Assembly: GCA_030632085.1 (NCBI GenBank) | Contig: DAOVJY010000005.1 | Span: 37,476 to 101,475, forward strand | Reading direction: 5' to 3' | From: Candidatus Omnitrophota bacterium | GTDB lineage: Bacteria; Omnitrophota; Gorgyraeia; JAGLLT01 | Length of the DNA: 64,000 bases | In this document: one piece after another, positions 1 through 64,000 of the stretch | How the letters are laid out: each line of letters opens with the position of its first letter | Position numbering within the stretch: the first letter of the stretch is position 1 | The notes under the pieces: model-generated | The model's input: only the letters and a program-made list of their open reading frames with translations | Database searches by the model: none | What the model was told of the DNA's origin: nothing | Translations under genes and position numbers: made by a program

Positions 1-348
1 TAATTACAGCTACTGAACTAAGATATATAAAACGGTCGATATTCAAATTCTGCGCCAGTTCACATATATTTTGCATACCTAAAACATTAGTTTTATAAAG
101 AAGTTCCTTATTATTACCAACATAGGCAGCACAATGTATAATTACATCAATATTATGACGAAGGATTTTTGTTAGGGTATGTTTTTGGGTAATATCGGCA
201 TAAATAAATTTTACGCCTAAAGGTTCAAGCTCTCGCGCTTTTTTATCATTTCTGACCAGGCAGAATATTTTGTAATCATGTCTCTTGGCTAGTTCCCGCG
301 TTAGATATCCGCCAATAAATCCTGTAGAACCTGTTACAAGAATATTCA
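1..348 (-). CDS. NAD-dependent epimerase/dehydratase, N-terminal part (3' end runs off the window)
   Basis: Reverse-strand translation from ATG at 346-348 gives MNILVTGSTGFIGGYL (Rossmann GxxGxxG); AAGGTGA RBS upstream. Not in ORF track because truncated. Confidence 0.7.
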
Positions 349-416
349 TGAATTTTTCACCTTAAATATATTATGCGCCTATTACTTCTCTATGTCTATA
401 ATTTTTTTTAAACAAA

Positions 417-449
417 ACCCCCGCTTCTCTTTTTATAAAAAACGGGGGT
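417..449 (-). terminator. Candidate hairpin terminator downstream of the CBM-like gene
   Basis: Inverted repeat ACCCCCG (417-423) / CGGGGGT (443-449), followed on the minus strand by a T-rich tract. The 19-nt loop is long for a classical terminator. Confidence 0.4.
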
Positions 450-467
450 ATTTCTAATTAATAAATC

Positions 468-1028
468 TTATCTGGTAATTATAAGCTCGGCATCATCAAA
501 AAAGACTTTACCTGTACTGCCCCTTCCTGCTCCATCCGCGTTCCATAACAAGAGAACAAACTTGGCTAAGTCCGTTCCTTCGGGCGCTGTGATATTAATT
601 TTTACTTTTTTCCAGTCGTTTGTACCGCTTAATCTACCGGCTTCCTCGGCCTTTATAATCTCGCCTCCGCGCCAGAATTCCAACTTGAGTATTGCTTGGA
701 CTTCTACCCCATGCTTACCGGCAAGATTTTCGGTTTTTATCCATACACTGCCGCTTAATTGATCTCCCGCGACAACCCCATTAATATCCTGCGCTAAACC
801 TCCCACGATAAAAGGGCCGTTAGCATCGTTTAGGGTTGGAGCGGCGCTGAATCTCCCACCGGGAGTGTGATTTTCAAGCGTGCTGGTTTCCCCTGTAACA
901 CACCACGTAGACCAACCGCCGATATTACCACCTTCAAAGTCTCCATTAGATAGCTCATTGGCTCCTACAATGGTTATTGAAAGTAATAATATTGTAATGA
1001 CAAAGCTGATAATATACATTTTTTTCAT
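468..1028 (-). CDS. Secreted carbohydrate-binding-module-like protein (CBM4/9-type fold)
   Basis: Signal peptide; NGDFEGG...FFDDAELI pattern typical of CBM4_9-type modules; same module type opens the 2481-aa protein. Confidence 0.5.
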   Translation of the reverse strand: MKKMYIISFVITILLLSITIVGANELSNGDFEGGNIGGWSTWCVTGETSTLENHTPGGRFSAAPTLNDANGPFIVGGLAQDINGVVAGDQLSGSVWIKTENLAGKHGVEVQAILKLEFWRGGEIIKAEEAGRLSGTNDWKKVKINITAPEGTDLAKFVLLLWNADGAGRGSTGKVFFDDAELIITR

Positions 1029-1044
1029 TGTCTCTTTCTCCTTT

Positions 1045-4000
1045 CTATTCCTGACAAGAAACTATTATTTTCGCCGGAATACTTTTAATTTTTATTTTTT
1101 TTGTTTCATCAACCTTAACCGACCTGCCATTAACTTTTGCCGACAAAACATCCCCATCAAAAGGCACCACAAATATTAAATCGTTAGGACAGCTAATGTT
1201 TCCTGTGATATCGCAGGTAATTGTATAGCGGTTTTTCCTAAATATAAAAGTCATGAATTTATTAAGAGATATTTTAAGGCTATAACTGATATTGCCATAA
1301 TAAGTAGGCAGGTTTTTAACTGTTATCTGATTATCTTCAAGCCAATTATCATCAATGCCTGCCGCCAGATACAAAGTATCATCTCTTTCATAAACAAAAA
1401 GGCTTCTTATAAAATTAGCACATATCGCCCCAATCCAGGTATGCGGCATATCACCTATATATTGAGGCCTTTCTATTAAATCATGAACTACCTCTCCCCA
1501 GTGATTCCAGTTGAGCGGCCTTCTATCTCTTAAAAAATAATTCATCATAATAAGAGCTTTTTCTTTCTCGCCCAACATTAAATACGCTGTAGCTGTTCTT
1601 ATTTCATAAGGAGTATAAGCACTTTTAGCTCCTTCGGGGAGCCGAGGGAGAAGAGTATCCTTATAATATGTATCTAAGGTATACATTAAACCTATATCCA
1701 TAAGATAGCTATCTTCTTCCGCGGGCCAAACCGATATAGCAGTTGAGGTCGCGTCAAAGTCAGCTTTTTCAAAACAGCCGGGAATATTTTTTATACCTCT
1801 TTTTTCCTGAATAAGCTTAATGTTATTTATAAGATTTTTTCTTAAATCATTTTCTTCCTTCTTCATCCAGGCAATTTGATCCTCCCGGCCTAATTCTTTA
1901 GCTATATATTGTCCTTCTTTTAACCCCTTTAATGTCCAGAAATCGTCCCAGAGACTATGTTGAGCCGGAAAATAACCTTCGTGGCTGTTGGATTCAGGTA
2001 AGATGCCATAAAAATATGTATTTTCGTATTGAGGGGTTAGTCTTTGTTTTCTTAAGTTTTCAGTAAACTTAAGTGCTTTTAATACACTATCAAATTTATC
2101 TTCTAAAAATTTCTTGTCTTTTGTAAATCTGTAATATTCTGATATGGCAAAGACATAAGCCCCCTGGCCATCCCATTCCGTCCAGGTTTCAGCCCAACCG
2201 GGCATTTGGCCGTTTCTTTCTAAAATACAGGGGAGTTCTCCATCTGGCTTTTGACAGGTGCTTATCCAATCAAGATACTGCCTAACCTCATCAAAATACC
2301 CGGCCCTCAAAAGAGCGGCCGCCATTACAGCCCCATCTCTTATCCAGGAGCGTTCATAATTTCTAGCGCCGGGTTGCAGAGCAAAATCGTCTCTGTTAAT
2401 TAAAAGATAAATTATATTTGATTTAAATACATCCACAACTTCTTTTTGAGGAATATCTATAGTTATTTTACTTAATTTATTATCCCAATAGTTAATTGTT
2501 TCTGAAAGAATTTTGTTATAGTAAGTAGAAGCGTCAGCGATTTTTATGTTCTGCAGCTCGGATGTATATTTGCGGGGCATATAGAAAAATATATCCCGCG
2601 CTTTACCGGCAGCTAAATTGAATTCAAAACAAACCGCGGCTGTAGCCAATTTTTTAGCATCAAAAGTTGTTTTCTTTAAAGGAAGCTTACCTTTAGAAAT
2701 ATAATCAATTATTTCTCCGTCTTGGCTTTTAATAACCCCAGCGTTTTTAGGCTTGCTTAAAATAATCAGAGCGTCTTTGCCATCAATTCTAATTACTGCC
2801 GGGTCATTATTGATTTTACAGTCAATATTTGATATTTCGCTCATACCGCCATACTGCCAGGGGGGATTTAGCTGTACGGGCCTGATAGCTAAATAGACTT
2901 TTCCTTTTTTAGTTGACGAAGTATCGTTCTTCAGCTTATACCAGGCATAAGTAACAGGCGCACCCTTTTCGCCGTGCGCAAAGAGTGTTTGTTCTAACTT
3001 TAAACCGTTATAATCCCAAACCACAGAAGCTATGGGAAGATAGTTTTTCTTGAGCTTTTGATCAACTTTGCAATCATAAGCTGTGATTAATTTATTATCA
3101 ATATATATGAAAGGCATGATACTGAAACCGTTTTTATACGGTTCAATAGTTCCATTCTCTGAAATAAGGGACTCGTTAACATCAGCATCCACCCCAACAA
3201 CCGTCCAATATTCCTGCTTTTTATATAACCACTTAGGGAAATATCCGGGTAAAGATTCTTCAGCTAAAACTTCGTAATATTTCTGCGGAGTCGCGTGCTC
3301 GTTTTTTCCTTTTATGAAAACTTCGCATAAAGAATATCCCTTCGCGCTTGGCTTGTTACACTTAATTTTTATAAATCTCACATCAACGGGATTAATATAA
3401 ATAAGGTCTTTACCGCCGTTGGGTTTTTTGCTTTTATAAACTTGCTTCCAGTTTGTATTATCGCCGGAAACAACTATTTCATAATCAGCGGCATAGTTTT
3501 TACCCCAGTTTAATTGAAAACCTCCAACGGGCTTTACTTTTTTGAGGTCAATGGCTACCCACTGATATCCTCCTTCACTTGTCGTCCAACAGGTCGTTAT
3601 ATCCCCGTCCATAATATTTGATACCTGCGCGCTATTTCCGGATGAAACAACTACCAGAGGAACGTCTTCGGAGCTTTTTAATTTAATTTCAAATATGGAA
3701 GCTCCCCATGAAGTTGCCCTCTTTTGACAGATAATTTTTACATAGCGGGCTTCTTGGGGCTTAAAATAGATATCATCCGTTTTGCCGTCAGCTCCTTTTA
3801 TCTCAAAAACGACCTTCCAATCTTTGCCATCTAAAGAAAGAAGCACCTGATAGTCCTCACCAAAGGCGGCTTCCCAATAAATAATCACACCCGATATAAT
3901 TTTAGGTTGGTCTAATTCCAATAAAAGCCATTGCGGATCGGAAAACTCACTACTCCAACGCGTAGCCATATTGCCATCAATCGCGTTCCGGGGCCCAAAA

Positions 4001-4107
4001 TTCTCCTGGACAGAAGAAGAGGTCGCTTTAATTTCAGAAAAGGCACACAGAGGCGCCAACAAACAAGAAAAGATTATTAATGCCGTTATCGTTCTTAAAT
4101 ATCGCAT
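1045..4107 (-). CDS. Secreted F5/8-type-C (discoidin) domain protein with (alpha/alpha)6-barrel glycoside-hydrolase-like C-terminal domain
   Basis: Signal peptide; two discoidin-like repeats (NAIDGNMATRWSSEF, SNIMDGDITTCWTT); C-terminal SWIRDGA and HSLWDDFW motifs resembling GH15/GH63-type six-hairpin glycosidases. GH family not resolved. Confidence 0.6.
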   Translation of the reverse strand: MRYLRTITALIIFSCLLAPLCAFSEIKATSSSVQENFGPRNAIDGNMATRWSSEFSDPQWLLLELDQPKIISGVIIYWEAAFGEDYQVLLSLDGKDWKVVFEIKGADGKTDDIYFKPQEARYVKIICQKRATSWGASIFEIKLKSSEDVPLVVVSSGNSAQVSNIMDGDITTCWTTSEGGYQWVAIDLKKVKPVGGFQLNWGKNYAADYEIVVSGDNTNWKQVYKSKKPNGGKDLIYINPVDVRFIKIKCNKPSAKGYSLCEVFIKGKNEHATPQKYYEVLAEESLPGYFPKWLYKKQEYWTVVGVDADVNESLISENGTIEPYKNGFSIMPFIYIDNKLITAYDCKVDQKLKKNYLPIASVVWDYNGLKLEQTLFAHGEKGAPVTYAWYKLKNDTSSTKKGKVYLAIRPVQLNPPWQYGGMSEISNIDCKINNDPAVIRIDGKDALIILSKPKNAGVIKSQDGEIIDYISKGKLPLKKTTFDAKKLATAAVCFEFNLAAGKARDIFFYMPRKYTSELQNIKIADASTYYNKILSETINYWDNKLSKITIDIPQKEVVDVFKSNIIYLLINRDDFALQPGARNYERSWIRDGAVMAAALLRAGYFDEVRQYLDWISTCQKPDGELPCILERNGQMPGWAETWTEWDGQGAYVFAISEYYRFTKDKKFLEDKFDSVLKALKFTENLRKQRLTPQYENTYFYGILPESNSHEGYFPAQHSLWDDFWTLKGLKEGQYIAKELGREDQIAWMKKEENDLRKNLINNIKLIQEKRGIKNIPGCFEKADFDATSTAISVWPAEEDSYLMDIGLMYTLDTYYKDTLLPRLPEGAKSAYTPYEIRTATAYLMLGEKEKALIMMNYFLRDRRPLNWNHWGEVVHDLIERPQYIGDMPHTWIGAICANFIRSLFVYERDDTLYLAAGIDDNWLEDNQITVKNLPTYYGNISYSLKISLNKFMTFIFRKNRYTITCDITGNISCPNDLIFVVPFDGDVLSAKVNGRSVKVDETKKIKIKSIPAKIIVSCQE

Positions 4108-7100
4108 TTGTTAACTCCTTTGTTATTTATATTAACTCTTATTTCCACCGGTAGACTGTCAAAATATATGCCTTCATTTAAAAAGTCAGTATATTGTTTA
4201 CCATTAAGAATTACCTCGTAAGCTCCCGCCAAATTCAACCGGAGCTTAAGAAGGAATCCTTTGGGAGGAGTCGCGTTTCCCGCGACATGTATTTGCAAAC
4301 TTCCCCCTTTTTCCTTTATTGAATAACTTATATTTCCATAATATGTTGGAAAATCTCCAATTGATACCTCCGCTTTTTCCGTAATCCACTTCTCAGGTAT
4401 TCCGTGCCCCAAAACAAGACAACCGTCTTTTTCATAAACAAACAAACTTCTAAAAGAATTAATATATATTGAAGCTACCCAGCTATGCGGTAAATCACCG
4501 ATAAACCACGGTTTGCGATCATCGCTTAATGTCCCTTCCGCCCACTGATTCCAGGCGCGCGGCCTTTGCAAATCAAGATACTGCTCAAGCATTCGTATAG
4601 CTTTATCTCTTTGATTAAAAAGAACAAAAACTTGAGATATCCTTAACGCATATGAGGGATATGACCAATTAGACTTATTTTTTAAGGTTGGTGAAAACCG
4701 GTCCGCCCAAAATATGCCGAACGTATTCAATAATGACGCTTGCGGTAAATATTTTGACTCCTCTGTCGGCCAAACGGCAATTGCTGTTGAAGGCGCGTCA
4801 AAATCACCTCTTTCCGCGCAGCCGGGTATATAATTAATTTTATCTAATTCCTGAACTAATCTAATTGAATCATATAAACATTTTCTAAAACTTTTTATTT
4901 CTTTTTTAGCCCTCTCCGCCAGTTCATCTTCCCCTAAAATTTCAGCTATCTTCCGCGCGTCACTCCACCCCCTAAGGCCCCAAAAATCATCCCAATAACT
5001 ATGCACCCCCGGAGGGGGAAAATAACCTTCATGACTAACAGACAAAGGGAAGATGCCATAAAATCTTTTTTTATCCGCGGTTTGATATTTATCTGTCAAA
5101 TTCTTCTTTCTCAACTTCTCCATACAATCAAGAACGCGCGCTACCACAGGCAACTTGCCTCTAAGCCACTCTTCGTCCTTTGTAAAATAATAATACTGTA
5201 AAACACTAAAGATATACTGCCCCTGACTATCATACTCCTCATAAACACTTTCCCACGCGGGGTCGGGCGTGTTTTCCGCGATCATAATAGGAGGAACTTT
5301 GCCATTAGCTTTAACATAATCGCTAATCCAATCAATATACTCCCTCACCTCTTCCTTGTAACCCATTCTTAAAAGAGCGGCGGAACTTACGCAGGCATCC
5401 CGCATCCATGATTTTTCATAAGCGCCGGAGCCGGCTTGAAGCATAGGACCATCTCTATTAATAAGAATGTAAGCCAAACTGCTTCTTATTGTTTTTAGCA
5501 TCTTTTCATTCGGTATCTGAATACTTACTTTATTTAATTTTTTTCGCCAATAGCTGGTGGTTTCTTTTTCCATGGCGGCAAAATCCTCGCAAAGGTCAGC
5601 TTTTTTACATAATTTTACAAATGAAGAGTTTGCTTTTAGTAAGTCACTTGTTGTAACTTTATTATTCTTTAAAGATATAATAAATAAATACTCCTGTGCT
5701 CTTCTTTCGTCTAATACAAAATCATATTCTAACGCCCCCGAAGCATAACCAAACGCGTCTTCAACCAACTTCTGAGAATTTATTTCCCCTGTTTTTATTT
5801 TATCAACAATATCTCCTTCAATATAAGCTGAAGTATCAAATTTATCCGGAGCTTTTAGAGCAATAATTCTATCTTGTCCATTTATACTTATGATATTATT
5901 TAACCCGCGGAGATTAAGGCTTTTAATCTCTGCCATACCTCCCGCCCATTGCCAAGGCGGATTTACCTGAAACGGCCTTATAGTAAAAAATAATTTACCT
6001 TTTAATTCACGGTTGCTTTTATTTTTAAGAATGTAGCGCAGGCAGGCATAAGAATTACCGTTCCTTCGCGCGGCAAAGATTTCCTGAGAAAAAGTTAATT
6101 CCTCATTCTCCCAATTAACTCGCGGGATAGGCAGATAACCATCTTTTAGAGATTGCGTAATTGCGAAATCAGGAGAAGCCAGGAGCTTATTTTCTAAATA
6201 TATAAAAGGCATCAGAGATGGGCCGCGATTGTATATCTGAATCATGCCGTCTTCACAAATAGTGGCTTCGGCCTCGCCCCCATTAGTTCCGACAATTGTC
6301 CAATAAGCTTGACGGCCGCCTGTCCATTGAGGATAATATTTTTTCCGCGAAGGTTTTGCTTTTCTTTGATAATAACTTTGAGCATCAGCTCTTTTTTTGA
6401 GTAACTTTAAACATGAACCATTTTGAAATAATATCATCGGGCGTTCATTGATCCCTCCCGCTCCCCAAAAATCAAACACTCTGATTGTAAAATTATTTAT
6501 TTCACCGGGATTTAAATAATCTCCCAACAAACAAGCTGTTATGGTCCGGCACATACTGGTAGATTCACAAGACATGCTACCAAACGCTCCCACCCGCCGG
6601 CCATTTATAAAAAGTTCATACGCGTCATCCACGCCGCCAAACATTATGCCCGGCTCACAGCCCGCCCAATTCGCGGGAATAAAAATATCATTCTTATACC
6701 AGGCATAGCCGTCATAGTCGGCATAGCCCTGCTCATCCCAAAATTTTCCAGTTTCTATTTTCTGCCAATCGTCTACGGAATAATTGCTTGAAAACCATTT
6801 GTCTTTAACTCCGGTATTTTTTGGGTCTGTTTTAAAAAACCACTCTCCCTCTAAGGATATAATTTCCCCTGAATTAATCTTATTCAAATCACTAAAACCA
6901 ACTCCCTCGGGGCATACTTCAAAAAGCGAATACCCCCATTCGGTAGCTCTTTTTCTGAAAATAATTTTAATATACCTGACTCTGATTTGTCCAAACGAAA
7001 TTTCCTCACAGCCGCCTTTTCCAAGCGTTTGGTTATAAACAACCTTCCAGTTTTTATTATCAATAGAGACAGCAATTTCATAAGAAACGGCGTAAGCCTC

Positions 7101-7337
7101 CTGCCAATATAATAATAAACCCGTTATTTCTCTAATTTCACCAAAATCCAATAAAAGCCACTGCGGATCGGAAAACTCACTGCTCCAGCGAGTGGCCATG
7201 TTGCCATCAACCGCGTTTTGGGGGCCAAAATTCTCCTGAACAGAAGAAGAAGTAGTTTTAATTTCAGAAAAAGCACATAGAGGCGCCAATAAACAAGAAA
7301 AGATTATTAATACCGTTATCGTTTTTAAATATCGCAT
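4095..7337 (-). CDS. Paralogous secreted F5/8-type-C protein with GH2-N-like jelly-roll insert and (alpha/alpha)6 glycoside-hydrolase-like domain
   Basis: N-terminal ~65 aa nearly identical to the 1045-4107 product; extra sugar-binding-like module (GEWFFKTD...GGVDDAYELFINGRRVG); SWMRDAC and YWDDFWGLRGW motifs. Overlaps downstream paralogue by 13 nt. Confidence 0.6.
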   Translation of the reverse strand: MRYLKTITVLIIFSCLLAPLCAFSEIKTTSSSVQENFGPQNAVDGNMATRWSSEFSDPQWLLLDFGEIREITGLLLYWQEAYAVSYEIAVSIDNKNWKVVYNQTLGKGGCEEISFGQIRVRYIKIIFRKRATEWGYSLFEVCPEGVGFSDLNKINSGEIISLEGEWFFKTDPKNTGVKDKWFSSNYSVDDWQKIETGKFWDEQGYADYDGYAWYKNDIFIPANWAGCEPGIMFGGVDDAYELFINGRRVGAFGSMSCESTSMCRTITACLLGDYLNPGEINNFTIRVFDFWGAGGINERPMILFQNGSCLKLLKKRADAQSYYQRKAKPSRKKYYPQWTGGRQAYWTIVGTNGGEAEATICEDGMIQIYNRGPSLMPFIYLENKLLASPDFAITQSLKDGYLPIPRVNWENEELTFSQEIFAARRNGNSYACLRYILKNKSNRELKGKLFFTIRPFQVNPPWQWAGGMAEIKSLNLRGLNNIISINGQDRIIALKAPDKFDTSAYIEGDIVDKIKTGEINSQKLVEDAFGYASGALEYDFVLDERRAQEYLFIISLKNNKVTTSDLLKANSSFVKLCKKADLCEDFAAMEKETTSYWRKKLNKVSIQIPNEKMLKTIRSSLAYILINRDGPMLQAGSGAYEKSWMRDACVSSAALLRMGYKEEVREYIDWISDYVKANGKVPPIMIAENTPDPAWESVYEEYDSQGQYIFSVLQYYYFTKDEEWLRGKLPVVARVLDCMEKLRKKNLTDKYQTADKKRFYGIFPLSVSHEGYFPPPGVHSYWDDFWGLRGWSDARKIAEILGEDELAERAKKEIKSFRKCLYDSIRLVQELDKINYIPGCAERGDFDAPSTAIAVWPTEESKYLPQASLLNTFGIFWADRFSPTLKNKSNWSYPSYALRISQVFVLFNQRDKAIRMLEQYLDLQRPRAWNQWAEGTLSDDRKPWFIGDLPHSWVASIYINSFRSLFVYEKDGCLVLGHGIPEKWITEKAEVSIGDFPTYYGNISYSIKEKGGSLQIHVAGNATPPKGFLLKLRLNLAGAYEVILNGKQYTDFLNEGIYFDSLPVEIRVNINNKGVNKCDI

Positions 7338-7731
7338 CTACGAGTTCCTTTTTATCTATATTACACTATTTACTTGTTCTATGGCGCGAAAAATTTAAAG
7401 ACTAATAAATAATTTAATTCTTTTAAAGATAAAATAGATCCTGCGGTAATTCAAGGTTTTCCTTCTACGCCTTGCGTAAAATCAGCGCTGCTTAAAAAAT
7501 TGGCTTCAGCTGCTACCGGCCAGCCAGCGGTTAATAATAAAGTTAAAACAATTATTATAAATAAAGCTTTTTTTATTAGTCTACCTCCTTTTGTTTTTTT
7601 GTTTTTTTTTATCTATTTAATACTCTCAATAAAAGAGCCGGTTTTAGGGGGCATTAGTAGTATTTTTTCAACCTAAACCCCGTGAGGACATCTATGCAAA
7701 CGTGTGAATAACTTGTCAAAAAAACACTCCC

Positions 7732-8745
7732 CTATTTAATTGAAGATTCTCTTACAATTAATTTCGATTCGAGGGAAATGTCTTCAACGGATCGCTTTGG
7801 ATCATTAATAATTTTTAATAATAAATCAATGGCTTTCCCTCCAATATCTTGTTGCGGCAACCTTATGGTGGTAAGAGCTGGAGTAAAATATTTACCAGCT
7901 TCCAAATCATCAAAACCCACAACAGCTATATCTTCAGGTATTTTGAGGCCTCTATCCCTTATTGCATTTATGGCCGCAATTGCCATTAAATCATTAGCAC
8001 AAAAAACAGCATCAGGTTTTTCCATATTAAGACATAATATTCTCTTCATTTCTTCATAAGCCTCATTATAGAAAAAATTTCCTTCTCCAACTAGACGTTT
8101 GTCAAATTCAATATCATGTTTTTCCAATGCTTTTTTAAACCCTTCAAAACGCTCAACACCGTCAACCGACATCATTCCGCCGTTAATAACCGCAATTCTT
8201 TTTCTGCCTATATTAACCAGATGATCAACGGCTAATTCAACAGCAGAATAGTTATTAATACCAACAGCATTAACCATGCCGCTGCCGATAAATTTATTTA
8301 AAAACACAAATGGGATTTCTTCTTTTTGAAGCTCTTTGATATTGGCTGGTATTTCTTTATGATAAATAACATTATAAATTAAAACACCATCGACTAACCA
8401 ATTTTTGACTACTTCAAGATATGATCTGCTTTCTTCCAACCAGTAATCTGTAGAGAAAAGCATTAGTCCGTAATTAAGTCTGCGGCAGGTATCAGAGATG
8501 CCTTTAATAATAGGTGCAACATGGAGGTTAACATCAGGAGTAATCAAAGCAAAGGCATTAGTTTTACTTTTTACAAGGCCTCTAGCAATAAGATTTGGGC
8601 GGTAGTCTAAATCCGCCATAATTTTAAGAACTTTTTTTTTGGTCTTATCACTTATAGCAGGATTTTCGTTAATAACTCTTGAGACCGTTGAATGATTAAC
8701 GCCTGCTTTTCTGGCTATGTCTTTAATTGTGGTTCTTTTTTTCAT
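7732..8745 (-). CDS. LacI-family transcriptional regulator
   Basis: N-terminal HTH TIKDIARKAGVNHSTVSRVIN followed by periplasmic-binding-protein-like sugar-binding domain. Confidence 0.9.
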   Translation of the reverse strand: MKKRTTIKDIARKAGVNHSTVSRVINENPAISDKTKKKVLKIMADLDYRPNLIARGLVKSKTNAFALITPDVNLHVAPIIKGISDTCRRLNYGLMLFSTDYWLEESRSYLEVVKNWLVDGVLIYNVIYHKEIPANIKELQKEEIPFVFLNKFIGSGMVNAVGINNYSAVELAVDHLVNIGRKRIAVINGGMMSVDGVERFEGFKKALEKHDIEFDKRLVGEGNFFYNEAYEEMKRILCLNMEKPDAVFCANDLMAIAAINAIRDRGLKIPEDIAVVGFDDLEAGKYFTPALTTIRLPQQDIGGKAIDLLLKIINDPKRSVEDISLESKLIVRESSIK

Positions 8746-8879
8746 AATATTTACCTAAATTGGTAACGTGTGCATATATAAGATTACCAATATAAAGCGT
8801 TTATGTCAAGATAAGAAAATTGATTTTATACTGCAATAAGTTGTCGCTGCATTTTTTGGGAGGATTTTTGAGGTTGTTT

Positions 8880-9551
8880 TTAAATATTTTTAACTTTGGT
8901 CAAGATAAAACCTAAACCAATAATAAATATAATTAAAGTTGCCGGTTCAGGAATAACTCCAAAACCACCCGTTTCAGGGCTGCCAGATAGGGTTGTTAAT
9001 TCCGCGGGAAGCCCTCCTCCCGCCCCAACAGCACCCAGGCCGCCTAATAATATATCATTTAGGGCGCCTTCTATGCCGGCTTTTTCAATGTTTAAATTAA
9101 CATCAAATAGTATTTGATTGTTCTTCCAGATAGGAGAAGCAGAACCATCAATAAGAACCAACGGAGCAAGCTCTCCGCTAATTATTGCCTTAAAAGTTAT
9201 TAAATCGCCATCTTTAGCGCCTTCAATCTTTTGAGTAACGGGATCATCGCCAAATATTTGCATTTTGTATTTTTTGGATGAATCTATTGTAGATAAACCG
9301 ATACACATTTCTCTGCCGGCCGCAAAAGTAAAGGCTCCTATAACACCATGCTCTCCAATCGGAAAATTACTAATTTGTCCCTGAAAGGTCGCGCTATAAT
9401 CTGTAGGGCCGTAAGACAGAGTAAAGCCCGAAGCTGAGTTGCCGGCATCCGGGCCTAAAGAGTTAAAAAAGAGATTGGCCGCTTCTGTTTCAGCAAAGAA
9501 CAAAAGCATTAAGAAGAAAACAGCTAAAATTATAAACTTCTTGTAGCGCAT
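8880..9551 (-). CDS. PEP-CTERM sorting-domain secreted protein
   Basis: Signal peptide; C-terminus VIPEPATLIIFIIGLGFILTKVKNI = PEP motif + TM helix + basic tail. Confidence 0.6.
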   Translation of the reverse strand: MRYKKFIILAVFFLMLLFFAETEAANLFFNSLGPDAGNSASGFTLSYGPTDYSATFQGQISNFPIGEHGVIGAFTFAAGREMCIGLSTIDSSKKYKMQIFGDDPVTQKIEGAKDGDLITFKAIISGELAPLVLIDGSASPIWKNNQILFDVNLNIEKAGIEGALNDILLGGLGAVGAGGGLPAELTTLSGSPETGGFGVIPEPATLIIFIIGLGFILTKVKNI

Positions 9552-9663
9552 TTTCGCTCCTTATTGCAAGATCCTCGCGGAGCCTTCTTTTACCGATTAA
9601 TTCAGGGCAGCAAATTCATCCAATAATGTCAAATAGAAAAATTTGTTAAACGTTCGCGTTTTA

Positions 9664-12600
9664 TTATTGTATGTTTTTAATATATGTTTTATTTTCTATT
9701 TTAATTTTCGACGGTAAAACCTTAAACATTAAATCACCGTCAATTAAAGCTGCCGGTTTTCCGTTAAGTGTTATTATTTTATCTTTCAATTCATCAGGCA
9801 AAGGAATTATAAATCCTTTTGGCGGTTTTGCCGCGCCATTTAATTCAATACTTATGATGTTGTCTTTTTCTGTAATACTATAGGATATATTTCCATATAG
9901 GGTGGGTAGATCTTTTACAAAAACTCCCTCACTAAACCAAGCGAGGTCAACCCCTGCAGCTAAAATAAGTTTGCCTTCCAGTTCATAGGCAAATATAGTC
10001 CTGACCGCGCTTATATAACCTGTACCGACCCAGGTGTGGGGCATGTCTCCTATATAAGAAGGAGCCCTGTTTTTAGCATGTACAACTTCCGCCATATGAT
10101 TCCAGGCATAAGGCCGAACAGAATCTTCGGTAAAATATCTGAGCATTATTAATGCCTTGCCCCTATCTCCCATACGAATAAAGGCGTCTGCCGAGCGAAC
10201 TTCATAAGGTGTAAATGTAACCTCGCCGCCCGGTTTTAGGCGTTTAGTAAAATCATTAAAATATTGATTAAATGTATTATCTAAGTAAGGTTGCGGCAAG
10301 TAATTTTCTTCCCCACAGGCCATAACGGCTATAGCTGTTGAAGTAGCATCAAAATCACCAAACTCCACACAGCCCGGTATATACTTTATGTCATTGTCCT
10401 TTATAACCTGCTTAATAGAAGCGTAAATATCTTTTCTAAAATCTTCTACTTCTTCTTCGAGCCACTTCGCGTTCCTCTGATCATTCATTAATTCAGCTAA
10501 ATACAGGCCATCTTTGAATCCCCTTAATATCCAAAAATCATCCCAATAGCTGTGTTTAGCCGGAAAATAACCCTCGTGGCTGTTAGACAACGGAATAATG
10601 CCATAATAAGCTTTCTTCGCGGGATCGTTTATATATTCCGCGGTCATACGCTCTCTTCTAAGCTCTCTTGAAAATTCAAGCGCCTTGATCACTTTAGGAT
10701 AAGCCTGTTTTAGATAATCATAATCATGCGAGAAGTCCACATATTGCCTTACAGCAAAGACAAATTCTCCCTGAGCATCATATTCCTGGCCTTCACCGGT
10801 TTTATCCGGATTGAAGCCTACAGGATGCCCCCCTTCAAAAAATATAAAAGGTACATACCCATTATTGGCCACATGCGGGGTAATGGCATCAAGCCAGCTT
10901 TTAACTTCATCAATATAAGCCATGCGCAACAAAGCAACGCTGGTCATAGCTCCATCTCTCATCCAAGAGTGATTATAATTTCTGGCACCCGGTTTAATCC
11001 AGGGGCCATCCTTATTTAGAAGAACATAAGCAATGTTAGTTTTCATAACATTTATAAGCCGTTCTTCCGGAATATCAATGGTAAATTTACTCAATAAATT
11101 ACTCCAATAGCGTCTTTCTTTTTCCATTTCCTTTTTAAAGAATCTGTCAGGATTTGCCGCTATTTTTTCAAGCAGTTGATTATTGGAACTCAAAGGAAAG
11201 ACTACAATCACATCTTTATAGCTTCCGGGTTTTAAATTGATGTCGTAAACCGCGCCAAAAGATACCCTGCCCTCGCCGTCTGAAGCTGTAAGCGAAGACG
11301 GTACTTTTCCTTTTTCAAGATAAGAAATAATATCATCGTTATCAAAATTAACAGCTCCCATTTTTTGAGGCTGTGTTACCAAGAAACATTTAGCTTCCCC
11401 GTTTACTTTTATGAGAGACTTCTTATCCCTCTTGATACATATGGCCTCTTTTATGGGGCTAAAACCGCCCCTTTGCCAAATTGGATTAACTTGTATGGGC
11501 CTGGCGGCTAAAGCTAATTTGGCCCGTAAATCATTCTTCTTCTTGTTGGTTAGTCTGTATCTTACCGCCGTATATGCTTCTTTGGGCTCACCAAAAGATA
11601 TAAGCTGAATATTAAGATTCCAATCATTATTCTGCCAGCTTACCCAGGGAAGAGGTAAGATTTTATCTATCAATCCCTGGCTGCACTTACAATCCTCCGC
11701 TGTATACAGCTTGTTATCCGTATAAATAAAAGGCATAACGCTAAATCCTGATTTATATGGTTCAATGGTGCCTGTTTCTGTAATGAGGCTTTCTTCGTCG
11801 CCATCAACAACTCCGGTTATAGTCCAAAATTCCTGAATACGCCGCAACCACATAGGATAATAGCCAGGCTTGGCATCTTTGGCAACCGCCTGATATTCTT
11901 TTAAAGCCGTAGCTTGTTCTTCTTTACTTTTTAACTCAATTTCAGCTAATTGAAACCCTCCTGATTTTTCATTTGGCTTAAGACAATTAATACGTATATA
12001 TTTAACCGGTTTAGCTGAAAAATAAACCCAGTCTTTATTACCATTTCCCTTTTTTGTCTTAAATGCTTCTGCCCAATTTTTACCGTCTTTTGATATATCA
12101 ATTGAATAACTTTTAGCGTAATTATCCAACCAGAGAAGCTGCAGGCCCCCAATTGTTACTGTTTTGGGTAGTTCAAAAGTAATAACGGCTTTATCTTCCC
12201 GGCTTTGCCAATAACTGCTTTTGTCGCCGTCCATAGCAAGCTCGGCAAAACTGGCCTCTGTTGTATTATCAGCCTCTGCCCGAGGGCCATTAGAGCCTTC
12301 ATGAAATTCAATTTCCCAGAATGAAAAACCCCAACCTGTTCCTCTTTGGATACCATTAAAACGCAAACTTTTTACCAATTGGGGCGTAAAATAAATAATA
12401 TCTGTATTGCCGTCGCCATCTTCCGTGCTATAAACAGTTTTAAATTCTTTTCCATCTTCAGATACATCTATTTCATAAATTTCACCATAAGCTGTTTCCC
12501 AGTGGAGCGTTAGGCCGTAAAGCTCTTTGGCTTTCGGAAAATCTATCTGCCAATACTGATCATCTTCAAAGGAGCTGCTCCAGCGAGTACCATAATCGCC

Positions 12601-13110
12601 ATCTACCGCCTTCATTGGGCCCATGTCACCGGCACCCGATGATGCCCCTATAACTGCTTTTTTTGGAGGTTCTTTATTTATGGCAACTTCCCAGAGAGAG
12701 TTGCCCCATTCAGTAGCTTTTTCATTAAAAACAATTTTTACATATTTGGCTTTTTGAGGAAGATTAAAGACAATGATTTCCGAAGCTCCGGATCCTTCTG
12801 TCTGATGATGCGCGTCTATCCAATTTTCAGCATTATTAGATAAAAAGATATTGTAATCCTTAGCGTAAGCCGCCTCCCAGTACAATAAAATGTTTTTTAT
12901 TTCTTCTTCCTGCCCTAAATCAATTAGAAGCCATTGAGGATTTGAAAACTCACTGGCCCAGCGCGTTTGTAAATCGTTATCAATCGCTAGCGCGGCTTTG
13001 AAATCTTTTTCGCTGGATGAAGCGCTTATCTGCCACTCAGCGGCACTTGCCGCATGAAAACAAACAACCGCGCAAATAATTGTTAAAACTATCTTCTTAA
13101 TAATTCCCAC
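9664..13110 (-). CDS. Third paralogue: secreted protein with three F5/8-type-C domains and (alpha/alpha)6 glycoside-hydrolase-like domain
   Basis: Three discoidin-like repeats (ALAIDNDLQTRWASEF, MKAVDGDYGTRWSSSF, ELAMDGDKSSYWQS); C-terminal HSWMRDGA and YWDDFWILRGF motifs shared with the other two paralogues. Confidence 0.6.
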   Translation of the reverse strand: MGIIKKIVLTIICAVVCFHAASAAEWQISASSSEKDFKAALAIDNDLQTRWASEFSNPQWLLIDLGQEEEIKNILLYWEAAYAKDYNIFLSNNAENWIDAHHQTEGSGASEIIVFNLPQKAKYVKIVFNEKATEWGNSLWEVAINKEPPKKAVIGASSGAGDMGPMKAVDGDYGTRWSSSFEDDQYWQIDFPKAKELYGLTLHWETAYGEIYEIDVSEDGKEFKTVYSTEDGDGNTDIIYFTPQLVKSLRFNGIQRGTGWGFSFWEIEFHEGSNGPRAEADNTTEASFAELAMDGDKSSYWQSREDKAVITFELPKTVTIGGLQLLWLDNYAKSYSIDISKDGKNWAEAFKTKKGNGNKDWVYFSAKPVKYIRINCLKPNEKSGGFQLAEIELKSKEEQATALKEYQAVAKDAKPGYYPMWLRRIQEFWTITGVVDGDEESLITETGTIEPYKSGFSVMPFIYTDNKLYTAEDCKCSQGLIDKILPLPWVSWQNNDWNLNIQLISFGEPKEAYTAVRYRLTNKKKNDLRAKLALAARPIQVNPIWQRGGFSPIKEAICIKRDKKSLIKVNGEAKCFLVTQPQKMGAVNFDNDDIISYLEKGKVPSSLTASDGEGRVSFGAVYDINLKPGSYKDVIVVFPLSSNNQLLEKIAANPDRFFKKEMEKERRYWSNLLSKFTIDIPEERLINVMKTNIAYVLLNKDGPWIKPGARNYNHSWMRDGAMTSVALLRMAYIDEVKSWLDAITPHVANNGYVPFIFFEGGHPVGFNPDKTGEGQEYDAQGEFVFAVRQYVDFSHDYDYLKQAYPKVIKALEFSRELRRERMTAEYINDPAKKAYYGIIPLSNSHEGYFPAKHSYWDDFWILRGFKDGLYLAELMNDQRNAKWLEEEVEDFRKDIYASIKQVIKDNDIKYIPGCVEFGDFDATSTAIAVMACGEENYLPQPYLDNTFNQYFNDFTKRLKPGGEVTFTPYEVRSADAFIRMGDRGKALIMLRYFTEDSVRPYAWNHMAEVVHAKNRAPSYIGDMPHTWVGTGYISAVRTIFAYELEGKLILAAGVDLAWFSEGVFVKDLPTLYGNISYSITEKDNIISIELNGAAKPPKGFIIPLPDELKDKIITLNGKPAALIDGDLMFKVLPSKIKIENKTYIKNIQ

Positions 13111-13203
13111 AATTATCTCCTTATTATTTATTTTATCTTTGGGTGTTCTTTGAGTTGTTCTACGGGCAATAGCATGGTTTATCTTTGATGCGTAAATAAA
13201 TTT

Positions 13204-14163
13204 TTATCTCACAAAGATGTCATACCCTCTTTGAGGAGGCTGCTTTTCTTCTTTTGAGATTTTTGGCTTGGCTGTTTTCGTTGTCGCGGAAACTGATTTT
13301 GCTTTCGGGTAGGCTTTTTTTACTTCTGTTTTTTTGATTTTGGTTTTCTTTGTTTCATTTACATTGTTGATAAGCAGATAAGACCCTTCAAATGTATAGC
13401 CTCGTTCAATTGATTCCTCTTTTTTAGTTTGTTTTTTAGGTTCATTTGTTTCTTCGCGTTGCCGCCAACTTTTTTTAACAATTTTATCTTGTGCTGATTT
13501 CTCTACATTTTTTTGGGAAGTATACTTCGGTTTATCTTGTGTTTCCTTTACGTCATTAACAACTAAAGAGGAACCTTCAAATACATATCCTTTTTGAATT
13601 TCGGTTGTTTCCGGTTTGGGCATTCTTGCGCGTTTAATCTTTTTAACCCTGGGTATCTTTTTTGCTTTAGGTTGTTTTTGTGTTTTGATTTGTTGCGCCG
13701 CTTTTTTTGTTTCTTTCGTTTCTTTCTTCGGAGCCGCCATCAAATCATAACCTCTTTTAATCTCGGAGCCGCTATCGGTTTTTTCTATTCTCCGGGTTTT
13801 CATTTGCTCTCCGGCTTTGCTGTCACTTTGGCGGATGTACTTTTTCATATTGGGATGGCTGGTTAAATCAAGGGCTTCTTGCCATTGCTCTCTGGCCTCT
13901 TTGAGTTTTCCCTGCTTGTACAACGCGTTGCCTTTCTCAAAATATAACCTGGCTACAGTTTCTCTTTTTTCGTTTTCTTTTGTTATCTTCTGATTTTCTA
14001 TTTCAAGATCAACCCTGTCAATGTTCCCTTGGGCCTGTTTGATAAGTTCTTTTAAGCTTAATGTATAACCGTCGTTACCATTATCATCGCCGCCCGCGAT
14101 AGCTAATCCCGCTAAAGACATGGTGAATATACTTATTAAAATTAAAGCTAATATCTTTTTCAT
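13204..14163 (-). CDS. Secreted Lys-rich protein with TPR-like segment and internal RGY-x-FEGS repeats
   Basis: Signal peptide; repeated RGYDL / KGYVFEGSSLVVNDVKET / RGYTFEGSYLLINNVNET / RGYDIF units. No family assignment. Confidence 0.4.
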   Translation of the reverse strand: MKKILALILISIFTMSLAGLAIAGGDDNGNDGYTLSLKELIKQAQGNIDRVDLEIENQKITKENEKRETVARLYFEKGNALYKQGKLKEAREQWQEALDLTSHPNMKKYIRQSDSKAGEQMKTRRIEKTDSGSEIKRGYDLMAAPKKETKETKKAAQQIKTQKQPKAKKIPRVKKIKRARMPKPETTEIQKGYVFEGSSLVVNDVKETQDKPKYTSQKNVEKSAQDKIVKKSWRQREETNEPKKQTKKEESIERGYTFEGSYLLINNVNETKKTKIKKTEVKKAYPKAKSVSATTKTAKPKISKEEKQPPQRGYDIFVR

Positions 14164-17100
14164 TTCTCCCCGCTCCTTTGTATTTCATTTATTATATTCT
14201 GCCAGAGCTTTCGAGCATCTTCTAATCTTCCTTCCCGGCAATATTTATGGGCTAGCTCGTCTTGTTCTTTTAACTCCCGCTCAAAACAGACTTTCTCTTT
14301 AACATAGTCCTTTTCCTGAATATATAAAGCTCTGGCTTGATTATACACCTGAGCGTAAAGCAGCCTGGCCTCTTTTAGGTAGCCGTCTTTTTGTAATTGT
14401 TTGGCTTTTTTAAGTTGGCTATTAAGTTCTTTAATTAGAATATCGTTTTTCTCGGCGCGCTCAAAAGCCCACTTATCTATATCTTTCCTGAGTTGTTTCT
14501 CTTTGGACTTATCTTTCTCTCTCTCTGACCTGTCGTAGAACTTACCTGTCACCCTGATAAAAGGCCCATGAGATGTGTAATCAAGGTGGGTTAAGTCGTC
14601 ATTAAAGTCGGTAAAGTTATAACCCAGGCCTAATTCGGCGTAGGGGCCGATTTGACGACTGATCTCCAAGAGAGCGCCTTGTTTGTAATCTTTGGCTTGC
14701 TTTTGTTTTAAGAACCTGTATTCGGCTCCTATTTTCCAGTTGTTATCTACAAAATAGTTTAGCCTGTTGACACTTAAAAAGGTCTGGCTTTCGGTAAAAT
14801 CAAAACCTGTCACTCTTTCATCAGTCATTTTAAGGGCTACTTTTTCTACCAGCTGCCATTTTCTCGATAAGTCATAGGCGCCCTCAGCAGCTATAACATG
14901 GGCTTTTTCTTCTTCTATGTTTTCATAGTCATCCTGTGATGAAGGTGAATCATTCCTTAAATATGTATATTTACTAAAGAAGTTCAACTTATCACAGGTA
15001 ACCGGCCTGTAAGCGGCCGCTAAAGAAAATTCCTGATAGAGGCCTTGTCTGGTATCTGCCGTGGTGTTATCGCTTTGAGACAGATTCGCCTTGGCGAAAA
15101 GAGTCGTGTTTTCGTTGGGTTTTAACTCTAGGGCATTATAAGAGAGATACTGCCTGGCATTCTCCCGGGACTTATCAACTCTCAATTCCAGTTTACTGGA
15201 GGCTTTAAACCAGTCATTATCAACATAACTTCCGCCTAAACTTATAGCGTTTCTTTTTGTTTGGGTGCCGTCTAAGTTTTGAACCTCGCCGCGCTCAAAT
15301 TGAACAAAACCGGCGGCCTTATCATTAATATCACCTGATAAGCCGAGGATATTAGTATTGGTCTTTTCGCCTTCTAATAAAGATTTTTCTTCTTCCATTT
15401 TGAATTCCATGCCGTTTTCAAATTTTCTTTTCGTTCCGGTAACCTGAGAATATTTTTTACCTTCTAACTCATCGTGGGAGACGGTATAGGTGTGATATAT
15501 CTCATCGCCCTCATCGCCTTTGGCCCGGGTAGTTAAAGAAAAACTATTATCGGTAGATGAGCTGCCGAAACGGCCTATGGCATAGTCACCTAAAACCTCT
15601 AATTTATCAGTTATGTTATAACTGGCGCCCAAGTTGGTAGCCGCGCCCTTGGTGCCCAGGGCCTGTTTAGCCCTTAAGGTCAGGTTTTCATTTATTTTAG
15701 TTTGGATACCGGCCGTTGTCTGGTTGTTAGTCTCGCCCTTCAGGGTGGTTTGCTGCCCCAGAGATAAAATAACATCTTCGGTTAATTTATAATCGGCCTT
15801 TAAAGCCAGAAGGTCTATGTCCGCGTTAGATTCAGACTCATAGGCGGCAATAACGCCTTCGGCTTTCTGGTGGCGGTATTCGCCGGTAAATTTTAATTTT
15901 TCTAGTTTATGAGTAATCTGAGCTGATGTAGTCTGGGTTTTATTGGCGCCTACCTGCAGGGAGCTTTGAGCGTTGCCGCCATCTATGAGCTCCTGGGTAT
16001 CATGGCGTAAAGCAATGTGGGTATTATCCGTCAGGTTATAAGTTAATTTACCACCGGTAAGCTCTTTACCTTGTTCCTGCGCGGTGCTTATGGAAGAAAA
16101 GTTATCTTCAACTTTCTTATAATAAGCCTCAAGGCCCAGATCTTTGATTATATAGGAACTTAAACTGAGGCCATAGGCTCTTCCTCTGGCGGCTTCATCG
16201 CTTAGAAGCTCGCTAAAAGAAAGGCCGCCATCGGTAGAGATATAGCTGGATAGTTCTTTCGAGCGGCTTTCGGCGTATTCGGCGGTAATGGTGGTTTTAT
16301 CGCCCAGCCTCAAAGAAGCGTCTGTGCCGGCTAACTGATAGTTGTTGTCCACCTGTTCTTCTTTAACATAGGTACCGCCCACCGAGAGATAGTCGCCCAG
16401 CGCCTGTTCAACGCGGCCGCCATAAATACCTCTGTCATATTTGTCTTTTGTTTCATATTCATAGTCTACAGTTACATAGACGGGATTACCGTTAAGTAAA
16501 TAGTTTGAGATAATAGTATCTGACTCGGTTATATGCGATATTGGCTGCCAGAAGATAATCCGGCCGTTATCATAATCTATCTCATAGTCAAAACCTTCGT
16601 CCTGCTCCATAGCGGCCAGAACAAGGCCGCTTATCTTGTCTCTGACTTCAATGGTTATCTTTTCAGACCCCTCTATAACTCTCTTATGTTTAAGGTAGAA
16701 TAAGGAGCCGCCGGTCCCTAAAAACTCAACGTGGGCCGCTTGCTGCTGAGCCCTGGCCTTAAAGGCGATTAAATGGGTTAACGGTTGTCCGAACTTAGTT
16801 TTAGAAACTGACTCATAGTCTAACTTGGCGCCATAGAGGCTGCGTTTAAAGCTCGCTATATCGGTATCGGTAAAGTCGATTACATAATTGCCCCAGGTAA
16901 ATGAAGACTTATCCCATTCAACTAATAAGTAGAGAGCTCCCTGGGTTTGGGTGGCTTGATAATCAATAGTTGAGGTATCTCCATAAATTGGGTAATATTT
17001 ATCCGGATCTAAATTGCGGAAGAGTTCTTTTTGTTTGCGGTCTGTGTCCAGACTTGAAGTGATTAAAAACTTGCCCAGGATTTTGCCTTTTAGATAGTAG

Positions 17101-20100
17101 GCCAGTTTGCCTTCAGACCAGAAGCCTTCCTGATACTTATCGTCATGCCGGATGGGCTCTATGCTACCGGAATGGAAGGTGTAGCCCGCCTTGGCGTCTC
17201 CCATAGCTATAAAGAAAAGATAGCTGTCGTTGACTGAGAGTTTTTTAGTGGTAGTTACCTGTTTGCCGGCGGCATCGGTTCCGCTCACGAAAACTTTATG
17301 CTCTCCTTCCGGAATTATTAATTCATATTCGCTGTTTTGGTTTTGAGTTATAGAATCGGCATCAATTTTTTTTCCATCAACATAAATAACATCTACCGGG
17401 TTTTTGTCGCCTGAATAATTAATAACTTTTGTTTCAAAAATCTCTGTATTTTTAATTAAAAGAGTGTCGCCTTCAACTTTAATGGTTTGTTTCTTGAGAG
17501 AGTTTCCGGCGGCTTCTTTTTTAAGCCACTTGTTTTTCAGCTTTTCTTCTTTTGTTTTTGATAGCTGAGAGCTGACAGCTGATGACTGATAGCTGACGAC
17601 TGAAAGCTTCTTTTCTTTTGTTGTATCCTGCCTGCCATTTTTACCAGTTACGATCAAAACATATACATAATTCCTGTTAGATGTTAAATGCTGAACGCTG
17701 GATGCTTTTGCGTCGGACGTCCGGCGTCGGACGTCTAACTCTCCATTCCAATAAACGGGTTTATTTATATTAAAGCTGTCGCCTCTAAATATCTTCACTA
17801 TTTCTCTGGTGTCTTTGTCTAAAATCTCTATCCGCCATCTTTTAATAAATAGCGAATAATTCGTAAATATTCTAAATTCATAATCAGCTTTCAGCTTTCC
17901 TTCTTTTGTTTTTTTGCTTTTCCTATCCGCTATCCGCTCTACGCTATCCGCTATTTGCCTTGTGTCTTGTGTCTTGTGACTTATAACTTGTGATGGGTAT
18001 AAACTCACATTAAGCCTTGGTTTGGCCGTTTCCTTTTTCTGTATTATTTTTACTTGTGACTGGTGTCTTGTGTCTTGCCTGTGCCCGTCAGGGTATGACT
18101 TATTTTCAGTGTTCACCCCAAAATTTACCTTGGCCAGTAAACCGTTGGTTATATCTACAACAACAACTTTATCCGTAGTTAAGTAAGCGCCTTCGGGCAG
18201 GGTGCTTTCATCTAATCTAAGGAGATGCCTTCCGGGCCTTACGGCCGGAATATGATATCTGCCGTTTTTATCGGTGGTGACTACGGTGCCGTCCTCCATA
18301 ACAATCCGGACATAGGCAATACCTGATTCCGAATTGATAGATGCTGGATGTCCGATGTCCGACGATAAAGCCCCCTGCTTTCTGTTTTTGTCGGACGCTA
18401 TTTTTTTAGTGAGTTGATTAGATTGTTGGTTTTGGCGGCTATTTCGTTGCACAGATTCAGTAAATCCTTCGCCTTTCCATCCTGAAGATACTGAAGTCGA
18501 ACTGCTATTTTGAGCAAGGTCATTACTTCGTACAGGGAACCCCTTGCTTGATAAAGGAACTGAATAAATACTTTGTTGTGATAACAACCCTTCCCTTCCG
18601 CTATGTTCAACGGTACTGAAACTACCGCTCTCTGTAGTTGAGATATCATGCCGAATTATTCCTTGTTTGGAAAATTCTTCGTTATTTTGTAAATTTTCTC
18701 TGTTAGTTCCATCCCTTTCTGCCATACTTCCAACTTCTCGAATTGATACTCCATTTTTCGCTCCTTTTTGACATCCGACATTCGACGTCGGGCATCTAAC
18801 ATTATCTTGATAGCCGTTTTCATTCTTATCCCAAAAGACCTTACCGATAAGATTACCTAAATCAAAGAGAGGGTCGAGGGTTATCTTGACTGTGGCCGAG
18901 TCTTTATTGGAGATAACCGTCTCGTCGGAGTATCTGGCCCAGGCCCTGTTTTCATAGTTGCCCTGGGTAACGCCGGAACCTATTATCAGCTGGTACTTTA
19001 GGGTTCTGGTTGTTTGAGCATTAACTGTGCCTATGTCGAATAATAAGGCGGTTGAGCCTTTAGGGTTAACGGGTATATTATCCAGGATGGCTTTGCCGCT
19101 TACATACTTAAAGCCTCCCGGAATCCTGTCTTCTAAGAAGACGTTTTTAACATCTGTTGAGCCGATGTTCTTGATGGTGACGGTATAGGTGACGATATCG
19201 CCTATGACGGCCTCTTTTTTATTAGCTTCCTTCTTAATTTTCAGCAAGAGGTTGTTAGAGTCCATGGGGTGATCCATCTCTATGATAACCCCGGCGACGG
19301 TAAAGACCTCTCCTTTAGAGCCGGTGACTATCACCCTTCCCGTAGAAAAGGTTGTCTTTTTAGAAGGATATGTATACCCCGGGGCTTCCACGGTGATATA
19401 GAAGTTGGCGTTGGCGCATAAGAAGCTGTAGGCGCCATCGGTGCCTGTCGTCTGGGGGTTAAGGTCACTGCCGGCTATGTCTGTCCCCGGCACGCAGAGC
19501 GTACCGTTCTGATTATAGATAGTTACAATAGCGTTAGCTATGGGTTCGTTGGTGGTTGAATCAAAGACGATACCGAAGGGATCGGTGAAACTATAACTAA
19601 CAACGTCGCTGGCGGTACCGGCAACGGTAACGGTTAGATAGTTAGTGCCCTTTACAAGCGAGGAGGTATAGCTGGAACTAACTATGCTCCAGGTACCATC
19701 CGCGGCGGTAACAGTAGCTGCCACATCCGTTAAAAGCAGGTTGCCGTCGGCGTCCCAGGCTGAGACTGTCACATTTTGCCCCGCTAATCCGGAACCTGAT
19801 AAAGCGGGCTTTGCGCTGCTGATCTTATCTCCGTCAACAGGTGAAGTAATCGTCGGAACTTGATTGGTGGTGGTGGGAACTACTACTGTAACGTTAACAG
19901 GAGCGCCTAAAGTAGCCCCGACATCCGCCCTGATATTATTAGCTCCCGCGGCCAGAGTAGCGCTATAGTCGGCCTGCCGTACTATATAATTACCGTTGGC
20001 ATCGGCGGTTACCTGAGCAACGGTCTGATAAGCGGCGGCTCCAACCGTGCCTTTTATAGTTACCGTATCACCCGCTCCGGAAGAACCTCTTATGGTTGGC

Positions 20101-21605
20101 TGTTGGCCAACGGTCTTGGCCGCTTGAGGTGTTGATATCGAAAGGTTTTTAAAAACCCAGTTAGCGTTATTATTACCTGAATCGGTTGACGCATAACAGG
20201 TTGTTGTATTGGTGTTGGCATCCGCGTCTTTTACATCAACGAAGCTAACCGTCTGGCTGCCGTTAGGCAAAGTGATGTCCCACTTATTACCGGCTGAGGT
20301 TGAACGCAGGGTAACTAAACTTCCGCTTGTTCCGGTTAAGGTTAGGATGTTATCTACCGTTTGGGTGGTACCGACGGTAAAGTTAATCTGTTTGTTGGAC
20401 GTGGTACAGCTTAAGTTATAAAATGTAGAGCTTCCCGAAACAACTGAAGTCTGAGCGCTATCATCAAAGACAACCGTACCGCTTGAGTGAACGAACGCGC
20501 CGCCCGAACGAGCAAAGTTACCGGCAACATTAAAGTCGCCGCTTGGAGCGGTTAATGTGCCGCCGGAAATAACAACATTACTGTCGGCATTTATCGTGCC
20601 GTTTAGCGCATTCAATGTTCCACCGCTTACGGTAAGATCGCCGCTGGTTTTCAAATTTGAAGATGTTGTAAATGTTCCCGCCGAAACTGATAAAGCGCCA
20701 TGGTCAGTCGTTCCTGTCTCGAATTGATTTGAGATATTCCAGCCGCCTCCGGTCAGGCCGCTTAAATCTAAGGTGCAGACATCGCATTTAAAGGTTCCGG
20801 ATGAAGTAAATGAACCTGTATAACCACCGGTTACAGTAAAATCCCCCTGGTCTAAATCAAAGGCGTCAAGAATGCAAACGTTGTTCGTGGCGTTAAAGAT
20901 AACATCGTCGTCTGCGGCCGGGGCTCCATCTCCTACCCAGTTTGCCGCTGTAGTAAAATTGCTATTACCTCCGCCACCATCCCAGACATAAGCATCTGCA
21001 GTAAGTGAAGCATCATCAAACTTACCGGTTTCACTGACCGCAACGCTTCCAAATATAACCCTGACCTTAGCTGTATTTGCGGGGGCGGTTCTGGTTAAGG
21101 TTTTCTGAACCCATGAGGTAGTTACAGTAATGGTGATTTCATCGTTGGATATCTCAACGTCGCCGCTGTCAAACCAGATAAGCTTCATATAGAAACTGCC
21201 GGCGAGAACGCCGGCATCTCTTAATGTCCAAAGCGTATAAGTATATTCAACCCCTTCTGCCGCATTAACCTCCTGATAGGCTTCACCTGTTCCGCCAGCT
21301 ACGAAATCAGCCATAGCCATGCCATAGGTGCCGCTATGATTAGCCCAGTTTTCTCTTTGAGCACAGCCCGATCTTGTCCAGTTATCAGCGTCGGGGCCAA
21401 GTGGTGCAGGATTCTCAAAACCAGGATTTAACAGCAGGTTTCCTGTTGCCGCATAAATATTACCGGGCGCGAACAACAAAAACGCCCCCGCCAAAAATAA
21501 AAAGATGGGAACAATCCCCATCTCTCTTTTAATAGAAAACGCACTCCTAAAATAAGTTACTACCCTTAACAAGCGCCCGACAATCATTCTGCTTCCTTCC
21601 CCCAA
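14160..21605 (-). CDS. Giant (2481 aa) secreted multidomain surface protein: CBM-like N-terminus, Gly/Thr-rich beta-helix-like repeats, Ig-like and SdrD-B/CnaB-like domains, C-terminal beta-rich region and coiled-coil tail
   Basis: Continuous ORF; likely true start at the internal MGIVPIFLFLAGAFLLFA signal peptide; DUF11-like segment (VTYTVTIKNIGSTDVKNV); CnaB-like TDKNGRYHIPAVRPGRHLL. Contains in-frame repeat-derived low-complexity segments (see findings). Confidence 0.6.
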   Translation of the reverse strand: MGEGSRMIVGRLLRVVTYFRSAFSIKREMGIVPIFLFLAGAFLLFAPGNIYAATGNLLLNPGFENPAPLGPDADNWTRSGCAQRENWANHSGTYGMAMADFVAGGTGEAYQEVNAAEGVEYTYTLWTLRDAGVLAGSFYMKLIWFDSGDVEISNDEITITVTTSWVQKTLTRTAPANTAKVRVIFGSVAVSETGKFDDASLTADAYVWDGGGGNSNFTTAANWVGDGAPAADDDVIFNATNNVCILDAFDLDQGDFTVTGGYTGSFTSSGTFKCDVCTLDLSGLTGGGWNISNQFETGTTDHGALSVSAGTFTTSSNLKTSGDLTVSGGTLNALNGTINADSNVVISGGTLTAPSGDFNVAGNFARSGGAFVHSSGTVVFDDSAQTSVVSGSSTFYNLSCTTSNKQINFTVGTTQTVDNILTLTGTSGSLVTLRSTSAGNKWDITLPNGSQTVSFVDVKDADANTNTTTCYASTDSGNNNANWVFKNLSISTPQAAKTVGQQPTIRGSSGAGDTVTIKGTVGAAAYQTVAQVTADANGNYIVRQADYSATLAAGANNIRADVGATLGAPVNVTVVVPTTTNQVPTITSPVDGDKISSAKPALSGSGLAGQNVTVSAWDADGNLLLTDVAATVTAADGTWSIVSSSYTSSLVKGTNYLTVTVAGTASDVVSYSFTDPFGIVFDSTTNEPIANAIVTIYNQNGTLCVPGTDIAGSDLNPQTTGTDGAYSFLCANANFYITVEAPGYTYPSKKTTFSTGRVIVTGSKGEVFTVAGVIIEMDHPMDSNNLLLKIKKEANKKEAVIGDIVTYTVTIKNIGSTDVKNVFLEDRIPGGFKYVSGKAILDNIPVNPKGSTALLFDIGTVNAQTTRTLKYQLIIGSGVTQGNYENRAWARYSDETVISNKDSATVKITLDPLFDLGNLIGKVFWDKNENGYQDNVRCPTSNVGCQKGAKNGVSIREVGSMAERDGTNRENLQNNEEFSKQGIIRHDISTTESGSFSTVEHSGREGLLSQQSIYSVPLSSKGFPVRSNDLAQNSSSTSVSSGWKGEGFTESVQRNSRQNQQSNQLTKKIASDKNRKQGALSSDIGHPASINSESGIAYVRIVMEDGTVVTTDKNGRYHIPAVRPGRHLLRLDESTLPEGAYLTTDKVVVVDITNGLLAKVNFGVNTENKSYPDGHRQDTRHQSQVKIIQKKETAKPRLNVSLYPSQVISHKTQDTRQIADSVERIADRKSKKTKEGKLKADYEFRIFTNYSLFIKRWRIEILDKDTREIVKIFRGDSFNINKPVYWNGELDVRRRTSDAKASSVQHLTSNRNYVYVLIVTGKNGRQDTTKEKKLSVVSYQSSAVSSQLSKTKEEKLKNKWLKKEAAGNSLKKQTIKVEGDTLLIKNTEIFETKVINYSGDKNPVDVIYVDGKKIDADSITQNQNSEYELIIPEGEHKVFVSGTDAAGKQVTTTKKLSVNDSYLFFIAMGDAKAGYTFHSGSIEPIRHDDKYQEGFWSEGKLAYYLKGKILGKFLITSSLDTDRKQKELFRNLDPDKYYPIYGDTSTIDYQATQTQGALYLLVEWDKSSFTWGNYVIDFTDTDIASFKRSLYGAKLDYESVSKTKFGQPLTHLIAFKARAQQQAAHVEFLGTGGSLFYLKHKRVIEGSEKITIEVRDKISGLVLAAMEQDEGFDYEIDYDNGRIIFWQPISHITESDTIISNYLLNGNPVYVTVDYEYETKDKYDRGIYGGRVEQALGDYLSVGGTYVKEEQVDNNYQLAGTDASLRLGDKTTITAEYAESRSKELSSYISTDGGLSFSELLSDEAARGRAYGLSLSSYIIKDLGLEAYYKKVEDNFSSISTAQEQGKELTGGKLTYNLTDNTHIALRHDTQELIDGGNAQSSLQVGANKTQTTSAQITHKLEKLKFTGEYRHQKAEGVIAAYESESNADIDLLALKADYKLTEDVILSLGQQTTLKGETNNQTTAGIQTKINENLTLRAKQALGTKGAATNLGASYNITDKLEVLGDYAIGRFGSSSTDNSFSLTTRAKGDEGDEIYHTYTVSHDELEGKKYSQVTGTKRKFENGMEFKMEEEKSLLEGEKTNTNILGLSGDINDKAAGFVQFERGEVQNLDGTQTKRNAISLGGSYVDNDWFKASSKLELRVDKSRENARQYLSYNALELKPNENTTLFAKANLSQSDNTTADTRQGLYQEFSLAAAYRPVTCDKLNFFSKYTYLRNDSPSSQDDYENIEEEKAHVIAAEGAYDLSRKWQLVEKVALKMTDERVTGFDFTESQTFLSVNRLNYFVDNNWKIGAEYRFLKQKQAKDYKQGALLEISRQIGPYAELGLGYNFTDFNDDLTHLDYTSHGPFIRVTGKFYDRSEREKDKSKEKQLRKDIDKWAFERAEKNDILIKELNSQLKKAKQLQKDGYLKEARLLYAQVYNQARALYIQEKDYVKEKVCFERELKEQDELAHKYCREGRLEDARKLWQNIINEIQRSGEK
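17560..18000. repeat. Composite short-repeat block inside the giant ORF
   Basis: Degenerate tandem 7-mers (CAGCTGA, TCTTGTG, CGCTATC), palindrome CGTCGGACGTCCGGCGTCGGACG (17711-17734), and reverse complement of the TAGAGCG-GTAGCGGATAGG core seen at 36991, 54697, 56738 and 58590. Confidence 0.45.
18347..18797. mobile_element. Inverted-repeat-flanked ~450-bp insertion carrying the four-helix-bundle gene (MITE/IVS-like)
   Basis: Ends GGATGTCCGATGTCCGACG (18347-18365) and GACATCCGACATTCGACGTCGGG (18771-18793) are near reverse complements; the insert interrupts an SdrD-B-like domain yet keeps the host frame open. Confidence 0.4.
18398..18754 (-). pseudogene. Four-helix-bundle protein gene (TIGR02436 / 23S-rRNA-IVS-protein / Avd-like) with in-frame TAA at codon 33, embedded in the giant ORF in another frame
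   Basis: ATG at 18752-18754 with AAAGGAG RBS; translation MEYQFEKLEVWQKGMELTEKIYKITKNFPNKE*FGMISQLQRAVVSVPLNIAEG... carries the family's NIAEG motif; frame offset +1 from host ORF. Confidence 0.6.
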
Positions 21606-21656
21606 GGATTTTGTTTTAAAGCCTTTAAATATTTATCTGTATTAATTACTCTTTAA

Positions 21657-21923
21657 TTACCTACCCATAATTTTTTTTAATTTTTCAATGTCACTCTCGG
21701 TGTATTCGCGCCAGCCATTAACACCATTTCTTCTCGGCTGCGGGAAAACCCCGCTTTTTTCATAACGAAAAACGGTTCTCTTAGAAACTCCCAGGAACTT
21801 CACAGCGTCGCTAATCCTATAAATTTTTAAAGGCTTTAAAGATAATAAATTCTCACCCTGATAGTTTACCATAATTATTAGCAAGTATACACGATACTGG
21901 CAGGCTTTGTCAATGGTTGGCAC
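21657..21923 (-). CDS. Small HTH DNA-binding protein (excisionase/MerR-type HTH_17-like)
   Basis: ISDAVKFLGVSKRTVFRYEKSGVFPQP helix-turn-helix; start is probably an internal Met. Confidence 0.4.
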   Translation of the reverse strand: MPTIDKACQYRVYLLIIMVNYQGENLLSLKPLKIYRISDAVKFLGVSKRTVFRYEKSGVFPQPRRNGVNGWREYTESDIEKLKKIMGR

Positions 21924-22066
21924 GATTTAATAACATCAAAACATGCGCATATTTTTATATAAGCCAATTTTTTAATAAAGCAATATGCCGATTAGCGGCT
22001 TGAGGTATCAGAAAACAGGTGGGTTACATAAGGTACAGATAACAATAAATTATGTACCTATCGTAA

Positions 22067-22921
22067 CTATTTGGTAAGGATTTTGATAAGACGATCAAGG
22101 TCTCTGTTGCTGTAATAATCAATTACTATTTTACCTCTTTTTCGTCCTTTGATGATTGAAACTTTGGTGCCAAGATTATTTCGGAGACTCTCTTCCGCGG
22201 CCTTTAGGTAGGAATCAACTTCTTTGACTTTTTTTGGCTTTGTTCCGCTTGCGGTATGTTTTTTAACTAATAACTCCGTTTCTCTTACGGATAAGCCTTT
22301 TTTTGCAATATTTTCAACAAGTATTATTTGTTTGTTCGCGCTCTCGATGGAAAGTAAGGCTCTTGCGTGCCCCATTGAAACTGTTCCACGTGAAACATAA
22401 TCCTGCACTACAAGCGGTAACTTAAGCAAGCGTAATGAATTAGCAATCGTTGATCTGTTCTTGCCTACAGCATCAGAAACGTTTTCTTGAGATAAGTTAA
22501 ACTCATTTATAAGGCGTTCGTAAGCGTGGGCTTCTTCTATAGCGTTGAGCTCCTGCCTTTGTATATTCTCAACCAAAGACAACTCTAATGCTTCTTTATC
22601 CTTAACGTGCCTAATAATAACAGGTGCCTTTGCTTGCCCCAGCTCTTTAAGTGCCCGATACCTTCTTTCACCTGCTATTAATTCATATTTTTGCTCTCCC
22701 GCGCCACTTCTTAAAGGGCGAACAATTAAAGGCTGTACTATTCCCTTCTCTTTTATCGATGAAACAAGCTCTTCATGCTTGGAGGCATCAAAATTCATTC
22801 TTGGCTGAAATCTGCCCGGCTCAAGCAATTTAATGTCAACTTCTTTTATTGTCTGTTGAGAGCCTTCTGCTTTTTTGGGTATTAAGGCCTCAATTCCCCT
22901 TCCAAGCGCTTTCTTCTTCAT
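22067..22921 (-). CDS. parB: Chromosome partitioning protein ParB
   Basis: ParB/Spo0J box GERRYRA, HTH region, adjacent to parA and parS. Confidence 0.9.
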   Translation of the reverse strand: MKKKALGRGIEALIPKKAEGSQQTIKEVDIKLLEPGRFQPRMNFDASKHEELVSSIKEKGIVQPLIVRPLRSGAGEQKYELIAGERRYRALKELGQAKAPVIIRHVKDKEALELSLVENIQRQELNAIEEAHAYERLINEFNLSQENVSDAVGKNRSTIANSLRLLKLPLVVQDYVSRGTVSMGHARALLSIESANKQIILVENIAKKGLSVRETELLVKKHTASGTKPKKVKEVDSYLKAAEESLRNNLGTKVSIIKGRKRGKIVIDYYSNRDLDRLIKILTK

Positions 22922-23178
22922 GTTAGGTCTCCGTAGTTATTAACAAATTATTCAACTAAACAATATTTGTAGTTGCTCTCATAAATAAAAAAAGGCTTAA
23001 CACAAATATAACAGCCAGTGCAATTGCTAAACAAGCAAGGCCATTGCCCTTTCTATTATTCAAAGACGTGTCGCGAAACGCTAAAACCGCAAACAAAAAG
23101 GCGAGCACGGCCTTCTCTGTACCCAGAAACTGCACATAACAACTTAAGCCTAAAAGTAGGGCAGCTATAGCAAAAGCA

Positions 23179-24021
23179 CTAGTCTCTTGTGTCTGGCGAG
23201 TCAAGAACTTCCTCCTGAGCTAATTGTTCATAATCACTTTCAATTGAAGCAGTTACGTCCATATTTCTTTGTAGAAACTCTTCTGTTAGCTCTTTATACT
23301 TCTCCGCCCCCACCGAACCCTTATCATACAAAAGGACCGGCTTTCCAAATCCGGGCGCCTCGCTTAACCTGATGTTTCTTGGAATTACGCTTTTAAAAGT
23401 TTTTTCCGGAAAATGTTTTTTGATTTCATCAATTACTTCATGTGTAAGCTTAGTTCTAAAGTCAGCCATAGTTAAAACAACCCCGACAATTTCTATTGCC
23501 GGATTTAAATTATTCTTTACTAAATCTAAAGTATTCAACAACTTACTCAAGCCTTCAAGTGCGTAATATTCACACTGCAACGGCACCAAGACCATGTCAC
23601 ATGCGGTTAGAGCATTTATAGTTAAAAGTCCCAACGAAGGAGGCGTGTCAATAATCGTATAATCATACCTCCGCTTTGCCTCTTCGAGAACTTTTTTAAG
23701 CTTGTATTCTCTTGCAATTGTTCCCACGAGTTCCACTTCGAGACCGGTTAAATCAATATTTGAAGGAATGATAAATAAATTAGGTAGGTGTATGTTCTTA
23801 ACGATGTTGTTTAATTTTGCCTTTTCGAGCATTAAATCATACAAGCTCTCTTTTACGGTTTCCTTGTTAACACCTATTCCGCTAGTCGCGTTTCCTTGCG
23901 GATCCGCATCAACAATAAGTGTTTTTTTGCCCGCAAAAGCCAAAAAAGCGGCAAGGTTGATGGCGGTTGTGGTTTTCCCAACTCCACCTTTTTGATTACA
24001 TATGGTTACTATTTTACCCAT
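23179..24021 (-). CDS. parA: Chromosome partitioning ATPase ParA/Soj
   Basis: Deviant Walker A KGGVGKTT; conserved ParA architecture. Confidence 0.9.
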   Translation of the reverse strand: MGKIVTICNQKGGVGKTTTAINLAAFLAFAGKKTLIVDADPQGNATSGIGVNKETVKESLYDLMLEKAKLNNIVKNIHLPNLFIIPSNIDLTGLEVELVGTIAREYKLKKVLEEAKRRYDYTIIDTPPSLGLLTINALTACDMVLVPLQCEYYALEGLSKLLNTLDLVKNNLNPAIEIVGVVLTMADFRTKLTHEVIDEIKKHFPEKTFKSVIPRNIRLSEAPGFGKPVLLYDKGSVGAEKYKELTEEFLQRNMDVTASIESDYEQLAQEEVLDSPDTRD

Positions 24022-24245
24022 TAAGTTTGTTTTGTTTCACGTGAAACATTTTTTTGAGGCTCCTTAAGAGAAACCTTAACTTTGGCTTGTTTTGACCCCT
24101 TCATACCAAAAAGGCCCTTGTTGCCTTCCACCAAAACTTTTACTTCTACGCAATCACGCTCAACTCCAAGCTTGAGGAGTGCTTTTTTTATCGCATCTTT
24201 AACTGTGACGCCTTCAATATCAATAGACCTCATCTTTCTATTCAT
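24021..24245 (-). CDS. Small Jag/KhpB-like RNA-binding protein
   Basis: Position directly downstream of yidC as in the canonical yidC-jag arrangement; short KH-like fold sequence. Weak sequence evidence. Confidence 0.4.
   Translation of the reverse strand: MNRKMRSIDIEGVTVKDAIKKALLKLGVERDCVEVKVLVEGNKGLFGMKGSKQAKVKVSLKEPQKNVSRETKQT
24033..24048. promoter_or_regulatory. parS centromere-like site
   Basis: Exact 16-bp palindrome TGTTTCACGTGAAACA matching the canonical parS consensus, immediately upstream of parA. Confidence 0.8.
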
Positions 24246-25897
24246 TATACATCCACCAATATTGTTTTTTCAAGCTTTTTTTGTATTATGAAGTGAGCCA
24301 GAGCCATTAAAGCGGTATTGACCGTCCAATACAACACCAACCCCGACGGCAGGCTATAAAAAATAAATCCAAAAACTATCGGCATCATAATCATCATTTT
24401 TTGTTGTTGCTGTTCCTGGGGGCTCTTTTCACCACTACCGCTCCTGGCACTCATGGATATTTTCTGCTGAACCACCATCGCAATCATCATTAATACAGGA
24501 AGCAGATTAAAGTTGTCGCCCAAAATAGGCAGCGTTCTGCCAAACGAAAATAATGCGTCCGGCAATGACAAGTCCTTTATCCATAGAAAGTTAGAACCTT
24601 TTAACATGGGAGATCTGGCCAGCGTCACATATAGAGAAATAAATATGGGCATCTGTAAAAGCATGGGTAGGCAGCCGCCCATAGGGTTTACATTGTGCTC
24701 TTTGTAAAGCTTCATCATCTCTGCCTGTAATTTTTTCTGGTCAGCTTTGTGTGTTTCTCTTAATTTTGTTAGGTGAGGCTGAACGGCCTGCATGTGCCTC
24801 ATTGACTTAACGTTTTTATATGTAAGGGGATACGTAAATATGTTTATTAAAATTACAAGGAATATGATTGCAACTCCGTAACTACCTGTTAAATTATAAA
24901 AAAAAGTTAATACTTTTATCAACAACTTACAAACAACATTTAACTTCCCATAATTTACAGCTTCGCCCATGCCGAGTGGCACCAGGTTTTTCTCCATCGT
25001 GGGGCCGGCATATAACATATACTGATGAACCGCCTCTGATCCACCCGGAACAATTACCGATTCAACGCCAGCACCTAAAGACCAGTCGTCTTGGTCCTTT
25101 GAGGCACCTTTGGACCACGATAAATATGTATAACTTATGTCCTGGCGTGGTGTTATGATGGCTGAAGAGTGTGTGTTTCTTAAAACGGCCCACTTGGGAT
25201 TTTTAGCAAAATTATATACTTCCCCGCTTTTGGCGGCTTTTATCGCGTCTTTTGTTTTAACCCACAATAAATTTTTTCCATCATAGCTTCCCGCGTTTAA
25301 AAAACGCTTGTCCAAAACTGATGAAAACTGCAGATTAGTTGCTGCTGCCAGATCATACGAAATAACTTTGTCGCTCTTTGATTTATTGGAGAAAGTGATA
25401 TATAACTGTATATCATAGTTAGAGTTAGAAAAAATAAATCTTTTTTTAATTTCTAAATCTTTGTTGGCTTTGCTTATTAATGTAACTTCGTTTTCTGTAA
25501 TTTCAACAATCTTAAATTCGACAAGCTCTTCGCTTGAGCCCTTTAAAATCAGCTCCAGGGTTTTTAGAGCGTTTGGGCCCGCTAGCAGCAGGGGTTTTTC
25601 TGAAAACCCAGCATCACCATTTCCTTTAATCCAGAGCTTATTTATCCCCGCGCTGGCGGTGGATAATTCCGCCTTAAGAAAAGCCGTTTTAATTTCAACT
25701 ATCTTTTCATCGCTCTTCTTTCTTTTTGCTGTTTTTTCTACTACCGGTGACTTAAGGGGCTCTACGGCCGTTTCTTCGGCCACCCTTTCGTTTGTGCTTT
25801 TTTTAGCCGGTTTATTTGTAGGCGTTAATAATGAATAAGCTCCCAAGATGGCCATGATTAATACAATGGCTGCTATAAATCTTTTTTGATCATTCAT
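24245..25897 (-). CDS. yidC: Membrane protein insertase YidC
   Basis: N-terminal TM, periplasmic domain, conserved C-terminal TM core (GGCLPMLLQMPIFISLY). Confidence 0.9.
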   Translation of the reverse strand: MNDQKRFIAAIVLIMAILGAYSLLTPTNKPAKKSTNERVAEETAVEPLKSPVVEKTAKRKKSDEKIVEIKTAFLKAELSTASAGINKLWIKGNGDAGFSEKPLLLAGPNALKTLELILKGSSEELVEFKIVEITENEVTLISKANKDLEIKKRFIFSNSNYDIQLYITFSNKSKSDKVISYDLAAATNLQFSSVLDKRFLNAGSYDGKNLLWVKTKDAIKAAKSGEVYNFAKNPKWAVLRNTHSSAIITPRQDISYTYLSWSKGASKDQDDWSLGAGVESVIVPGGSEAVHQYMLYAGPTMEKNLVPLGMGEAVNYGKLNVVCKLLIKVLTFFYNLTGSYGVAIIFLVILINIFTYPLTYKNVKSMRHMQAVQPHLTKLRETHKADQKKLQAEMMKLYKEHNVNPMGGCLPMLLQMPIFISLYVTLARSPMLKGSNFLWIKDLSLPDALFSFGRTLPILGDNFNLLPVLMMIAMVVQQKISMSARSGSGEKSPQEQQQQKMMIMMPIVFGFIFYSLPSGLVLYWTVNTALMALAHFIIQKKLEKTILVDV

Positions 25898-25915
25898 TCC
25901 TTAGTCTCTTTTCTT

Positions 25916-26161
25916 TTATTTTAGAGGATCGTATCCGCCCGCCGAAAAAGGATTGCATCTTACTATCCTTTTTACTGCCAACAACAAACCTTTGCTCAAT
26001 CCATATTTAGAAATAGCTTCGGTGGCATATTGACTGCAGCTGGGATAATATTTGCAGCACGGTGCTTTAAACGCTGTTAAATAGCGTCGATAAAACATTA
26101 TTATCAGCAAAAGTATTTTTTGAAATAGGCTACTAAATTTATTCATATTGCAGACAAACAA
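25916..26161 (-). CDS. yidD: Membrane protein insertion efficiency factor YidD
   Basis: YYPSCSQYA...RCNPFSAGGYDP motif characteristic of YidD. Confidence 0.85.
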   Translation of the reverse strand: MFVCNMNKFSSLFQKILLLIIMFYRRYLTAFKAPCCKYYPSCSQYATEAISKYGLSKGLLLAVKRIVRCNPFSAGGYDPLK

Positions 26162-26200
26162 CGAGCGCCTTTATAACGCCCGCCACTTTTATTTTTCATT

Positions 26201-26338
26201 TTATGCCGCTAGTTTTTTTCGGCCTTTTTGTCTTTTGGCCTTAATTATTTTTCGGCCGTCTCCGGTCTTCATTCTCTTTCTGAAACCGTGTTTTCTTTTT
26301 CTTTTCTTGTTTGATATTGGCTTTAAATTCTTTTTCAT
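26201..26338 (-). CDS. rpmH: 50S ribosomal protein L34
   Basis: Not in ORF track (45 aa). Minus-strand translation [45 protein letters not shown] matches the L34 pattern (KRKRxHGFRxRM...GRK). Confidence 0.85.
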
Positions 26339-26546
26339 AGTGCAACGATTATAACATAGTATTGTTTTAAGTCAAGTTTTTTTGCCTTATGTTTTAATGG
26401 GGATGCGGGGAGGTATAGTAAGTGTTTTTTTTATTTGAAAATTTTTCTTGAATAAAGTATTTGTTTTGTTATAATGCAACAAGATGGCAGGCATTAGCGC
26501 GTGTGGCCTGTTAATAACTTGTGGAAAACTTTAAAAAATTTTTAAT
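26339..26546. promoter_or_regulatory. oriC-associated region upstream of dnaA with dnaA promoter and DnaA-box-like sites
   Basis: Sigma70-like promoter TTGAAT(26448-26453)-16 nt-TATAAT(26470-26475); box-like TTTTCCACA (rc of 26520-26528) and TTATTAACA (rc within CTGTTAATAACTTGT). Gene strand switches from minus to plus here. Confidence 0.5.
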
Positions 26547-27893
26547 ATGTCAGAACTTCTATCAAAAGATATTTGGACTCAAGTCAAGGCTGTTCTAAAA
26601 GATAAGCTAAACCCTCAAAGCTTTAATGTTTGGTTTGCGCCTACAAAATCACTTTCATTAGACAATAACGTTTTGCGCGTAGAGGTTCCCAATAAGTTTT
26701 TTAAAGATTGGCTCGAGGAACATTATAGCCAGATAGCAACTCAAACCCTAAGCGCCTTAGCGGGCAAAACTTTGGATGTCGTTTATATTATCAGTAAAAG
26801 TAAACCTATTTGGCTTGATGATGACGCTCCTAAAACAGGCAGCCTCATTAAAGACAAAACGTCAGCGCTTAACGCCTTTAACCCTAAATATACCTTTGAT
26901 AACTTTGTTGTGGGCGCTTCAAATCGTTTTGCTCACGCGGCCGCGCTGGCCGTTTCAGAGCGTCCTGCTGAAGCATATAACCCTCTTTTTTTATATGGGG
27001 GTGTCGGCTTAGGAAAAACCCATTTAATGCAGGCGATTTGCCACCACATTTTAACTAAAAATCCTCAAATCAAGGCTGTTTATTTATCAAGCGAAAAATT
27101 CACCAATCAATTAATTGATGCTATTCAAAAAGGAACAACCCTAAAATTTAGAGAAAAATATCGTAATGTGGATATTCTTTTGGTAGACGATATTCATTTT
27201 ATTGCCGGCAAACAGAGCACCCAGGAAGAATTTTTTCACACATTCAACGCTCTCCGAGAAGCGCACAAGCAAATCGTTATTTCAAGCGATAGGCCCCCAA
27301 AAGAAATTTCCACCCTTGAAGAAAGGCTCGTTTCTCGCTTTGAGGGGGGATTAATAACCGATATACAAGCACCTGATTTTGAAACCCGGATAGCAATCCT
27401 AAGGAAAAAAGCTGAAAAGGAAGTTATTAACGTTCCCAACGAAGTCACCGCTTTTATTGCTGAAAAAATAGATAGTAATATTAGAGAATTAGAGGGCGCT
27501 TTAATAAGGGCCGTAGCCTATGCTTTATTAATAGGCGAAGAAGTAACCCTTGATTTAACTAAAGAGGTTTTAAAAGACACTCTGGCTGCCGGGCAAGAAA
27601 AAAGAATTACAATTGATTTAATACAAAAAAAAGTTGCCGAGTATTTTGATGTTAGGATTTCAGATATGAAAATCAAAAAAAGAACTCAAGCTGTTGCTTT
27701 TCCTAGACAAATTGCTATGTATTTATCTAGGGAGCTAACTGATAATTCTCTTCCGGATATAGGTGAAGCGTTTGGGGGCAAAGATCATACAACCGTTCTT
27801 CACGCTTACAAAAAAATATCTAAGCTTATATTGGAAGATGTGGATAAAAGAGCTACTATTGATAGGATAACCTCTGAATTAAAGAGGCATTAG
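26547..27893 (+). CDS. dnaA: Chromosomal replication initiator protein DnaA
   Basis: AAA+ Walker A GGVGLGKTHL, Walker B LLVDDIHF, C-terminal DNA-binding domain. Confidence 0.95.
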   Translation: MSELLSKDIWTQVKAVLKDKLNPQSFNVWFAPTKSLSLDNNVLRVEVPNKFFKDWLEEHYSQIATQTLSALAGKTLDVVYIISKSKPIWLDDDAPKTGSLIKDKTSALNAFNPKYTFDNFVVGASNRFAHAAALAVSERPAEAYNPLFLYGGVGLGKTHLMQAICHHILTKNPQIKAVYLSSEKFTNQLIDAIQKGTTLKFREKYRNVDILLVDDIHFIAGKQSTQEEFFHTFNALREAHKQIVISSDRPPKEISTLEERLVSRFEGGLITDIQAPDFETRIAILRKKAEKEVINVPNEVTAFIAEKIDSNIRELEGALIRAVAYALLIGEEVTLDLTKEVLKDTLAAGQEKRITIDLIQKKVAEYFDVRISDMKIKKRTQAVAFPRQIAMYLSRELTDNSLPDIGEAFGGKDHTTVLHAYKKISKLILEDVDKRATIDRITSELKRH

Positions 27894-28096
27894 CTGTTAA
27901 TAACTTGTTAATACTTTCTGTTTTTTTTGTTTGTTACTGTTTTCTTGTTAATTAAAGTTACAAACTGTTATTGTTTTGTGGATATTTTATTGATGTAACT
28001 TATTATTTAATAGTGAGTTATAATTATATACACATATTCACAACGTTATGATTATTACTATTAATTTATTAATAAATATATAAAAGGAATAATGAT
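27894..28096. promoter_or_regulatory. dnaA-dnaN intergenic oriC segment (AT-rich, DnaA-box-like sites)
   Basis: AT-rich ~200 bp; ATATCCACA (rc of TGTGGATAT near 27975-27985) is 8/9 to TTATCCACA; second copy of CTGTTAATAACTTGT at 27893-27907. Confidence 0.5.
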
Positions 28097-29187
28097 ATGG
28101 AACTTACCGCCTTAAAAGCCGATTTAATAAAAGCTACGCAAATAACTCAAAATGTTATTTCTAATCAAGCAGCACTTCCCATACTATCTAATTTATTATT
28201 AGAAGCAAAAAACGATATAATTAAAATAATAACAACAGACCTGGATATAGGAATAAGTTATTCATTTAAAGCGGATATAATTAATGATGGAGTAATAACT
28301 ATACCGGCTAAGAAGTTTTCGGATATTATTAAGGAATTGCCCAATGAGGAAGTTAGGATAATTGTAAAAAAGAATAACATTGTAGAGGTGAGGTCTGCTA
28401 ACGCGTATTTTAAATTAATGGGCATAGCAAAAGAAGAGTTTCCTAAACTACCAACATTTGTAAATAAAGAATTTGTAACAATATCACAAAGTAGACTTAA
28501 GAAGATGTTAGAGATGAGTTTTTTTGCTATATCAAGAGATGAAACAAGGTATGTTTTGAATGGAGTTTTGATAGAGCTAAAAGAAAACCACATCAAAACA
28601 GTAGCAACGGACGGAAGAAGGCTTGCTTTAATAGAGACGCGGGGAAACTTCCCTCAAAAAATAAATAAAAAAATAATAATACCTTCTAAAACGGCACAAG
28701 AATTAATGAGGAACCTAAATCAAGAAGGGGAAGCGAGAATAATATTTTCTGAAAATCAGGCGTGTTTTGAATTTGATAATATTATTTTAACTACCAGATT
28801 AATAGAGGGAGAGTTTCCGGAGTATAATAAGGTTATACCAAAAGAAATAAAAGGTAAAATAAAGATAAATAAAAGTAATTTATTTAAGGCGATTAAAAGA
28901 GTAGCCTTGTTTACAAACCCCGATTCAGTAGCAATAAAACTAGATATAACAAAAGATAAAATAGTTTTATCTAAAAGAACGCCGGATTTAGGTGAGGCAA
29001 GGGACGAAGTAGAGGTAAGGTTTGAAGGTAAGGAGATGTCAATTGGTTTTAACCCCAACTATCTAATAGATATATTGAAAGTTATTGATGAGGATGAAAT
29101 TGAGGTTGAGGTTGTGGATCCTCAGAAACCGGCAGTTATTAGGAGAACAGGTAAATTTGTCTTTATAGTATTACCTATGCAATTAAC

Positions 29188-29191
<4 letters not shown>
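28097..29191 (+). CDS. dnaN: DNA polymerase III beta sliding clamp
   Basis: Position after dnaA; three-domain clamp length (364 aa) and sequence character. Confidence 0.9.
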
Positions 29192-31990
<2,799 letters not shown>

Positions 31991-32015
31991 AAATGAAAAG
32001 AAATAGGAAAAAATA

Positions 32016-34460
32016 ATGTATACCAAGGGCGAAAAAATAATTCCGGTTTATATTGAAGACGAAATGAAAAGCTCATACATTGATTATGCGATGAGCGTAA
32101 TTGTGGGCAGGGCTTTGCCCGACATTAGAGACGGCTTAAAACCCGTACATAGGCGAATACTTTTTTCAATGAAAGATCTTTCGCTGTGGCATAATAAGCC
32201 CTATAAAAAGTGCGCTAGAATTGTTGGTGATTGTCTGGGCCGCTTTCATCCCCACGGCGATACAGCTGTTTATGATGCCCTGGTGAGAATGGTTCAGGAA
32301 TTTTCATTGAGGTATCCCTTGATTGAGGGCCAGGGTAACTTTGGCTCTATAGACGGTGATCCGGCCGCCGCAATGAGATATACTGAGGCAAGAATGCAGG
32401 CCATCACGAATGAGATGTTAAAGGACCTTGAAAAAGATACGGTTGATTTTGCTCCTAATTTTGACAACTCTCTAAAAGAGCCCAGGGTTTTGCCGGCAGC
32501 TATACCAACATTGCTTATAAATGGCTCTAGCGGTATCGCGGTCGGTATGGCCACAAATATACCCCCGCACAACTTGGGCGAAGTTGTTGACGCGATTATA
32601 ACTGTAGTTGATAATCCGGAAACTAGCATTAAAGACTTGATGAAAATAATTAAAGGGCCGGATTTTCCCACCGGCGGCACAATATGCGGCAGAGAAGGAA
32701 TAAGAGCGGCATATAATACGGGACGTGGGCGCATAAAATTAAGAGGTAAGGCCTATATCGAAACCTCTAAAAACAGCAGAGAAGCTATAATAATTTCTGA
32801 ATTACCGTATCAGGTAAATAAAACTAATCTTGTTGAGCAAATTGCCGCTTTAGTTCAAAACAAAAAGATTGAAGGCATCAGCGACTTAAGAGATGAATCT
32901 TCAAAAGAAGGCATACGAGTAGTTATTGATGTTAAAAGGGGCCACCCGCCGCAGGTTATTTTAAATCAATTATACAAGCATACTCAAATGGAGACAACGT
33001 TTGGCATCATTATGCTGGCGTTGGTTAGTAATCAACCCCGAGTGCTCAACCTTAAAGAAGTGATTGAGCATTTTATTAAACATCGTATAGATATTATAAC
33101 CAGAAGAACGAAGTTTGAATTGGCCAAAGCGGAAGCCAGGGCACATATTCTCGAGGGACATAAGGTTGCTCTTAAAAACCTGGACGAAGTTATAAAAATA
33201 ATTAAAAAGTCAAAAACGCCCGCCGCCGCCAAGGAAAACCTCATCAAAAAGTTTGTTTTCAGCTCTATTCAGGCGCAAGCGATTCTTGAAATGCAGCTTC
33301 AGCGTTTAACCAACATGGAAGTAGAAAAAATAGAAAAAGAGTATCTGGAATTACTTAAAACTATAGAGAAATTAAAGTTTATTCTTGAAAACCCCAAGAA
33401 AGTGCTGGGGATTATCAAAGATGAGCTGAGGGAAATTAAAAAAAAATACAACGACGACAGGCGAACGGATATAGTGGCAGCGGTTGATGAACTTGATGTG
33501 GAGGATTTGATCGCTAACGAAAGTATGGTTATGACCATGAGTCACGCGGGTTATATAAAGAGAATACCGGTTTCTTCTTATAAAAAACAGAGACGCGGCG
33601 GTGTGGGCGTCATTGGGGCTCAGTTGCGGGAAGAGGATTTTGTAGAGCATCTCTTTATTGCATCAACGCACGATTACATCCTTTTCTTTACGGATAAGGG
33701 CAAGGTGTATTGGTTGAAGGTTTATGGGGTGCCGCAAAGCACCAGAACAGCCAAAGGAAGAGCTGTGGTTAATTTATTGCAATTGACCAAAGACGAAAAT
33801 ATCACTTCTTTTATACCCGTGGTGGAATTTTCAGAAGATAAATATTTGGTTTTAGCTACAACAAAGGGTATAATTAAGAAAACAAAATTATCATCCTATA
33901 GCAATCCTCGCAAGGGTGGCATCATCGCAATTACACTCAAAGAAGACGACAAGCTTATCGCTTGCGGAGTTACTGATGGTAAAGATGAGATTTTGATGGC
34001 CGCGCGCATGGGCAAAGCAATAAGGTTCTCCGAGTCTCAGGTAAGAGATATGGGCAGGTCGGCCGCTGGCGTTAGAGGAATAAAGCTTAGCGAAAAAGAT
34101 ACTTGCATAGGCATGGAAATAGCCAAAAAAGACGCGGACCTACTTTCCGTTACGCAGGAGGGATTTGTAAAACGCACACCCATAGACAAGTATAGAAATC
34201 AATCTCGCGGAGGCAGAGGCGTTATCAATATAAAAGCTACCAAACGCAACGGTGAAGTTGTGGCTATTAATACAGTTGATGACAAAGATGAGTTGATGGT
34301 AATAACTTCCGGCTCAATGATAGTCCGTTGCGCCGTTAAAGACATAAGATCTATTGGCCGCAACACACAGGGCGTTAAACTTATTTCGTTAAAAAATAAT
34401 GATAAAGTTGTGGCCGTTGCTAAAATTGCATCAGAGGAAGAGGCAGAAAAAGAAGAATAA
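32016..34460 (+). CDS. gyrA: DNA gyrase subunit A
   Basis: Active-site region [10 protein letters not shown], GyrA-box-like beta-pinwheel repeats in C-terminal domain. Confidence 0.95.
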
Positions 34461-34471
34461 AAAGGGGGAGC

Positions 34472-35020
34472 ATGACAGAGGACGCGATAAGGATTATATC
34501 TAATGCCTTTATTATTTGCGGATTATTTCTCTTTGCCTCCGCTGTCGCTTTGGTTATTATTAGAGAAAGGTATAATAGAAAAAGCAACGACCCTTTTAAA
34601 ACAAGCGAACAAACAAGCGTCAAACAAAAAGAATTACGACACCTCAAAAGGGCTAATTACGAAAAAGACGTAAAATACAGCCATGCAGAGCCTCCCTACG
34701 CCGAAGGTATTGCCAAGGGAAAAAACTTGCATCAATCGGGCGCAGGCCTTATGATGCCAATTCACGCGAAGGTAAGGAGCGGCACAAAACTTGACTTGGA
34801 ATTATTTTTAGACGGCAAGAAAGAACCCTTGCGAATTACAGGAGAAGTTGTTTGGACAGAGGGCCTGGAAGACGAAAAAATGGAAAAGCTTTCGTTAATA
34901 TCCGAATTCTTCGCGAGGCGGGTGGGTGTAAGATTTAATGATATGAATGAAGAAAAGAAACAGCGAATTAAAATAGCTATTAAAGGTATAATCGCGGAAA
35001 GTAACACAGAAGATGCTTGA
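34472..35020 (+). CDS. Membrane-anchored PilZ-like domain protein
   Basis: N-terminal TM helix; C-terminal segment with PilZ-like character (GEVVWTEG). Tentative. Confidence 0.35.
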   Translation: MTEDAIRIISNAFIICGLFLFASAVALVIIRERYNRKSNDPFKTSEQTSVKQKELRHLKRANYEKDVKYSHAEPPYAEGIAKGKNLHQSGAGLMMPIHAKVRSGTKLDLELFLDGKKEPLRITGEVVWTEGLEDEKMEKLSLISEFFARRVGVRFNDMNEEKKQRIKIAIKGIIAESNTEDA

Positions 35021-36299
35021 TTTAAAATTTATAAGGTCCAACCCTGATACAATAAAGAAATCCTTGGCAAACCGCAAAGTAAGAATTGATATTGATAAAC
35101 TACTTTCTCTTGACCTCAAAAGAAGGCAAATGCTTCAGGAAACAGAAACCCTAAAAAACGAAAGAAATATAACGTCAAAAGAAATAGGTGAGTTAATAAA
35201 GCGTGGCGAAAAGGTTGAAAGTAAAAAAAATGGCGTAAAAGCTTTATCCCAAAAAATAACAGAAATTGACGACAATGTGGAGGGTTTATCTGTAAAAATT
35301 GATACAATCGTACATGCAATCCCAAATGTACCTCACAAAAGTGTACCGATTGGGCCTGATGAAAAAGCTAATATCATCGTAAGAGAGTGGGGCGTGATAA
35401 AAAAACCCGCTTTTGAACCAAAAGATCATATAGAATTAGCCCAACTGCTTGATATTATAGATTTTGAGCGAGCAACAAAAGTCGCGGGCTCCAATTTTTC
35501 CTTATATAAAGGAGATGGAGCGCGCTTGGTAAGGGCTTTGATTAATTATATGCTGGATGTCCACAGCGGAAAAAATGGTTATACGGAAATATGGGCCCCG
35601 GCCTTAGTTTGTGAAGAATCAATGTTTGCCACCGGACAGCTTCCAAAGATGGAAGAAGACATGTATAAGCTTAGGGATGATAATTTATATTTAGTTCCAA
35701 CGGCTGAAGTTCCGGTTACGAATATGTATCGCGGTGAAATAATAAATGAAAACGAGCTGCCCATATGTATGTGCGCTTACACCCCTTGTTTTAGAAGAGA
35801 AGCGGGGTCTTATGGTAAGGGCACCAGAGGGCTCATAAGGGTGCACCAATTTGATAAAGTTGAATTGGTGAAAATCGTGTTGCCGGAAAATTCAGACGAC
35901 GAATATGAAAAACTTCTTAAGAACGCGGAGAGCATTTTGCAGGCTTTAAAGTTGCCTTATAGAGTAATGGCTTTATCGGCGGGGGAGTTAAGTTTTGCGG
36001 CAGCTAAGTGTTATGATATCGAAGTTTGGGCGCCGGGAGCGGGCCGCTATTTTGAAGTTTCCAGCGTCAGTAATTTTGACGATTTTCAGGCAAGAAGAGG
36101 AAACATCAGGTATAAAGACAGCAAGACTCAAAAAGTAACATATGTTCACACGCTAAATGGTTCCGGCGTTGCTTTGGCCAGGACGATAATTTGCATATTA
36201 GAAAACTATCAACAGAAAGACGGTTCTGTTGTTGTTCCTGAAGTTCTGAAACCTTATATGGCTAATCGGGACCGCATAAAACCAAGCATAAATAAATGA
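35013..36299 (+). CDS. serS: Seryl-tRNA synthetase
   Basis: N-terminal coiled-coil arm, class II aaRS motifs (FRREAGSYGKGTRGLIRVHQFDKVE, GSGVALARTI). Confidence 0.9.
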   Translation: MLDLKFIRSNPDTIKKSLANRKVRIDIDKLLSLDLKRRQMLQETETLKNERNITSKEIGELIKRGEKVESKKNGVKALSQKITEIDDNVEGLSVKIDTIVHAIPNVPHKSVPIGPDEKANIIVREWGVIKKPAFEPKDHIELAQLLDIIDFERATKVAGSNFSLYKGDGARLVRALINYMLDVHSGKNGYTEIWAPALVCEESMFATGQLPKMEEDMYKLRDDNLYLVPTAEVPVTNMYRGEIINENELPICMCAYTPCFRREAGSYGKGTRGLIRVHQFDKVELVKIVLPENSDDEYEKLLKNAESILQALKLPYRVMALSAGELSFAAAKCYDIEVWAPGAGRYFEVSSVSNFDDFQARRGNIRYKDSKTQKVTYVHTLNGSGVALARTIICILENYQQKDGSVVVPEVLKPYMANRDRIKPSINK

Positions 36300-36961
36300 T
36301 AAAGCGCACGTTTAAAATGGCATTAGGCATCCTGATGCTGCCCGCCTCGTTTTCCTTTGGCGCCAACCTTTTTAAACAAATATCAAATATTTCATCTATT
36401 GGAAACATAGAACATTATTTCTTTTGCGGAATTACCGCGTATGCAATTTTGCACATTGTTTTTTTCAAACCGGTCTATATTTATGTGTTGGGGCACGAGT
36501 CCATGCACGCTTTGGCAACGTGGATATGTGGAGGCAAAGTAACATCGTTTAAGGTGTCGTCTTCCGGGGGAAGCGTTGAGACAACCAAGCCCAATTTTTT
36601 TGTAGCTCTGGCCCCGTATTTATTTCCTTTTTATGCCATTATCGCATCACTTGTTTTTGGCGGGCTTTCTTTGGTGGTTGATATTTCGGCATTTCTCAAC
36701 ATTTTTGTTTTTACGTTAGGCTTTACTCTTATTTTCCATTTAATTATGACTATAGAGATGGTTAAGAAGAAGCAGCAAGACATAGCGGAGACGGGGTATA
36801 TTTTTTCAATTAATTTTATATTCATTTGCAATTTGGTCATATTTGCTTTTATATTGAGCGCGCTTTTCAGTGATGTAAATTTTACAAATTTTATAATGTA
36901 TTCCATCGTGGACACAAAAGAAATTTTTTGCACCACCTTCAACCAGCTTTTTAATTACTAG
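36296..36961 (+). CDS. Polytopic membrane protein with HExxH motif (putative membrane metalloprotease)
   Basis: Multiple TM helices; HESMH within a TM segment. Family not resolved. Confidence 0.35.
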   Translation: MIKRTFKMALGILMLPASFSFGANLFKQISNISSIGNIEHYFFCGITAYAILHIVFFKPVYIYVLGHESMHALATWICGGKVTSFKVSSSGGSVETTKPNFFVALAPYLFPFYAIIASLVFGGLSLVVDISAFLNIFVFTLGFTLIFHLIMTIEMVKKKQQDIAETGYIFSINFIFICNLVIFAFILSALFSDVNFTNFIMYSIVDTKEIFCTTFNQLFNY

Positions 36962-36990
36962 CTTTAATACACCATGTGTTTATTGGCGCA

Positions 36991-37014
36991 TAGCGTAGAG
37001 CGCGTAGCGGATAG
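36991..37014. repeat. Copy of dispersed TAGCGTAGAGCGCGTAGCGGATAG repeat core
   Basis: Shares core with elements at about 17922-17955 (rc), 54697-54724, 56738-56763 and 58590-58629. Confidence 0.5.
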
Positions 37015-37109
37015 AAAAAGCTCTAAAGGGGCCCAAGCGTGCCGATGAAGTATTGGGCAAGGGTTTGTGATGATGTGGCTAATCGGGATTTATATTAAAA
37101 AAGCCAGCA

Positions 37110-37138
37110 TTGACAAAGTGCCACCAACCTTATATAAT
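37110..37138 (+). promoter_or_regulatory. Consensus sigma70-type promoter upstream of tRNA-Ser
   Basis: TTGACA (37110-37115), 17-nt spacer, TATAAT (37133-37138). Confidence 0.55.
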
Positions 37139-37170
37139 AAAACTCCACTTAACTTGATTAATAACATTTG

Positions 37171-37294
37171 AGATCTCACACCCGCCCTTGGCAGGTTCGA
37201 GATCCAATTTGCTTGTTGAAATTACACGTAAAAGATCTCTCGCCCGTCTTTGGCGAGTTCGAGATCCAATTTGCTTGTTGAAATTGTACAAATT
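37171..37294 (+). repeat. Tandem ~60-nt leader repeat (2 units) immediately 5' of tRNA-Ser(UGA)
   Basis: Two units of AGATCTC-N17-GTTCGAGATCCAATTTGCTTGTTGAAATT; the same arrangement precedes the second tRNA-Ser at 56511-56607. Confidence 0.5.
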
Positions 37295-37382
37295 GGAGGA
37301 GTGGCTGAGCGGTTGAAAGCGGCGGTCTTGAAAACCGTTGTGCCGAAAGGTACCGTGGGTTCAAATCCTACCTCCTCCGCCA
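37295..37382 (+). tRNA. tRNA-Ser (anticodon UGA)
   Basis: Cloverleaf by eye: acceptor GGAGGAG/CTCCTCC, 3-bp D-stem, anticodon loop CTTGAAA, long variable arm, T-loop TTCAAAT, ends GCCA. Confidence 0.85.
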
Positions 37383-39053
37383 GTGATACCAATTCGAACC
37401 TTTGCGTTTCTCGTCTAAGAGCGCAAGGGTTTGAATTTTTGTATGGGCGACATAGTACGGCTTGAATTTCTTTTCGCCGCTATGGATAATCTGATAAAAG
37501 TCTGAATCCTCATCAGATATTGGCTCAAGCCGAATTGGCCCAAGAACCTCTTTAAGAGCCAGGCCGGCTGTAACAGTATTCTTATTCAGTGTTTCGCGTA
37601 ATCTCTCAAGTCTTAAGTTAATCCATTCCTTTGCAGGCGCCTTAAAGGTATTCTGCTGCTGAAATTCCAACGAGACAATTTCCTGTTTTAGGCTTTCACT
37701 CCTCTTTTCTGTTTCATTTAGAGCCTGTGATACTGATTTAGAAAAGTTTCCTATTTTAATGTAGTTAAGATAATTTTGTAGTTCAGATAGAAGCTTATCA
37801 AGCCGCGATTTCTTTTTTTTAATCAATTCAGGCACTTCATTCAGGCCGGAAGTAACAAGCTTTTCTACATTTTTATAAACGTAGCTTAAATTTTCAGCGG
37901 TTAATATCTTTTGCTTTAACTCTGAGATAATGGTTTGTTCTATTCTTTTGCGCGGCACAAGAAGGTTATTATTGCAGGTTTTTCTTCTGGCGTTATAGCA
38001 CCCGTAATAACCGCTTCCTTTTCCGCTAATAAGGACGATAGCTCCGCCGCAGATATCACATTTCATTAGCCCTGAAAGTAAGTAATTGGGACTGCCATAC
38101 ACATAACTTCTTTGCTTTGTTTGACTATTTTTTTCATTTTTTCTTATAGGCCATGTTCCCTTGATTTCTACCCATCTTTTTTGAGCCTTTCTCCATGTTT
38201 CCTTGTCAATTATAATTAATTCTTTTTTAAATATAGACAATTGTTCTTCTTTTGGGCGAGGAACCTTTTTTATTCTTCCCGTTATAGGATCTCTGAGATT
38301 TTTGTACTTTCTCCATATCCATAAGCCGGTATACTTTTCATTTTTTAAAATTCTACTTATAGTTGATATGTTCCATCCACCGGGACGCCCTCTTTTAGTT
38401 GGAATCTTATTTTTGTTAAGGTCCCGCGCTATTTTATTTAAACTTTTTCCTTCAATAAAGTTTTTATATATATCGCTAACAACATCAACTTCAGCGGGAT
38501 TTATTTTATGAACCATTCCTTCGTATTTAGGCTGCCCCTTCTTGTTTAGCTTTAATTCACCCGAGGGCTGGGTGTGATAGCCATAAACATGCTCGCCGGT
38601 GCTGAAACCTCTTATTTTTTGCCCCTCTAAGCCGCGCATTGTCTTTTTCTTAAGGTCATCAAGATATAACTCATTCATAAGCCCCCGTATATGAATACCT
38701 AATTTAGAATTTTCATCATCTGTTACAATGCCATCTGAAACAGAGATTATTTTAATTTGAAGGTAGTTAAATTTAAGCACAAGTGTCAACATTTGATGAT
38801 TGCTTCGAGAAAGACGGGATAAGTCATCTACCATAACCGCTTCAAATTCCTTATTTTCAGCAGCTATTTGCAGAGATTGTAATGCGGGACGATTAATAAT
38901 AGAACCTGAAATTGCTTCATCAATATAGATATGTCTATTTTTAACACTCATATCGTTGTCACGCGCGTAATTTTTACAGACTCTAATTTGATCATCAATG
39001 CTCTTTTCACTTTGATTTTCAGAAGAATACCTTGCGTATATTGCTACTTTCAT
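37368..39053 (-). CDS. Large serine recombinase (integrase)
   Basis: N-terminal resolvase catalytic domain ([12 protein letters not shown]), recombinase and zinc-ribbon domains (CDICGG...[10 protein letters not shown]); 3' end overlaps tRNA-Ser by 15 nt. Confidence 0.85.
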
Positions 39054-39122
39054 TTTAACCCCCCTTAATGACTACATGATTTACGAAAATCTTTGATTTT
39101 CTTAAATCGTTTGTAGGAATTA

Positions 39123-39164
39123 ATCCCCCCTGATTTGTTTTGCGGCGCAAAACATGTGGGGGAT
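39123..39164. promoter_or_regulatory. 42-bp imperfect palindrome upstream of the integrase (candidate recombinase site)
   Basis: ATCCCCCC-TGATTTG-TTTTGCG-G-CGCAAAA-CATGT-GGGGGAT: outer and inner arms are reverse complements. Could alternatively be an operator or terminator hairpin. Confidence 0.3.
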
Positions 39165-39566
39165 ATAAATTATATCAATTTGTCAATTTCAGCACCTATC
39201 TTCATTTGAAAAAGTTTCAGGATTTTGTTTGGCTATGCTGATGTATTCATCGGCAATTATAGAAGCCGCAACATCCAATAGTTCTTGAACAGAGAGATTA
39301 TCAGCCCAGCTTAAATTTATTGGTTGAATTGTTGGATTATTTAGCAGTTTTGTTTTCACTAAAAAACCTCTTGATATTAAAAAATCCAGCGTTATAATAG
39401 CATTATAAGGAAAGCAATAAATTAATAGTTATCTAATAATATAATAATAGCATTATATTGATAGTATGTCAATAGAAATCATCAACAATTTTAAGTGCAC
39501 CTAAAAGATTTATATTGATCCTGAAGTCGAAGGCTGAAGGATCTTAGAATCTAAAGTGAGGGGATT

Positions 39567-39761
39567 ATGCTTTCAAAAAACATAAAACAACTAAGAAAGA
39601 AACACAATTTATCTCAGGAACAGCTTGCCCAAAAAGCGGGAATTACTTACAGCACGCTTATTAAAATAGAGTCGGGGGCAAACAAAAATCCTACGCTCGA
39701 AACTCTAAGAAAAATTTCTAATGTTTTTAAAATTAAGATAGATGAGTTGGTTGGGAGGTAG
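39567..39761 (+). CDS. XRE-family HTH transcriptional regulator
   Basis: Cro/CI-type HTH (LSQEQLAQKAGITYSTLIKIESG). Confidence 0.8.
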   Translation: MLSKNIKQLRKKHNLSQEQLAQKAGITYSTLIKIESGANKNPTLETLRKISNVFKIKIDELVGR

Positions 39762-40512
39762 TAATTGGAGAAGGATAGGTATGAGTAATAAAAAATTATA
39801 TTCAAACGCTATTCGGAACTGGCCAGAGGAGGACCGGCCCCGAGAAAAGTTGCTCAAATACGGAGAACATACGTTGAGCAATGCGGAATTAATAGCCATT
39901 CTTATCAGAATAGGCACACCGGGCAAAAGTGCTGTTGATATTGCTCGGGAATTATTACAAAAATTTAAAACACTGCGTTCCTTAAGCAGTATGGATATTA
40001 CAGAATTCAGACAAATAACCGGATTAAAAGACGCTAAGATCACTCAGATAAAAGCAGCAGTCGAATTAGGAAGAAGATTGATGAGCGAAGAAAAGGCCTT
40101 TATCGGCACTGTAAAAAAATCGTCCGATGTGGCTCATTTTCTTATGCCGCTTATGCGGGATTTAAAAAGAGAGTGTTTTAAACTCTTATTGCTGGATAAA
40201 AGGAACAGCATCACCAATATCCTTGATATTGAAAAAGGCTCTGTTGATAAAGTAAGTCCATCAATACGTGAAATACTTCATGTCGCCATAAAATTTCAGG
40301 CTCCAGGGCTTATCATTGTTCATAATCATCCGTCCGGCGACATTGAACCAAGTGATGCGGACAAATCCTTAACCCGTGCATTAGTTATCGCTGCTTCATC
40401 AATGGAATTGCGCGTATTCGATCACATCATTGTTGGAGAAAATCAACATTTCAGCTTTACTGATAAGGGATTAATAGAAGAATATGAAATGCTGGCAGTA
40501 AGTAAAATATAA
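39742..40512 (+). CDS. radC: RadC-like JAB/MPN domain protein
   Basis: HhH N-terminal region; JAMM motif HNHPSGD; probable true start at ATG 39781 (MSNKKLY) with RBS. Confidence 0.85.
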   Translation: MSWLGGSNWRRIGMSNKKLYSNAIRNWPEEDRPREKLLKYGEHTLSNAELIAILIRIGTPGKSAVDIARELLQKFKTLRSLSSMDITEFRQITGLKDAKITQIKAAVELGRRLMSEEKAFIGTVKKSSDVAHFLMPLMRDLKRECFKLLLLDKRNSITNILDIEKGSVDKVSPSIREILHVAIKFQAPGLIIVHNHPSGDIEPSDADKSLTRALVIAASSMELRVFDHIIVGENQHFSFTDKGLIEEYEMLAVSKI

Positions 40513-40527
40513 GAGGAGGGGCCAACC

Positions 40528-42582
40528 GTGACAAAATTATCAAAAAGGGACCGTAAAAGAATCAGCGAACTATTGCGGGCTGGCGAAGGAATCCCTCTTG
40601 ATTACAAAAATATTCTTTTCCCTCCGGAAAAGAGAGAATACGAGTTAGTCTATGCCGGCAAAGAAAGGGAAGAAGATATCCTTGCTGATACTATGGCCGT
40701 TCCTCTTCAAGCAGTGAAAACTTTTGGAAAAAACGGTAAGGGTTGGACAAATAAACTTATCTTTGGTGATAACCTCCAGATTATGAAAAAGCTACTCGAC
40801 GATCCAGAGGTAAATGGCCGAGTAAAACTGATCTATATTGACCCCCCGTTTGCTACGAAACAAGAGTTTCGGGGAAGCCAGGATCAAAAAGCATATCAGG
40901 ATAAAATCGCAGGGGCAGCGTTTATTGAGTTTTTAAGAAAACGGCTCATTTCTCTTAGAGAATTGTTAAGTAAAGATGGTGCAATTTTTGTTCATCTCGA
41001 TTACCGCAAAAAACATTATATAAAAGCAATAATGGATGAAGTATTTGGAGAAAACAATTTTAGAAATGAAATTGCTGTAAATAGAGTGAAAAAGAATGTC
41101 AGAGAAAGAGAACTCGTGAAAAAGCTAAACGAGGAGTTTGATACAATCTTATTCTATTCAAAAAATGCATCATTGTTGATTTTGCCTCCAGATAAAGAAG
41201 ATTATAAGCCTGATAGGTGGCATGCTTTTGATGCCGCAGGTTTTAGAAATGGAATGGATTACGAAATATTTGGTTTTAAGCCAGCAACAACCAGACATTG
41301 GCATTGGACAAAAGAAAAAGCCTATGAAGCAAAGAAAAATTATGAGGTGTGGAAAAGCACGCTTTCAAGCAAAATGACTCTTGGAGAATATTGGGTTAAA
41401 ATGGGGCAAAAACTTAGATTTGTTAGGCCAAGTCAAAATACGAGGAAGCCAGAATATTTTATTCCGGCTACTGAACAAACTCTTTGCAATAATTTGTGGA
41501 ATGATTTATCAGCATACTCTTTTCAGCATAGTTACCCGACAGAAAAAAACGAAAAACTTCTTAAACGAATTATAAATATGGCTACATCAAAGGGGGATAT
41601 CGTACTTGATGCTTTTGCCGGTTCTGGTACGACGTGTGTAGTTGCGGAAAAGTTAGGCTGCCGTTGGATTGGTATTGATTGCGGCAAGCTGGCGATTTAC
41701 ACTATCCAGAAAAGAATGCTTAACTTGAAATCTGAAATCGGCAATAAAGGAAAAAAATTAAATCCCAAACCGTTTACGCTTTATAATGCCGGTCTTTATG
41801 ATTTTCCAAAGTTAAAAAAACTTCCCTGGCAGGATTGGCGCATCTTTGCCTTACATCTTTTTAATTGCCACGACGATAAACATACCGTCTCAGGCATTGA
41901 GCTTGATGGTTACAAAGGAAGGACAGATGTTCTTGTTTTTAATCATCAGCAAGACGGCGGCGTGATTCTTGACTATGGTTTTATTGATGATTTACATTCC
42001 ATGCTTGGCTCAAAAACAGGTAAACAATTTTTTATTATCGTGCCGGCGGCCAGTGTGACATTCTTGGAAGACTACATTGATAGGGGCAATACTCGTTACT
42101 ATGTTCTGCGTATACCGTATTCCATAATAAACGAATTGCATAATCGTGCCTTTGAAGCCATAAAACAGCCTATTGATGAAACCCAGGTCAACGATACCGT
42201 TGACGCCGTGGGTTTTGATTTCATCCGGCAGCCAAAGGTAGAATGCGAATATTTTACTAAAGATGATACTGCCACCATCAAAATAAAAACTTTTAAAAGC
42301 GAGGCAATGACCAAAGGAGTGAGCATTCTTAGCAATAGAGAATCTCTTTCTATGGTAATGGTAGATTTCAATTATGCTGGTGAAATTTTTAATTTAAAAA
42401 AAGTGTATTACGCCAGTGAGATAGAAAAAAATAAGTGGGGAATTCATCTCCCTGTTGAATCAATTAAGAGCCAGCTTATGATCATTTATCTGGATATCTA
42501 TGGCAATGAATACCGCGAGATTAAAACATTAAAAGATTTTAAACCCTTTGAGAATAGGAAAAAAGTAAAAGGGAGAAAATAG
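40528..42582 (+). CDS. Type III restriction-modification Mod-like DNA methyltransferase (N6-adenine/N4-cytosine, beta class)
   Basis: GTG start with RBS; catalytic DPPF (LIYIDPPFAT) precedes AdoMet motif FAGSGTT. Confidence 0.8.
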   Translation: MTKLSKRDRKRISELLRAGEGIPLDYKNILFPPEKREYELVYAGKEREEDILADTMAVPLQAVKTFGKNGKGWTNKLIFGDNLQIMKKLLDDPEVNGRVKLIYIDPPFATKQEFRGSQDQKAYQDKIAGAAFIEFLRKRLISLRELLSKDGAIFVHLDYRKKHYIKAIMDEVFGENNFRNEIAVNRVKKNVRERELVKKLNEEFDTILFYSKNASLLILPPDKEDYKPDRWHAFDAAGFRNGMDYEIFGFKPATTRHWHWTKEKAYEAKKNYEVWKSTLSSKMTLGEYWVKMGQKLRFVRPSQNTRKPEYFIPATEQTLCNNLWNDLSAYSFQHSYPTEKNEKLLKRIINMATSKGDIVLDAFAGSGTTCVVAEKLGCRWIGIDCGKLAIYTIQKRMLNLKSEIGNKGKKLNPKPFTLYNAGLYDFPKLKKLPWQDWRIFALHLFNCHDDKHTVSGIELDGYKGRTDVLVFNHQQDGGVILDYGFIDDLHSMLGSKTGKQFFIIVPAASVTFLEDYIDRGNTRYYVLRIPYSIINELHNRAFEAIKQPIDETQVNDTVDAVGFDFIRQPKVECEYFTKDDTATIKIKTFKSEAMTKGVSILSNRESLSMVMVDFNYAGEIFNLKKVYYASEIEKNKWGIHLPVESIKSQLMIIYLDIYGNEYREIKTLKDFKPFENRKKVKGRK

Positions 42583-42583
42583 C

Positions 42584-45118
42584 GTGCCGGATCAAAAACG
42601 ATTTCTTAACCAGGATTTAGTGTTAAGGGTTACTGAAAACATTAATCTTTCTGTATTTGATATTAATAAGTATGAGGGTTTCATTGATGCTCTATGCGGT
42701 GATCGCGACTATCAGAAAGAAGCTATCCGAGCAACCCTTCGCTATCTACTCGGTGATCAATACCGCAATCTTTCCGCCCTTGCGGAAGAAAATCTAAAGT
42801 CTAATATAATCTTGCAAGATTTATATGGCTCATTTAATGAAATGAAAAAACACCTCCAGTTTTCCAATAAGCTTTCCTGTTCTCTGGACATGGCCACCGG
42901 CACCGGAAAAAGCTATGTAATCTACGCTATTGCGCGCATTATGCTGGCTGAAGGTGTTGTGGATCACGTTCTTGTGGTGTGTCCTTCCACCACCATAGAA
43001 ACAGGTCTTATGGAAAAATTTAGACTGCTTTCTGGTGATGCGACATTACGAGATCTTCTTCCAGACAACTCTATCATTAAAAATCCCCACATTATCAATG
43101 CCACCGAAAGCATAGCGACCGGTGCAATCTGCGTGGAAAACTGCCATGCTCTTTATGAACATGTAAAATCATCCATCCGCGAAAGCCTTGCCGGAAAAGG
43201 AGAGCGTACACTTATCGTTAATGATGAAACACACCATGTATACAATCAAACCGGGAAAGATTTCAAAAAATGGAAAGAATTTATCCTGGAGAAAGAGTTT
43301 AATTTCAAATACATCGTGGGACTTTCTGGAACTTGTTATATCAATGATGAATATTTTACTGATGTCATCAGTCGTTATTCTCTTAAGGAGGCTATCGAAC
43401 AAGGCTTTATAAAAACAATTGATTATGTTGCTCAAGATACATCTACTACCCAGAATGAAAAATTTCAAAAAATATATGACAACCACATTGAAAACAAAAA
43501 CACCAAATACCGCTTAATAAAGCCTCTTACCATTTTAATCACAAAAGACATCCGCGCCTGCAACAAACTTGCCGAAGATTTAATAAAGTTCCTTTCAAAA
43601 AAAGAAGGCATTTCCGTAGACGATGCTTCTCAGAAAGTATTAGAAGTAACTTCTTCGCCAAAACACAAAGAAAATGTTTGTAAACTTACAGAAGTAGACA
43701 GAAAAAATTGTCCTATAGAGTGGATTGCCTCAGTAAGTATGTTAACCGAAGGTTGGGATGTAAAAAATGTTTTTCAAATCGTTCCTCATGAAGAACGCGC
43801 TTTTAATAGTAAACTTCTTATTGCTCAAGTACTAGGACGGGGCTTAAGGATTCCGGAAGTGTATCTTGGCCAAAGACCGGTGGTTACCGTATTTAATCAT
43901 GATCGCTGGTCTAGCAGGATAAAGCACCTTGTTGATGAAGTGCTCGAAATAGAAAATAGAATCTACTCCTATCCCGTAAAAAAAAGACCTGACTACAACT
44001 TTTATATCCACCAGATTGATTATGCCCGTTTAAAAGAAACCGAAGAATACAAACAAGAAAAGGAATACGAATTTAAAAAAGGGTTTATCACCTTCATCAG
44101 GCAAGCCCCAGCGCTTGAACGAGAAACAGAATATATTCGCGTAACCACACAAGAAATCAGAAAAAAGAAGACGCTTGTCACATACAAAATGTTCTCCATA
44201 GAAGAAATTGCCGAACAGATATATAATCGTTTTAGATCAATCGATATGGAAACGGCCGTGTCAGATATGCCCACTAACTATACAAACAAATACAGCATCG
44301 ACTGGTTGAAAGTCCTCATTAAGAAATCTTTGGAACGTATCGGCGAGAAAGGTAGCCAGGTCAGCGATGAAAACAGGCAAAGGATATACCAGGCATTTGG
44401 CGTTCTTCATCGATCGGCCGCCAAAGCCGTCCGTTATAAAATGTCCCCAAAGGCCTTGGTTAAAATTAAAACGCAGGGGCGAAAAAAGTGCAGTGCTGGT
44501 TTTGCGTCCTTAAGGCGCGGCGACGCTACTATCTTCTGGGACGATAATTCAAAAAACCTGTGCGCAGAAGAAGACATAAATTTTATAAAAGAACTCAAAA
44601 CTCAAAAAGACGAACTTCCTGGCAGCGCAATGCAATATGTATCAAATGCCTACCATTTCAAAACCCCTTTAGGCATTGCAATCGCCAGCCATAAACCAGA
44701 ACGCCTTTTTATCCGCGGACTTGTCAAGGAGGAAAACGCCAAAATAATTGACAGCTGGATCAAATCAACCGATCAAGAATTCTATCCTATTGATTATTCA
44801 TGGAGAAAAGGAGAGCATCCTAAACGTGCACGTTTCAATCCGGATTTTTTTATTAAAGTTGGCAAGTCCATCCTTGTGGCAGAAATAAAAGGCGATGAAG
44901 AAATCAAAGATCCTTCTGATGAAAACAAAGCAAAATATAAAGCAGCTAAAAGGCACTTTGCTATCTTGAACAAGCAACAATCAGAGTTCAACTATTTTTT
45001 TAATTTCTTAACTCCCGACGATTACGACTACTATTTCAATCACCTGCGTAAAAAAAACTTTACATTTAACTCAAAACTCGATGCAGAACTTGATAAAAAT
45101 GGTAATGGCAAAAAATAA
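42584..45118 (+). CDS. Type III restriction enzyme Res subunit (SF2 helicase-nuclease)
   Basis: Walker A MATGTGKS, DEAH-like NDETHH, helicase C-terminal motifs; directly follows mod with 1-nt gap. Confidence 0.8.
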   Translation: MPDQKRFLNQDLVLRVTENINLSVFDINKYEGFIDALCGDRDYQKEAIRATLRYLLGDQYRNLSALAEENLKSNIILQDLYGSFNEMKKHLQFSNKLSCSLDMATGTGKSYVIYAIARIMLAEGVVDHVLVVCPSTTIETGLMEKFRLLSGDATLRDLLPDNSIIKNPHIINATESIATGAICVENCHALYEHVKSSIRESLAGKGERTLIVNDETHHVYNQTGKDFKKWKEFILEKEFNFKYIVGLSGTCYINDEYFTDVISRYSLKEAIEQGFIKTIDYVAQDTSTTQNEKFQKIYDNHIENKNTKYRLIKPLTILITKDIRACNKLAEDLIKFLSKKEGISVDDASQKVLEVTSSPKHKENVCKLTEVDRKNCPIEWIASVSMLTEGWDVKNVFQIVPHEERAFNSKLLIAQVLGRGLRIPEVYLGQRPVVTVFNHDRWSSRIKHLVDEVLEIENRIYSYPVKKRPDYNFYIHQIDYARLKETEEYKQEKEYEFKKGFITFIRQAPALERETEYIRVTTQEIRKKKTLVTYKMFSIEEIAEQIYNRFRSIDMETAVSDMPTNYTNKYSIDWLKVLIKKSLERIGEKGSQVSDENRQRIYQAFGVLHRSAAKAVRYKMSPKALVKIKTQGRKKCSAGFASLRRGDATIFWDDNSKNLCAEEDINFIKELKTQKDELPGSAMQYVSNAYHFKTPLGIAIASHKPERLFIRGLVKEENAKIIDSWIKSTDQEFYPIDYSWRKGEHPKRARFNPDFFIKVGKSILVAEIKGDEEIKDPSDENKAKYKAAKRHFAILNKQQSEFNYFFNFLTPDDYDYYFNHLRKKNFTFNSKLDAELDKNGNGKK

Positions 45119-45252
45119 CCTGAAGGGAAAAAGGGGGAAATGGGAACAGGCCTAATTAATATTGCTAAAATAATTGACAGGAATTTTAGAAAACAGTAGC
45201 CTTGGTAAAAAAAGTAATTATTGTGTCCCCGGATTCTGCAACGAACCTTTAA

Positions 45253-46518
45253 ATGGTGCGGTTTAATATGACAAAAAAGTTGGTGCAAAGACAATTTACT
45301 GTTGTTGACCTTTTTGCGGGAGCAGGAGGATTGCTTGAGGGATTCAGGAGGAAAGGGTTCAATATAATTTCTTCTGTCGAAATGAATTCCCATGCCTGCG
45401 ATACGCTCAAGACCAGACATACTTATTGGGATTATAAGGTAAAGAAAAAGCAAAGCGCATATTGGGATTATGTGCAGAAAAAAATCACCAGAGAAGTATT
45501 CCTGAATGGTTTGCCGGAAAACGCAGTTATAAATGTAGAGATTTCTCCCAAAACTATAAATGAGATTTCTCGACGGATTAGAGAGCAAATGAAGGAGATG
45601 AATGTATCTTCTATTGATGTTTTTATCGGAGGTCCTCCCTGTCAGGCATATTCCCTTGTAGGGAGAGCGCGAGACCCCAAAAGCATGAAGGATGACCCAA
45701 GAAAACAGCTATATAAGCACTATGTTCAATTACTGAAAAAGTTCATGCCTGAAGTCTTTGTGTTCGAGAACGTGCCGGGAATACTTTCAGCTGATGGTGG
45801 CGCATTATTTGAAGAGGTAAAGAAATATTTTGGAAAAGCAGGATACGTTGTTGAGCACAAAAAGCTGATTGCTTCTGACTTTATGGTTCTTGAGAACAGA
45901 AAAAGGGTTATATTAATTGGCTGGAAAAAGGATCGTGATCTGAAATATCCAGAGTTTAAACCCAAAAAACATGATTATCTTACAGCAGAATTATTTAAGG
46001 ATTTACCTCCACTAAACCCCGGAGAGGGTAGTGATGTTTCAGAGTACGTTAATAACGTATCAGATTATCTGAAGAAATCAAAAATTAGACATATAGAGCC
46101 CGTGCTTACGCACCACGTGACGAGGCCAATTAATGATAATGACAGAGAGATTTATAAAGAAGCTCTTGTTTTGTGGGAAACAGAAGGGAAAAGGCTTAAT
46201 TACGCTGATCTGCCAGAGAAACTAAAAACACATAAAAACCAGGCTTCGTTTCTTGACAGATTCAAAGTAGTAGCCGCTAATGAAGCAGCATCACACACAG
46301 TTGTTGCACACATCGCAAAAGACGGACACTATTATATACATCCAGACATCAAACAGCTAAGGTCAATAAGCGTCCGAGAAGCAGCACGAATACAGTCTTT
46401 TCCAGATAACTACTTTTTTGAGGGTCCGAGAACTGCAAAACTTGCCCAGATAGGAAATGCAGTGCCACCGCTTATGGCAGAAGCTATTGCTGGTAAGATA
46501 AAGGAGATGTTGAAATGA
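45253..46518 (+). CDS. dcm: DNA (cytosine-5)-methyltransferase
   Basis: Motif I FAGAGG, motif IV GGPPCQAYS, motif VI ENV, motif X QIGNAVPP. Confidence 0.9.
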   Translation: MVRFNMTKKLVQRQFTVVDLFAGAGGLLEGFRRKGFNIISSVEMNSHACDTLKTRHTYWDYKVKKKQSAYWDYVQKKITREVFLNGLPENAVINVEISPKTINEISRRIREQMKEMNVSSIDVFIGGPPCQAYSLVGRARDPKSMKDDPRKQLYKHYVQLLKKFMPEVFVFENVPGILSADGGALFEEVKKYFGKAGYVVEHKKLIASDFMVLENRKRVILIGWKKDRDLKYPEFKPKKHDYLTAELFKDLPPLNPGEGSDVSEYVNNVSDYLKKSKIRHIEPVLTHHVTRPINDNDREIYKEALVLWETEGKRLNYADLPEKLKTHKNQASFLDRFKVVAANEAASHTVVAHIAKDGHYYIHPDIKQLRSISVREAARIQSFPDNYFFEGPRTAKLAQIGNAVPPLMAEAIAGKIKEMLK

Positions 46519-48629
46519 AGGGAAATAAATTTCGGACACGTGCCAGACTTATTCAACAATTAGGTCTTCAGTTAATCAAGAATGAGGGTATTGCGCTTTT
46601 GGAATTAGTTAAAAATTCTTATGATGCAGATGCTTCATTTTGTACAGTAGAAATGAATAAGGTTAATATTCCTCAAAAGGGTTCTATTGTTATTACAGAT
46701 GATGGAGAGGGGATGGATGACGATATTTTACGCTCTGCCTGGCTTGAGATTGGGACAAGTCACAAAGAAGAATTAGCCTCTAATCCGGAAACCAAACGTA
46801 CAGACAAATTCAAGAGATTACGTTTAGGAGAAAAGGGAATTGGGAGACTTGGAGTTCATAGATTAGGGAAGTTTATAAAAATTATTACTAAAAGGGGCGA
46901 ATATGAATATGTTCTCGAAATTGATTGGGACAAATTTGAGCAAAAAAAATATATAGAAGATGTTGAGATTGTTATAAAAAGGCGTACTCCTGAAATCTTT
47001 GAGAAAAAAGAATCAGGGACAAAGATCATTATTACTAAATTACGAATTGCTTGGACACGAAAAAGAGTGCGTGAGTGTTGTAGGGCAATCACTTCTTTAA
47101 ATTCCCCTTTTCAGGACAAAACATCATTCAAGGCAACTCTTAATATTGATAATAAAGATTGGATAAAGGGATTGCTTGATTTTAATAATATTAAAAAATA
47201 TAAACTTTTTGAGTTTTCAATATGCATGGAAAAAAATGAGATAACAGAATTCAATTATAAATTTATTCCGTGGAGTACAATGCCTAAGTTAAAAGTGAGG
47301 CATATTACCAAGGATAACAAAGAAATAAAGTCTGTGCTGAGAATGGTATATAAAGATAAGGAAACTAGAGAATATCAAGATATAGATTTGTCAAAGCATA
47401 AAATTGGTCCAGTTCAATTTAAAGGTGTGATCTTTGATAGAGATGCGCGTGTTTTAGAATTGGGAGTTCAAGATAAAAGCGGTTTAAAGAAATATTTAGA
47501 TGCAAATGGGGGTATTAGGGTTTTTAGAGACAATATGCGCGTACTGGATTATGGTGAGCCAGGGAATGATTGGCTTGACTTGGGCGGAAGACGTGTTAAT
47601 GTTCCAACAAAAAGAATAAGTAATAACATTATAATTGGGGGAGTTTTTCTCAATCGTGCTAAAAGTAGTGACCTTAAAGAAAAAGCTAACAGAGAAGGGT
47701 TCCTTGAAGATGATGCTTATGATGAACTTGTTAAAGCAGTCCTCTATGCAATAGATAAGCTTGAAACATTCAGAAAGACAGATAAAGATTTATTAAGAAA
47801 ATATTATGGCCCTCAAAAAAATATTGAGCCAGTAATCACATCAATTGCAGAGCTAAAAGATATTGTTGAAAAAAATGTTAAAGAGAAAAATGTCCAGAAT
47901 ACGATCAATGTATACCTTGACCGTATAGAGCAGGATTATGAACGAATTACTGAAAGCTTAATTAAAAGTGCCGGAGCTGGATTAAATCTTATCGTTGTGA
48001 TACATCAGATAGAGAAAATAATTAAAGATATTAAAGCTGCACTTAAAAGTAAGGCGGTTAATAAAAGTATTTTGGGAAGAGTTGAAGATCTTGCTTCTCT
48101 TGTCGAAGGATATAGTATTCTCATAAAAAATTCTGAAAAAAAAGAGCGCAACTTAAAAGGTATAATAAATCAGTCATTATTTAATACAAAATTTCGCTTT
48201 GAAGCGCATGGCATAAATGTTAGGAAAGAATATGAGTCAAAAAGAAAGGGATTTGATGCTATTTGTTCGGAAGGACACGTTTTGAATGCCCTGATGAATC
48301 TTTTTGATAATTCTATATGGTGGCTGGGATATTCAAAAACTAAAAATCCAGAAATTTATATCGATGTTTCTGATGCAGTGCCTGGGGGCTATGTAAGCAT
48401 TATTATTGCAGATAATGGCCCGGGTTTCTCAATGCCGGTAGAAGAGCTTACGAAACCATTTGTGAGTAATAAGCCGGGAGGTATGGGAATAGGACTTCAC
48501 CTTACAAATGAAATCATGAAGTCTCTAAAAGGAAGATTGGTTTTTGATGTGGAGGAGTATTTTGATATACCGTCTAAATATAAAAATGGTGCAGTAATCG
48601 CTCTGGCATTTAAGAAAGAGGAGAAATGA
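46515..48629 (+). CDS. Dual Bergerat-fold ATPase: N-terminal MutL/MORC-type GHKL domain and C-terminal histidine-kinase-type HATPase_c domain
   Basis: N-terminal ELVKNSYDADA, DDGEGM, GEKGIGRLG; C-terminal NALMNLFDNS, IADNGPGF, GGMGIGLHL. ATGA start-stop overlap with dcm. Confidence 0.6.
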   Translation: MKGNKFRTRARLIQQLGLQLIKNEGIALLELVKNSYDADASFCTVEMNKVNIPQKGSIVITDDGEGMDDDILRSAWLEIGTSHKEELASNPETKRTDKFKRLRLGEKGIGRLGVHRLGKFIKIITKRGEYEYVLEIDWDKFEQKKYIEDVEIVIKRRTPEIFEKKESGTKIIITKLRIAWTRKRVRECCRAITSLNSPFQDKTSFKATLNIDNKDWIKGLLDFNNIKKYKLFEFSICMEKNEITEFNYKFIPWSTMPKLKVRHITKDNKEIKSVLRMVYKDKETREYQDIDLSKHKIGPVQFKGVIFDRDARVLELGVQDKSGLKKYLDANGGIRVFRDNMRVLDYGEPGNDWLDLGGRRVNVPTKRISNNIIIGGVFLNRAKSSDLKEKANREGFLEDDAYDELVKAVLYAIDKLETFRKTDKDLLRKYYGPQKNIEPVITSIAELKDIVEKNVKEKNVQNTINVYLDRIEQDYERITESLIKSAGAGLNLIVVIHQIEKIIKDIKAALKSKAVNKSILGRVEDLASLVEGYSILIKNSEKKERNLKGIINQSLFNTKFRFEAHGINVRKEYESKRKGFDAICSEGHVLNALMNLFDNSIWWLGYSKTKNPEIYIDVSDAVPGGYVSIIIADNGPGFSMPVEELTKPFVSNKPGGMGIGLHLTNEIMKSLKGRLVFDVEEYFDIPSKYKNGAVIALAFKKEEK

Positions 48630-49918
48630 TGCAGTTATCTAAAAATGGGAAAGTTGTGATTGTCGATAATGTTTTTACAGAAGCTAAACCTTTACTTGAT
48701 GTTTTAAATATGAACCAAATCCCCTATTTATATTTTGATGGTAAGGTTGATTCTTTACCTGAAACTCCTTGCAAAGGGATTAGATTTGTTTTTCTTGATA
48801 TAGCTTTGGAAGGAATGGATGGCGCAGATACAAAAACAAAAGCTTCAGCAATCGTAGGGATATTAGAAAAAATTATTTCGAAGGATAATGGTCCTTATGC
48901 GATTATTTTCTGGACAAAACATCCCGAAGTTATTGAAAGAACTCTTAAAAACTGTCAAATAAGGGGAATAAAGCCTGTAATTTCACTTGATCTAGATAAA
49001 TCAGAATGTAAAGAAGGTGAGACGTACTCTCTTAAGGCGATTTTAGAAAAATTAAAAACAAAGGCAGAAAAATTGGGTCCATATAGTTTATATATAATGT
49101 GGGAAAATATAGCTGCTGATTCAGGGACTGAATTTATTAACAGTTTTGCTAACATCTTTGAATTTGATGATAACTGGAGTGAAAACACAAGGCATCTTTT
49201 TTATCGTCTATATAAGGCTTATACTGAAAAAAATGAGGTTTCAGATGATAAAGACAAGATATTGTGCGTTCTGCAACTCATTAATCGAAGCTTTAAGGAT
49301 TTGCTAGATAATAATACTGTTAACTGTAGAGAAAAATTAAATTTATTTGAATTCCCATCGACTCCTACTGACGAAGAAGAAAAGAGGACTTTTTCCCAGA
49401 AAATCAATGAAATAATTTCCGATGAAATAATCGCTAAAATAAATAATAGTCTTTTTATTATTGATAATCCTGATTTCTCGCAATTATCCACAGTTGTTTT
49501 TAAATATGCTGACGAAGAATTGAAAAATATTTTTTTGGATAAATGTTTTGAAAAGATTTCAGAAGTAGCTAAAGCATCTGCCCAACTTTGTCGTCTTGTG
49601 ATAACACCTCAATGTGATATATGTCAAGATAAAGCCATATTGCATAGAGTCCTGTATGGAATTATTTTCAACGAAGATGATGCCACTAAATGTAGAAAAG
49701 GGCCGTTATTTCCTTTTGGTCCCTTTTATTTCCATGATAGTTCCAAGTCGATAGTTTTTCACTTGCAATCAATAACTACTTGTAAGAAAGATGAATTGTG
49801 TTCTAAAGAGGTGTTATTTGGACTACGAAAAGATTTATTTTTTGATATACAGGCCAATTCTGCAAATCATGTTAACCGACATGGTAATTTTGCAATAAAA
49901 AAGCAATTTAAAATATAA
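48626..49918 (+). CDS. Uncharacterised protein with receiver (CheY)-like N-terminal domain and unknown Cys-rich C-terminal domain
   Basis: VVIVDN...RFVFLDIALEG...IIFWTKHPE resembles REC beta1/beta3/beta4 elements (inference); ATGA overlap with upstream ATPase gene. Confidence 0.35.
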   Translation: MMQLSKNGKVVIVDNVFTEAKPLLDVLNMNQIPYLYFDGKVDSLPETPCKGIRFVFLDIALEGMDGADTKTKASAIVGILEKIISKDNGPYAIIFWTKHPEVIERTLKNCQIRGIKPVISLDLDKSECKEGETYSLKAILEKLKTKAEKLGPYSLYIMWENIAADSGTEFINSFANIFEFDDNWSENTRHLFYRLYKAYTEKNEVSDDKDKILCVLQLINRSFKDLLDNNTVNCREKLNLFEFPSTPTDEEEKRTFSQKINEIISDEIIAKINNSLFIIDNPDFSQLSTVVFKYADEELKNIFLDKCFEKISEVAKASAQLCRLVITPQCDICQDKAILHRVLYGIIFNEDDATKCRKGPLFPFGPFYFHDSSKSIVFHLQSITTCKKDELCSKEVLFGLRKDLFFDIQANSANHVNRHGNFAIKKQFKI

Positions 49919-49919
49919 C

Positions 49920-50093
49920 GTGGTTATTGTGCATGTATTCAACTTTGAAAATAGTGTCAGAAATAAATTATTTTTATGGTTTAAGAAAAATGCACGTTCA
50001 TTTCCATGGCGAACTATTAAAGACCCCTATCGTTTGATGGTTGCCGAGTTCATAAAAAAAGGGGTCAGAGTCATTTTTCATTCTGGTAGATAA
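49920..50093 (+). pseudogene. N-terminal fragment of a MutY/Nth-family (HhH-GPD) DNA glycosylase
   Basis: Translation ...LFLWFKKNARSFPWRTIKDPYRLMVAEFI then degenerates and stops; matches N-terminal signature of MutY/Mig-type glycosylases. Not in ORF track. Confidence 0.35.
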
Positions 50094-50495
50094 ATGTTGT
50101 ATCGCCAGATTTTCGCATGTTCCCAGATTTATTGGGATGTGTCCCTATTAAAATGGAGATAGGGGGCGATTCTATTTTAAAATAGTATGTGTTTTGATAA
50201 AAATTAATTTAAAAGAAGTGTAGAATCAGAGGGGACACAATACTAATTTTAGTAATAAAACAGAAGGCAAATAATAAATAGGTATCGTGTCACCAGATTT
50301 TTAGAAAATACATAATTGTTAGGAAGAATTTCCGCAAAACAACTTTGTCGATAAAATATTTTTCCAAAAAGCCAAGTATTTATTCTTTATATTAAAACGA
50401 CTTATCAAGCAAAAGCTAGCTTCAAATTCACATAATGTCTGATTATAGGATCCTGAGGTTCTTATTTATATTTTGTTTCCCTTTATCTAACTCCG

Positions 50496-52355
50496 TTGTA
50501 TAATAAAAAGAAAAATGGAGGAAAAATGTATATAAAACGAATCGTTATAAAGAATTACCGAAATTTAAAAGATATAGACCTTTCCTTTGGCGCAGGGTTA
50601 ACTTGTATTGTAGGTGAAAACAATTCTGGAAAAAGTAATTTTTTACATGCAATACGGTTGGCCTTAGACATGAATCTGCCGTATTATGTTAGACAGTTAA
50701 CAGAAGATGATTTCGCCAAAGAAGTAGACTTCAGCGTGCCACAACAGATTGTGGTAGGAGTACAATTTACGGATTTTTTTTCAGGTGCAGATGACGATAA
50801 GGTAAAGGAGCACGCTCTAGCGCAAGAGTGGGGTTTGGACGGGGAAACAGCACAAGTATGTTATCGGTTTAGACCTAAAGGTTCAGTGCGTAGGAATATA
50901 GCTTCTGGTGAGCGTGAACCAAAAAATTTAACCATAGAGGATTATGATTCAGAACTAGTAGCTGGGCCGATAGTTTGTGAAGACGGAGGCACAAAAGATT
51001 TGTCAGAGGTTTGTTGGGACGATGATTTTTCAACAGCTGTAAAATTTAATAGGCTATCAACGTATCGAGTAGCATTTTTACAACCTATTCGAGATGTTGA
51101 AGATGATCTGCGCCGACAAGCACGCTCCCCATTGTATAAGCTGATAAAAGTATCGGATATGTCTGATGAAAAGAAAAAAGAACTAATAAAAAAGATAGAT
51201 GATGTAAATAAAGAGATATCATCTGAAGCGGAAATCCAACAAATTGCTCAAGACATAGATGATTCCTTCAGTGCAGCGGTAGGCTCTATATTTAAAATGA
51301 ATACAAAGATAGGCATGATGTCGCCAACCTTTAGAGACATCACCCGCTCTTTAAAAATTTTACTGTCCGGACAGGGGCTGGAAGAGGCGAATATTTCTAG
51401 AAATGGGTTAGGGTTAAATAATATTTTATACATGAGTATGTTGTTGGAATATTACAAGAAACAAGGGGAGCAAGAAGATACCGCTGGCGAATTATTGTTG
51501 ATTGAAGAACCAGAGGCGCATCTACATCCCCAACTGCAAAGAGTCTTGCTGGGAAGATTAGAAAACAAAGAATGTCAAATAATCACGACCAGTCATAGTA
51601 CGCATATTACTTCACGTGTGGATTTAAATGAAGTGATAGTTTTTACGCGAAATACGGAGTATGAGATATCAGCTAAAAGATTGAGTGATAACAATTGGTC
51701 GTCTGATAACGATAAGGATGATTTGGAGAGATATATAGATGCTACAAAATCAGTTTTGTTATTTGCTAAAAAGGTTATTCTGGTAGAGGGAATGGCAGAA
51801 GTTTTCCTGATTCCTTTTTTAGTGAAAAAGATCAAAGAAATAGATCTAGAAGAGCATGGCATATCAATAGTTCCCATTCACGGCGTTCATTTTTCTTCAT
51901 ACTTAAAACTTTTTGGAAATGAAGCTATAAAAAAGAAATGTGCAGTTATAACCGACGGGGATCTAAGGCCTAGCGATTCATTTAATTCGGAAGAGGGGGA
52001 TTTCCCAAGAGTAGATTCTTTGAGAGATTTTGAAAATGACTTTGTAAGGATATTTCATTGTGGAACAACATTTGAAATAGAAACCGCATCTCCCAGCAAT
52101 TTAAAGATGTTCGCAAGTTCAGCTAATGAGCTAGGAGCGCCGCGAGTGGCGAAAGATCTAATGGAAAGCTATAAAAAGAAAAGTGAATTATCTGCGAAAG
52201 AAAAACTAGAAATGAGTAAAAAAGTTTTGAACACCGCAAAAAGGTTTGGTAAGGCACGATATGCACAGATATCATCACGGTATTCACAGTATGCCGAAGA
52301 ATTACCGACATATTTAGATAATGCAATTGATTGGTTGATAGATGAAGCTGACTAG
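50496..52355 (+). CDS. gajA: OLD-family ATP-dependent nuclease (GajA-like: ABC-type ATPase + Toprim)
   Basis: Walker A GENNSGKSN, Walker B LLLIEEPEAHLHP, Toprim residues VILVEGMAE and ITDGD; probable true start ATG 50526 with GGAGG RBS. Confidence 0.8.
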   Translation: MYNKKKNGGKMYIKRIVIKNYRNLKDIDLSFGAGLTCIVGENNSGKSNFLHAIRLALDMNLPYYVRQLTEDDFAKEVDFSVPQQIVVGVQFTDFFSGADDDKVKEHALAQEWGLDGETAQVCYRFRPKGSVRRNIASGEREPKNLTIEDYDSELVAGPIVCEDGGTKDLSEVCWDDDFSTAVKFNRLSTYRVAFLQPIRDVEDDLRRQARSPLYKLIKVSDMSDEKKKELIKKIDDVNKEISSEAEIQQIAQDIDDSFSAAVGSIFKMNTKIGMMSPTFRDITRSLKILLSGQGLEEANISRNGLGLNNILYMSMLLEYYKKQGEQEDTAGELLLIEEPEAHLHPQLQRVLLGRLENKECQIITTSHSTHITSRVDLNEVIVFTRNTEYEISAKRLSDNNWSSDNDKDDLERYIDATKSVLLFAKKVILVEGMAEVFLIPFLVKKIKEIDLEEHGISIVPIHGVHFSSYLKLFGNEAIKKKCAVITDGDLRPSDSFNSEEGDFPRVDSLRDFENDFVRIFHCGTTFEIETASPSNLKMFASSANELGAPRVAKDLMESYKKKSELSAKEKLEMSKKVLNTAKRFGKARYAQISSRYSQYAEELPTYLDNAIDWLIDEAD

Positions 52356-54114
52356 AGAACAGGTAAACGCTGTAAAATGTAGTAGCAATGTTGCTTTGGA
52401 ATCTTGTCCAGGAAGCGGAAAGACAAGAACCATTGTGGCGAAGCTTTTAGAATGCCTGGATGACGTCAGACAAACTACAAGAATGATTAGTTGTATAACA
52501 TATTTGAACTCAGCTGTAAATGAAATTAATCACAGATTAAGTAGTTGTATAACTCATGAAGAGCTAGAAGATTATTATGAGATAGGAACGATACATTCTT
52601 TTTGCCTGAGGAATATCTTTCGGCTAAATTATTGGAGGATAGATAAGTTTTCAGGAGGGTTTGCGATTATAACGCCAGACGATGATGAGTATAAAGAATT
52701 TGTTAGCAATATTATTGAGAATAATTCTCTCGACCCAAAATCATTCGATGACTTCAGCTTTTTGGTGAGAGAAGGCAAGATTTCGGGTAGGATGTCAGAT
52801 AAAGCCGCAAAAGAGTATTGGGAATATCTAGATGATAATAATTTAGTGGACTTTAACGATATAATATATTATTCAGCATGTCTAATACGGGAGAATGAAT
52901 ATATTATCGCTGGTCTCTCAGCAAAATATGCATGGATTTTAGTAGATGAATTTCAAGATACATCTATCCATCAAAAAGAGATCCTCAAAGCTATTTCAGA
53001 TTATAAAAGGACAAAGTTTTTTATTGTAGGGGATCCCTGTCAATCGATTATGGGTTTTGCTGGAGGAAGTTCGCTCTTAATGAAGCAGTTTTCAAAGGAG
53101 ATAGTTGCAAAGAATGATTTTTCATTAACGGGTAATTTCCGGAGTTCCAGTAGAATAATTAATTGTGCTGAAGAATTGCTTCCTCGTGATCCAAAAATGG
53201 ACGCAGTTGGAGAAAATAAATATTATAATCATAGCCCATTATGGATAAGAGCATGTGATTCCTTTTCTGGAATAGATGAATATTTTCTTCCAGCAATTAA
53301 GGAACATAATATTTCTTTAGGAGAATGCGCAATTTTAGCTCCAAATTTTTATATTTTCTTAAAGTTGGCTCCTAAAATGAGAGAAGCTGGCATATCTATA
53401 CTTGGTCCAGGATCACGCCCATACCGTAGGTCAAATCACATAATAGCTCCTTTAATTGAAGAGGTTTGCTTATTTATAGAAACACAGGACATAAAACAGA
53501 TAAAGATTATCCGATATAAAATTTTGGATGTAATTACTATATGCGAAGATAAAGTGGACAAAGATTTCTTTACGTTAAAAGGTGATATTGCTATCTTAAA
53601 AATATTGAACGCAGCAAAGAACTTAAAGAACAAAAATGTAAATGCTAAGCAATTTATTGTATCTTTTTCAGAAGAAATTGCTTCGTTGTTGCATGAGAGA
53701 GGATTCATAAAAAAAGAGGCCATAAGTCATATAGCGACCTCTGGGAAAGGATTAGTTTCTGATATAGAGGAACATTGTTCTGGCGATCCGTATAGTGGAG
53801 ACAATTTAACTATAGAAGATTTAAGCTTATTTAGTATCAATTCTGAGAGCATTAAATTATTAACCTTGCATAGGGCCAAGGGGAGGGAGTTTGATGCTGT
53901 AGCTGTAATATGCGTTCATGATGGATTGATTCCTTATGGCGCCCCTTATGCTGGTAGCGATGAGGAAAATGAATCAAGGCGCTTATTTTATGTTGGCATG
54001 ACAAGGGCTCGTAAATTGCTAATGTTTTTTACAGAGGTGAGGAACCTTAGGAGTCCTTCTCGTTTTCTGACAGAATTATTCCCAGCTGGTCCACACATAA
54101 TAGCTGACGTCTAA
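52342..54114 (+). CDS. gajB: UvrD/PcrA-like SF1 helicase (GajB-like)
   Basis: Walker A GSGKT, DExQD-type LVDEFQDTS, motif III GDPCQSI, motif VI YVGMTRARK; 14-nt overlap with the OLD nuclease gene. Confidence 0.8.
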   Translation: MKLTREQVNAVKCSSNVALESCPGSGKTRTIVAKLLECLDDVRQTTRMISCITYLNSAVNEINHRLSSCITHEELEDYYEIGTIHSFCLRNIFRLNYWRIDKFSGGFAIITPDDDEYKEFVSNIIENNSLDPKSFDDFSFLVREGKISGRMSDKAAKEYWEYLDDNNLVDFNDIIYYSACLIRENEYIIAGLSAKYAWILVDEFQDTSIHQKEILKAISDYKRTKFFIVGDPCQSIMGFAGGSSLLMKQFSKEIVAKNDFSLTGNFRSSSRIINCAEELLPRDPKMDAVGENKYYNHSPLWIRACDSFSGIDEYFLPAIKEHNISLGECAILAPNFYIFLKLAPKMREAGISILGPGSRPYRRSNHIIAPLIEEVCLFIETQDIKQIKIIRYKILDVITICEDKVDKDFFTLKGDIAILKILNAAKNLKNKNVNAKQFIVSFSEEIASLLHERGFIKKEAISHIATSGKGLVSDIEEHCSGDPYSGDNLTIEDLSLFSINSESIKLLTLHRAKGREFDAVAVICVHDGLIPYGAPYAGSDEENESRRLFYVGMTRARKLLMFFTEVRNLRSPSRFLTELFPAGPHIIADV

Positions 54115-54262
54115 TTATACCCACACAATAAAAACTTGTATATAGAGAGATAATGAGGAAAAAATCTATTTTCCTTGATTTTCTATTCGTATTTATTATA
54201 TATAACCGTCTCTTTTGTTCTCAAAGTGATGATACTAAGAATTCCAGAAGCACAATATCTAA

Positions 54263-54466
54263 CTAACCAACAACATTTTTTTTAACATAAATTTCAAAGA
54301 TACCGTTTCTTAGCCTTGTCCCATGTATTTTTGACTTCGGGATCCAGATTTTCATGCCGTTATCTACCAATATAGCTTTATCAGTCTCATGTAAGATGCG
54401 GACTTGAATCCAGATGTATTTTTCGTCAGGGTATAATAGTCTATAAATGTTGAATGGCCGGGGCAT
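54263..54466 (-). CDS. Small hypothetical protein
   Basis: 67-aa ORF directly downstream of the HTH ORF on the same strand; no recognisable motif. Confidence 0.2.
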   Translation of the reverse strand: MPRPFNIYRLLYPDEKYIWIQVRILHETDKAILVDNGMKIWIPKSKIHGTRLRNGIFEIYVKKNVVG

Positions 54467-54470
54467 AGGG

Positions 54471-54668
54471 TTATCTCCTTTTAAATTGACAGGCTTTTTT
54501 GGCAGTATTCTTGCCTATTTTTAAAGCTTTGGCTATTTGCTTGTAAGTCATTCCCAGTAAATGCAATTCACTTGCTTTTTGGGCTAATTTTTGGTATAAA
54601 TAGATTCGTTGGGCGGGTTGAATCTTGATATGAGCCGATATTTCAGCAATAGTTCGAATTGGTTGCAA
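54471..54668 (-). CDS. Small HTH protein, possibly a transposase N-terminal fragment
   Basis: HTH-like LGMTYKQIAKALKIGKNTAKK; only 65 aa, at the distal edge of the island. Confidence 0.25.
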   Translation of the reverse strand: MQPIRTIAEISAHIKIQPAQRIYLYQKLAQKASELHLLGMTYKQIAKALKIGKNTAKKACQFKRR

Positions 54669-54696
54669 CCGCGTCCGCCATTATAGCAAAGAGCCC

Positions 54697-54724
54697 GTAG
54701 TGTAGAGCGTAGGGCAAAGATAGA
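54697..54724. repeat. Copy of dispersed TAGAGCG-core repeat
   Basis: GTAGTGTAGAGCGTAGGGCAAAGATAG followed by CCAAAAAAAGGATTTTAAGGGAAAAGAT; about 70-75% identical to 56738-56830. Confidence 0.45.
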
Positions 54725-54855
54725 TTGCGCAGGGACGAGAACCCAAAAAAAGGATTTTAAGGGAAAAGATTGCTCCCTCTCCTCAGGGGTTTAGGCTTCT
54801 ACTTTAAGGTAATTAAATAGCGCGTTCCTCGATTTTTTGCAAAAATAGGAGGTGC

Positions 54856-55308
54856 TTGATGAAGCAGTTTTTTAAATGTGCGATAGGCGCAAGTGTGGTT
54901 TTATTTATGTTAATTTCCGGGGTATGTGCCCAAGATCAAAACCCGATTGCGATTTTCTACGGCGGCTTAGCTGATATTATTCAAGAAAACATGAATTCAC
55001 CGCAGCAATGTGTTGCTGAAGCTGAGAGTTTTATTGATGTTAATATCGGCCCTCTCCAGAGAGCTATGCAGCGGGGCGCGCAGATGTCTCGATCCGACAG
55101 CCACAAGCAAATGGATGAAAGTCAATTCCAAGCCTCTCTGGAACAAATGGGCAAGTTGATGTCCCAAGACGGCGGAATACAAGCCATGAATAGGTATGTG
55201 GACGCCATTACTATTTTTGGAGACAAGTACCCTGAGTACGCAGAACAAATTATGATTAAACTAAACAGCCATAGCCAAGAACAATTTCAGGGATTTAAGG
55301 ATTATTAG
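54856..55308 (+). CDS. Secreted hypothetical protein
   Basis: Signal peptide MMKQFFKCAIGASVVLFMLISGVCA; Gln/Met-rich; no family recognised. Confidence 0.4.
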   Translation: MMKQFFKCAIGASVVLFMLISGVCAQDQNPIAIFYGGLADIIQENMNSPQQCVAEAESFIDVNIGPLQRAMQRGAQMSRSDSHKQMDESQFQASLEQMGKLMSQDGGIQAMNRYVDAITIFGDKYPEYAEQIMIKLNSHSQEQFQGFKDY

Positions 55309-55360
55309 CCAGGGTAAATATAGGGATACAATGCTTAATCATCCAACAACGCTTTCCTAA

Positions 55361-56338
55361 ATGAGACCTGAAGAAAGGATTGATAGTATGTACAGACCGG
55401 AAATAAAAGCATTAGATTGCACCATCAGGGACGGAGGCCTCATTAATAATCACAACTTTGACCATAAATTCGTCAAAGAAGTTTATAAAGCTATTTCCGC
55501 TTCAGGGGTAGATTATATTGAATTAGGCTACAAGAATTCTAAAGAGCTTTTTTCGTCCAATGAATACGGTTATTGGAAGTTCTGTGAAGATGACGAAATT
55601 AAAAAGATTAAAGAAGGAGTTGAGTCAGATACAAAAGTAGCAGTTATGGTAGATGTTGGCCGAGTTAAATTGGATGACGTAAAACCGGCCTCCGAAAGCC
55701 CGGTTGATATGATCAGAACAGCTACTTATGTTAAGGATATTGATAAAGCCATATTTATGGCTAATCATTTTTATGAAAAAGGGTACGAGACTACACTTAA
55801 TATTATGGCTATTTCTCGTGATAGCGGTCCCGAGCTGACAGATGCCCTGGAACAGATAGAACGAGAAAGTAATGTAATAGCTGTGTATATAGTTGATAGT
55901 TTTGGTGCCTTGTATCAGGAAACAACCGAAGAGTTAGTGAAAAGATATAAAAAAATCCTTAAGAACAAGGAAGTCGGCTTTCATGGGCACAACAACCAGC
56001 AACTTGGTTTTGGTAATACCATCGAAGCCATCATTCATGGAGCGAACTATCTTGATGCCACAGTTTACGGCATAGGGCGCGCTGCCGGCAATTGTCCGCT
56101 AGAACTATTGGTTGGTTTTCTTAAAAATCCCAAATTTGATATACGGCCTATTTTAGACTTAATTGCAAAAGAGTTTATTCCTTTAAGAGAAAAGCTGGAA
56201 TGGGGATATATTATTCCTTATGCTATTTCAGGTATGATGGGCGAACACCCAAGGGCCGCTATGGCTCTTCGAAAAAGCGACAAGAAAGAAAATTACCGCG
56301 AGTTTTATGAAAGCCTGACTAATACAGGGCTAGACTAA
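55361..56338 (+). CDS. HMGL-like/DRE-TIM aldolase-family protein
   Basis: N-terminal LDCTIRDGG resembles the TxRDG motif of pyruvate-carboxyltransferase/HMGL-like TIM barrels; likely start MYRPE at 55388. Confidence 0.45.
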   Translation: MRPEERIDSMYRPEIKALDCTIRDGGLINNHNFDHKFVKEVYKAISASGVDYIELGYKNSKELFSSNEYGYWKFCEDDEIKKIKEGVESDTKVAVMVDVGRVKLDDVKPASESPVDMIRTATYVKDIDKAIFMANHFYEKGYETTLNIMAISRDSGPELTDALEQIERESNVIAVYIVDSFGALYQETTEELVKRYKKILKNKEVGFHGHNNQQLGFGNTIEAIIHGANYLDATVYGIGRAAGNCPLELLVGFLKNPKFDIRPILDLIAKEFIPLREKLEWGYIIPYAISGMMGEHPRAAMALRKSDKKENYREFYESLTNTGLD

Positions 56339-56340
56339 CC

Positions 56341-56532
56341 ATGGATATAAATCAGTTCAAGCAACTTCCTATCATGGGAATATTGCGCGGAATTGATGAA
56401 GAATCTATTACTCCCCCTACCGAAAGCATTATTTCTTCAGGCCTCAAGACGGTTGAAATCACAATGAACACTACTGGCGCTGCATCTTTAATTAAAAAGA
56501 TGGACGAGTTCGAGATCCAATTTGCTTGTTAA
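56341..56532 (+). pseudogene. Truncated KDPG/KHG aldolase (Eda-like) N-terminal fragment
   Basis: LPIMGILRG...TVEITMNT matches Eda N-terminus; ORF ends after 63 aa where the tRNA leader repeat begins. Confidence 0.45.
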
Positions 56533-56607
56533 AATTGTACGTAAAATATCTCTCACCTACTTTTGATAGGTTCGAGATCCAATTTGTTTGTTAAAATTGT
56601 ACAAATT
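56511..56607 (+). repeat. Second copy of the tandem tRNA leader repeat
   Basis: GTTCGAGATCCAATTTGCTTGTTAAAATTGTAC occurs twice, matching 37171-37294. Confidence 0.5.
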
Positions 56608-56695
56608 GGAGAGATGGCAGAGCGGTTGAATGCGGCGCATTCGAAATGCGTTGTGCCGAAAGGTACCGGGGGTTCGAATCCTCCTCTCTCCGCCA
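56608..56695 (+). tRNA. tRNA-Ser (anticodon CGA)
   Basis: Acceptor GGAGAGA/TCTCTCC, anticodon loop TTCGAAA, long variable arm, T-loop TTCGAAT, ends GCCA. Confidence 0.85.
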
Positions 56696-56737
56696 CCGTA
56701 CCACGTAGGGTACGGTGCGCGCATTGTAACAAAGAAC

Positions 56738-56763
56738 GTACAGTATAGAGCGTAAGATAAAAG
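56738..56763. repeat. Copy of dispersed TAGAGCG-core repeat downstream of tRNA-Ser(CGA)
   Basis: GTACAGTATAGAGCGTAAGATAAAAG ... CCAAAAAAAGGGCTTTAGGGGAAAAGAT, homologous to 54697-54790. Confidence 0.45.
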
Positions 56764-57286
56764 TAGAATGTTTTGGGATGAGAATCCAAAAAAAGGGCTT
56801 TAGGGGAAAAGATAATTTTCCCTTATTGGCGAAGTTTACTTTTTCAGCGGGAGGAAAGAAAGTATTAAAAGGAGGCAATTAAAATGAAAAGATATGGTTG
56901 GATGATTGGATGAACTGTAATTTTCAGTGCAGGCATGATGATGGCAATAGAATATGTTCCTGAGAATGTTTGGCAACAGGTTGTACAAACGTTGAATTTT
57001 ACAAATACATTGTTGCTTGTTTCAGTAGTGTTGCAAGCTGGGATTTTAGCGAACTTAAAAAACTAAAACTATATATCTGTAGGAGAAAAAAACTTTTTAG
57101 GGCTTGGAGAAAACATGAATGTTTATTTTGAAACTGATGAGGGAAAAATTTTAATAAGAGATTACATGCAGGCATTTCCTATAATCCAAGTAAAGGGCGT
57201 AACGTTTATTATATCGATAGTTGCATCAATTTTTGTTTCAATAGGTATTGTTTTATTTTTTCACGTTTTGTAGATAAATAGTTTTT

Positions 57287-57320
57287 GTGTCCACACAACA
57301 CCAAAACAACGGCAAACAAA
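57287..57320. repeat. Left copy of ~33-bp direct repeat flanking the HTH/ImmA module
   Basis: GTGTCCACACAACACCAAAACAACGGCAAACAA versus right copy GTGCCCACACAACCAAAACAACGGCAAACAA. Confidence 0.5.
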
Positions 57321-57444
57321 ACATCTGACCGGTCTATTTGCTTGACATTATTTGTTACATTGTGTATGGTTATTATATACGTTGTAACAATTATACAACA
57401 TATGGGTATTTTCTAAAAACAAAAAGGGTAGGGGGTGAGCTATT

Positions 57445-57819
57445 ATGGCGAAGGAATCTTTTGGAGATTTGCTAAGGAAACTAAGACTAAAAAAGGGATA
57501 TGGGTTAAGGTCGTTTGCAAAGAAAATCAACTGGCTTCCATCTAATCTCAGCCATTTGGAAACTGGAAGAATTAATCCTCCGAGAGACAAAAAAATGCTG
57601 TATCATATTGCAAAAGCACTTGATCTTAAAAAGGGTTCTAAAGAGCAGAATCGCTTCTTTGACCTTGCGGTGGATGATGTGCCAGATCGACTGCCTGCTG
57701 ACATAACAGAGTATGTGAATGAACACTCTTTAGCTCCTGTTATGCTAAGAACAGTCGCTAATAAGAAGCTTACAAAATTTCAGATTCAAAGATTGATTAA
57801 AGATATAAAAAATATGTAG
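57445..57819 (+). CDS. XRE-family HTH regulator (ImmR-like)
   Basis: HTH LRSFAKKINWLPSNLSHLETGR; preceded by TTGACA-17-TATGGT promoter overlapping a GTTACA...TGTAAC palindrome. Confidence 0.7.
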   Translation: MAKESFGDLLRKLRLKKGYGLRSFAKKINWLPSNLSHLETGRINPPRDKKMLYHIAKALDLKKGSKEQNRFFDLAVDDVPDRLPADITEYVNEHSLAPVMLRTVANKKLTKFQIQRLIKDIKNM

Positions 57820-57820
57820 A

Positions 57821-58423
57821 ATGAAAAAATCTAAAATTCAAATCTATGATGTCCTTACCTTAGAAGAAATCGCAAAGGCTTTTCTAGATAAATATGATAA
57901 CTCAGACAGTCTTGAAGTTGATATAGAATATATCATTGAAAACAAGTTAGAATGGAAAATCATAGGTGTTTCTTTCTTAAGGGAAAAGTATTGTATTGAA
58001 GCATATTTTAATAAAAATAAAGAACTCTATGTTGATTCATTCCTTATGGATTCTAGGGAAAGGAGATATCGTTTTACTTTAGCTGAAGAAGTGGCCCATC
58101 ATATAATTCATCGTGATATATATGCACAGTGTGCTAATTTGGAGGAGCATCTCGAAATATATGGTAAAATAACAGCAAATGAATATCACAGCATGGAAAG
58201 AAATGCTAAGTATTTAGCTTCAGCAATAATTATGCCTAGTATTTCATTTGAAAAACAAGCAATAAAAATTTGTAAAAAAATTAATAAGAAAGAATATGAA
58301 ACTAATCAGGAAGTATTGTATAAAATAGCATTAACTTTATCAAATGATTTTAATGTAAGTGATGAGGCTGCAAGAATAAGATTTATAAAATTAGGATTGC
58401 AGCAAAAACTAATAACCCTATAA
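57821..58423 (+). CDS. ImmA/IrrE-family zinc metallopeptidase
   Basis: HExxH motif (EEVAHHIIH) in a ~200-aa protein directly downstream of an XRE regulator. Confidence 0.65.
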   Translation: MKKSKIQIYDVLTLEEIAKAFLDKYDNSDSLEVDIEYIIENKLEWKIIGVSFLREKYCIEAYFNKNKELYVDSFLMDSRERRYRFTLAEEVAHHIIHRDIYAQCANLEEHLEIYGKITANEYHSMERNAKYLASAIIMPSISFEKQAIKICKKINKKEYETNQEVLYKIALTLSNDFNVSDEAARIRFIKLGLQQKLITL

Positions 58424-58445
58424 ATTATAATTTTGTGCCCAAATT

Positions 58446-58479
58446 GTGCCCACACAACCAAAACAACGGCAAACAAGCC
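58446..58479. repeat. Right copy of direct repeat flanking the HTH/ImmA module
   Basis: See 57287-57320. Confidence 0.5.
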
Positions 58480-58589
58480 TATTTTTGTAAATTGTAATCA
58501 CAAGCGCGGCTGCGTAATCTGTTCGAGGCGAAGCCTCGAACAAAATACATAAAAAAATAAAAAGCTTACAGCTATCAGCTTTCAGCAAA

Positions 58590-58629
58590 GATAGCGTTTA
58601 GCATAGAGCGCGTAGCGGATAGGAAAAGC
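58590..58629. repeat. Copy of dispersed repeat core with flanking CAGCTATCAGCTTTCAG
   Basis: GATAGCGTTTAGCATAGAGCGCGTAGCGGATAGGAAAAGCAAAAAAACAAG matches the reverse complement of 17900-17955 inside the giant gene. Confidence 0.5.
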
Positions 58630-58719
58630 AAAAAAACAAGAAATAAGAAACAAGTCACAAATCGGAAAACAAAAGAACATATCCGAAACGCGGCGGTTCA
58701 GATACAGGCCAAAGAAGAA

Positions 58720-59364
58720 ATGAAAAAAACGGTCGCTGTCCCTATTAAAACTAAAAAAATGAAAGTTTTATTTCTCACAATCCTAATTGGCCTGGTACCT
58801 TTGATTGTTTTGGCTGAGCAGCCCGATATTACAACTCAGGTTGGCCCTGAACGTTCAGAAGAAACTGAAAAGCCTGAGGGCTCAGACTTAAGCATGGAGC
58901 AAATAATGCAAGAATTAGAACGAGTAAAAGAACAATTAAAAAATGTTGGAAAGACACATGACCAATTAGAAATTGACCGCCGGAAATTAGGACGACTTAT
59001 CATAGATAACAATGAGTTTTTCACTCTCAGGGTAATGGAGAATATCGCCACAGCCTGTAAATTGTTTCGCGCGGATCAAGAACTGCAAACTTTTCCCAGA
59101 AGATTTAGAGATTTAGAAGATTATGTTTCCGAGGACATAATCAATGCTACCAATTCCTCCAAAGCTATCCACGGGTATTATTATCAATATAATTTTATAA
59201 ATAAAGATAGATTTAGGCTAAAGGCCATTCCCGCTACTAAAGGTAAAACGGGAGAGAGGACATTTGTTTTTGATGACGCGGGCGGCATTATCAACGAGGA
59301 GACAGGCAGACCCGTAAGTCTAAAGAAAGAGAAAGACAAACAAAAATCAGGAGGAACAAAATGA
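58720..59364 (+). CDS. Secreted hypothetical protein
   Basis: Signal peptide/TM (VLFLTILIGLVPLIVLA); no family recognised. Confidence 0.4.
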   Translation: MKKTVAVPIKTKKMKVLFLTILIGLVPLIVLAEQPDITTQVGPERSEETEKPEGSDLSMEQIMQELERVKEQLKNVGKTHDQLEIDRRKLGRLIIDNNEFFTLRVMENIATACKLFRADQELQTFPRRFRDLEDYVSEDIINATNSSKAIHGYYYQYNFINKDRFRLKAIPATKGKTGERTFVFDDAGGIINEETGRPVSLKKEKDKQKSGGTK

Positions 59365-60065
59365 AAAATATTGTAATTTTATTAATGCTTGTTTGTTTTT
59401 TTGCTGTAACTGTTTCTGCCGGTGAGTATTCAAAAAATTACACCTTTGTCCATAATTTAATTAGTTGCTTGGATAGGTTAGAATTAGCTGCCCAGCGTAG
59501 CATTGAGGATGTAGAATATGAATCGATATCACCAAATCTTTATAAGCAGATATGTTACTTAAGAGATGCAAAGATATTTATGAAGGCAGGGTTAAAGAAC
59601 AGAAAAAAGGCGATTAAGGCCACTGCTATGGGGATGTATGTGGATATTTCTGAAATAGAAGGCGCTTGTAAGAATTTAGTAAATGTTTTAAGTGAACCGA
59701 CGCCGGAGAATATGCCGGAAATATCCGGATATTCTTCACAGATAGGGGCGGCGTGGAATAAAATTTTCCAAACCAGTAGTCTCGCTCTTTGGGTTATTGC
59801 CAAGCCCGCGAAATCTAAAAATCCTAAAGGAAAAATTCGCTTTATTATCTCCAAAAAAGAACGACAAGAGCTGCTTAGATATCTTAATGAAAGATTTGGA
59901 AAAAAGTTTAAGGAATATGACAAATTATTGAGTCAAAAAAATAAAGGCGTAATTGATGAATTTAAACTTACAATTCCTGTTTGGTCGGCATTACATTTGC
60001 GCTCGCTCTTAACTCAAGAAACATATGAACAAGCCGCGGAAAAGAGCAGATACGAAACCCCTTGA
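59361..60065 (+). CDS. Secreted hypothetical protein
   Basis: Signal peptide (IVILLMLVCFFAVTVSA); 4-nt overlap with upstream gene. Confidence 0.4.
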   Translation: MKNIVILLMLVCFFAVTVSAGEYSKNYTFVHNLISCLDRLELAAQRSIEDVEYESISPNLYKQICYLRDAKIFMKAGLKNRKKAIKATAMGMYVDISEIEGACKNLVNVLSEPTPENMPEISGYSSQIGAAWNKIFQTSSLALWVIAKPAKSKNPKGKIRFIISKKERQELLRYLNERFGKKFKEYDKLLSQKNKGVIDEFKLTIPVWSALHLRSLLTQETYEQAAEKSRYETP

Positions 60066-60169
60066 CACTGCTGAAGGCGGGCTTCGCTTGACAAAGTTTA
60101 TTGTATATGCTATAACTATAACATATACTAAAAATATAGTGGTGAGCTAACTCATCAACAAAAAATTAA

Positions 60170-60391
60170 ATGGAGAATGGGATGTTGATTTCTTCACAGG
60201 AGATTGTTGAAAAACATAATATTTCGTATCAGACGCTAAATTACTATACAGGCCTTGGCTTTTTGGTAGTGAGAAAGAGAAGGGGTAACGGAAGGCTGTA
60301 TAATCAGGGAGAGGTTGAAAAAAATTTAAAGAGAATTGCAGAATTAAAAGATCAAGGCTATCCCTTGAGACTTATCTGTAAGATGCTGTAA
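60170..60391 (+). CDS. Small MerR-type HTH DNA-binding protein
   Basis: HNISYQTLNYYTGLGFL matches the MerR-family HTH pattern. Confidence 0.55.
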   Translation: MENGMLISSQEIVEKHNISYQTLNYYTGLGFLVVRKRRGNGRLYNQGEVEKNLKRIAELKDQGYPLRLICKML

Positions 60392-60458
60392 AGGGCGGCT
60401 GTTACAAAAAAAGCAATGCGTAAAATATAACATTTTTGCGGGGAGCAATAATTGAGAG

Positions 60459-61325
60459 ATGAGTTACTATAAAGTATTGGGTTTAGAAAGAGAGCCTTTT
60501 TCCACTAGTCCAGACCCGGATTTTTTCTATAAATCGCTGGAGCATAAGACCGCTTTGACTAACATATTGATAGAGATTAGATTAAGGCGGGGATTAAGTA
60601 TTATCCTGGGAGATGTGGGGACCGGCAAAACCACTCTCAGTAGAAAACTTTTCCAGCTCTTGGCTTCCCGGCAAGACATTGAGTTCTATATGGTTCTCGA
60701 CCCCAGCTATGATACAGAATATCTGTTTTTATTATCGCTGCTCAAAACATTTGGTATTGGAATTGACATCGCCAACCCTACCATCCTCGACCTTAAAGAA
60801 GAACTCAAGCGATTCCTTTTTCAAAAAGGGGTCAATGAGAATAAAACCGTCGTTTTGCTTATTGATGAAGCCCAGAAGCTCAACCCGATGTCCCTGGAGG
60901 CATTGCGCATACTTTTAAACTACGAAACCAATGAGTTTAAATTACTTCAATTGGTGCTTCTGGGACAGATGGAAGTTCTCCCCCACCTCATCAACACCAA
61001 AAATCTGATGGATAGGGTTAGTTTAAAATATACACTGGGGCCATTTAATAATGAAGAAGAGACTAGAGAAATGATTGAATTTCGCATAAGGCAGGCCGGT
61101 TATAATGGCAGGGAGAAATTGTTTCTAAGGGAGGCTTTTAAAGAAATACACAAACATACTAAAGGTTATCCGCGCCGCATCGCTTTTGTTTGCCACAAAG
61201 CCCTAAAGAGCCTGGTAATGAAAAATAAACCAGTTGTAAACACTGAAATCATAAAAGAAATTATTAATTCCGAGGCAAAATTAGGATGGCAAAAAGAAGA
61301 ATTACTCCTGAAGAACAACTATTAA
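60459..61325 (+). CDS. ExeA/GspA-like AAA ATPase (type II secretion / MSHA-pilus biogenesis type)
   Basis: N-terminal EREPFSTSPDPDFFYKS...H followed by Walker A GDVGTGKTT, as in ExeA/MshM proteins. Confidence 0.7.
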   Translation: MSYYKVLGLEREPFSTSPDPDFFYKSLEHKTALTNILIEIRLRRGLSIILGDVGTGKTTLSRKLFQLLASRQDIEFYMVLDPSYDTEYLFLLSLLKTFGIGIDIANPTILDLKEELKRFLFQKGVNENKTVVLLIDEAQKLNPMSLEALRILLNYETNEFKLLQLVLLGQMEVLPHLINTKNLMDRVSLKYTLGPFNNEEETREMIEFRIRQAGYNGREKLFLREAFKEIHKHTKGYPRRIAFVCHKALKSLVMKNKPVVNTEIIKEIINSEAKLGWQKEELLLKNNY

Positions 61326-61939
61326 ATTTAATAGAGAAAAAAGACAAACCAGGGGCTGTTAAATTTAAGCGGAGAAGAAGTTTTTTATTGGGTTTTGCTA
61401 ACCTGGAGAGCTTGCGGCTGTCTTTGGGCAGAGGCATAAAACAGAGTTTTGATGTATTTAAAAGTGGTTTAAGAGAGCCAAATCTTAAAGTACTGAATAA
61501 ATTTTTTTTTATTTTCTCGTTTGTTCTCTTAAGCTATTCAATAGCAGGTTTTGTTTTTGGCCGTCCAAGCATAGAGAATGTTTATGAAAAGATTCAGATC
61601 CCGCAAGAAAAAGAACTAGAGGAAAAAGTAACGCCTCCGGCGCGTCCGTTTTTGCATTACTTGAATATGGTACGCAGGAGAAATATTTTCAACCCCGTAG
61701 AGCTAAAAGAACCCGAAAAAGCCGAGGTTAAAGAAAAGCGATTACAAGAAATAGCTAAAGACTTAAGCCTTGTAGGAATATCCTGGGATAAAGAGCCTAT
61801 AGCTATGATTGAGGATAGAGCGGCGAAGAAGACTTATTTTCTTAAAAAAGGAGATTCGATTAACAAATTTAAACTCGATGACATTTTAATAGACAGGGTT
61901 ATCTTAATTCTTGAAGGAGAAAGGATTGAGTTGATGTAA
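61286..61939 (+). CDS. Hypothetical membrane protein, possible secretion-system accessory
   Basis: One TM helix (FFFIFSFVLLSYSIAGFVF); sits between the ExeA-like ATPase and the secretin. Confidence 0.3.
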   Translation: MAKRRITPEEQLLNLIEKKDKPGAVKFKRRRSFLLGFANLESLRLSLGRGIKQSFDVFKSGLREPNLKVLNKFFFIFSFVLLSYSIAGFVFGRPSIENVYEKIQIPQEKELEEKVTPPARPFLHYLNMVRRRNIFNPVELKEPEKAEVKEKRLQEIAKDLSLVGISWDKEPIAMIEDRAAKKTYFLKKGDSINKFKLDDILIDRVILILEGERIELM

Positions 61940-61979
61940 CCTGTTTGGTAGCTGGTTGCTGATTATCATTTAACCAATT

Positions 61980-63665
61980 ATGAAAAAGATAATTTTACTA
62001 TTATTAATACTATTTGTTGTAGGCTGGGGGGCTAGATTAGTCCGCGCGCAAGCCGGGGAGCCTTTAAATCTTAAGCAAATACGAGGTAAGCCTTTAAAGC
62101 CCGATGAACCTCTGAGCCTCAAGCAAACCAGTTTCAGTATGGAAGAGGGGTTGGCCAAAAAAGTTTCCCTGGATTTGCGGGGCATGGATATTGTAGATAC
62201 TATAAAATTTTTATCGATGAAGGGTAACCTGAACATCGTAATCAGTAAAAATGTTGCCGGCAGGATAACACTATTTTTGAAAGATGTAACTATTGGCGAT
62301 ACTCTGGAGGTAATTCTACTTACCAATAAGCTGGCCTGCGAAAAAAAGAAAAATATAATTACTATTATGACCGAAGCCGAATATGAGGGACTTTACGGAA
62401 GAAAATATGTCGACAAAAGAGAAATCAAGACATTCAAGCTTAAATACGCCTTACCTTCCAAGGTGGGAGCGGCCTTAGAGAGCCTAAAAAGTACCATCGG
62501 TAAAGTTATTATGGATGATGCCACGGGTACCATGATTCTCATCGATACCCCTGAGAAGATAGAGGAGATGAAAAAGACCGCCCTCAATCTCGATAAAGGG
62601 CTTGTGGAAAAAGAAATATCCACCACTTCTCAGATATTTGAACTGGAATATGCCGAAACCGCGACCATTGAAGAGAAGATATCGGCAATGTTAAGTGAAG
62701 GTATAGGTTCTGTCCATTCAGACGAGAGGACAAACAGGATTTTAGTGCATGATTTACCCAATAGGCTCAAAGAGATTGAAACGATGGTTGCCGCCTTTGA
62801 TGCCAAGACTAAAGAGGTAGTAATTGAAGTAAAGATTGTAGAGATAACTTTAAATGATGAATTTGCTATGGGTATGAGTTGGGAGCAGGTATTTAACGCA
62901 AGCACAAGAAATGTGAATCTTTTAGGCACCTTTCCTATTACTTATCCCACAGGCGCGACGGGTCAGCATAACAGGATTGCTATAGGGACCTGGAAGCCGG
63001 GGTATTATATAGATGAAGGAACGGCTGACGAAAAATGGTACGGTGGAACTATGGATCCTCGTCAGACCGATCAAGCCTTGAATTTCTTGAGATCGATTGG
63101 CAAAGTAAAGATTATCTCATCTCCTCATATTGCTGTCTGTAATAATGAAGAGGCCAAGATTATGGTGGGCACGCGCCAGCCCTATGCTACCAGCACAATC
63201 TCCCAGAGTGAGACTACCGCCACAACTTCCTGGAGCGCGGAATTTGTAGATGTAGGCATAACCCTTACCGTTACCCCCACTATTAATAAAAGCGGTTTTG
63301 TAAGAATGCGTATCAAGCCGGAGGTAAGCACCCTGACAGGTTGGTTTGAAATAGTCGACGACGCCGGCACCGCGCAAATCCGCCTGCCCGAGGTGGATAC
63401 CTCTAATGCCGAGACAGATGTCCTGGTTGAGGACGGCCGTACGATTATCATTGCCGGGTTAATCAAAGACACAGAGTATAAACGTAGAAAGAGGCTCCCT
63501 ATTCTGGGTGATATTCCGATTCTGGGAGGTTTGTTTGGTTCAACATCTACCGGAGTCATCGGCAAAGAATTAATTATATTTATTACTCCCCGCATCATCA
63601 CAGGGGGGGAAGACCTGCTCTATGTGGAAGAGAACGAAAAAGCTAGGAAACCAAAGAAAAAATGA
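61980..63665 (+). CDS. Secretin (type II secretion / type IV pilus GspD/PilQ family)
   Basis: Signal peptide; N-domains; C-terminal secretin signature VLVEDGRTIIIAGLIKD...LPILGDIPILGGLFG...ELIIFITPRII. Confidence 0.85.
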   Translation: MKKIILLLLILFVVGWGARLVRAQAGEPLNLKQIRGKPLKPDEPLSLKQTSFSMEEGLAKKVSLDLRGMDIVDTIKFLSMKGNLNIVISKNVAGRITLFLKDVTIGDTLEVILLTNKLACEKKKNIITIMTEAEYEGLYGRKYVDKREIKTFKLKYALPSKVGAALESLKSTIGKVIMDDATGTMILIDTPEKIEEMKKTALNLDKGLVEKEISTTSQIFELEYAETATIEEKISAMLSEGIGSVHSDERTNRILVHDLPNRLKEIETMVAAFDAKTKEVVIEVKIVEITLNDEFAMGMSWEQVFNASTRNVNLLGTFPITYPTGATGQHNRIAIGTWKPGYYIDEGTADEKWYGGTMDPRQTDQALNFLRSIGKVKIISSPHIAVCNNEEAKIMVGTRQPYATSTISQSETTATTSWSAEFVDVGITLTVTPTINKSGFVRMRIKPEVSTLTGWFEIVDDAGTAQIRLPEVDTSNAETDVLVEDGRTIIIAGLIKDTEYKRRKRLPILGDIPILGGLFGSTSTGVIGKELIIFITPRIITGGEDLLYVEENEKARKPKKK

Positions 63666-64000
63666 ACAAGATTAGATTATTTAGTATTGTTTTCCGGACT
63701 GTATTAGTTATAATTCTTGTCAGTGCAGCCGCGGTAAGTTTTATAAATTATAGCCGCAAGATGAACAACGAAGTAAAACTCTTAGAAAGAGATTTAGAAA
63801 AGACTAAAGGCGAACTTCAAAAGCTAATCAGGAAAAGCGCTTTTTTGACTGTAGAGAATAAGGATTTGAATAGGGAGTTCCTTTCACTGAAAGAAAACGT
63901 TACAGCCATGCAGCAGGCCAAAGATATGCTGGGCGGCCAGATTGAGGCGTTGTCTTTGGAAAAGAAAAACATAGAAAATAAACTAATAGAATCAACACTC
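63662..64000 (+). CDS. Membrane-anchored coiled-coil protein, partial (runs off window)
   Basis: ATG overlapping the secretin stop; N-terminal TM helix then heptad-rich sequence. No stop before window end. Confidence 0.35.
   Translation, partial: MNKIRLFSIVFRTVLVIILVSAAAVSFINYSRKMNNEVKLLERDLEKTKGELQKLIRKSAFLTVENKDLNREFLSLKENVTAMQQAKDMLGGQIEALSLEKKNIENKLIESTL

Follow-up and report, generated by a model that had tools for sequence, protein, structure and literature searches.

How have two neighbouring genes come to be nearly identical at their 5' ends and strongly diverged everywhere else? The case arises in a 64,000-nucleotide stretch of DNA from a Candidatus Omnitrophota bacterium (the window), in which two tandem genes for secreted, glycoside-hydrolase-like proteins, A and B, share such a block. 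A preliminary description of this DNA had attributed the block to recent duplication or gene conversion within an expanding locus. The features on which our analysis draws are as follows.

417..449, minus strand: intrinsic-terminator-like hairpin (13 pairs and a T run), from a consensus scan only
468..1028, minus strand: CBM4_9-like secreted protein, downstream of A (weak Pfam CBM_4_9 match)
1045..4107, minus strand: gene A, 1020 aa; signal peptide, two CBM32 (F5/8 type C) domains, catalytic module
3919..4107, minus strand: the block as carried by A, coding nt 1-189, which encodes a signal peptide (about codons 1-24) and then the first 39 residues of mature CBM32
4108..4134, minus strand: residual upstream region of A, with ribosome-binding site AAGGAG at 4115..4120
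4095..7337, minus strand: gene B, a chimera; codons 1-63 A-type, codons 64-1080 B-type
7149..7337, minus strand: the block as carried by B, coding nt 1-189; crossover at window 7149|7148
7338..7447, minus strand: A-type upstream region ahead of B, putative promoter region
7451..7576, minus strand: PEP214 pseudogene stub (PEP-CTERM/CBM-like), 41 codons; start ATG changed to ATA
7732..8745, minus strand: LacI-family regulator (LacI2 of relatives), with Pfam LacI and Peripla_BP matches
8746..8879, minus strand: intergenic region with deletion junction (lost B-x180-LacI1-PEP210) and putative LacI2 promoter
8880..9551, minus strand: PEP-CTERM protein P1, orthologue of the gene after C in all relatives
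9664..13110, minus strand: paralogue C, three CBM32 domains and a catalytic module; outside the block

Across codons 1-63, the two minus-strand genes A and B are identical at 170 of 189 nucleotides (89.9%), whereas their divergence over nt 190-330 is 48%, and outside the block nucleotide identity is about 50% and protein identity 38%. A maximum chi-square scan placed the change-point in A/B identity at nt 191, a result reached by 0 of 2000 permutations, and the 3' edge is sharp, at the codon 63/64 boundary (3919 in the A copy, 7149 in the B copy). The near-identity of the 5' ends is therefore real rather than part of a uniform divergence; the coordinates reported for it (3900-4107 and 7130-7337) are off by no more than about 20 nt, and it does cover the signal peptide and the beginning of the first discoidin (CBM32) domain. 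Such a sharply bounded high-identity segment with supported breakpoints (90% versus about 50%) is what gene conversion predicts. A self-BLAST of the window pairs 3874..4134 with 7104..7363 (84% over 262 nt, E 2e-73), and upstream of each ATG the similarity takes in the ribosome-binding site and reaches back some 27-38 nt. The 19 differences are spread over 17 codons, 12 of which changed only synonymously and five of which alter the amino acid; the longest exact run between the copies is 21 nt. Paralogue C, which had been grouped with A and B for comparison, does not carry the block, having 39-52% nucleotide identity over the corresponding region. In B, A-type sequence runs to codon 63 (..WLLL) and B-type sequence begins at codon 64 (DFGEIREI..). 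This crossover is located just 3' of a RWSSEFSDPQW motif common to all paralogues and about 12 nt 3' of a stretch, CGCTGGAGCAGTGA.TTTTC.GA...CA.TGGCTT, common to the A- and B-type genes of relatives.

The description of these genes as glycoside-hydrolase-like held up. Pfam PF00754 (F5_F8_type_C) scored 150.6 bits in A, 83.9 in B and 190.5 in C against a cut-off of 28.2, identifying CBM32 domains, and CBM32 matches in the PDB reached E 2e-17. Assignment of the catalytic module to a family by HMM, as had been proposed, yielded GH15-like matches, all of them below curated cut-offs: Pfam GH15 gave 16.7 bits against 22, in B only, and TIGR01577 gave 66.4 bits against 820.7, a partial HMM similarity (E 2e-18). 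An AF2 model of residues 271-1020 of A (pLDDT 94.8, helices at residues 253-634 of the modelled segment) predicts a beta-sandwich, an (alpha/alpha)6 barrel and a second beta-sandwich, the first sandwich lying ahead of the barrel as in GH15; the body of B comprises the rest of CBM32, a GH2_N-like sugar-binding domain and then a catalytic module as in A. Foldseek matched the model to GH94, dextran dextrinase, GH116 and GH65 (E 1e-12 to 3e-19), and solved structures showed 10-14% sequence identity to the catalytic domain with TM-scores of 0.5-0.6. Residues E374, E440, E602, D321 and D451 are invariant in 40 homologues, and there is an invariant SW(I/M)RD(G/A) segment that presumably resembles the WxRD segment of GH15. 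The model thus suggests a distant GH15-like (alpha/alpha)6 fold below every curated family cut-off, with the predicted domain order of GH15 glucoamylase/trehalase and of the six-hairpin enzymes (GH94, GH65, GH116); unlike that group, the window enzymes have N-terminal CBM32 arrays and Sec signal peptides.

We compared the locus with seven related metagenomic loci. Relatives have an 11-gene layout, C-P1-B-x180-LacI1-PEP210-LacI2-PEP214-y-A-CBM, which is whole in L001 and L006/L007 and partial in L003 and L009; four related lineages show it, or as much of it as their contigs hold, and we take it as ancestral. The window has six genes and a pseudogene stub, and x180, LacI1, PEP210 and y were not found in it. 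Thus, the locus has contracted, and the earlier view of it as expanding has to be reversed. The remaining neighbours fit the ancestral order: P1 is 58-68% identical in amino acids to L001 P227 and a 241-aa protein of L006, and the CBM4_9-like gene is in its ancestral position, with orthologues after A in L001, L003, L005, L006 and L011. The PEP214 stub matches residues 1-39 of L001 PEP214 (51% identity, E 5e-10, by blastp), and L013 also has a PEP214 stub, decayed differently. The window regulator is 72-87% identical in amino acids to LacI2 and 29% to LacI1; it is 87% identical to the LacI2 of L009 and 72-74% to those of the others, a mixed phylogenetic signal which implies that inter-lineage recombination may have contributed.

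The intergenic region 8746..8879 has local alignments with PEP210-LacI2 intergenic regions of relatives that score 55-94, where the null is about 18, and that start at nt 36 for L001 and L006 and at nt 52 for L009. It holds the putative LacI2 promoter (TTGACA within 8797..8809, TGGTAATCT at 8781..8789); a further element in it, the box ATGCACACGTTACCAAT at 8759..8775, is conserved. Local alignments of the region with P1-B intergenic regions were not above the shuffled null; by eye only, its first 15 or so nucleotides look like the start of the L006 P1-B region.

We found that the transfer ran from A to B. Block-type sequence is present in every A orthologue whose 5' end is intact (L001, L003, L004, L006, L007, L009), and the A gene of L011 is of block type from nt 72 onwards; A orthologues (L001, L003, L004, L006, L011) are 79-90% identical in amino acids. 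The B orthologues (L001, L006, L009, P0068, P0076, P0079 and others) match the window B body at 64-67% amino-acid identity and have a different N-terminus, which is mutually conserved among them and more distant B-type proteins. As B orthologues have their own 5' end and A orthologues have the block, window B is a chimera in which a B body follows the ribosome-binding site and signal peptide of A together with the first 39 mature residues of A's first CBM32 domain, and gene A represents the donor lineage. Over the block, window B is at a distance of 0.10 from window A and 0.23-0.34 from A orthologues, while B orthologues cannot be aligned there; its affinity is thus A-type within the tract and B-type downstream of it. 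The donor is unchanged, A being collinear with its orthologues from -27 to the stop codon.

The A-type context of B also continues upstream. Window positions 7376..7144 match the upstream region and 5' end of the L001 A gene, not the region upstream of its B gene, and the sequence ahead of B aligns with A-orthologue intergenic regions to about -110, beyond which lie the PEP214 stub and LacI2, as in the ancestral context of A. Alignment with the A-upstream regions of five relatives delimits 7338..7447, which contains a ribosome-binding site, AAGGAA (7345..7350), and a -10-like TGTAAT (7360..7365) that reads TATAAT in orthologues, as well as a degenerate TGCACA box (7383..7388); at 7431..7447 lies the 3' arm of the terminator that belongs to the upstream gene. 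Conservation of the region suggests a promoter serving B. B has not kept flanks of its own, as the recipient in a gene conversion should, its native neighbours x180, LacI1 and PEP210 being gone.

At the other end, aligning 4108..4134 with the upstream regions of A orthologues and the 3' ends of B orthologues reveals a deletion junction upstream of A with TAATATAA microhomology at 4127..4134, now within the 3' coding end of B. Here the native 3' end of B (in L011, ..TTTAATATAAGT..) resembles the upstream region of A (..GTATAATATAAA..). The stop of B orthologues comes about 10 codons earlier, and the final 12 codons of window B pass through A's ribosome-binding site and ATG. Fusion of the B 3' end at TAATATAA to about -27 of A accounts for the coding overlap of 13 nt; as A starts 13 nt before the B stop, it is probably co-transcribed with B and translationally coupled to it. 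The hairpin at 417..449 would terminate the resulting B-A-CBM transcript. A promoter consensus scan found 26 sites against 29.5 expected and is uninformative in this AT-rich DNA.

The recombination event is old. Block dS is 0.44 (dN 0.035, omega 0.08), similar to orthologue dS of 0.38-0.48 (0.38 for A against L011, 0.48 for B against L013), the relatives being 10-13% diverged; over nt 72-189, window A, window B and the A gene of L011 are equidistant (14, 12 and 14 differences of 118). The same chimera is present in L013, a locus only 87% identical, so that the word 'recent' in the preliminary description cannot stand. Comparison of window B with L013 B gave an omega of 0.13, indicating purifying selection on the chimera.

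We consider it probable that the block was left by non-allelic homologous recombination between A and B, as paralogous genes for secreted glycosidases, with deletions following. The crossover would have fallen at the 3' edge of the only stretch of DNA similarity common to A and B, that encoding RWSSEFSDPQW, and would have joined the upstream region, ribosome-binding site, signal peptide and initial 39 mature CBM32 residues of A to codon 64 onwards of B. The simplest route would be an unequal crossover giving a duplication product, ...y-[A5'::B3']-x-...-y-A; copying of a long patch, from the LacI2 promoter through A+189, would be equivalent. Later deletions would have removed the original B-x180-LacI1-PEP210, most of PEP214 and y, and the sequence from the B stop region to about -27 of A, the last at the TAATATAA microhomology. 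The outcome is a compact arrangement, LacI2 / chimeric-B / A / CBM. Here chimeric B carries the signal peptide of A and probably depends on what was once the upstream region of A; A itself has lost its promoter and retains just the ribosome-binding site, inside the 3' end of B.

As the block copy of B stands in A context and that of A is joined to a B 3' end, duplication and deletion steps were involved. In favour of unequal crossover, the breakpoint lies at the edge of a paralogue-conserved stretch, the 5' part of the hybrid is in the upstream context of the donor, and the intact downstream parent coexists with it. No second x180...y segment is present in the window, and a duplication intermediate was not found among 5.8 billion proteins or GTDB genomes; the duplicated segment therefore has to be assumed deleted. 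The nearest B body beyond the chimera-bearing lineages is just 67% identical, so that the sequence of steps is argued from parsimony.

Gene conversion and concerted evolution of bacterial paralogues are well known, for example in tuf genes and rRNA operons, and a 2005 review by Santoyo and Romero is said to cover them. Could repeated conversion have kept the two 5' ends alike, the block being its current tract? We regard this as doubtful, although not negligible, for in nt 1-71 the window copies differ from each other at five sites and from the L013 copies at 16-23, a pattern that fits at least one later conversion confined to the signal-peptide segment. Against continuing homogenisation, the copies have diverged like orthologues over nt 72-189 (14 versus 9-12 differences of 118), block dS is high overall, the two L013 copies have drifted 23% apart, and upstream regions group by position and not by genome; the data fit one extra event at most. 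The non-reciprocal, sharply bounded tract does resemble classical gene conversion, as does the possible re-homogenisation; however, with a recipient out of its original context and a tract as old as species-level splits, classical concerted evolution fails to explain the whole structure.

That one extra event is probable: in this lineage, once it had separated from L013, gene conversion may have re-homogenised nt 1-71. Differing sites there number five between window A and window B, 17 between window A and L013 A, 22 between window B and L013 B, and 26 between the L013 copies (P = 0.0095 to 3e-5 for the contrasts, by Fisher's exact test), with no comparable contrast between window and L013 copies over nt 72-135. 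The L013 block copies are no more distant from outgroups than are the window copies. This result needs to be interpreted cautiously, as quartet-informative sites split 5:3:3 and are not decisive.

Less probable still than repeated conversion is a scenario in which B stayed in place and received about 230 bp (-39 to +189) from A by ordinary short-tract conversion, the gene order having changed through unrelated later rearrangements. Such conversion is common between tandem paralogues, both edges are sharp, and the transfer was non-reciprocal and left A intact; a first step in the common ancestor could even have looked so, since in L011, the closest relative with the ancestral order, the B 5' end is off the contig. 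However, the A-type homology of the B copy passes -39 and runs through the promoter region, terminator arm and PEP214 stub to LacI2, the A copy does not stop on the left as a conversion tract would but at a deletion junction with the B 3' end, and the B and A upstream regions of relatives have no similarity that could anchor a 5' tract end. In the original interpretation, then, transfer between tandem paralogues, which was non-reciprocal, is supported and simple in-place conversion is not.

An assembly artefact, whether a chimeric join or the collapsed repeat suspected earlier, would be a natural concern for a metagenome-assembled genome but has practically no likelihood, since identical junctions recur in L014 (a sister sample, 96.4% identity) and L013 (another study, an unrelated SPAdes assembly, 87% identity), as well as in a separate assembly deposit of the same sample (L002/L012, two mismatches in 14.1 kb), and the copies show 19 differences over 189 sites, in two intact ORFs under purifying selection. 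High DNA identity limited to the 5' region could point to RNA-level constraint. It is nevertheless equally hard to credit a functional nucleic-acid element, be it a regulatory site or a structure in the 5' mRNA, or the template/variable repeat pair of a diversity-generating retroelement, as the block is wholly missing in B orthologues, A orthologues differ from it by 23-35%, 14 of the 19 differences are synonymous, as protein-level constraint predicts, and adenine occupies two of the 19 sites in A and six in B, with mostly transitions in both directions, unlike the adenine-specific differences that a retroelement leaves.

Recombination between the two paralogues, our preferred reading, has precedents. 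In the lpl cluster of Staphylococcus aureus, Tsuru & Kobayashi (2008, PMC2568036) describe homologous recombination at a short conserved stretch inside tandem-paralogue ORFs. It yields ORFs whose 5' and 3' parts differ in history, drives duplications and deletions, and moves a unit that runs from the 3' end of an ORF across the intergenic region into the 5' end of the following ORF. The A/B chimera likewise probably arose at a conserved intra-ORF stretch of tandem paralogues, but this lies near the 5' end (codons ~50-63, in CBM32) and not at the centre, there is a single chimera and not a population of shuffled variants, and the intergenic unit has been deleted so that the ORFs overlap, in a secreted glycosidase family of an uncultivated bacterium. 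In E. coli icd/icdC and manB/cpsG, according to Maddamsetti & Orman (2026, PMC13626634), paralogue recombination produced an in-frame hybrid with loss of intervening genes, as in the window. Those hybrids, as described there, are deletion products that replace both parents, whereas the window hybrid A5'::B3' stands beside the intact donor A; this requires either the duplication product or a patch transfer, and separate deletions in addition.

The window chimera is in these respects an ordinary, well-resolved case of tandem gene family reshuffling. A wider and speculative possibility, which we rate as unlikely on present data, is that this CBM32-(alpha/alpha)6 enzyme family recurrently exchanges a 5' cassette made up of the promoter-proximal region, the ribosome-binding site and the signal peptide. 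This would fit the A5'::B chimera, the apparent re-homogenisation of nt 1-71 and the A gene of L011, which has an unrelated 5' replacement with its break at nt 71/72; exchange would be anchored at two conserved CBM32 motifs, ATSSSVQENF (nt ~72) and RWSSEFSDPQW (nt ~150-185). If true, cassette exchange would let lineages rewire the regulation and export of single paralogues while streamlining the locus.

Every gene of the locus is carried on the minus strand:

468..1028, minus strand, small CBM4_9-like protein
1045..4107, minus strand, A, 1020 aa
4095..7337, minus strand, B, paralogue of A, 1080 aa
7732..8745, minus strand, LacI regulator
8880..9551, minus strand, PEP-CTERM protein
9664..13110, minus strand, C, third paralogue, 1148 aa

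We found that the 5' ends of A and B are near-identical, as the preliminary description had it, and that the likeness forms a sharp block rather than reflecting uniform divergence. Of the 189 nt in codons 1-63 the two genes share 170; the other 19 are spread over 17 codons, 12 of them with synonymous changes only and five with a changed amino acid. Past codon 63, divergence is 48% over nt 190-330, and the remaining part is ~50% identical. A maximum chi-square scan placed the change-point at nt 191 (reached by 0 of 2000 permutations). The likeness extends ~27-38 nt 5' of each ATG, ribosome-binding site included; in a self-BLAST of the window, 3874..4134 pairs with 7104..7363 (E 2e-73), and no third copy of the block was found in the 64 kb.

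We compared the locus with related metagenomic loci (L001, L006/L007, L003 and L009), in which A is ~79-80% identical to window A. The full layout, present in L001 and L006/L007, is C - P1 - B - x180 - LacI1 - PEP210 - LacI2 - PEP214 - (y) - A - CBM - epimerase, where P1 and PEP214 are PEP-CTERM-type genes, LacI1 and LacI2 are regulators, and x180, PEP210 and y are further genes; L003 and L009 have the same layout as far as their contigs reach. In relatives with a visible A 5' end, the N-terminus of A reads M(R/S/K)...P(L/M)CAFS.I.AT(S/A)SSVQE...DPQW(L/I)(L/Q)LEL. That of B opens with a signal peptide of unrelated sequence and goes on as ..I(S/T)ASS..E....PQN..DNNL.SRWSS...D.QW..IDF, and N-termini of this type occur also in more distant B-type proteins. 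Window B is A-type as far as ..DPQWLLL and B-type starting at DFGEIREITGLLLYWQE. This switch, read against the N-termini of the relatives, indicates that B is a chimera and that the lineage of A was the donor. The crossover falls immediately 3' of the sole DNA-level stretch common to A- and B-type genes, CGCTGGAGCAGTGA.TTTTC.GA...CA.TGGCTT. Window B is 64-67% identical to its orthologues, compared with 79-80% for A; acquisition of its body by horizontal transfer from a distant donor was rejected, because any two B orthologues are just as far apart (65-67%), and B thus simply evolves faster than A.

The surroundings of the two block copies point in the same direction. By BLAST, window 7376..7144 matches the 5' end of the L001 A orthologue together with the region upstream of it, not the equivalent part of the L001 B orthologue. 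The 394-nt gap between LacI and B holds a stub of 41 codons, with ATA now in place of the start codon, that matches PEP214 at 51% identity (E 5e-10). In relatives PEP214 comes after LacI2, and the window LacI is the LacI2 orthologue (72-87% identity, against 29% to LacI1). On the 3' side of the stub come the upstream terminator's 3' arm and then an A-type promoter-proximal region, both of which align with five A-orthologue intergenic regions to about -110. Taken together, these observations indicate that the block's B copy occupies the former place of A's 5' end. The block's A copy has ~27 nt of A-type upstream sequence left, beyond which lies B's 3' coding end. Window B runs across A's ribosome-binding site and ATG to a stop 13 nt inside A; its orthologues end ~10 codons sooner. 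The B/A junction falls in TAATATAA (4127..4134), where the native 3' end of B in L011, the closest relative by A, resembles A's -10 region. A third junction lies within 8746..8879, which aligns well to the relatives' PEP210-LacI2 intergenic regions from nt 36 to 52 on; the likeness of its first ~15 nt to the beginning of the P1-B intergenic region of L006 was judged by eye only, because alignments of 8746..8879 with P1-B regions were no better than a shuffled null. x180, LacI1, PEP210 and y are not present anywhere in the window. In relatives, the native B promoter and LacI2 promoter regions look paralogous by eye (L001 1375..1522; L009 198..345 and 5882..6179), and both have AAAGCAA.TTT..T.TCTTGACATA. 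The loss of B-x180-LacI1-PEP210 could have come about through a direct repeat of this promoter type.

The end state comprises six genes, against 11 in relatives, which indicates that the locus has shrunk, with five genes gone, a regulator among them; the earlier view of an expanding locus is not borne out. The most economical history that we infer consists of one recombination and three deletions. At the shared motif, A and B would have recombined to yield the duplication product ...y-[A5'::B3']-x180-...-y-A, in which [A5'::B3'] is a hybrid gene with an A-type 5' part and a B-type body; an equivalent route would be a long patch transfer, with the paralogous B and LacI2 promoters as left anchor. 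The subsequent deletions would have removed the original B..PEP210, most of PEP214 together with y, and x180..y to about -27 of A. No genome with the duplication intermediate was found in searches of 5.8 billion proteins and the GTDB genomes, so the order of the steps rests on parsimony. Of the gene conversion proposed in the preliminary description, non-reciprocal exchange between paralogues stands, but simple in-place conversion is not supported, as the B copy sits in A's old context.

Identical junctions and arrangement were found in L014 (a sister sample, 96.4% nt identity) and in L013 (from another study, 87%), and a separately deposited assembly from the same sample as the window differs from it by 2 nt over 14.1 kb. 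As, in addition, the longest exact match between the two block copies is 21 nt, we consider the chimera real and, by its distribution, older than the split between the window and L013; an assembly chimera was rejected, as were a diversity-generating retroelement and an RNA element. The block has dS of 0.44 (dN 0.035, omega 0.08), compared with dS of 0.38 for window A against L011 (90% nt identity) and 0.48 for chimeric B against L013 (omega 0.13). Over nt 72-189, window A, window B and L011 A are equidistant (14, 12 and 14 differences in 118). These distances, and the junctions shared with L013, argue against the recent event first proposed. In age the chimera roughly matches the split from L011, and it has been kept by purifying selection; B-x180-LacI1 is retained in L011, whose contig stops short of B's 5' end.

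A different pattern was seen in nt 1-71, the signal-peptide segment. Here five sites separate window A from window B, compared with 17 and 22 between each window copy and its positional orthologue in L013 and 26 between the two L013 copies (P = 0.0095 to 3e-5 by Fisher's exact test); over nt 72-135 every distance is 4-8, without contrast. The L013 copies are no more distant from outgroups than are the window copies. The pattern could be explained by a single later conversion of the signal-peptide segment in the window lineage, for which the quartet-informative sites, at 5:3:3, are not decisive. In L011 A, the upstream region and first 71 nt have been swapped for unrelated sequence, with the same breakpoint as the window segment. 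That breakpoint is the exact start of the conserved ATSSSVQENF motif; the new 5' end has no match in any locus compared, and L011 2127..6670 is otherwise rearranged, with genes of 782, 376 and 217 aa in place of PEP210-LacI2-PEP214-y. Window LacI2 (7732..8745) is 87% identical in amino acids to that of L009 (6180..7193), against 72-74% for its L001, L003 and L006 counterparts, which share 88% mutual identity. As this affinity to L009 extends to neither A nor B, it suggests recombination between lineages within the locus.

The upstream regions of A orthologues conserve TGCACA-17 nt-TATAAT, then AAGGAG; the corresponding sequence before window B is CGCGCC-17-TGTAAT-AAGGAA, and upstream of A the ribosome-binding site alone is left. 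A consensus scan found no terminator-like site between B and A or between A and the CBM gene, and a strong one 3' of the CBM gene (417..449). Because the promoter and terminator scan was non-discriminating (26 promoter-like sites found, 29.5 expected), cross-species upstream conservation was used instead. With A lacking promoter elements of its own and no terminators between the genes, B, A and the CBM gene are likely to form one transcript from A's former upstream region. Translational coupling of A to B is also likely, as is export of both enzymes via their near-identical Sec signal peptides. Just 3' of the LacI2 promoter (TTGACA-17-TGGTAATCT) lies a box, ATGCACACGTTACCAAT (8759..8775), conserved in the window, L001, L006 and L009 (TTGCAC.. 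in L001 and L006). In the window its arm TTACCAAT pairs with ATTGGTAA, and the TGCACA half is also found at -35 of every A-orthologue promoter. The box is a candidate LacI2 operator, and the degenerate copy CGCGCC (7383..7388) before chimeric B might mean that repression was lost.

A, B and C share one module, which in A is C-terminal and ~750 aa long (window 1048..3297) and to which the B and C versions are 38% and 41% identical, respectively. Besides this module, A has a signal peptide and two CBM32 (F5/8 type C) domains; B has a signal peptide, a single CBM32 and a GH2_N-like sugar-binding domain; C has three CBM32 domains. Protein A had no exact-sequence match and was entered via its 100%-identity cluster representative, P0001. 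The GH15-type matches were all sub-threshold: TIGR01577 reached E 2e-18 but scored 66 bits where its cut-off is 821, and neither Pfam GH15 nor Bac_rhamnosid6H attained its cut-off. Since sequence matches of the catalytic part to the PDB were marginal (MmpH, E 0.007; GH100 invertase, 0.23) and a profile search gave CBM32 matches plus one GH94 stretch (E 2e-5), a fold search was needed. An AlphaFold2 model of A residues 271-1020, built from 40 homologues (pLDDT 94.8), has an (alpha/alpha)6 barrel between two beta-sandwiches, and its top solved-structure matches were GH94 phosphorylases, dextran dextrinase, GH116 and GH65 (TM 0.5-0.6, 10-14% identity). The sub-threshold matches and the modelled fold together argue for A, B and C as six-hairpin glycosidase-like enzymes without family assignment. 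Invariant in the alignment of the 40 homologues (numbering of the 750-residue segment) are W318, R320, D321, S438-H439-E440-G441-Y442, W450-D451, D513, D515, E602, D616, P618, H619 and W621. With B as query, 589 proteins were found at E <= 1e-100, chiefly from uncultivated phyla; labelled homologues came from Omnitrophota, Elusimicrobiota, Aureabacteria and similar groups (<=45% identity). The module has a confident predicted structure, yet every solved structure is <=14% identical, and it is a candidate new CAZy family.

Beyond these genes, 13204..21605 encodes two proteins whose genes overlap by 4 nt: a 2481-aa giant protein, secreted or outer-membrane-like, with a TTG start, and a 319-aa lysine-rich protein bearing repeated (R/K)GY.F motifs; L006 has an equivalent pair (3185 and 318 aa) upstream of C. 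In the same interval, 17906..17954 is a 49-nt stretch with a 7-nt tandem repeat, CTATCCG; 58591..58639 holds the stretch again in inverted orientation. The neighbourhood of the chromosomal origin (parB, parA, yidC, dnaA, dnaN, gyrB and gyrA) occupies 22067..34460, with dnaA (26547..27893) ~13 kb from the end of the glycan locus. Two tRNA-Ser genes, with anticodons tga (37295..37382) and cga (56608..56695), lie in regions 37171..37382 and 56505..56695; their ~100-nt leaders are 84% identical to each other and have an internal ~33-53 nt repeat at 62 nt spacing. Between the two tRNA-Ser loci lie:

37368..39053, minus strand, large serine recombinase
40528..42582, DNA methylase
42584..45118, type III restriction res-like helicase

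The interval between the tRNA-Ser repeats may be a ~19-kb integrated island.

The nearest parallels on record are the lpl tandem cluster of S. aureus, where recombination takes place at a conserved region within the genes (PMC2568036), and E. coli evolution experiments in which paralogues recombined into chimeras, with large deletions (PMC13626634). Compared with those cases, the hybrid here persists beside the intact donor and the intergenic unit has been deleted. The event is a fresh instance of an already known kind and, as its mechanisms are textbook, leaves general understanding unchanged. It is a natural, cleanly resolved example of the remodelling of a tandem paralogue cluster in bacteria, with two junctions mapped to the base, donor and direction known, a pseudogene stub marking the ancestral context, and a relative age. 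Near-identical 5' ends thus need not imply recent duplication or locus growth; here they accompany the loss of five genes, and one gene has taken over the signals for expression and secretion that belonged to another. The chief value lies in this resolved example and in drawing attention to a widespread, uncharacterised family of glycosidase-like proteins; its homologues number in the hundreds, in Omnitrophota, Elusimicrobiota, Planctomycetota and further groups that are mostly uncultivated.

Follow-up and report, generated by a model that had tools for sequence, protein, structure and literature searches.

A giant gene near the replication origin

The locus raises a simple question: what is the product of its giant open reading frame (ORF) and what, if anything, sets that product apart? 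The window, meaning the whole 64,000-nucleotide stretch of DNA analysed, is from a Candidatus Omnitrophota bacterium. Our ORF listing reproduced both the coordinates (14160..21605) and the length, 2481 codons counted from a TTG start, reported in a preliminary description. Note that this ORF, and every feature located below, is on the minus strand. The replication origin is ~5 kb away. The true start is more likely to be one of two ATG codons than the TTG. These are ATG 21587, used by public gene call P0001 (2475 aa), and ATG 21521, from which the translation reads MGIVPIFLFLAGAFLLFAPGNIYA and then A (split MGIVPIFLFLAGAFLLFAPGNIYA/A). Sequence searches identified ~20 full-length orthologs, with 38-71% identity, and one of these sits in a syntenic dnaA-yidC-parAB-giant-TPR locus. 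Given these orthologs, the ORF is a genuine gene and no chance ORF. The 4 nt overlap with a gene for a Lys-rich repeat protein, noted previously, is real (14160-14163). This downstream partner (13204..14163) encodes 319 aa, with a signal peptide, one TPR (TPR_2, E 5e-7, Pfam), and Lys-rich repeats that contain (R/K)GY.F motifs. Ortholog loci likewise have a TPR-containing gene downstream.

N-terminal domains and stalk

The domain inventory drawn up earlier largely holds in profile searches, AF2 models and Foldseek comparisons. Conversely, it overlooked an inserted element (aa 935-1092) and a set of heptamer tracts, both described below. The N-terminal part has a probable Sec signal peptide (MGIVPIFLFLAGAFLLFAPGNIYA; 21450..21521; aa 29-52), read directly from the translation, and a candidate CBM4_9-like jelly-roll (21051..21443; aa 55-185). 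For the latter, proposed earlier as a CBM-like N-terminus, the match to PF02018 (CBM_4_9) spans 129 of 136 profile positions (1-129; E 0.0016), but its 19.2 bits fall under the 25.9-bit cut-off. An internally repetitive Gly/Thr-rich region (20046..20993; aa ~205-520) opens with a W-x-GGGG...NW motif and has partial matches to proteins with PF12951 or PF05860. We infer that this region is beta-solenoid-like.

A stalk of tandem Ig-like, CnaA-like and CnaB-like domains, as in fibrillar adhesins, is present. The CarboxypepD_reg-like Ig domain (19362..19574; aa 678-748) has a profile match under cut-off (E 1.7e-5) and an AF2 pLDDT of ~90. The CLIPPER (DUF11) CnaA-like stalk domain (18888..19244; aa 788-906) matches its profile with E 2e-14 and the CLIPPER structure 9ifr with a TM-score of 0.77 (Foldseek). 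The SdrD-B/CnaB-like domain is in two pieces. Its first strand and Ca-loop (IGKVFWDKNENGYQD; 18804..18860) are severed by the insert from the remainder (18111..18329; aa 1093-1165). Pfam also detected a weak SpaA match, and SdrD, pilins and 9ifr were among the Foldseek matches of the stalk region. Together, these matches confirm the Ig-like and CnaB-like domains listed previously.

The C-terminal module resembles outer-membrane barrels

A conserved all-beta module of ~895 aa (14538..17222; aa ~1462-2356) ends ...GPFIRVTGKF. The segment modelled with AF2, which starts ~93 residues into the module and runs on into the tail, has a pLDDT of 85.9 and a pTM of 0.77. It forms an all-beta meander of ~45 strands, then helices, in agreement with the beta-rich C-terminus described before. 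This agrees with the antiparallel meander of many strands, each of ~10-16 residues, that is general for outer-membrane barrels. In Foldseek, beta-barrels of the outer membrane or of mitochondria make up 49 of the top 50 PDB matches, and nearly all of them have probability 0.97-1.00; they include BtuB and TonB-dependent receptors. The best structural matches are SlpA/SDBC (30 strands), LptD and MtrB (26) and SprA (36), although TM-scores against solved barrels are low (0.15-0.21) and sequence identity is only 7-10%. The earlier proposal of a possible outer-membrane barrel is upheld by the AF2 strands, the Foldseek barrels, and the aromatic end of most relatives. For the same reasons, structure prediction did not yield soluble repeats with no barrel. 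We describe the module as a putative, very large, outer-membrane barrel.

Relatives of the module number 2503 representative proteins at E<=1e-3, of which 800 reach E<=1e-30, and many terminate at query position ~802. Among proteins with the end motif (n=77), 58 stop exactly at F/Y/W and 16 have a tail of >75 aa. The beta-signal-like aromatic end (...FIRVTGKF) is internal in the giant protein, where a helical tail of 125 aa follows (14163..14537; aa 2357-2481). Previously called a coiled coil, this tail is here described simply as helical; it has four confident AF2 helices and TPR/PPR-like hints. No Pfam model spans the module; relatives have weak PF13505 (OMP_b-brl) matches and one is named 'outer membrane beta-barrel protein' by NCBI. 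By these comparisons, the module family is widespread and without a curated model. Because the same architecture, with variable N-terminal parts, is standard in this very large family, the layout is not unusual, contrary to what had been thought.

A PF05635 cassette lies within the giant gene

The SdrD-B/CnaB-like domain is interrupted by an IVS-like element of 474 nt (18330..18803), equivalent to 158 host codons (aa 935-1092). Within the element is a gene of 118 codons plus stop (18398..18754) for a PF05635/TIGR02436 four-helix-bundle protein, or '23S rRNA IVS protein' (PF05635 E 7e-38, TIGR02436 E 6e-35). Its frame is +1 with respect to that of the host; the gene carries its own AGGAG Shine-Dalgarno sequence, and is broken by one TAA at 18656-18658. 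On either side are a heptamer-based 5' arm (18767..18801) and a 3' arm (18335..18369; CGTCGGA CATCGGA CATCCAG...), which form an inverted repeat. The arms are 35 nt long and 71% complementary. On folding, the stem z-score is -3.1 in the giant gene and -5 to -9.2 in the copies of relatives. AF2 gave the insert a pLDDT of 31-47, with confidently folded strands on both sides; in the host frame, it is predicted to be disordered. A linker zone (17559..18077) between folded Ig/FlgD-like domains holds six in-frame heptamer tracts (17559-17608, 17711-17735, 17884-17899, 17923-17954, 17959-17982 and 18053-18077), and at least five of the six fall in lower-confidence AF2 linkers. Our reading of the sequence is that the stretch of aa 935-1092, like several linkers of low complexity, consists of repetitive or mobile DNA translated as part of the ORF. 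The truly unusual feature of the giant ORF is this cassette in another frame, together with the heptamer tracts.

Other identities for the insert were rejected. In the host frame, aa 935-1092 have no Pfam match and no Hint splicing domain, and are modelled as disordered, which does not fit an intein. The accessory gene (Avd) of a diversity-generating retroelement (DGR) was also discarded; scores were 27.7 for NF033474 (cut-off 80) and 27.9 for PF22296 (cut-off 40). A profile search of ORFs from 7.7 to 32 kb contained no reverse transcriptase. Rfam placed no rRNA within the window, and the element is inside a protein-coding ORF rather than a 23S or 16S rRNA helix.

The element is missing from most orthologs. 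Their alignments break at aa 929-1086 in P0001 numbering, which is aa 935-1092 of the 2481-aa ORF, and at this break the ortholog coordinates continue without a gap. In L003, the 71%-identical ortholog, only 3'-arm heptamers are left at the insertion site. Another ortholog, L001/L004, has an intact 118-aa cassette copy at the same site as in the giant gene, and a second copy, 95%-identical and truncated, at a different position of its gene. A comparison of the window copy with that of L004 shows 20, 9 and 48 substitutions at IVP codon positions 1, 2 and 3, respectively. When read in the IVP frame, the two copies share 79% of their amino acids, and when read in the host frame, 52%.

Cassettes nested in other genes share one frame

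Across 76 loci scanned, 12 had a cassette nested in a long ORF, and these include loci from several further phyla. All 12 are in one relative frame, with the host in cassette frame +2. Nested copies have 0 stops in this frame, compared to 8.6 in the other frame; for free-standing copies, the equivalent figures are 5.3 and 5.0. The hosts are MmeI/Eco57I-type methylases (restriction-modification enzymes), an Rhs toxin, inteins, and giant adhesins, with Pfam domains or recognisable motifs on either side of the insert. The literature that we searched holds no account of this nested arrangement. We lean slightly towards the view that PF05635 cassettes are dual-coding selfish elements of a class not described before, which have entered long genes in at least six phyla, with the host translated through and with heptamer tracts as their footprints. 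The fixed frame could reflect common descent of one lineage instead of repeated selection.

Proposed picture and alternatives

We consider it probable that the locus encodes a giant, barrel-anchored, fibrillar-adhesin-like envelope protein, with a selfish cassette in an SdrD-like loop that is translated through. Briefly, the protein would be exported by its Sec signal peptide. The CBM4_9-like head, probably glycan binding, would be followed by the Gly/Thr-rich repeats and then the Ig-like stalk (CarboxypepD_reg-like, CLIPPER/DUF11, SdrD-B/CnaB-like and FlgD-like domains). These parts would be on the cell surface, and may bind glycans or other cells. The ~895-residue module is predicted to insert into the outer membrane and close as a very large barrel. 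The 125-residue tail would stay in the periplasm, and probably cooperates with the co-transcribed TPR/Lys-rich protein. The cassette would have invaded a loop at the surface of the SdrD-like domain, its gene bracketed by heptamer inverted arrays able to pair as a long stem. Since the host frame (cassette frame +2) has no stops, the host would be translated straight through, gaining ~158 disordered residues. The small gene seems to have acquired its stop in the giant gene's copy, with the host frame remaining open. Heptamer tracts in other linkers may be related in-frame repeats, or scars.

The module could instead be a large soluble or lipid-binding beta-sheet (a beta-taco or belt), with no closed membrane barrel. 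ApoB100 is at rank 2 in the Foldseek list, every TM-score is low, and the predicted strands alternate only modestly in hydrophobicity, with a weak amphipathic pattern. We regard this as improbable, given the 49 barrels among the top 50 matches, the relatives with PF13505 matches or a barrel name, and the family's aromatic end which, following alternating hydrophobics, resembles a BAM beta-signal. Less easily set aside, though still unlikely, is a role as a tether within the envelope, in place of adhesion. Here, the barrel would be in the outer membrane with the N-terminal part and tail both periplasmic, similar to Deinococcus SlpA or to OmpM-type proteins, linkers of the outer membrane to the cell wall. 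Both termini of an ordinary barrel are periplasmic, and SlpA/SDBC is among the best Foldseek matches. Furthermore, in relatives such as P0217, some of them proteobacterial, the same barrel is preceded on its N-terminal side by SPOR and OmpA domains, which bind peptidoglycan. Hence, the N-terminal part can be periplasmic in these relatives, and surface exposure in the giant protein is what we infer. However, it is in the exposed stalks of fibrillar adhesins that CBM4_9-like, CLIPPER and SdrD-B domains typically occur (10.1101/2025.04.25.650565), profile searches of the giant protein found no peptidoglycan-binding domain, and a rigid stalk of ~1400 residues is long for the periplasm.

Two further alternatives concern the cassette. 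If the insertion had killed the gene, the open frame through the element would be coincidental and the 2481-aa product not made. Decay has already set in within the cassette gene, as the TAA indicates. However, the 158 host-frame codons contain 0 stops, against 13 in the third frame of this 39% G+C stretch, and a stop-free frame is likewise seen in each of the 12 nested copies, whose hosts differ. The flanks of the insert are also ~80% identical to the L004 ortholog. A dead gene is thus very improbable. The element might also be removed after transcription, by RNase III cleavage at the stem, as happens in rRNA, and some rejoining, or the two host halves could function separately; the mature protein would then lack the insert. 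The long stems of the arms recall that of the Coxiella IVS, which is 28 bp and is cleaved by RNase III (PMC4990558). A stem of 25-35 bp in mRNA should attract RNase III, which fits poorly with read-through translation. Conversely, were the insert untranslated, nothing would hold the host frame stop-free, as it is in 12/12 nested copies. Note also that the 3' half would be without a start codon and signal peptide, and that IVS elements have no known rejoining activity (PMC4990558). We think such processing doubtful at best, and favour translation through the element.

Comparison with known systems

Type Va autotransporters share the general plan of the giant protein, in which a signal peptide is followed by a long repeat/adhesin part in the N-terminal portion, and an outer-membrane beta domain lies towards the C-terminus. 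However, they have a 12-strand barrel of ~270 aa, rather than ~895 aa and ~45 or more predicted strands, and the giant protein has an extra helical tail behind its barrel. With this module size, and no PF03797 match (Pfam) in the giant protein, a classical type Va assignment was rejected. SlpA also joins a giant barrel to a periplasmic helical segment, but its helices lie on the N-terminal side, together with an SLH domain, whereas the tail described here is C-terminal. Gram-negative fibrillar adhesins with CLIPPER stalks share CLIPPER and SdrD-like domains, an N-terminal head and a C-terminal anchor; in the Acinetobacter example the anchor is OmpA-like, rather than a ~895-aa module (10.1101/2025.04.25.650565).

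For the cassette, the closest parallel is the 23S rRNA IVS with an S23p/PF05635 ORF, in Leptospira and Coxiella burnetii. Both elements are ~430-480 nt, with terminal inverted repeats, a long stem, and a four-helix-bundle ORF of ~118-120 codons; both are sporadic among relatives and the ORF is often decayed (PMC4990558). In contrast, the giant-gene element is in a protein gene, not rRNA helix 25 or 45, and has arms of tandem heptamers. Its host frame is also open and apparently translated, resulting in two overlapping frames. The DGR accessory protein Avd belongs to the same distant four-helix-bundle superfamily (bAvd-like match, 27.9 bits), but the cassette protein scores under both Avd cut-offs. 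Rickettsia palindromic elements (RPEs) are reportedly selfish repeats, in frame within protein genes (Ogata et al. in 2000). By analogy, both would be palindromic selfish DNA within ORFs, and such an element may be tolerated since the peptide that it contributes is in frame, free of stops and placed at a surface site that permits it. RPEs are ~100-150 bp and have no gene of their own, whereas the giant-gene element has both its own gene and a ribosome-binding site.

The giant gene and its surroundings

The giant gene is a 2481-codon ORF on the minus strand (14160..21605), starting with TTG, from which amino acids (aa) are numbered here. The next ORF has 319 codons (13204..14163) and overlaps it by 4 nt. 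The preliminary description was exact on these coordinates, the length, and the overlap, according to our ORF listing. Note that the public call for the same protein, P0001, has 2475 aa, is 100% identical, and starts at ATG 21587, so its numbers are 6 lower. Another ATG of the ORF, at 21521, precedes a textbook signal peptide, MGIVPIFLFLAGAFLLFAPGNIYA/A.

Same-strand neighbours include a MerR-like gene and, in the origin region at 22067-31990, parB, a DUF4190 gene, parA, yidC, and yidD (minus strand). The opposite, plus, strand of this region carries dnaA (26547-27893), dnaN, dciA, and gyrB. The GC skew changes sign at ~26-28 kb of the window. Hence, the giant gene lies ~5 kb from the chromosomal origin. 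The gap between yidD and dnaA (26162-26546) is likely oriC. Two further minus strand genes lie downstream of the TPR partner of the giant gene (the 319-codon gene). The product of one (9664-13110; 1148 aa) has three F5/8 type C (discoidin) domains and that of the other (8880-9551; 223 aa) has a weak PEP-CTERM motif, together suggesting a neighbourhood of surface or glycan-binding genes. The closest relatives of the giant protein are from MAGs of Omnitrophota and Aureabacteria. A 71% identical ortholog, at locus L003, has the same dnaA-yidC-parAB-giant-TPR gene order. At L003, a Y1 (IS200/IS605-type) transposase gene (20383-21330) also follows the giant gene at a distance of a few kb; the matching place in the window lacks one.

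The C-terminal module resembles outer-membrane barrels

In ortholog alignments, aa ~1093-2476 (1087-2470 in P0001) are most conserved. The C-terminal module proper begins YLFFIAMGDAKAGY, at aa ~1462, and ends ...GPFIRVTGKF, at aa 2356. In an exhaustive profile-free search, relatives of the module were found in 2503 representative proteins at E<=1e-3, and in 800 at E<=1e-30. This is a very large family, extending from Omnitrophota to Vibrio and Variovorax, with members also in Leucothrix and Geobacteraceae. N-terminal parts of the relatives are ~15 to ~6800 residues long and, in some cases, include OmpA and SPOR domains. Hence, the unusual domain layout stressed at the outset was the wrong emphasis; the module is common to thousands of representative relatives and the N-terminal parts are variable. 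In many relatives, the match reaches the final residue of the protein. We located the end motif in 77 proteins, 58 of which end exactly on an aromatic residue. An extra tail, of 76-193 residues, is found in 16 of the 77 (an Omnitrophota-type clade). No Pfam model covers the module, and some relatives have weak OMP_b-brl matches only.

The C-terminal part was modelled using AlphaFold and a 100-sequence alignment, starting at aa 1555, ~93 residues inside the module. The model (pLDDT 85.9, pTM 0.77) has ~45 beta strands, then four helices. Foldseek matches to this model in the PDB were almost exclusively outer-membrane or mitochondrial barrels (probability ~1.0, TM-scores 0.15-0.21), including LptD, SDBC/SlpA, MtrB, SprA, TonB-dependent receptors, and VDAC. 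Amphipathic alternation in the predicted strands was modest. We conclude that the module is predicted to be a barrel-type meander, with a close solved relative absent from the PDB matches. This agrees with the long beta-rich C-terminus, and possible outer-membrane barrel, proposed beforehand; soluble repeats lacking a barrel did not emerge from AlphaFold or Foldseek. A classical autotransporter is ruled out, given the lack of a PF03797 match and a barrel module well beyond autotransporter size. The module may rank among the largest single-chain outer-membrane barrels, and bears on the anchoring or export of giant surface proteins in ultra-small, possibly host-attached bacteria.

Stalk domains and helical tail of the giant protein

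Searches of Pfam and NCBIfam identified a CLIPPER/DUF11 domain (aa 788-906, E 2e-14), with weaker matches to CarboxypepD_reg (aa 678-748) and SpaA/prealbumin (aa 1104-1155). AlphaFold, with a 31-sequence alignment, modelled aa 680-1470 as a chain of confidently folded beta domains (mean pLDDT 73 for the model). In Foldseek, these domains matched SdrD of S. aureus, pilins of Gram-positive bacteria, and CLIPPER itself (crystal structure 9ifr, TM 0.77). The Ig-like and CnaB-like domains initially described are thus well supported. Fibrillar adhesins use CLIPPER domains as stalk modules (10.1101/2025.04.25.650565). The Gly/Thr-rich region (aa ~205-520) has internal repeats and, in sequence matches, resembles repeat regions of proteins with autotransporter-associated or TPS-type repeats. 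The preliminary description also contained a CBM-like N-terminus. When the N-terminal 166 residues were scanned alone, CBM_4_9 matched at 129 of its 136 profile positions; at 19 bits, however, the score fell below the cut-off of 25.9 bits. Since the match is sub-threshold, CBM identity is plausible, not proven. Comparing the whole giant protein with PDB chains, by sequence search, gave no meaningful match.

The tail comprises four confident helices with TPR/PPR-like hints. Hence, the "coiled-coil tail" is predicted to be helical, and is at most a possible coiled coil. TPR is also found in the downstream gene, and orthologous loci likewise have a gene with TPR after the giant gene. The tail (14163-14537) and the downstream protein (13204-14163) each have a short TPR-like motif, G(K/R)L(K/E)EAR..WQ (YKQGKLKEAREQWQEAL, REGRLEDARKLWQNII). 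This shared motif hints that the two may interact in the periplasm.

The most likely reading is that the giant protein is an envelope protein, similar to fibrillar adhesins and anchored by its barrel, from a large family that lacks curation. We infer that its N-terminal part is surface-exposed; a periplasmic tether is possible. As an adhesin-like envelope protein, it belongs to a known kind of protein, and its very large barrel module is uncharacterised.

A PF05635 gene is nested within the giant gene

Translation of another frame revealed a 118-codon ORF (18401-18754) on the same strand as the giant ORF, and in frame +1 relative to it. This small PF05635 gene has an AGGAG ribosome-binding site and one in-frame TAA (18656-18658). 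Inverted arms, of 35 nt each and built from heptamers, flank the ORF (18767-18801 and 18335-18369). The ORF and arms lie within a 474 nt cassette (18330..18803; aa 935-1092). In nearly all orthologs, the alignment ends at aa 928 and restarts at 1087 (P0001 numbering), and the ortholog's own coordinates are gapless. These alignments show that the cassette is an insertion in the giant gene. The canonical site sequence, GKVFWDxNENGIQD-xGExxIPxV, is where the calcium loop of an SdrD-B-like domain meets the strand, a junction at which further orthologs carry short variable inserts too. At the insertion site, L003 has only 3'-arm-type heptamers (CATCGGA CATCCGA CATCCGA), which look like a scar. A more distant ortholog, P0003 (L004, WFRI01000047.1), shares the insertion site, and its element has an intact 118-aa ORF (5187-5540). 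A second copy (6765-7058), truncated at the 3' end and without the 3' arm, lies 1.5 kb beyond the first and immediately ahead of the barrel module. The two copies have 95% DNA identity, which indicates recent intragenic copying.

Comparison of the window cassette with the L004 copies identified 20, 9, and 48 substitutions at small-gene codon positions 1, 2, and 3. Amino acid identity was 79% in the small-gene frame but 52% in the host frame, that of the giant ORF. Hence, purifying selection has acted on the small protein. In the window cassette, the host frame has no stops, compared with 13 in the third frame. The host frame is constrained only in stop avoidance. In AlphaFold, the host-frame insert, which includes the peptide GVSIREVGSMAER, had no secondary structure over aa 944-1089 (pLDDT 31-47), between well-folded strands. 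A search for the insert peptide in a 5.8-billion-protein index found no match and also missed its own protein; we attribute this to a word-index limit and give it no weight. The whole 496-nt element, when folded, had unremarkable energy (z -0.14). Conversely, once the two arms were linked through a short loop, the stem was significant (z -3.1 for the window; -5.3, -9.0, and -9.2 for other copies). Rfam, at gathering thresholds, found two tRNAs in the whole window and no match in the element.

Six more in-frame heptamer tracts of the giant gene are grouped at 17559-18077; outside this group, the 64 kb contains just a few A-rich rows of period 7. Low-confidence linkers hold at least five of these six tracts, and orthologs have similar heptamer-derived peptides at other linker positions. 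The tracts have 2-4.6 copies, or ~7 degenerate copies at 17559-17608, and all are imperfect.

Relationship of the cassette to known elements

Phase variation, by slippage at the heptamer tracts, was considered and set aside because the tracts are short and imperfect. For the insert itself, intein identity is ruled out by the absence of a Hint domain and by disorder. A DGR/Avd system is similarly ruled out, since scores were below cut-off and the ORFs scanned nearby (7.7 to 32 kb) included no reverse transcriptase. In size, stem, and ORF, the cassette is like the intervening sequences with PF05635 in the 23S rRNA of Leptospira and Coxiella (PMC4990558). Unlike these, it is within a protein-coding gene and apparently translated through. 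Rickettsia has in-frame palindromic elements in protein genes, which the cassette recalls. The literature searched, with incomplete coverage, contained no description of PF05635 cassettes with heptamer arms or nested in ORFs, and the heptamer-repeat papers examined do not mention PF05635 genes. Because of this coverage, we consider the novelty of such cassettes probable, rather than certain.

The nested cassette carries the long-unexplained 23S rRNA intervening sequences over to protein-coding genes. It also provides natural cases of same-strand dual coding, over ~350 nt, in which one frame is clearly under purifying selection and the other avoids stops. Furthermore, it offers a handle on the role of the four-helix-bundle (S23p/PF05635) protein, for example in binding the arms or driving mobility. 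As a caution, translated mobile DNA can underlie odd low-complexity segments of giant predicted proteins.

Nested PF05635 cassettes in other genomes

Scans with the small protein, of one-genome-per-species contigs and metagenome contigs, identified 75 loci (76 including the window). The PF05635 gene is inside a long same-strand ORF at 12 of the 76. At all 12, the host frame is frame +2 of the small gene, never the other frame, and the small gene is intact in 10. Nested copies are stop-free in the host frame and average 8.6 stops in the other. For 56 free-standing copies, the equivalent means are 5.3 and 5.0, and only two are stop-free in frame +2.

Tandem heptamers are upstream of the PF05635 gene, with the complement downstream, at ~24 of 33 genome loci. 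Free-standing copies bracketed in this way (among L006-L034) occur in cyanobacteria, Bacteroidales, Planctomycetota, Acidobacteriota, and others. The heptamer sequence differs at each locus (for example, GGGGAGT/ACTCCCC and GATTAGT/ACTAATC). The cassette ties PF05635 genes to the heptamer repeats over-represented in bacterial genomes, and the flanking heptamers may explain part of that known excess.

Hosts of nested cassettes include the same giant barrel family, in Omnitrophota, a Rhs/SpvB toxin, in Spirochaetota, and two further ORFs without an identified family. Five hosts (L011, L016, L022, L046, and L050) are Eco57I/MmeI-type restriction-modification methylases; three of these cassettes are in genomes of Hydrogenedentota, Blastocatellia, and Verrucomicrobia. 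The methylase insert immediately precedes the ...DPACGSG... motif in L011, L016, and L022, and comes after a YYTP/HYTE motif in the latter two. Such a position may be due to a preference for the site or to one ancestral insertion that these loci share. Finally, two cassettes are nested in the intein (Hint) region of a long ORF, in a Parcubacteria genome (L005, 2253-2603) and a metagenome contig (L036, 112-462). In both, one selfish element lies within another.

Follow-up and report, generated by a model that had tools for sequence, protein, structure and literature searches.

A four-helix-bundle gene cassette of the 23S-IVS protein family lies in frame within a giant surface-protein gene and recurs in unrelated protein-coding hosts

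Introduction

Proteins of the PF05635 family are very common in bacteria, but their function and the reason for their location in the intervening sequences (IVS) of rRNA genes have remained open since the 1990s. The IVS elements of the 23S rRNA genes of Coxiella burnetii and Leptospira, which carry the S23p ORF, have a size of 428-444 nt, are excised by RNase III at their terminal stem, and the resulting rRNA ends are not ligated afterwards (PMC4990558). A different type of insertion is known from the Rickettsia palindromic elements (RPEs), palindromic selfish DNA of about 150 bp that is found in frame in unrelated coding genes (Ogata et al. 2000, via PMC10969869). These elements are tolerated because they are translated as an extra surface peptide (PMC10969869); lacking a gene of their own, they contain no ORF besides the read-through one. 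Moreover, the four-helix bundle of PF05635 is related to that of the bAvd proteins of diversity-generating retroelements (DGRs), and DGRs often have giant surface proteins as targets. The literature that we searched, in which the Coxiella IVS paper and a review on MITEs were found, contains no description of four-helix-bundle (FHB) cassettes in coding genes or of flanks with a period of 7 or 8 nt.

Here we analyzed a 64-kb stretch of contig DAOVJY010000005.1 (Candidatus Omnitrophota bacterium, GCA_030632085.1), hereafter the window, in which an FHB gene is situated inside a giant surface-protein gene without breaking the host reading frame. All features of the locus described below are encoded on the minus strand.

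Results

An in-frame insert in a giant surface-protein gene

The host gene (14160..21605) encodes a giant surface protein of the Omnitrophota type with 2481 amino acids, is open throughout and is called as a single gene in each of three assemblies (P0001). Its product comprises DUF11/CLIPPER, CarboxypepD_reg and CnaB/SpaA-like domains and has an extended C-terminal region; the gene is neighboured by a MerR-like gene on one side and a TPR gene on the other, with parAB-yidC-dnaA-dnaN-gyrBA nearby. The gene is interrupted by a segment of roughly 467 bp (18335-18801); in an alignment of orthologues the sequence missing from the insert-free ones is 18333..18800, about 156 host codons, and the insert has a length that is a multiple of three. 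It is directly preceded by strand A and a Ca-binding-type loop, GKVFWDKNENGYQDN (18801..18845), and followed by the rest of a CnaB/SdrD-B-like domain, SESGIAYVRIVMEDG...KVNFGVNT (18108..18332), which places the insertion in the A-B loop of this domain. The CnaB/SdrD-B type of the fold is indicated by the best Foldseek hits, namely UafA, SdrD B domains and CnaB2. Between GKVFWDKNENGYQDN and SESGIAYVRIVMEDG the host frame runs through ~156 residues rich in Ser, Gly, Glu and Gln with zero stops. This peptide is hydrophilic (GRAVY -0.99) and predicted to be disordered by AF2, with pLDDT values of 41-53 and no secondary structure compared to values >90 for the flanks; the host domain is thus modelled to fold around a disordered insert. 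The giant protein matched no intein family, and the inserted host-frame peptide has no Hint or splicing blocks.

The ends of the segment are inverted repeats composed of short units. The 5' arm, GATGCCCGACGTCGAATGTCGGATGTC... (18767..18801), consists of degenerate 7-nt units, and the 3' arm, ..GTCGGACATCGGACATCCAGCATC (18335..18369), holds a TRF period-7 array of GATGTCC at 18347-18362. Over 35 nt the arms are complementary at 71% of positions, rising to 92% in a 12-nt core. In the MFE and centroid RNA folds the two flanks are paired with each other, both in the window copy and in an intact homologue, L001. The stem of the window copy is weak (whole-insert fold z = -0.29), that of L001 is stronger and folds better than shuffled sequences (z = -2.9). 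Complementary flanks at z < -2 were found in 50 of 71 metagenome FHB loci, and FHB genes are generally flanked by inverted arrays with a period of 7 or 8 nt. The empty site of the closest orthologue is itself a 6-bp hairpin with a tetraloop, made of matching GACATCC units, and at the embedded locus L014 a heptamer hairpin without cargo adjoins the filled one.

Neither a promoter nor a terminator was found on the coding strand of the insert, and no transposase, integrase or other mobility enzyme was linked to the cassette. An Rfam scan of the window returned only two tRNA-Ser genes, no rRNA and no intron family. A 10-nt direct repeat, TATCAATTCG (18330-18339 and 18739-18748), was considered as a target-site duplication and rejected, because one of its two copies falls within the FHB ORF, L001 lacks it, and a 10-mer match is unsurprising within 750 nt.

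The inserted gene belongs to the 23S-IVS protein family

One base downstream of the host frame and on the same strand, the insert contains an FHB ORF of 118 codons (18398..18754; ATG 18754-18752, TAG 18400-18398). A Shine-Dalgarno sequence, AAAGGAG (18761..18767), is located 6 nt upstream of the ATG, and a GGAG-type motif occurs at the equivalent place in 6 of 7 other embedded copies with upstream sequence inspected. The product matches PF05635 with 129.5 bits (E 7.3e-38, cut-off 33.8, profile positions 1-105 of 106) and TIGR02436, the 23S-rRNA-IVS-protein family, with 119.7 bits (E 6.2e-35, cut-off 24); six other copies tested scored 120-146 bits in the same family profile search. The window FHB shares 79-80% amino acid identity with the intact L001 copy, which is matched by the solved homologue 2gsc (XCC0516) with E 2e-24. 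In the viral-contig collection only three FHB matches were detected, all of them distant, hence the cassette is not a phage-borne family in the collection searched. No PADLOC defence-system model matched.

The window copy of the FHB gene is interrupted by a premature TAA at codon 33 (18656..18658), where the intact homologue has CGA (Arg); in the host frame the same bases are read within ATA-ATT (Ile-Ile). An independent ENA assembly of the host gene shows no difference over 7446 nt and likewise contains the TAA. A reassignment of TAA to sense was rejected, since TAA terminates 16 of the 34 long ORFs of the window, more than any other genuine stop. Among eight embedded copies the window FHB is the sole inactivated one, the other seven being intact. 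It is likely that the FHB gene of the window copy was recently inactivated by the TAA and that its terminal stem has decayed.

Given the relationship of PF05635 to bAvd and the nature of the host, the insert could be regarded as the Avd accessory gene of a DGR that targets the surface protein. We consider this very unlikely. The window FHB reaches only 27.9 bits with bAvd (PF22296, cut-off 40) and 27.7 bits with NF033474 (cut-off 80); no reverse transcriptase was found by Pfam among the 10 neighbouring ORFs, an RT-motif pattern gave nothing in a six-frame translation of the window, and self-BLAST of the window revealed no pair of template and variable repeats.

A first-pass annotation of the window had proposed a four-helix-bundle gene of "Avd/23S-IVS type" with its own RBS and an in-frame TAA at codon 33, located on an element with inverted-repeat ends that is inserted in frame in an SdrD-B/CnaB-like domain of a host ORF kept free of stops. 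The host ORF, insert, FHB gene, RBS, TAA and inverted repeats were all confirmed at the positions it gave, and the in-frame insertion into an open host ORF also held. Its repeats can now be described more fully as arrays of 7-nt units, and the TAA is supported by the second assembly. The bundle identity, which a failed HMM match would have refuted, holds far above the curated cut-offs; of the double label, the 23S-IVS part is retained and the DGR Avd part failed.

Host-frame stops are avoided by synonymous choice

How the host frame stays open can be read from the third codon positions of the FHB gene. Those third positions at which a T would create a stop in the host frame were defined as at-risk sites. 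The window copy has no host-frame stop at its 36 at-risk synonymous-T sites, while T occupies 22 of 81 other third positions (Fisher p = 0.00017). Pooled over seven embedded copies, T is found at 0/247 at-risk third positions against 130/581 elsewhere (p = 8.7e-23). The eighth embedded copy, L106, conforms as well (0/36 against 20/87), and each embedded copy is free of host-frame stops across its 32-41 at-risk sites. Free-standing FHB copies show no such avoidance (74/264 at-risk against 145/581 elsewhere, p = 0.35). The avoidance of host-frame stops is therefore site-specific and not due to chance.

One could still argue that the open frame results from base composition or chance, or that the host gene is a decaying pseudogene. 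Indeed, third-position T is overall lower in embedded (0.12-0.19) than in free copies (0.20-0.30), which in itself gives fewer stops. However, in the within-gene control T is depleted at the at-risk sites only, compared to 22% elsewhere. Furthermore, the corresponding frame is open in none of the 87 other FHB genes (0/80 metagenome loci, with typically about 8-9 stops in this frame, and 0/7 free-standing genome loci), and the +1 frame of the embedded copies contains 11-18 stops. Decay of the host gene is contradicted by its domain, which is conserved and predicted to fold. Both versions of this explanation are regarded as very unlikely. An ascertainment effect must be conceded, because the host-frame peptide was the query with which L013, L014, L015, L016 and L106 were found, so that these copies were selected for an open frame. 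This bias is lessened, but not abolished, by the Fisher control within genes and by L004 and L010, which were matched independently of the frame.

The FHB gene itself is under purifying selection, as shown by two independent pairs. Between the window copy and L001, dN/dS is 0.094 for the FHB frame but about 2 for the host frame, and codon positions 1/2/3 have 20/8/47 differences; the second pair, the intein-embedded copies L013 and L106, gave an FHB dN/dS of 0.16.

These patterns bear on the possibility that RNase III cuts the flanking stem so that the cassette leaves the transcript like an rRNA IVS, perhaps with religation of the ends, which would make the open frame irrelevant. In favour of such excision are the family resemblance to the RNase III-excised 23S elements (PMC4990558) and the pairing of the flanks in the folds of the window and L001 copies, with the z value of -2.9 for the latter. 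However, removal of the insert ahead of translation would leave no selection against host-frame stops, yet none occurs at any of the 247 at-risk sites, and in two independent pairs they have stayed absent over a dS of ~1.2. Moreover, ends left unligated, as in the rRNA case (PMC4990558), would mean a destroyed message in the case of an mRNA, and the window lacks any Rfam intron family. Excision is thus an unlikely general explanation, and selection for an open host frame speaks against obligatory removal, an inference that rests on sequence alone. It remains possible that some transcripts are partially cleaved.

The cassette is sporadic among orthologues and recurs in unrelated genes

The first-pass annotation would have been refuted by orthologues in which the segment is conserved native coding sequence. 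This is not the case, since 17 of 18 other orthologues are contiguous across the junction and lack the insert (for 14 of them in a residue-level alignment). The exception, P0003, carries it at the identical codon with an intact FHB ORF and an open host frame. In the host-gene tree the two orthologues with the insert belong to separate clades, so that the history of the locus requires a minimum of five losses or, alternatively, two gains at the same position, and as the synonymous divergence is saturated in the cassette as well as in the host flanks, one ancient insertion followed by losses cannot be distinguished from two insertions. An assembly artefact was rejected, because the independent assembly is identical, a second record (L002/L004) also contains the L001 copy, and separate metagenome samples are the source of the other embedded loci.

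The recurrence of the cassette in unrelated hosts is shown by eight embedded loci in six host genes. An exhaustive phmmer search with the host-frame peptide was used to find the other hosts; a word-index search with the same peptide missed even the parent protein and is unsuitable for such fragments. L010 came from a pattern search for FHB that is independent of the frame. Beyond the orthologues, six further copies reside in an intein (two diverged copies), a BREX PglX, an RHS protein, a C39-like protein and one unknown protein. In the intein the splicing domain is split by the insert, the BREX-1 PglX is matched in two stretches (E 4e-127), and in the RHS protein the insert separates the YD repeats from the core domain. 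The window copy and those of L001, L014 and L015 are mutually nearest relatives, yet they occupy three different host genes. In a neighbour-joining tree (114-column alignment) the embedded copies are not cleanly monophyletic, with L016 and L010 placed elsewhere. The open host ORF, which the first-pass annotation had called unusual, is hence common to cassettes in several unrelated genes, and in all likelihood it is a selected property of this cassette lineage and not a one-off accident.

Alternatively, a single ancient insertion might have been domesticated, with the FHB protein or the loop serving the giant protein and the element being no longer selfish or mobile. The occupation of the identical site in two diverged orthologues at saturated synonymous divergence, the strong purifying selection on the FHB gene and the single copy in the window fit this view. 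However, close cassettes in the intein, PglX, RHS, C39-like and unknown hosts, the absence of the insert from most giant-protein orthologues, the loss of the window FHB by the TAA while the host gene is intact, and the unconserved host-frame peptide (omega about 2) make domestication an unlikely explanation. The single FHB copy in the 64-kb window does not show mobility within the genome.

Discussion

The insert is best explained, and we think probably, as a 23S-IVS-like FHB cassette from a lineage adapted to coding sequences, which is translated through as a disordered loop, although the read-through is inferred solely from sequence constraints. The host frame is kept free of stops by synonymous third-position choice in the FHB gene. 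In this scenario, as the frame is stop-free and the length a multiple of three, host ribosomes would read through and make the full-length protein with a loop of ~156 residues, and the FHB protein would be made on the host transcript from its own internal ribosome-binding site. Since there are no expression data, translation through the insert and internal FHB initiation are both inferences. The continuous ribosome traffic may keep the flanks unpaired and thereby safe from RNase III, unlike in the rRNA version. The cassette may have entered the apical loop of a pre-existing heptamer-array hairpin, in which case the inverted repeats would be derived from the target. The window copy, with its FHB gene dead and the host frame open, would then be on the way to becoming plain linker sequence. 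The movement of the cassette and the function of the FHB protein are likewise only inferred.

A bolder reading, which may or may not prove correct, is that FHB cassettes are a widespread class of elements with a gene as cargo whose insertion sites are the apical loops of hairpins, be it in rRNA helices or in heptamer-array hairpins, and that one lineage with a stop-free, hydrophilic overlapping frame colonises coding genes. If true, selfish elements that bear a gene would have a third means, in addition to inteins and introns, of occupying a gene without breaking it, and giant surface proteins would acquire new linker sequence in this way.

The finding of a PF05635 cassette in protein-coding genes, in every case flanked by inverted arrays of period 7/8 and with one lineage that has a selected read-through frame, makes the biology of these elements testable. 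It can be asked whether the FHB protein binds the hairpin, whether RNase III releases an FHB mRNA, and whether ribosome traffic protects the host message. Dual coding within a transferable cassette gives a clean and statistically strong signal. Such cassettes are also a possible origin of disordered loops of ~150 residues in giant adhesins, inteins and defence proteins. Furthermore, they point to a blind spot of annotation, because such nested genes on the same strand are not called and the hosts merely show unexplained low-complexity inserts.

Among known systems, the 23S rRNA IVS with an S23p ORF (PMC4990558) is similar in several respects. Both carry a PF05635 gene and have complementary, stem-forming ends, both are of comparable length (428-444 nt against about 467 nt here), stand in for a small hairpin loop and are sporadic among relatives, and the ORF decays readily, as it does in Coxiella. 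In contrast, the host is here a protein-coding gene instead of helix 9, 25 or 45 of 23S rRNA, the ends are arrays of 7-nt units, and a second frame is selected to stay open throughout, whereas the rRNA element is simply cut by RNase III. The RPEs and intragenic MITEs share the in-frame position in unrelated ORFs that stay open. Unlike an RPE, however, the cassette bears a gene, the conserved FHB ORF with its SD, and this gene and the read-through frame overlap. RPEs are multicopy in one genome; for the cassette only the 64-kb window, with its one FHB copy, bears on this point. With DGR Avd (bAvd) the cassette protein shares a related four-helix-bundle fold, but it fails the bAvd/Avd cut-offs, RT and TR/VR were not found in the window, and flanking repeats of this architecture are not a DGR feature. 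Inteins with a nested homing endonuclease resemble the cassette as selfish inserts that leave the host ORF intact, and the position of one embedded FHB copy in a mini-intein is the usual site of the homing endonuclease domain. Unlike inteins, the host-frame peptide is without Hint or splicing motifs and predicted to be disordered, and the gene of the element is in another frame and outside the host polypeptide. Finally, as in overprinted or overlapping genes, two frames of the same strand are constrained and the synonymous sites of one bear the constraint of the other, but here the second frame needs only to lack stops and to stay hydrophilic, and the overlap belongs to a transferable cassette rather than to a fixed locus.

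The insert and its host gene

The host gene (14160..21605, minus strand) is a single ORF encoding the giant surface protein P0001 of 2481 aa. It is recorded unchanged as one gene in three assemblies, and an independent ENA assembly is identical to it across all 7446 nt. The first-pass annotation had described a four-helix-bundle (FHB) ORF with inverted-repeat ends within an open host gene and interpreted it as an insert, not native sequence. Both claims held. The host frame is stop-free between ...GKVFWDKNENGYQDN and SESGIAYVRIVMEDG..., where it reads ~156 Ser/Gly/Glu/Gln-rich residues, and 17 of the 18 closest orthologues (P0002-P0019) are contiguous over the junction, 14 of them having been checked residue by residue. 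The orthologues from the protein search share 38-71% identity with P0001, those with names being mostly Omnitrophota MAGs, and the insert-free ones carry a short loop at the junction, e.g. QDKGEKGIPGV. An AF2 model of the junction domain, built on the orthologue alignment, predicts a beta-sandwich for the insert flanks (pLDDT >90; best PDB matches UafA and SdrD B domains and CnaB2) and no secondary structure for the insert (model residues ~25-180, pLDDT 41-53). The predicted fold of the flanks and the unstructured insert therefore place the latter in the A-B loop, directly after the DxNxNGxxD motif. Hence, the insert occupies a loop of a foldable domain, the fold itself being a model prediction.

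The giant gene adjoins parB, followed by ORFs sized as parA, yidC, dnaA, dnaN and gyrB of L003, the locus of the closest orthologue, the insert-free P0002 (22067-34460). The replication origin is therefore probably nearby, as it is in the syntenic L003, with only parB being confirmed in the window.

The FHB gene and its ends

The FHB ORF runs on the minus strand from ATG 18754 to TAG 18400-18398, offset by one base from the host frame, and AAAGGAG is located 6 nt upstream of the ATG. Scored with the premature-stop codon masked, it matched PF05635, the family of 23S rRNA intervening-sequence proteins (129.5 bits, E 7e-38), and TIGR02436 (119.7 bits), which upholds the four-helix-bundle assignment made from sequence alone; it remained below the cut-offs of the bAvd and Avd models. 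The structure of one homologue has been solved (2gsc, E 2e-24), and that of the Xanthomonas S23p protein has been described as a pentameric toroid (PMC4990558). The premature TAA (18658-18656, minus) is codon 33; as true stops in the window are most often TAA, the ORF is truly broken. The inverted-repeat ends (18335-18369 and 18767-18801, minus) are built of degenerate 7-nt units GTCGGAC/ATCGGAC, including a TRF array at 18347-18362, and pair mutually in MFE and centroid folds. Compared with shuffles, the whole-insert fold reached z = -0.29 in the window copy vs -2.9 in L001, the copy embedded in the orthologue P0003. The window copy looks like the most decayed one: it has the TAA, its arms are short and imperfect, and its whole insert folds no better than shuffled sequence.

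Cassettes in unrelated host genes

Six proteins were retrieved when the host-frame peptide was used as query in an exhaustive phmmer search. The DNA was examined for five of them (L013-L016, L106; the 185-aa P0101 was left out). All five have an intact FHB ORF with an SD motif before it, read one base off the host frame. Their hosts comprise a mini-intein within a giant protein, in which the cassette splits the Pfam intein splicing domain in two, a BREX-1 PglX fragment (E 4e-127, matched in two stretches), a C39-peptidase-like protein and an unknown 1019-aa protein adjoining an integrase. The place taken by the cassette in the mini-intein is where an endonuclease domain normally sits. Another cassette lies in a Spirochaetota RHS protein (L010), where it separates the YD repeats from the RHS core; it was found independently of frame via FHB peptide patterns searched in genomes. 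Of the eight embedded copies, seven, among them that of the window, have a GGAG-type SD motif ahead of the start codon. The PglX host (L016, 3001-4476) covers only the C-terminal ~350 residues of the 1210-position BREX-1 PglX profile, and the gene upstream of it is unrelated; despite a frame that stays open across the cassette, this host may be a fragment of a gene.

Stop avoidance and selection

A conserved gene overlaps a read-through frame that is kept free of stops by synonymous choice. The host frame is the FHB frame minus one, and it acquires a stop wherever T as third base of an FHB codon is followed by AA, AG or GA at the start of the next codon. At such at-risk third positions T is absent from the window copy (0/36 vs 22/81 at other third positions; Fisher p 0.00017), from seven embedded copies pooled (0/247 vs 130/581; p 8.7e-23) and from the eighth, L106 (0/36 vs 20/87; p 0.00078), whereas seven free-standing FHB genes show no such avoidance (74/264 vs 145/581; p 0.35). 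For five of the eight embedded loci, ascertainment depended on the open frame; the statistical evidence for its selection includes both the within-gene control and the free-standing comparison. The -1 frame was open in none of 80 metagenome FHB loci, which typically have ~8-9 stops in it, and in none of seven free-standing genome loci, and in the embedded copies 11-18 stops fall in the +1 frame. Between the window copy and L001 (nucleotide identity 0.79) the FHB is under purifying selection (dN/dS 0.094; 20/8/47 differences at codon positions 1/2/3), while the host-frame peptide evolves freely (omega ~2). In the intein-embedded pair L013/L106 (dN/dS 0.16, dS 1.2) the FHB is intact and the host frame open in both. 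The host-frame peptides of the embedded copies are strongly hydrophilic (GRAVY -0.8 to -1.1).

Trees in this study are distance-based and rest on short alignments, and the neighbour-joining tree of 78 FHB proteins is weak. In this tree the window copy, L001, L014 (C39-like host) and L015 are mutual nearest neighbours despite three different hosts, L013 is near this group, L016 falls elsewhere, and L010 pairs with L064. Such a grouping would fit one or a few lineages that carry the stop-free frame along. L064 (907-1245) is a free-standing intergenic FHB with GGGGTTN-type heptamer arms, having one stop in the -1 frame vs 12 in the +1 frame; conceivably it is a former or potential dweller in coding sequence.

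Flanking arrays and hairpin sites

In 71 metagenome loci with enough flank, the FHB flanks are dominated by short tandem arrays whose period is 7 or, less commonly, 8 (mean best-window matches of 21: 14.6 for period 7, 12.5 for period 8, ~10 for periods 5, 6 and 9), and the flanks are complementary at z < -2 in 50 of these. The architecture is alike in eight genome loci of other phyla. Two Nostoc plasmid loci were examined: L104 has inverted flanking arrays, L105 tandem arrays on both flanks that are not obviously complementary. The repeat unit varies by locus, the inverted arrangement is constant, and the free-standing FHB genes flanked in this way come from many phyla. No description of such family-wide inverted flanks of period 7/8 was found in the literature searched, the coverage of which was incomplete.

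The empty site in L003 reads ATGTCCG-GCAT-CGGACAT, a 6-bp stem with tetraloop made of units as in the cassette arms. In L014, the FHB-filled hairpin (1041-1403) is directly preceded by a cargo-less GGTGCTA-type heptamer-array hairpin (915-990, z = -5.7); both share the unit type and are in-frame in the C39-like protein. Intervening sequences (IVSs) of rRNA have been described as replacing tetraloops of helices 9, 25 and 45 (PMC4990558). On these three grounds it can be inferred, without being demonstrated, that the cassette might occupy the loop of a hairpin that was there before it, the arms being target-derived. L003 also contains a Y1 transposase gene (IS200/IS605-type, PF01797; 20383-21330) ~2.6 kb downstream of the P0002 gene. 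Y1 enzymes act on hairpins; any link of this one to the cassette would be hypothetical.

The giant gene itself contains GACGTCCG-ACGC-CGGACGTC (17711-17735, minus), a perfect 8-bp in-frame hairpin with tetraloop (z = -3.1) of the unit type of the cassette arms, which resembles an unoccupied or vacated site, a tentative reading. Besides the array of the cassette, six in-frame period-7 arrays were noted at 17559-18077 (minus), in a ~400-aa segment absent from P0002. The arrays listed for this region are TGAGAGC/TGATAGC (17559-17608), CGTCGGA (17711-17735, spanning the hairpin), TCAGCTT (17884-17899), CTATCCG (17923-17954) and CTTGTGT (17959-17982 and 18053-18077), all on the minus strand; the six encode low-complexity peptides. 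Elsewhere in the window only five other period-7 arrays were called, of which two share an intergenic site. Because slippage by a single 7-nt unit would change the frame, phase variation of the giant gene is conceivable. The heptamer array with A-rich tail at 17906-17954 matches 58591-58639 on the opposite strand, 40 kb apart (49 nt, 90% identity), in an intergenic spot with related arrays AGCTTTC and AAACAAG (58563-58654). This suggests that the giant gene also houses, in-frame, another small repeat element.

Other repeats in the window are two tRNA-Ser genes (37171-37382 and 56501-56695; anticodons TGA, CGA), ~85% identical together with ~100 nt upstream, where internal repeats of 33-53 nt occur, and the beginnings of two neighbouring F5/8-type-C glycosidase-like genes (3914-4137 vs 7144-7367; 225 nt, 87% identical), with shorter stretches shared by a third paralogue (9664-13110).

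History of the locus

P0003 (contig WFRI01000047, GCA_015486615.1) is 52% identical to P0001 overall and bears the cassette at the same codon, with open host frame and an intact FHB that has CGA in place of the window's TAA. Host trees were made from the C-terminal region and from the junction domain; both group P0001 with the insert-free P0002, P0006, P0005 and P0004, and P0003 with the insert-free P0007-P0012. Therefore, the cassette either entered this codon twice, or entered it once, long ago, and was then lost at least five times. Synonymous divergence cannot decide between them because it is saturated (dS 1.19 in the cassette, 1.4 or higher in the host flanks). Four insert-free orthologues (L003, L097, L098, L099) have short arrays of period 7 or 8 at the junction loop, which would fit footprints as well as landing pads.

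Proposed working and relation to known systems

All functional steps of the cassette are inferred from sequence constraints. Neither a terminator nor a sigma-70-like promoter was found on the coding strand inside the insert. Host transcription would supply the FHB mRNA, and ribosomes in the host frame would traverse the cassette, yielding the full-length protein plus a disordered loop, their passage keeping the arms, 400 nt apart, from pairing; the FHB would be initiated internally. If the arms pair, RNase III might cut as in rRNA and release an FHB-only RNA, the host message being lost. Such release cannot be the sole fate because the host frame is constrained.

A DGR Avd, an intein and a known intron were each ruled out as the identity of the cassette by model scores and searches of the window and its neighbourhood. 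FHB cassettes in coding genes were not found described in the literature searched, again with incomplete coverage. In its anatomy the cassette is like an rRNA IVS, but it does not reside in rRNA. In its strategy, as selfish DNA kept in-frame, it is like the Rickettsia palindromic elements (PMC10969869), but it carries its own gene. Hence, the cassette fits neither system fully, because it fails a defining feature of each.

Follow-up and report, generated by a model that had tools for sequence, protein, structure and literature searches.

Short selfish repeats that lie in frame within protein-coding genes, adding peptide segments at permissive sites, are reportedly represented by the Rickettsia palindromic elements (RPE); these are said to be palindromes of 100-150 bp, found in Rickettsia only, without tandem heptamers or an associated gene. 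In the Coxiella IVS, an S23p ORF is accompanied by a 28-bp terminal stem that is cut by RNase III, and tandem heptamers (GACAGAT), variable in number, are located upstream of the ORF; excision by RNase III is known for the Coxiella, Leptospira, and Salmonella IVS (PMC4990558). Tandem heptamers have also been described as heptameric simple repeats in Xanthomonas and Nostoc, where they are mostly intergenic, near gene ends, and often in convergent (inverted) pairs (PMC4692102). In the literature searched, we found no link of STRR/heptamer repeats to four-helix-bundle (4HB) genes (S23 is not mentioned in PMC4692102), and nothing specific on heptamer repeats in Omnitrophota or Planctomycetes.

We analyzed a stretch of 64,000 nucleotides from Candidatus Omnitrophota (hereafter, the window), in which an initial annotation had proposed a composite family of dispersed short repeats. 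In our analysis, these repeats are probably parts of an IVS-type 4HB cassette, namely its heptamer arms, miniatures without the ORF, and solo ends, kept in frame by selection. This known type of cassette would here occur outside rRNA, with dual-coding nested copies in protein genes.

Heptamer repeats in the window

The host gene, the repeats in its linker, and the two intergenic copies are located as follows (strand in parentheses):

14160..21605 (-): host gene, ORF of a 2481-aa surface protein with a signal peptide, DUF11 and CarboxypepD_reg/SdrD-like domains, and a C-terminal barrel-like half
17535..17559 (-): A-rich leader-like 25-mer, sense AAAAACAAAAGAAGAAAAGCTGAAA, 96% identical to 17889-17913
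17559..17608 (-): AGCTNTC heptamer array of ~7 units, in frame, peptide ..SYQSSAVSSQLS..
17686..17736 (-): putative solo or miniature arm of a GTCG/GACGTC-type cassette, with a near-palindrome, (CGTCGGA)x3.6, at 17711-17736
17884..17913 (-): AGCTGAA x2.3 with an A-rich leader-like 25-mer
17903..17954 (-): TAGCG-type 5' arm (4 cores + GATAG) with leader GGAAAAGCAAAAAAAC
17959..17991 (-): CACAAGN heptamer array x5, in frame (SHKTQDTRQ)
18053..18078 (-): CAAGACA heptamer array x3.6, in frame (QDTRHQSQ)
36984..37021 (+): intergenic TAGCG 5' arm with the start of a cassette leader (..GGATAGAAAAAGCTCTAAAG; compare GGATAGTGAAAACAAAAAGCTTTAAAG in the cassette)
58562..58661 (+): intergenic composite of AGCTNTC x3.6 (58562-58587), TAGCG arm with leader (58591-58639), and (A)ACAAG x4 (58636-58661)

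The host protein is 100% identical to P0001, and its orthologues are labelled Omnitrophica. Nine orthologues align on either side of the repeat region, which shows that the ORF is a single gene. The repeats are tandem heptamers (TAGCGNN, AGCTNTC, CACAAGN, and CGTCGGA), and period 7 is the only enriched lag. As tandem heptanucleotide units in dispersed positions, they are of the same kind as STRR and heptameric simple repeats; the arrays are imperfect, with 70-94% matches and at most 2-3 identical units.

The reverse complement of 17906-17954, 58591-58639, and 36986-37021 have 36-49 nt in common (89-90% identity), whereas no such match is expected by chance. The similarity between 17906-17954 and 58591-58639 (49 nt, 90%) extends past the core into a non-periodic A-rich tail, GGAAAAGCAAAAAAAC, and 36986-37021 matches both other copies over 36 nt (89%). 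The core, TAGAGCG(N)GTAGCGGATAGG, is exact at 58604-58623 and has one mismatch at both 36996-37015 and 17922-17941 (- strand), with 0 matches in 100 shuffles. The family is real, dispersed, and multi-module, and the similarity is not limited to low-complexity words. As had been proposed, some copies are intergenic and close to tRNA genes, and others are within the giant ORF. The flanking submotifs described with the core are present as heptamer arrays, AGCTNTC at 17559-17608 and 58562-58587, and CACAAGN at 17959-17991, 18053-18078, and 58636-58661, compared to 0.2-1 such arrays per core in shuffled sequence.

All three TAGCG copies follow the direction of their surroundings. The arm at 36984..37021 lies between the ORF 36296-36961 and tRNA-Ser(tga), in the same direction as both, and the composite at 58562..58661 has the direction of its flanking genes. 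The arm and leader of this composite are found, nearly identical, in Omnitrophica GWA2_41_15 (L005 and L038), and L064 contains a similar arm-leader-AAGAAA unit. The arm at 17903..17954 has the direction of the host gene, and its sole stop-free frame reads IADSVERIADRKSKK.

The initial annotation held that copies inside the ORF do not break the frame. This is borne out, since every heptamer array of the repeat region is in frame within 14160..21605, and, in the orthologue alignment, the TAGCG module adds 26 aa that P0008/P0009 lack, in a hypervariable linker. Array sites vary among the orthologous giant genes, in which the arrays are lineage-specific insertions at variable linkers; other heptamer arrays occupy the same linker as the AGCTNTC array at 17559..17608, and some runs are perfect, i.e., (GTCACAA)x4 in P0005 and (CAGTTCT)x3 in P0004. 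A role of TAG arrays as three-frame stops was considered and rejected: a typical five-unit arm closes all three frames (hand count), whereas the common GAGCG unit of the in-ORF copy leaves one frame open. TRAP and HutP read spaced triplets. Many arm types contain TAG and many do not, and a HutP/TRAP-like reading of UAG-N4 is a lead only.

The sites of the initial annotation at 36991, 58590, and 17900-17955 are members of the family; those near 54697 and 56738 showed no core match at up to 3 mismatches and belong to a repeat of their own:

54679..54770 (+): non-member, copy a of a direct repeat of 92 nt that follows a tRNA 3'-end remnant
56722..56813 (+): non-member, copy b, directly downstream of tRNA-Ser(cga) at 56608-56695

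The two copies are 75% identical over the 92 nt. The repeat extends upstream into the tRNA 3'-end remnant, which aligns with tRNA-Ser(cga); therefore, we read it as an att-type duplication bordering a defence island. Only ~10 nt (TAGAGCGTA) of this repeat are shared with the heptamer family.

A nested four-helix-bundle cassette

One copy of the kind of cassette to which the repeats probably belong lies in the same giant ORF, ~400 nt outside the region covered by the initial annotation, which was to that extent incomplete. At 18335-18801, inverted GTCG-type heptamer arms surround an RBS and a 118-codon 4HB ORF:

18335..18369 (-): 3' arm, sense CGTCGGA CATCGGA CATCCAG CATC
18401..18754 (-): nested 4HB ORF (PF05635 23S_rRNA_IVP / TIGR02436), 118 codons
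18755..18801 (-): RBS (AAAAAGGAGCGAAAA ATG) and 5' arm (GATGCCC GACGTCG AATGTCG GATGTCA)

The ORF 18754..18401 matches PF05635 with E=1.7e-37 (128 bits, cut-off 33.8) over positions 1-105 of the 106 in the profile, and TIGR02436 with E=8e-35. Its matches to bAvd profiles (PF22296, E=6.6e-6, and NF033474, E=5e-6) are specific, yet weak and below the curated cut-offs. One in-frame TAA is present at 18658-18656 (codon 33), so that the window would hold a GTCG-type cassette whose own ORF now has one stop codon. The arms 18335-18369 and 18767-18801 (35 nt) are 71% complementary, and the minimum-energy fold of the cassette pairs them, as it does in L059 and L200. The arm at 17686..17736, where the host protein has extra residues ELDVRRR compared to its orthologues, is homologous to the 3'-arm region of the cassette (18332-18397). 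The palindrome noted there earlier is present, and is probably a solo arm of the GTCG-type cassette.

The host 2481-aa frame crosses the 4HB ORF without a stop codon, and the 4HB start is at offset +1 to the host frame. We found seven nested copies in five unrelated host genes, all at offset +1; four of these host genes, recovered by an exhaustive phmmer search, contain intact nested 4HB ORFs. Among the hosts are giant adhesins, an intein, and a BREX-type methyltransferase. The host frame is free of stops in all nested copies; by comparison, none of the 74 free-standing 4HB genes is stop-free in the host-equivalent frame, where the mean is 9 stops. Between the window copy and P0003 copy 1, dN/dS is 0.09 in the 4HB frame versus 2.15 in the host frame. 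The 4HB frame of the nested copies is under purifying selection.

These patterns suggest that the nested cassette comes from a sub-lineage in which stop codons have been removed from the offset +1 frame. The host protein would read straight through the insert (host-frame peptides across this region would include IADSVERIADR and GVSIREVGSMAER), and the 4HB gene is, or was, presumably translated from its own RBS. Within the giant ORF, survival would be limited to variants that leave the host frame open.

TAGCG elements and 4HB cassettes in other genomes

In four loci of other genomes (L036, L059, L064, and L085), TAGCG arrays bracket PF05635 4HB genes as an inverted pair. In these cassettes, GTGAAAACAAAAAGC follows the 5' arm, and the CGCTA arm contains the stop codon. 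This leader resembles the tail GGAAAAGCAAAAAAAC of the window copies and of short-loop hairpins. The window sequences 17903-17954, 36984-37021, and 58591-58639 are likely to be solo 5' arms with the leader of this second, TAGCG-type cassette; such an origin is suggested by the identical arm and by a similarity of ~15 nt in the A-rich leader. The AGCTNTC and CACAAGN arrays may represent further array types beside the TAGCG arms. Outside the window, these arrays have only core-sharing cassettes (AGCTG in L218, and CAAGAC, the core of the array at 18053..18078, flanking a 4HB gene in L147), with no clear homologues.

MITE-like terminal inverted repeats, i.e., a TAGCG site with an inverted CGCTA arm within 120 nt, were found at 63 of the 122 pattern sites elsewhere; the three window copies are single arms, without a 3' arm or an ORF. 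The distribution of arm lengths has a sharp peak at 4 cores, which is the length of 78/122 5' arms and 43/73 3' arms. Hairpin formation, which the initial annotation had suggested checking for each copy, is seen in full elements elsewhere (folding z = -4.3 to -10.6), not in the half-elements of the window, which are not palindromic (z = +0.24, +0.57, and -2.5). Of 106 TAGCG sites in other genomes, 24 fall within reading frames that stay open for at least 240 nt to either side, and the same arrays occur in housekeeping genes (ValRS-like and UvrA-like contexts).

Inverted repeats from flank to flank were detected at 37 of 63 metagenomic 4HB genes versus 0 of 36 controls. The flanking arrays have almost exclusively period 7 or 8 (21 upstream and 28 downstream, compared to 1 and 0 in controls). 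An array was detectable at 50 of 99 4HB genes, i.e., about half have none at the threshold used, and at all 10 plasmid-borne 4HB genes, from Nostoc, Calothrix, Geminocystis, Stanieria, Picosynechococcus, Gemmatirosa, Azospirillum, and Riemerella; those of Nostoc, Calothrix, and Geminocystis are flanked by heptamer arrays. Neighbouring genes are co-directional downstream in 41 of 41 cases and upstream in 37 of 43. At the end of L117, (CCCTAAA)n is more likely another heptamer array than a telomere, and the latter reading was set aside.

Complementarity between the variable positions of the two arms is 0.488, compared to 0.509 +/- 0.016 for shuffled pairs (five registers, 500 permutations). A conserved perfect stem was therefore dropped as a reading; such an absence of co-variation is not what a pure RNase III stem model would lead one to expect.

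Taken together, the proposed cassette would consist of 4-5 heptamers, an A-rich leader with RBS, a 4HB ORF of ~118 codons (PF05635, S23p, Avd-like), and the same heptamers inverted. It would be promoter-less and co-oriented inside host transcription units, and its arms may pair in the transcript to form a stem cleavable by RNase III, by analogy with published work on the IVS. We infer that the cassette is mobile, the candidate routes being recombination between dispersed arrays or RNA/RT-mediated movement via the Avd-like protein; a search for empty versus filled sites in near-identical genomes found none. Hairpins at a shared site in different species (L081/L107, L042/L090, and L024/L098) fit long-term retention as well as mobility.

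The cyanobacterial STRR repeats have reportedly been unexplained since 1990. A broader proposal, possible and on balance doubtful, is that the 4HB/S23p cassette is the source of most tandem arrays of 7-8 nt in bacteria, including STRR and the excess of heptamers that genome surveys have noted. The pentameric ring would read the 4-5-unit arrays, one unit per subunit, and direct processing or copying of the cassette, and the sub-lineage with the stop-free +1 frame would colonise host ORFs as a dual-coding insert.

Alternative explanations and known systems

The strongest alternative, which we nevertheless consider improbable, is a MITE/REP family whose movement depends on a DNA transposase encoded elsewhere (e.g., RAYT/IS200-IS605-type or TA-duplicating), with the 4HB gene as a passenger and the heptamers as transposase-binding sites in terminal inverted repeats. 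Such an element should leave a target-site duplication, and none was discernible in 65 non-redundant full elements, whose flanks are A/T-rich without a direct repeat, although the element ends, (T)TAGCG...CGCTA(A), are compatible with a TA target. With their conserved core and free spacers, the terminal inverted arrays do look like reiterated protein-binding sites, and ORF-less copies exceed ORF-bearing ones by ~15:1. However, there is no transposase in the window or beside any inspected cassette, nor a RAYT-like ORF among the scanned window proteins; ORF-bearing relatives encode only the 4HB protein, and each arm type has its own 4HB gene, not varied cargo. Strict co-orientation with host transcription is likewise unexpected for a DNA cut-and-paste element. 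The same arm sequence is found in MAGs labelled as several phyla, as would suit a transposon. The actual spread is narrower than these labels, because many Planctomycetia-labelled MAGs share flanks with Omnitrophota loci (L042/L090 and L081/L107). Isolated hits in unexpected taxa such as Silvibacterium, Pseudidiomarina, and Thermomicrobiales were left uncounted because ~70 chance hits of the 17-nt genome-wide pattern are expected in 596 Gb. The REP or classical MITE interpretation of the initial annotation thus fails on the target-site duplication, the transposase, and the arms, whose variable positions show no co-variation.

Host-selected regulatory hairpins, i.e., intercistronic RNA stem-loops or protein-binding arrays acting as mRNA stabilisers, terminators, or processing sites, are very unlikely. 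TAGCG elements elsewhere do lie just past stop codons, between co-directional genes, and between tRNAs, and their hairpins are very stable. The window copies do not fold, however, and copies occur inside ORFs. Site conservation counts both for and against this reading: some sites are shared between species (L081/L107 and L042/L090), and 90% of Xanthomonas heptamer repeat sites are conserved between species (PMC4692102), whereas sites differ among the orthologous giant genes. No Rfam family matched: the whole window at the gathering threshold yielded only tRNAs and no rRNA, and three hairpin loci at E<=0.1 only sub-threshold chance matches to miRNA hairpins. The bracketing of 4HB genes would also be left unexplained.

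Ordinary microsatellites, with independent slippage at each site and between-site similarity as a low-complexity coincidence, are less likely still, and this reading is already largely refuted. Bacteria are known to have an excess of heptameric simple repeats, for which polymerase slippage has been put forward as the cause (PMC4692102). The units are tandem, copies differ in how many units they have and at the variable positions, and these positions are uncorrelated between the two arms, as slippage would have it. Conversely, the 49-nt match with its non-periodic tail is not expected by chance, the same arm and tail recur in other genomes, arms are held closely to 4 cores instead of having a broad range of lengths, the inverted array pairs (63/122) are beyond slippage, and the arrays are specifically tied to 4HB genes compared to controls. 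Contingency repeats, in which unit gain or loss (7 mod 3 = 1) shifts the frame and toggles the C-terminal anchor half, are scarcely credible despite the several arrays in the central linker of a surface protein, the perfect runs in the orthologues P0005 and P0004, and a known heptanucleotide case in Haemophilus, because no length variants were observed, the arrays of the window are imperfect, and arrays of the same kind are found between genes and, elsewhere, in housekeeping genes.

Under the IVS-type cassette reading, tandem heptamers of the STRR and heptameric simple repeat kind would be tied to a defined gene cassette, which gives an origin to a repeat class without one. The 23S rRNA IVS element would be a general transcription-riding cassette, found across phyla in operons, tRNA clusters, CRISPR-cas loci, inteins, and ORFs. 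In the dual-coding sub-lineage, a 118-codon gene under purifying selection overlaps a host frame cleared of ~9 expected stops; the nested copies are an unusually clean natural case of overlapping-frame selection and of linker peptides being added to surface proteins by a mobile gene. In genome annotation, nested inserts inflate models of giant proteins with alternative-frame peptides and hide small genes.

The window family resembles MITE and REP-BIME elements in its small, dispersed, ORF-less copies with inverted termini, which outnumber the ORF-bearing parent; unlike these, it has tandem-unit arms without spacer co-variation and strict co-orientation, and lacks a target-site duplication, transposase, or RAYT. 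The DGR accessory protein Avd, a pentameric nucleic-acid/RT partner, belongs to the same fold family and gives a weak specific profile match, but no reverse transcriptase, template repeat, or variable repeat lies near the window 4HB ORF. Cyanobacterial STRR arrays differ from those of the window in phylum and unit sequences. The RPE are alike in their in-frame insertion in ORFs at sites variable among orthologues, whereas here some copies carry a complete overlapping gene and tandem heptamer units. The ORF-bearing 23S rRNA IVS (Leptospira, Coxiella burnetii, Brucella, and Xanthomonas S23p) shares the PF05635/S23p family, a four-helix bundle forming a pentameric toroid, the ORF between terminal inverted repeats that close a stem, and the sense orientation in the host transcript. 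In contrast to the rRNA elements, those described here occupy intergenic and tRNA spacers and protein-coding genes, their arms are explicit arrays of 4-5 heptamers with a conserved core, and they include abundant ORF-less miniatures, solo arms, and a dual-coding sub-lineage that is read through by host ORFs.

Repeat copies in the window and in-frame insertion in the giant ORF

We found three copies of the repeat core with at most one mismatch in the window and zero matches to the reported core in shuffled sequence, which confirms the repeat as real:

17922-17941, minus strand, TAGCG core copy (at most one mismatch)
36996-37015, TAGCG core copy (at most one mismatch)
58604-58623, TAGCG core copy (at most one mismatch)

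The initial annotation had listed five sites, and three of them (17900-17955, 36991 and 58590) hold, whereas the sites near 54697 and 56738 yield no core match even at three mismatches and represent a separate 92-nt repeat that starts with a tRNA 3'-end remnant. The similarity is not limited to low-complexity words: the reverse complement of 17906-17954 is 90% identical to 58591-58639 over 49 nt, including the non-periodic tail GGAAAAGCAAAAAAAC, and 36986-37021 matches both over 36 nt at 89%. The submotifs consist of tandem heptamer units (AGCTNTC, NNTAGCG, CACAAGN, CGTCGGA and GATGTCC), with period enrichment at lag 7 only; shuffled sequences gave 0.2-1 heptamer arrays per core.

The ORF at 14160..21605 (minus strand; 2481 aa, DUF11 and CarboxypepD_reg domains) is a single gene, with nine orthologues, labelled Omnitrophica, aligning on both sides of the repeat region. 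In the orthologue alignment, SHKTQDTRQIADSVERIADRKSKKTK, encoded by a CACAAGN array, a TAGCG array and an A-rich tail, is a linker insertion relative to the orthologues P0008 and P0009. Different heptamer-encoded peptides occupy the same linker in other orthologues, and the AGCTNTC array and CGTCGGA palindrome likewise lie in variable linkers. The TAGCG strand has only one TAG-free frame, and it is the one used by the ORF (IADSVERIADR). As had been proposed, the copies keep the frame and, judging from these alignments, are in-frame insertions.

Several other features of the window were observed. The 92-nt repeat (54679-54770 and 56722-56813), with its tRNA remnant, marks an att-type duplication. 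A defence island of ~19 kb (37295-56813) lies between tRNA-Ser tga (37295-37382) and cga (56608-56695); it contains a large serine recombinase (37368-39053), RadC, a type III RM methylase and Res, Dcm, a MORC-like double-HATPase protein, and a Gabija-like OLD-TOPRIM ATPase with a UvrD helicase (50496-54114). Immediately 5' of each tRNA-Ser gene are two tandem ~62-nt units (37160-37294 and 56508-56607), each with a hairpin AGATCTC...GAGATC followed by CAATTTGCTTGTTGAAATTGTACAAATT; the units belong to a 188-nt repeat (83%), are absent from Rfam and may function in promotion or processing of transcripts, as a promoter or a processing element. Three paralogous proteins of ~1000-1150 aa with F5/8 type C (discoidin) domains are encoded at 1045-13110, with 5' ends conserved over 248 nt (3874-4121 and 7104-7351, 83%) and a LacI-type regulator among them. 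The replication-origin neighbourhood (parB, parA, yidC, dnaA, dnaN, gyrB, gyrA) spans 22067-34460, and the sign of the GC skew flips near 26-28 kb.

The 4HB cassette and its TAGCG relatives

The orthologue alignment revealed a second insertion in the giant ORF, of ~160 aa in an SdrD-like domain (window nt ~18320-18800), common to the orthologue P0003, where it occurs twice. The DNA-level comparison resolved it into a cassette carrying a gene for a four-helix-bundle (4HB) protein of the S23p family, known from 23S rRNA intervening sequences (IVS):

18335-18369 and 18767-18801, inverted heptamer arrays flanking the cassette
18754..18401, same strand as the host ORF, offset +1, nested 4HB ORF of 118 codons with an RBS

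This ORF matches PF05635 (E=1.7e-37, over the full profile) as well as TIGR02436 (four-helix-bundle protein), with a weak Avd match, and has a single in-frame TAA (18658-18656). The region 17686-17736, which includes the palindrome noted initially, matches the 3'-arm region of this cassette.

Scanning 185,579 species genomes for exact matches to TAGAGCGNNTAGCGGATAG gave at least 119 loci. Because ~70 hits are expected by chance for 17 fixed bases, single-hit taxa were disregarded. Among the matches listed, record titles assign 47 loci to Omnitrophota and 32 to Planctomycetota, and Atribacterota, Aerophobetes, Syntrophorhabdaceae, Melainabacteria and Endomicrobiales also include genomes with multiple hits. 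Flanks shared with Omnitrophota loci occur at several Planctomycetota-labelled loci and in many MAGs labelled Planctomycetia. The arm-length distribution has a sharp peak at four cores, and an inverted CGCTANN array follows within 120 nt at 63 of 122 sites (both among the matches listed). Such pairs fold into hairpins in which small internal loops alternate with helices of 5 bp (z -4.3 to -10.6), and spacer-triplet complementarity between the two arms does not exceed that of permuted pairs (0.488 vs 0.509). The TAGCG copies of the window have one arm only and, by RNA folding z-scores, form no hairpin. At 24 of 106 sites among the matches listed, the frame stays open for 240 nt or more in either direction; one of these has a ValRS-like context with the peptide ADSVERIADR, as in the window. 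At one Omnitrophota contig end (L117), a TAGCG arm is followed to the end by (CTAAACC)n, a plant-telomere-like heptamer, probably another heptamer array that broke assembly.

A tblastn search of these loci detected five further 4HB genes among those listed. In four (L036, L059, L064, L085), a TAGCG array and a CGCTA array enclose the gene: the 5' arm leads to GTGAAAACAAAAAGC, with a GTG start, and the 3' arm contains the stop codon. Since the arrays bracket 4HB genes together with the leader, the short-loop hairpins look like ORF-less miniatures, and the arm-plus-tail copies of the window like solo 5' ends, of a TAGCG cassette. The copy at 36986-37021 retains AAAAAGCTCTAAAG, for which the equivalent in this TAGCG cassette is AAAAAGCTTTAAAG. 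Three tandem arm-and-leader copies, with AAGAAAAGATAAGAAAGAC following the first two, precede the single 4HB gene in L064 (1050-1240); therefore, arm and leader can themselves be reiterated. The L059 and L064 proteins are ~97% identical under different MAG labels (Aerophobetes and Clostridia), which indicates either that horizontal transfer was recent or that mis-binning occurred.

Dual coding and occurrence across bacteria

The P0003 gene (L200) contains an intact 4HB ORF with 79% aa identity to that of the window, and a second nested cassette (6640-7060) that is 3'-truncated at codon 98. The solo copies in the window likewise retain the 5' arm only; recurrent 3'-side loss may be a clue to how copies form or decay. 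Comparing the window with P0003 copy 1 gives a dN/dS of 0.09 for the 4HB frame against 2.15 for the host frame; therefore, selection acted on the small 4HB gene. The host frame is stop-free in every nested copy, and the equivalent frame of 74 free-standing 4HB genes has a mean of 9 stops and is open in none (0/74): host-frame stops have been cleared. When the host-frame peptide was used in an exhaustive phmmer search, six more proteins matched; in the DNA of four of them, an intact 4HB ORF lies on the same strand, with +1 offset, an RBS and inverted heptamer arms. The offset is +1 in 7/7 nested copies. One nested ORF belongs to a 1439-aa protein (L215, nt ~2400-3000, P0122; also P0123), where it lies within a mini-intein (Hint domain) at the usual position of the homing endonuclease. 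Another host, read by eye from its sequence, appears to be a BREX PglX-like methyltransferase fragment.

A metagenome scan with the 4HB alignment gave 80 loci, including 63 genes with both flanks. Flank-to-flank inverted repeats were found for 37 of these 63, compared to 0/36 displaced controls, and periodic arrays for 21 upstream and 28 downstream flanks, compared to 1 and 0 in controls. The period was almost exclusively 7 or 8, with unit sequence varying from cassette to cassette. Neighbors were co-directional downstream in 41/41 and upstream in 37/43 cases, suggesting a promoter-less cassette that rides on host transcription. Plasmid 4HB genes are concentrated in heterocystous cyanobacteria, and all ten inspected were array-flanked (hosts: Nostoc, Calothrix, Geminocystis, Stanieria, Picosynechococcus, Gemmatirosa, Azospirillum, Riemerella), e.g., (GGGAACA)4 ... 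(CTGTTCC)7 in Nostoc sp. C052. In Picosynechococcus sp. PCC 7003 (plasmid NZ_CP016476, 126543-126899), a cassette with GGAGATA-type arrays is inserted in a type III-B CRISPR operon, where it separates cas10/cmr2 from cmr3 and is co-oriented with both genes. Together, the analyses establish the anatomy of the element, the arm and leader homology, the orientation bias and the insertion at variable linkers.

Possible mechanism, alternatives and known systems

The family is a variant of the IVS/S23p cassette. By analogy with IVS biology, the arms would pair in the transcript, where RNase III could cut; the degenerate in-ORF arms of the window (71% complementary) and the single-armed TAGCG copies would spare the host mRNA. 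Conserved cores, free spacers and a fixed number of 4-5 units suggest reiterated protein-binding sites, for which the pentameric 4HB protein would be a candidate reader. The initial annotation correctly described a dispersed family tolerated in frame; its assignment to REP or MITE did not stand. A transposase-driven MITE is a less probable alternative; no target-site duplication was found, nor any transposase in the window or beside the cassettes inspected. Host-selected regulatory hairpins agree with some of the conserved sites but leave the ORF copies and the 4HB cargo unaccounted for. The arrays, being imperfect, give no support to phase variation, and plain slippage is excluded by the extended match, fixed arm length, inverted pairing and association with 4HB genes.

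In the literature searched, we found no description of heptamer-array arms as a general trait, of ORF-less and solo forms that are abundant outside rRNA, or of a dual-coding sub-lineage inside host ORFs. Published work on the heptamer repeats of Xanthomonas and Nostoc noted convergent pairs, with S23 unmentioned (PMC4692102). The Coxiella IVS combines an S23p ORF with tandem GACAGAT heptamers in variable number and with a terminal stem of 28 bp that RNase III cuts (PMC4990558); the cassette described here has these same parts, i.e., S23p ORF, terminal stem and tandem heptamers.
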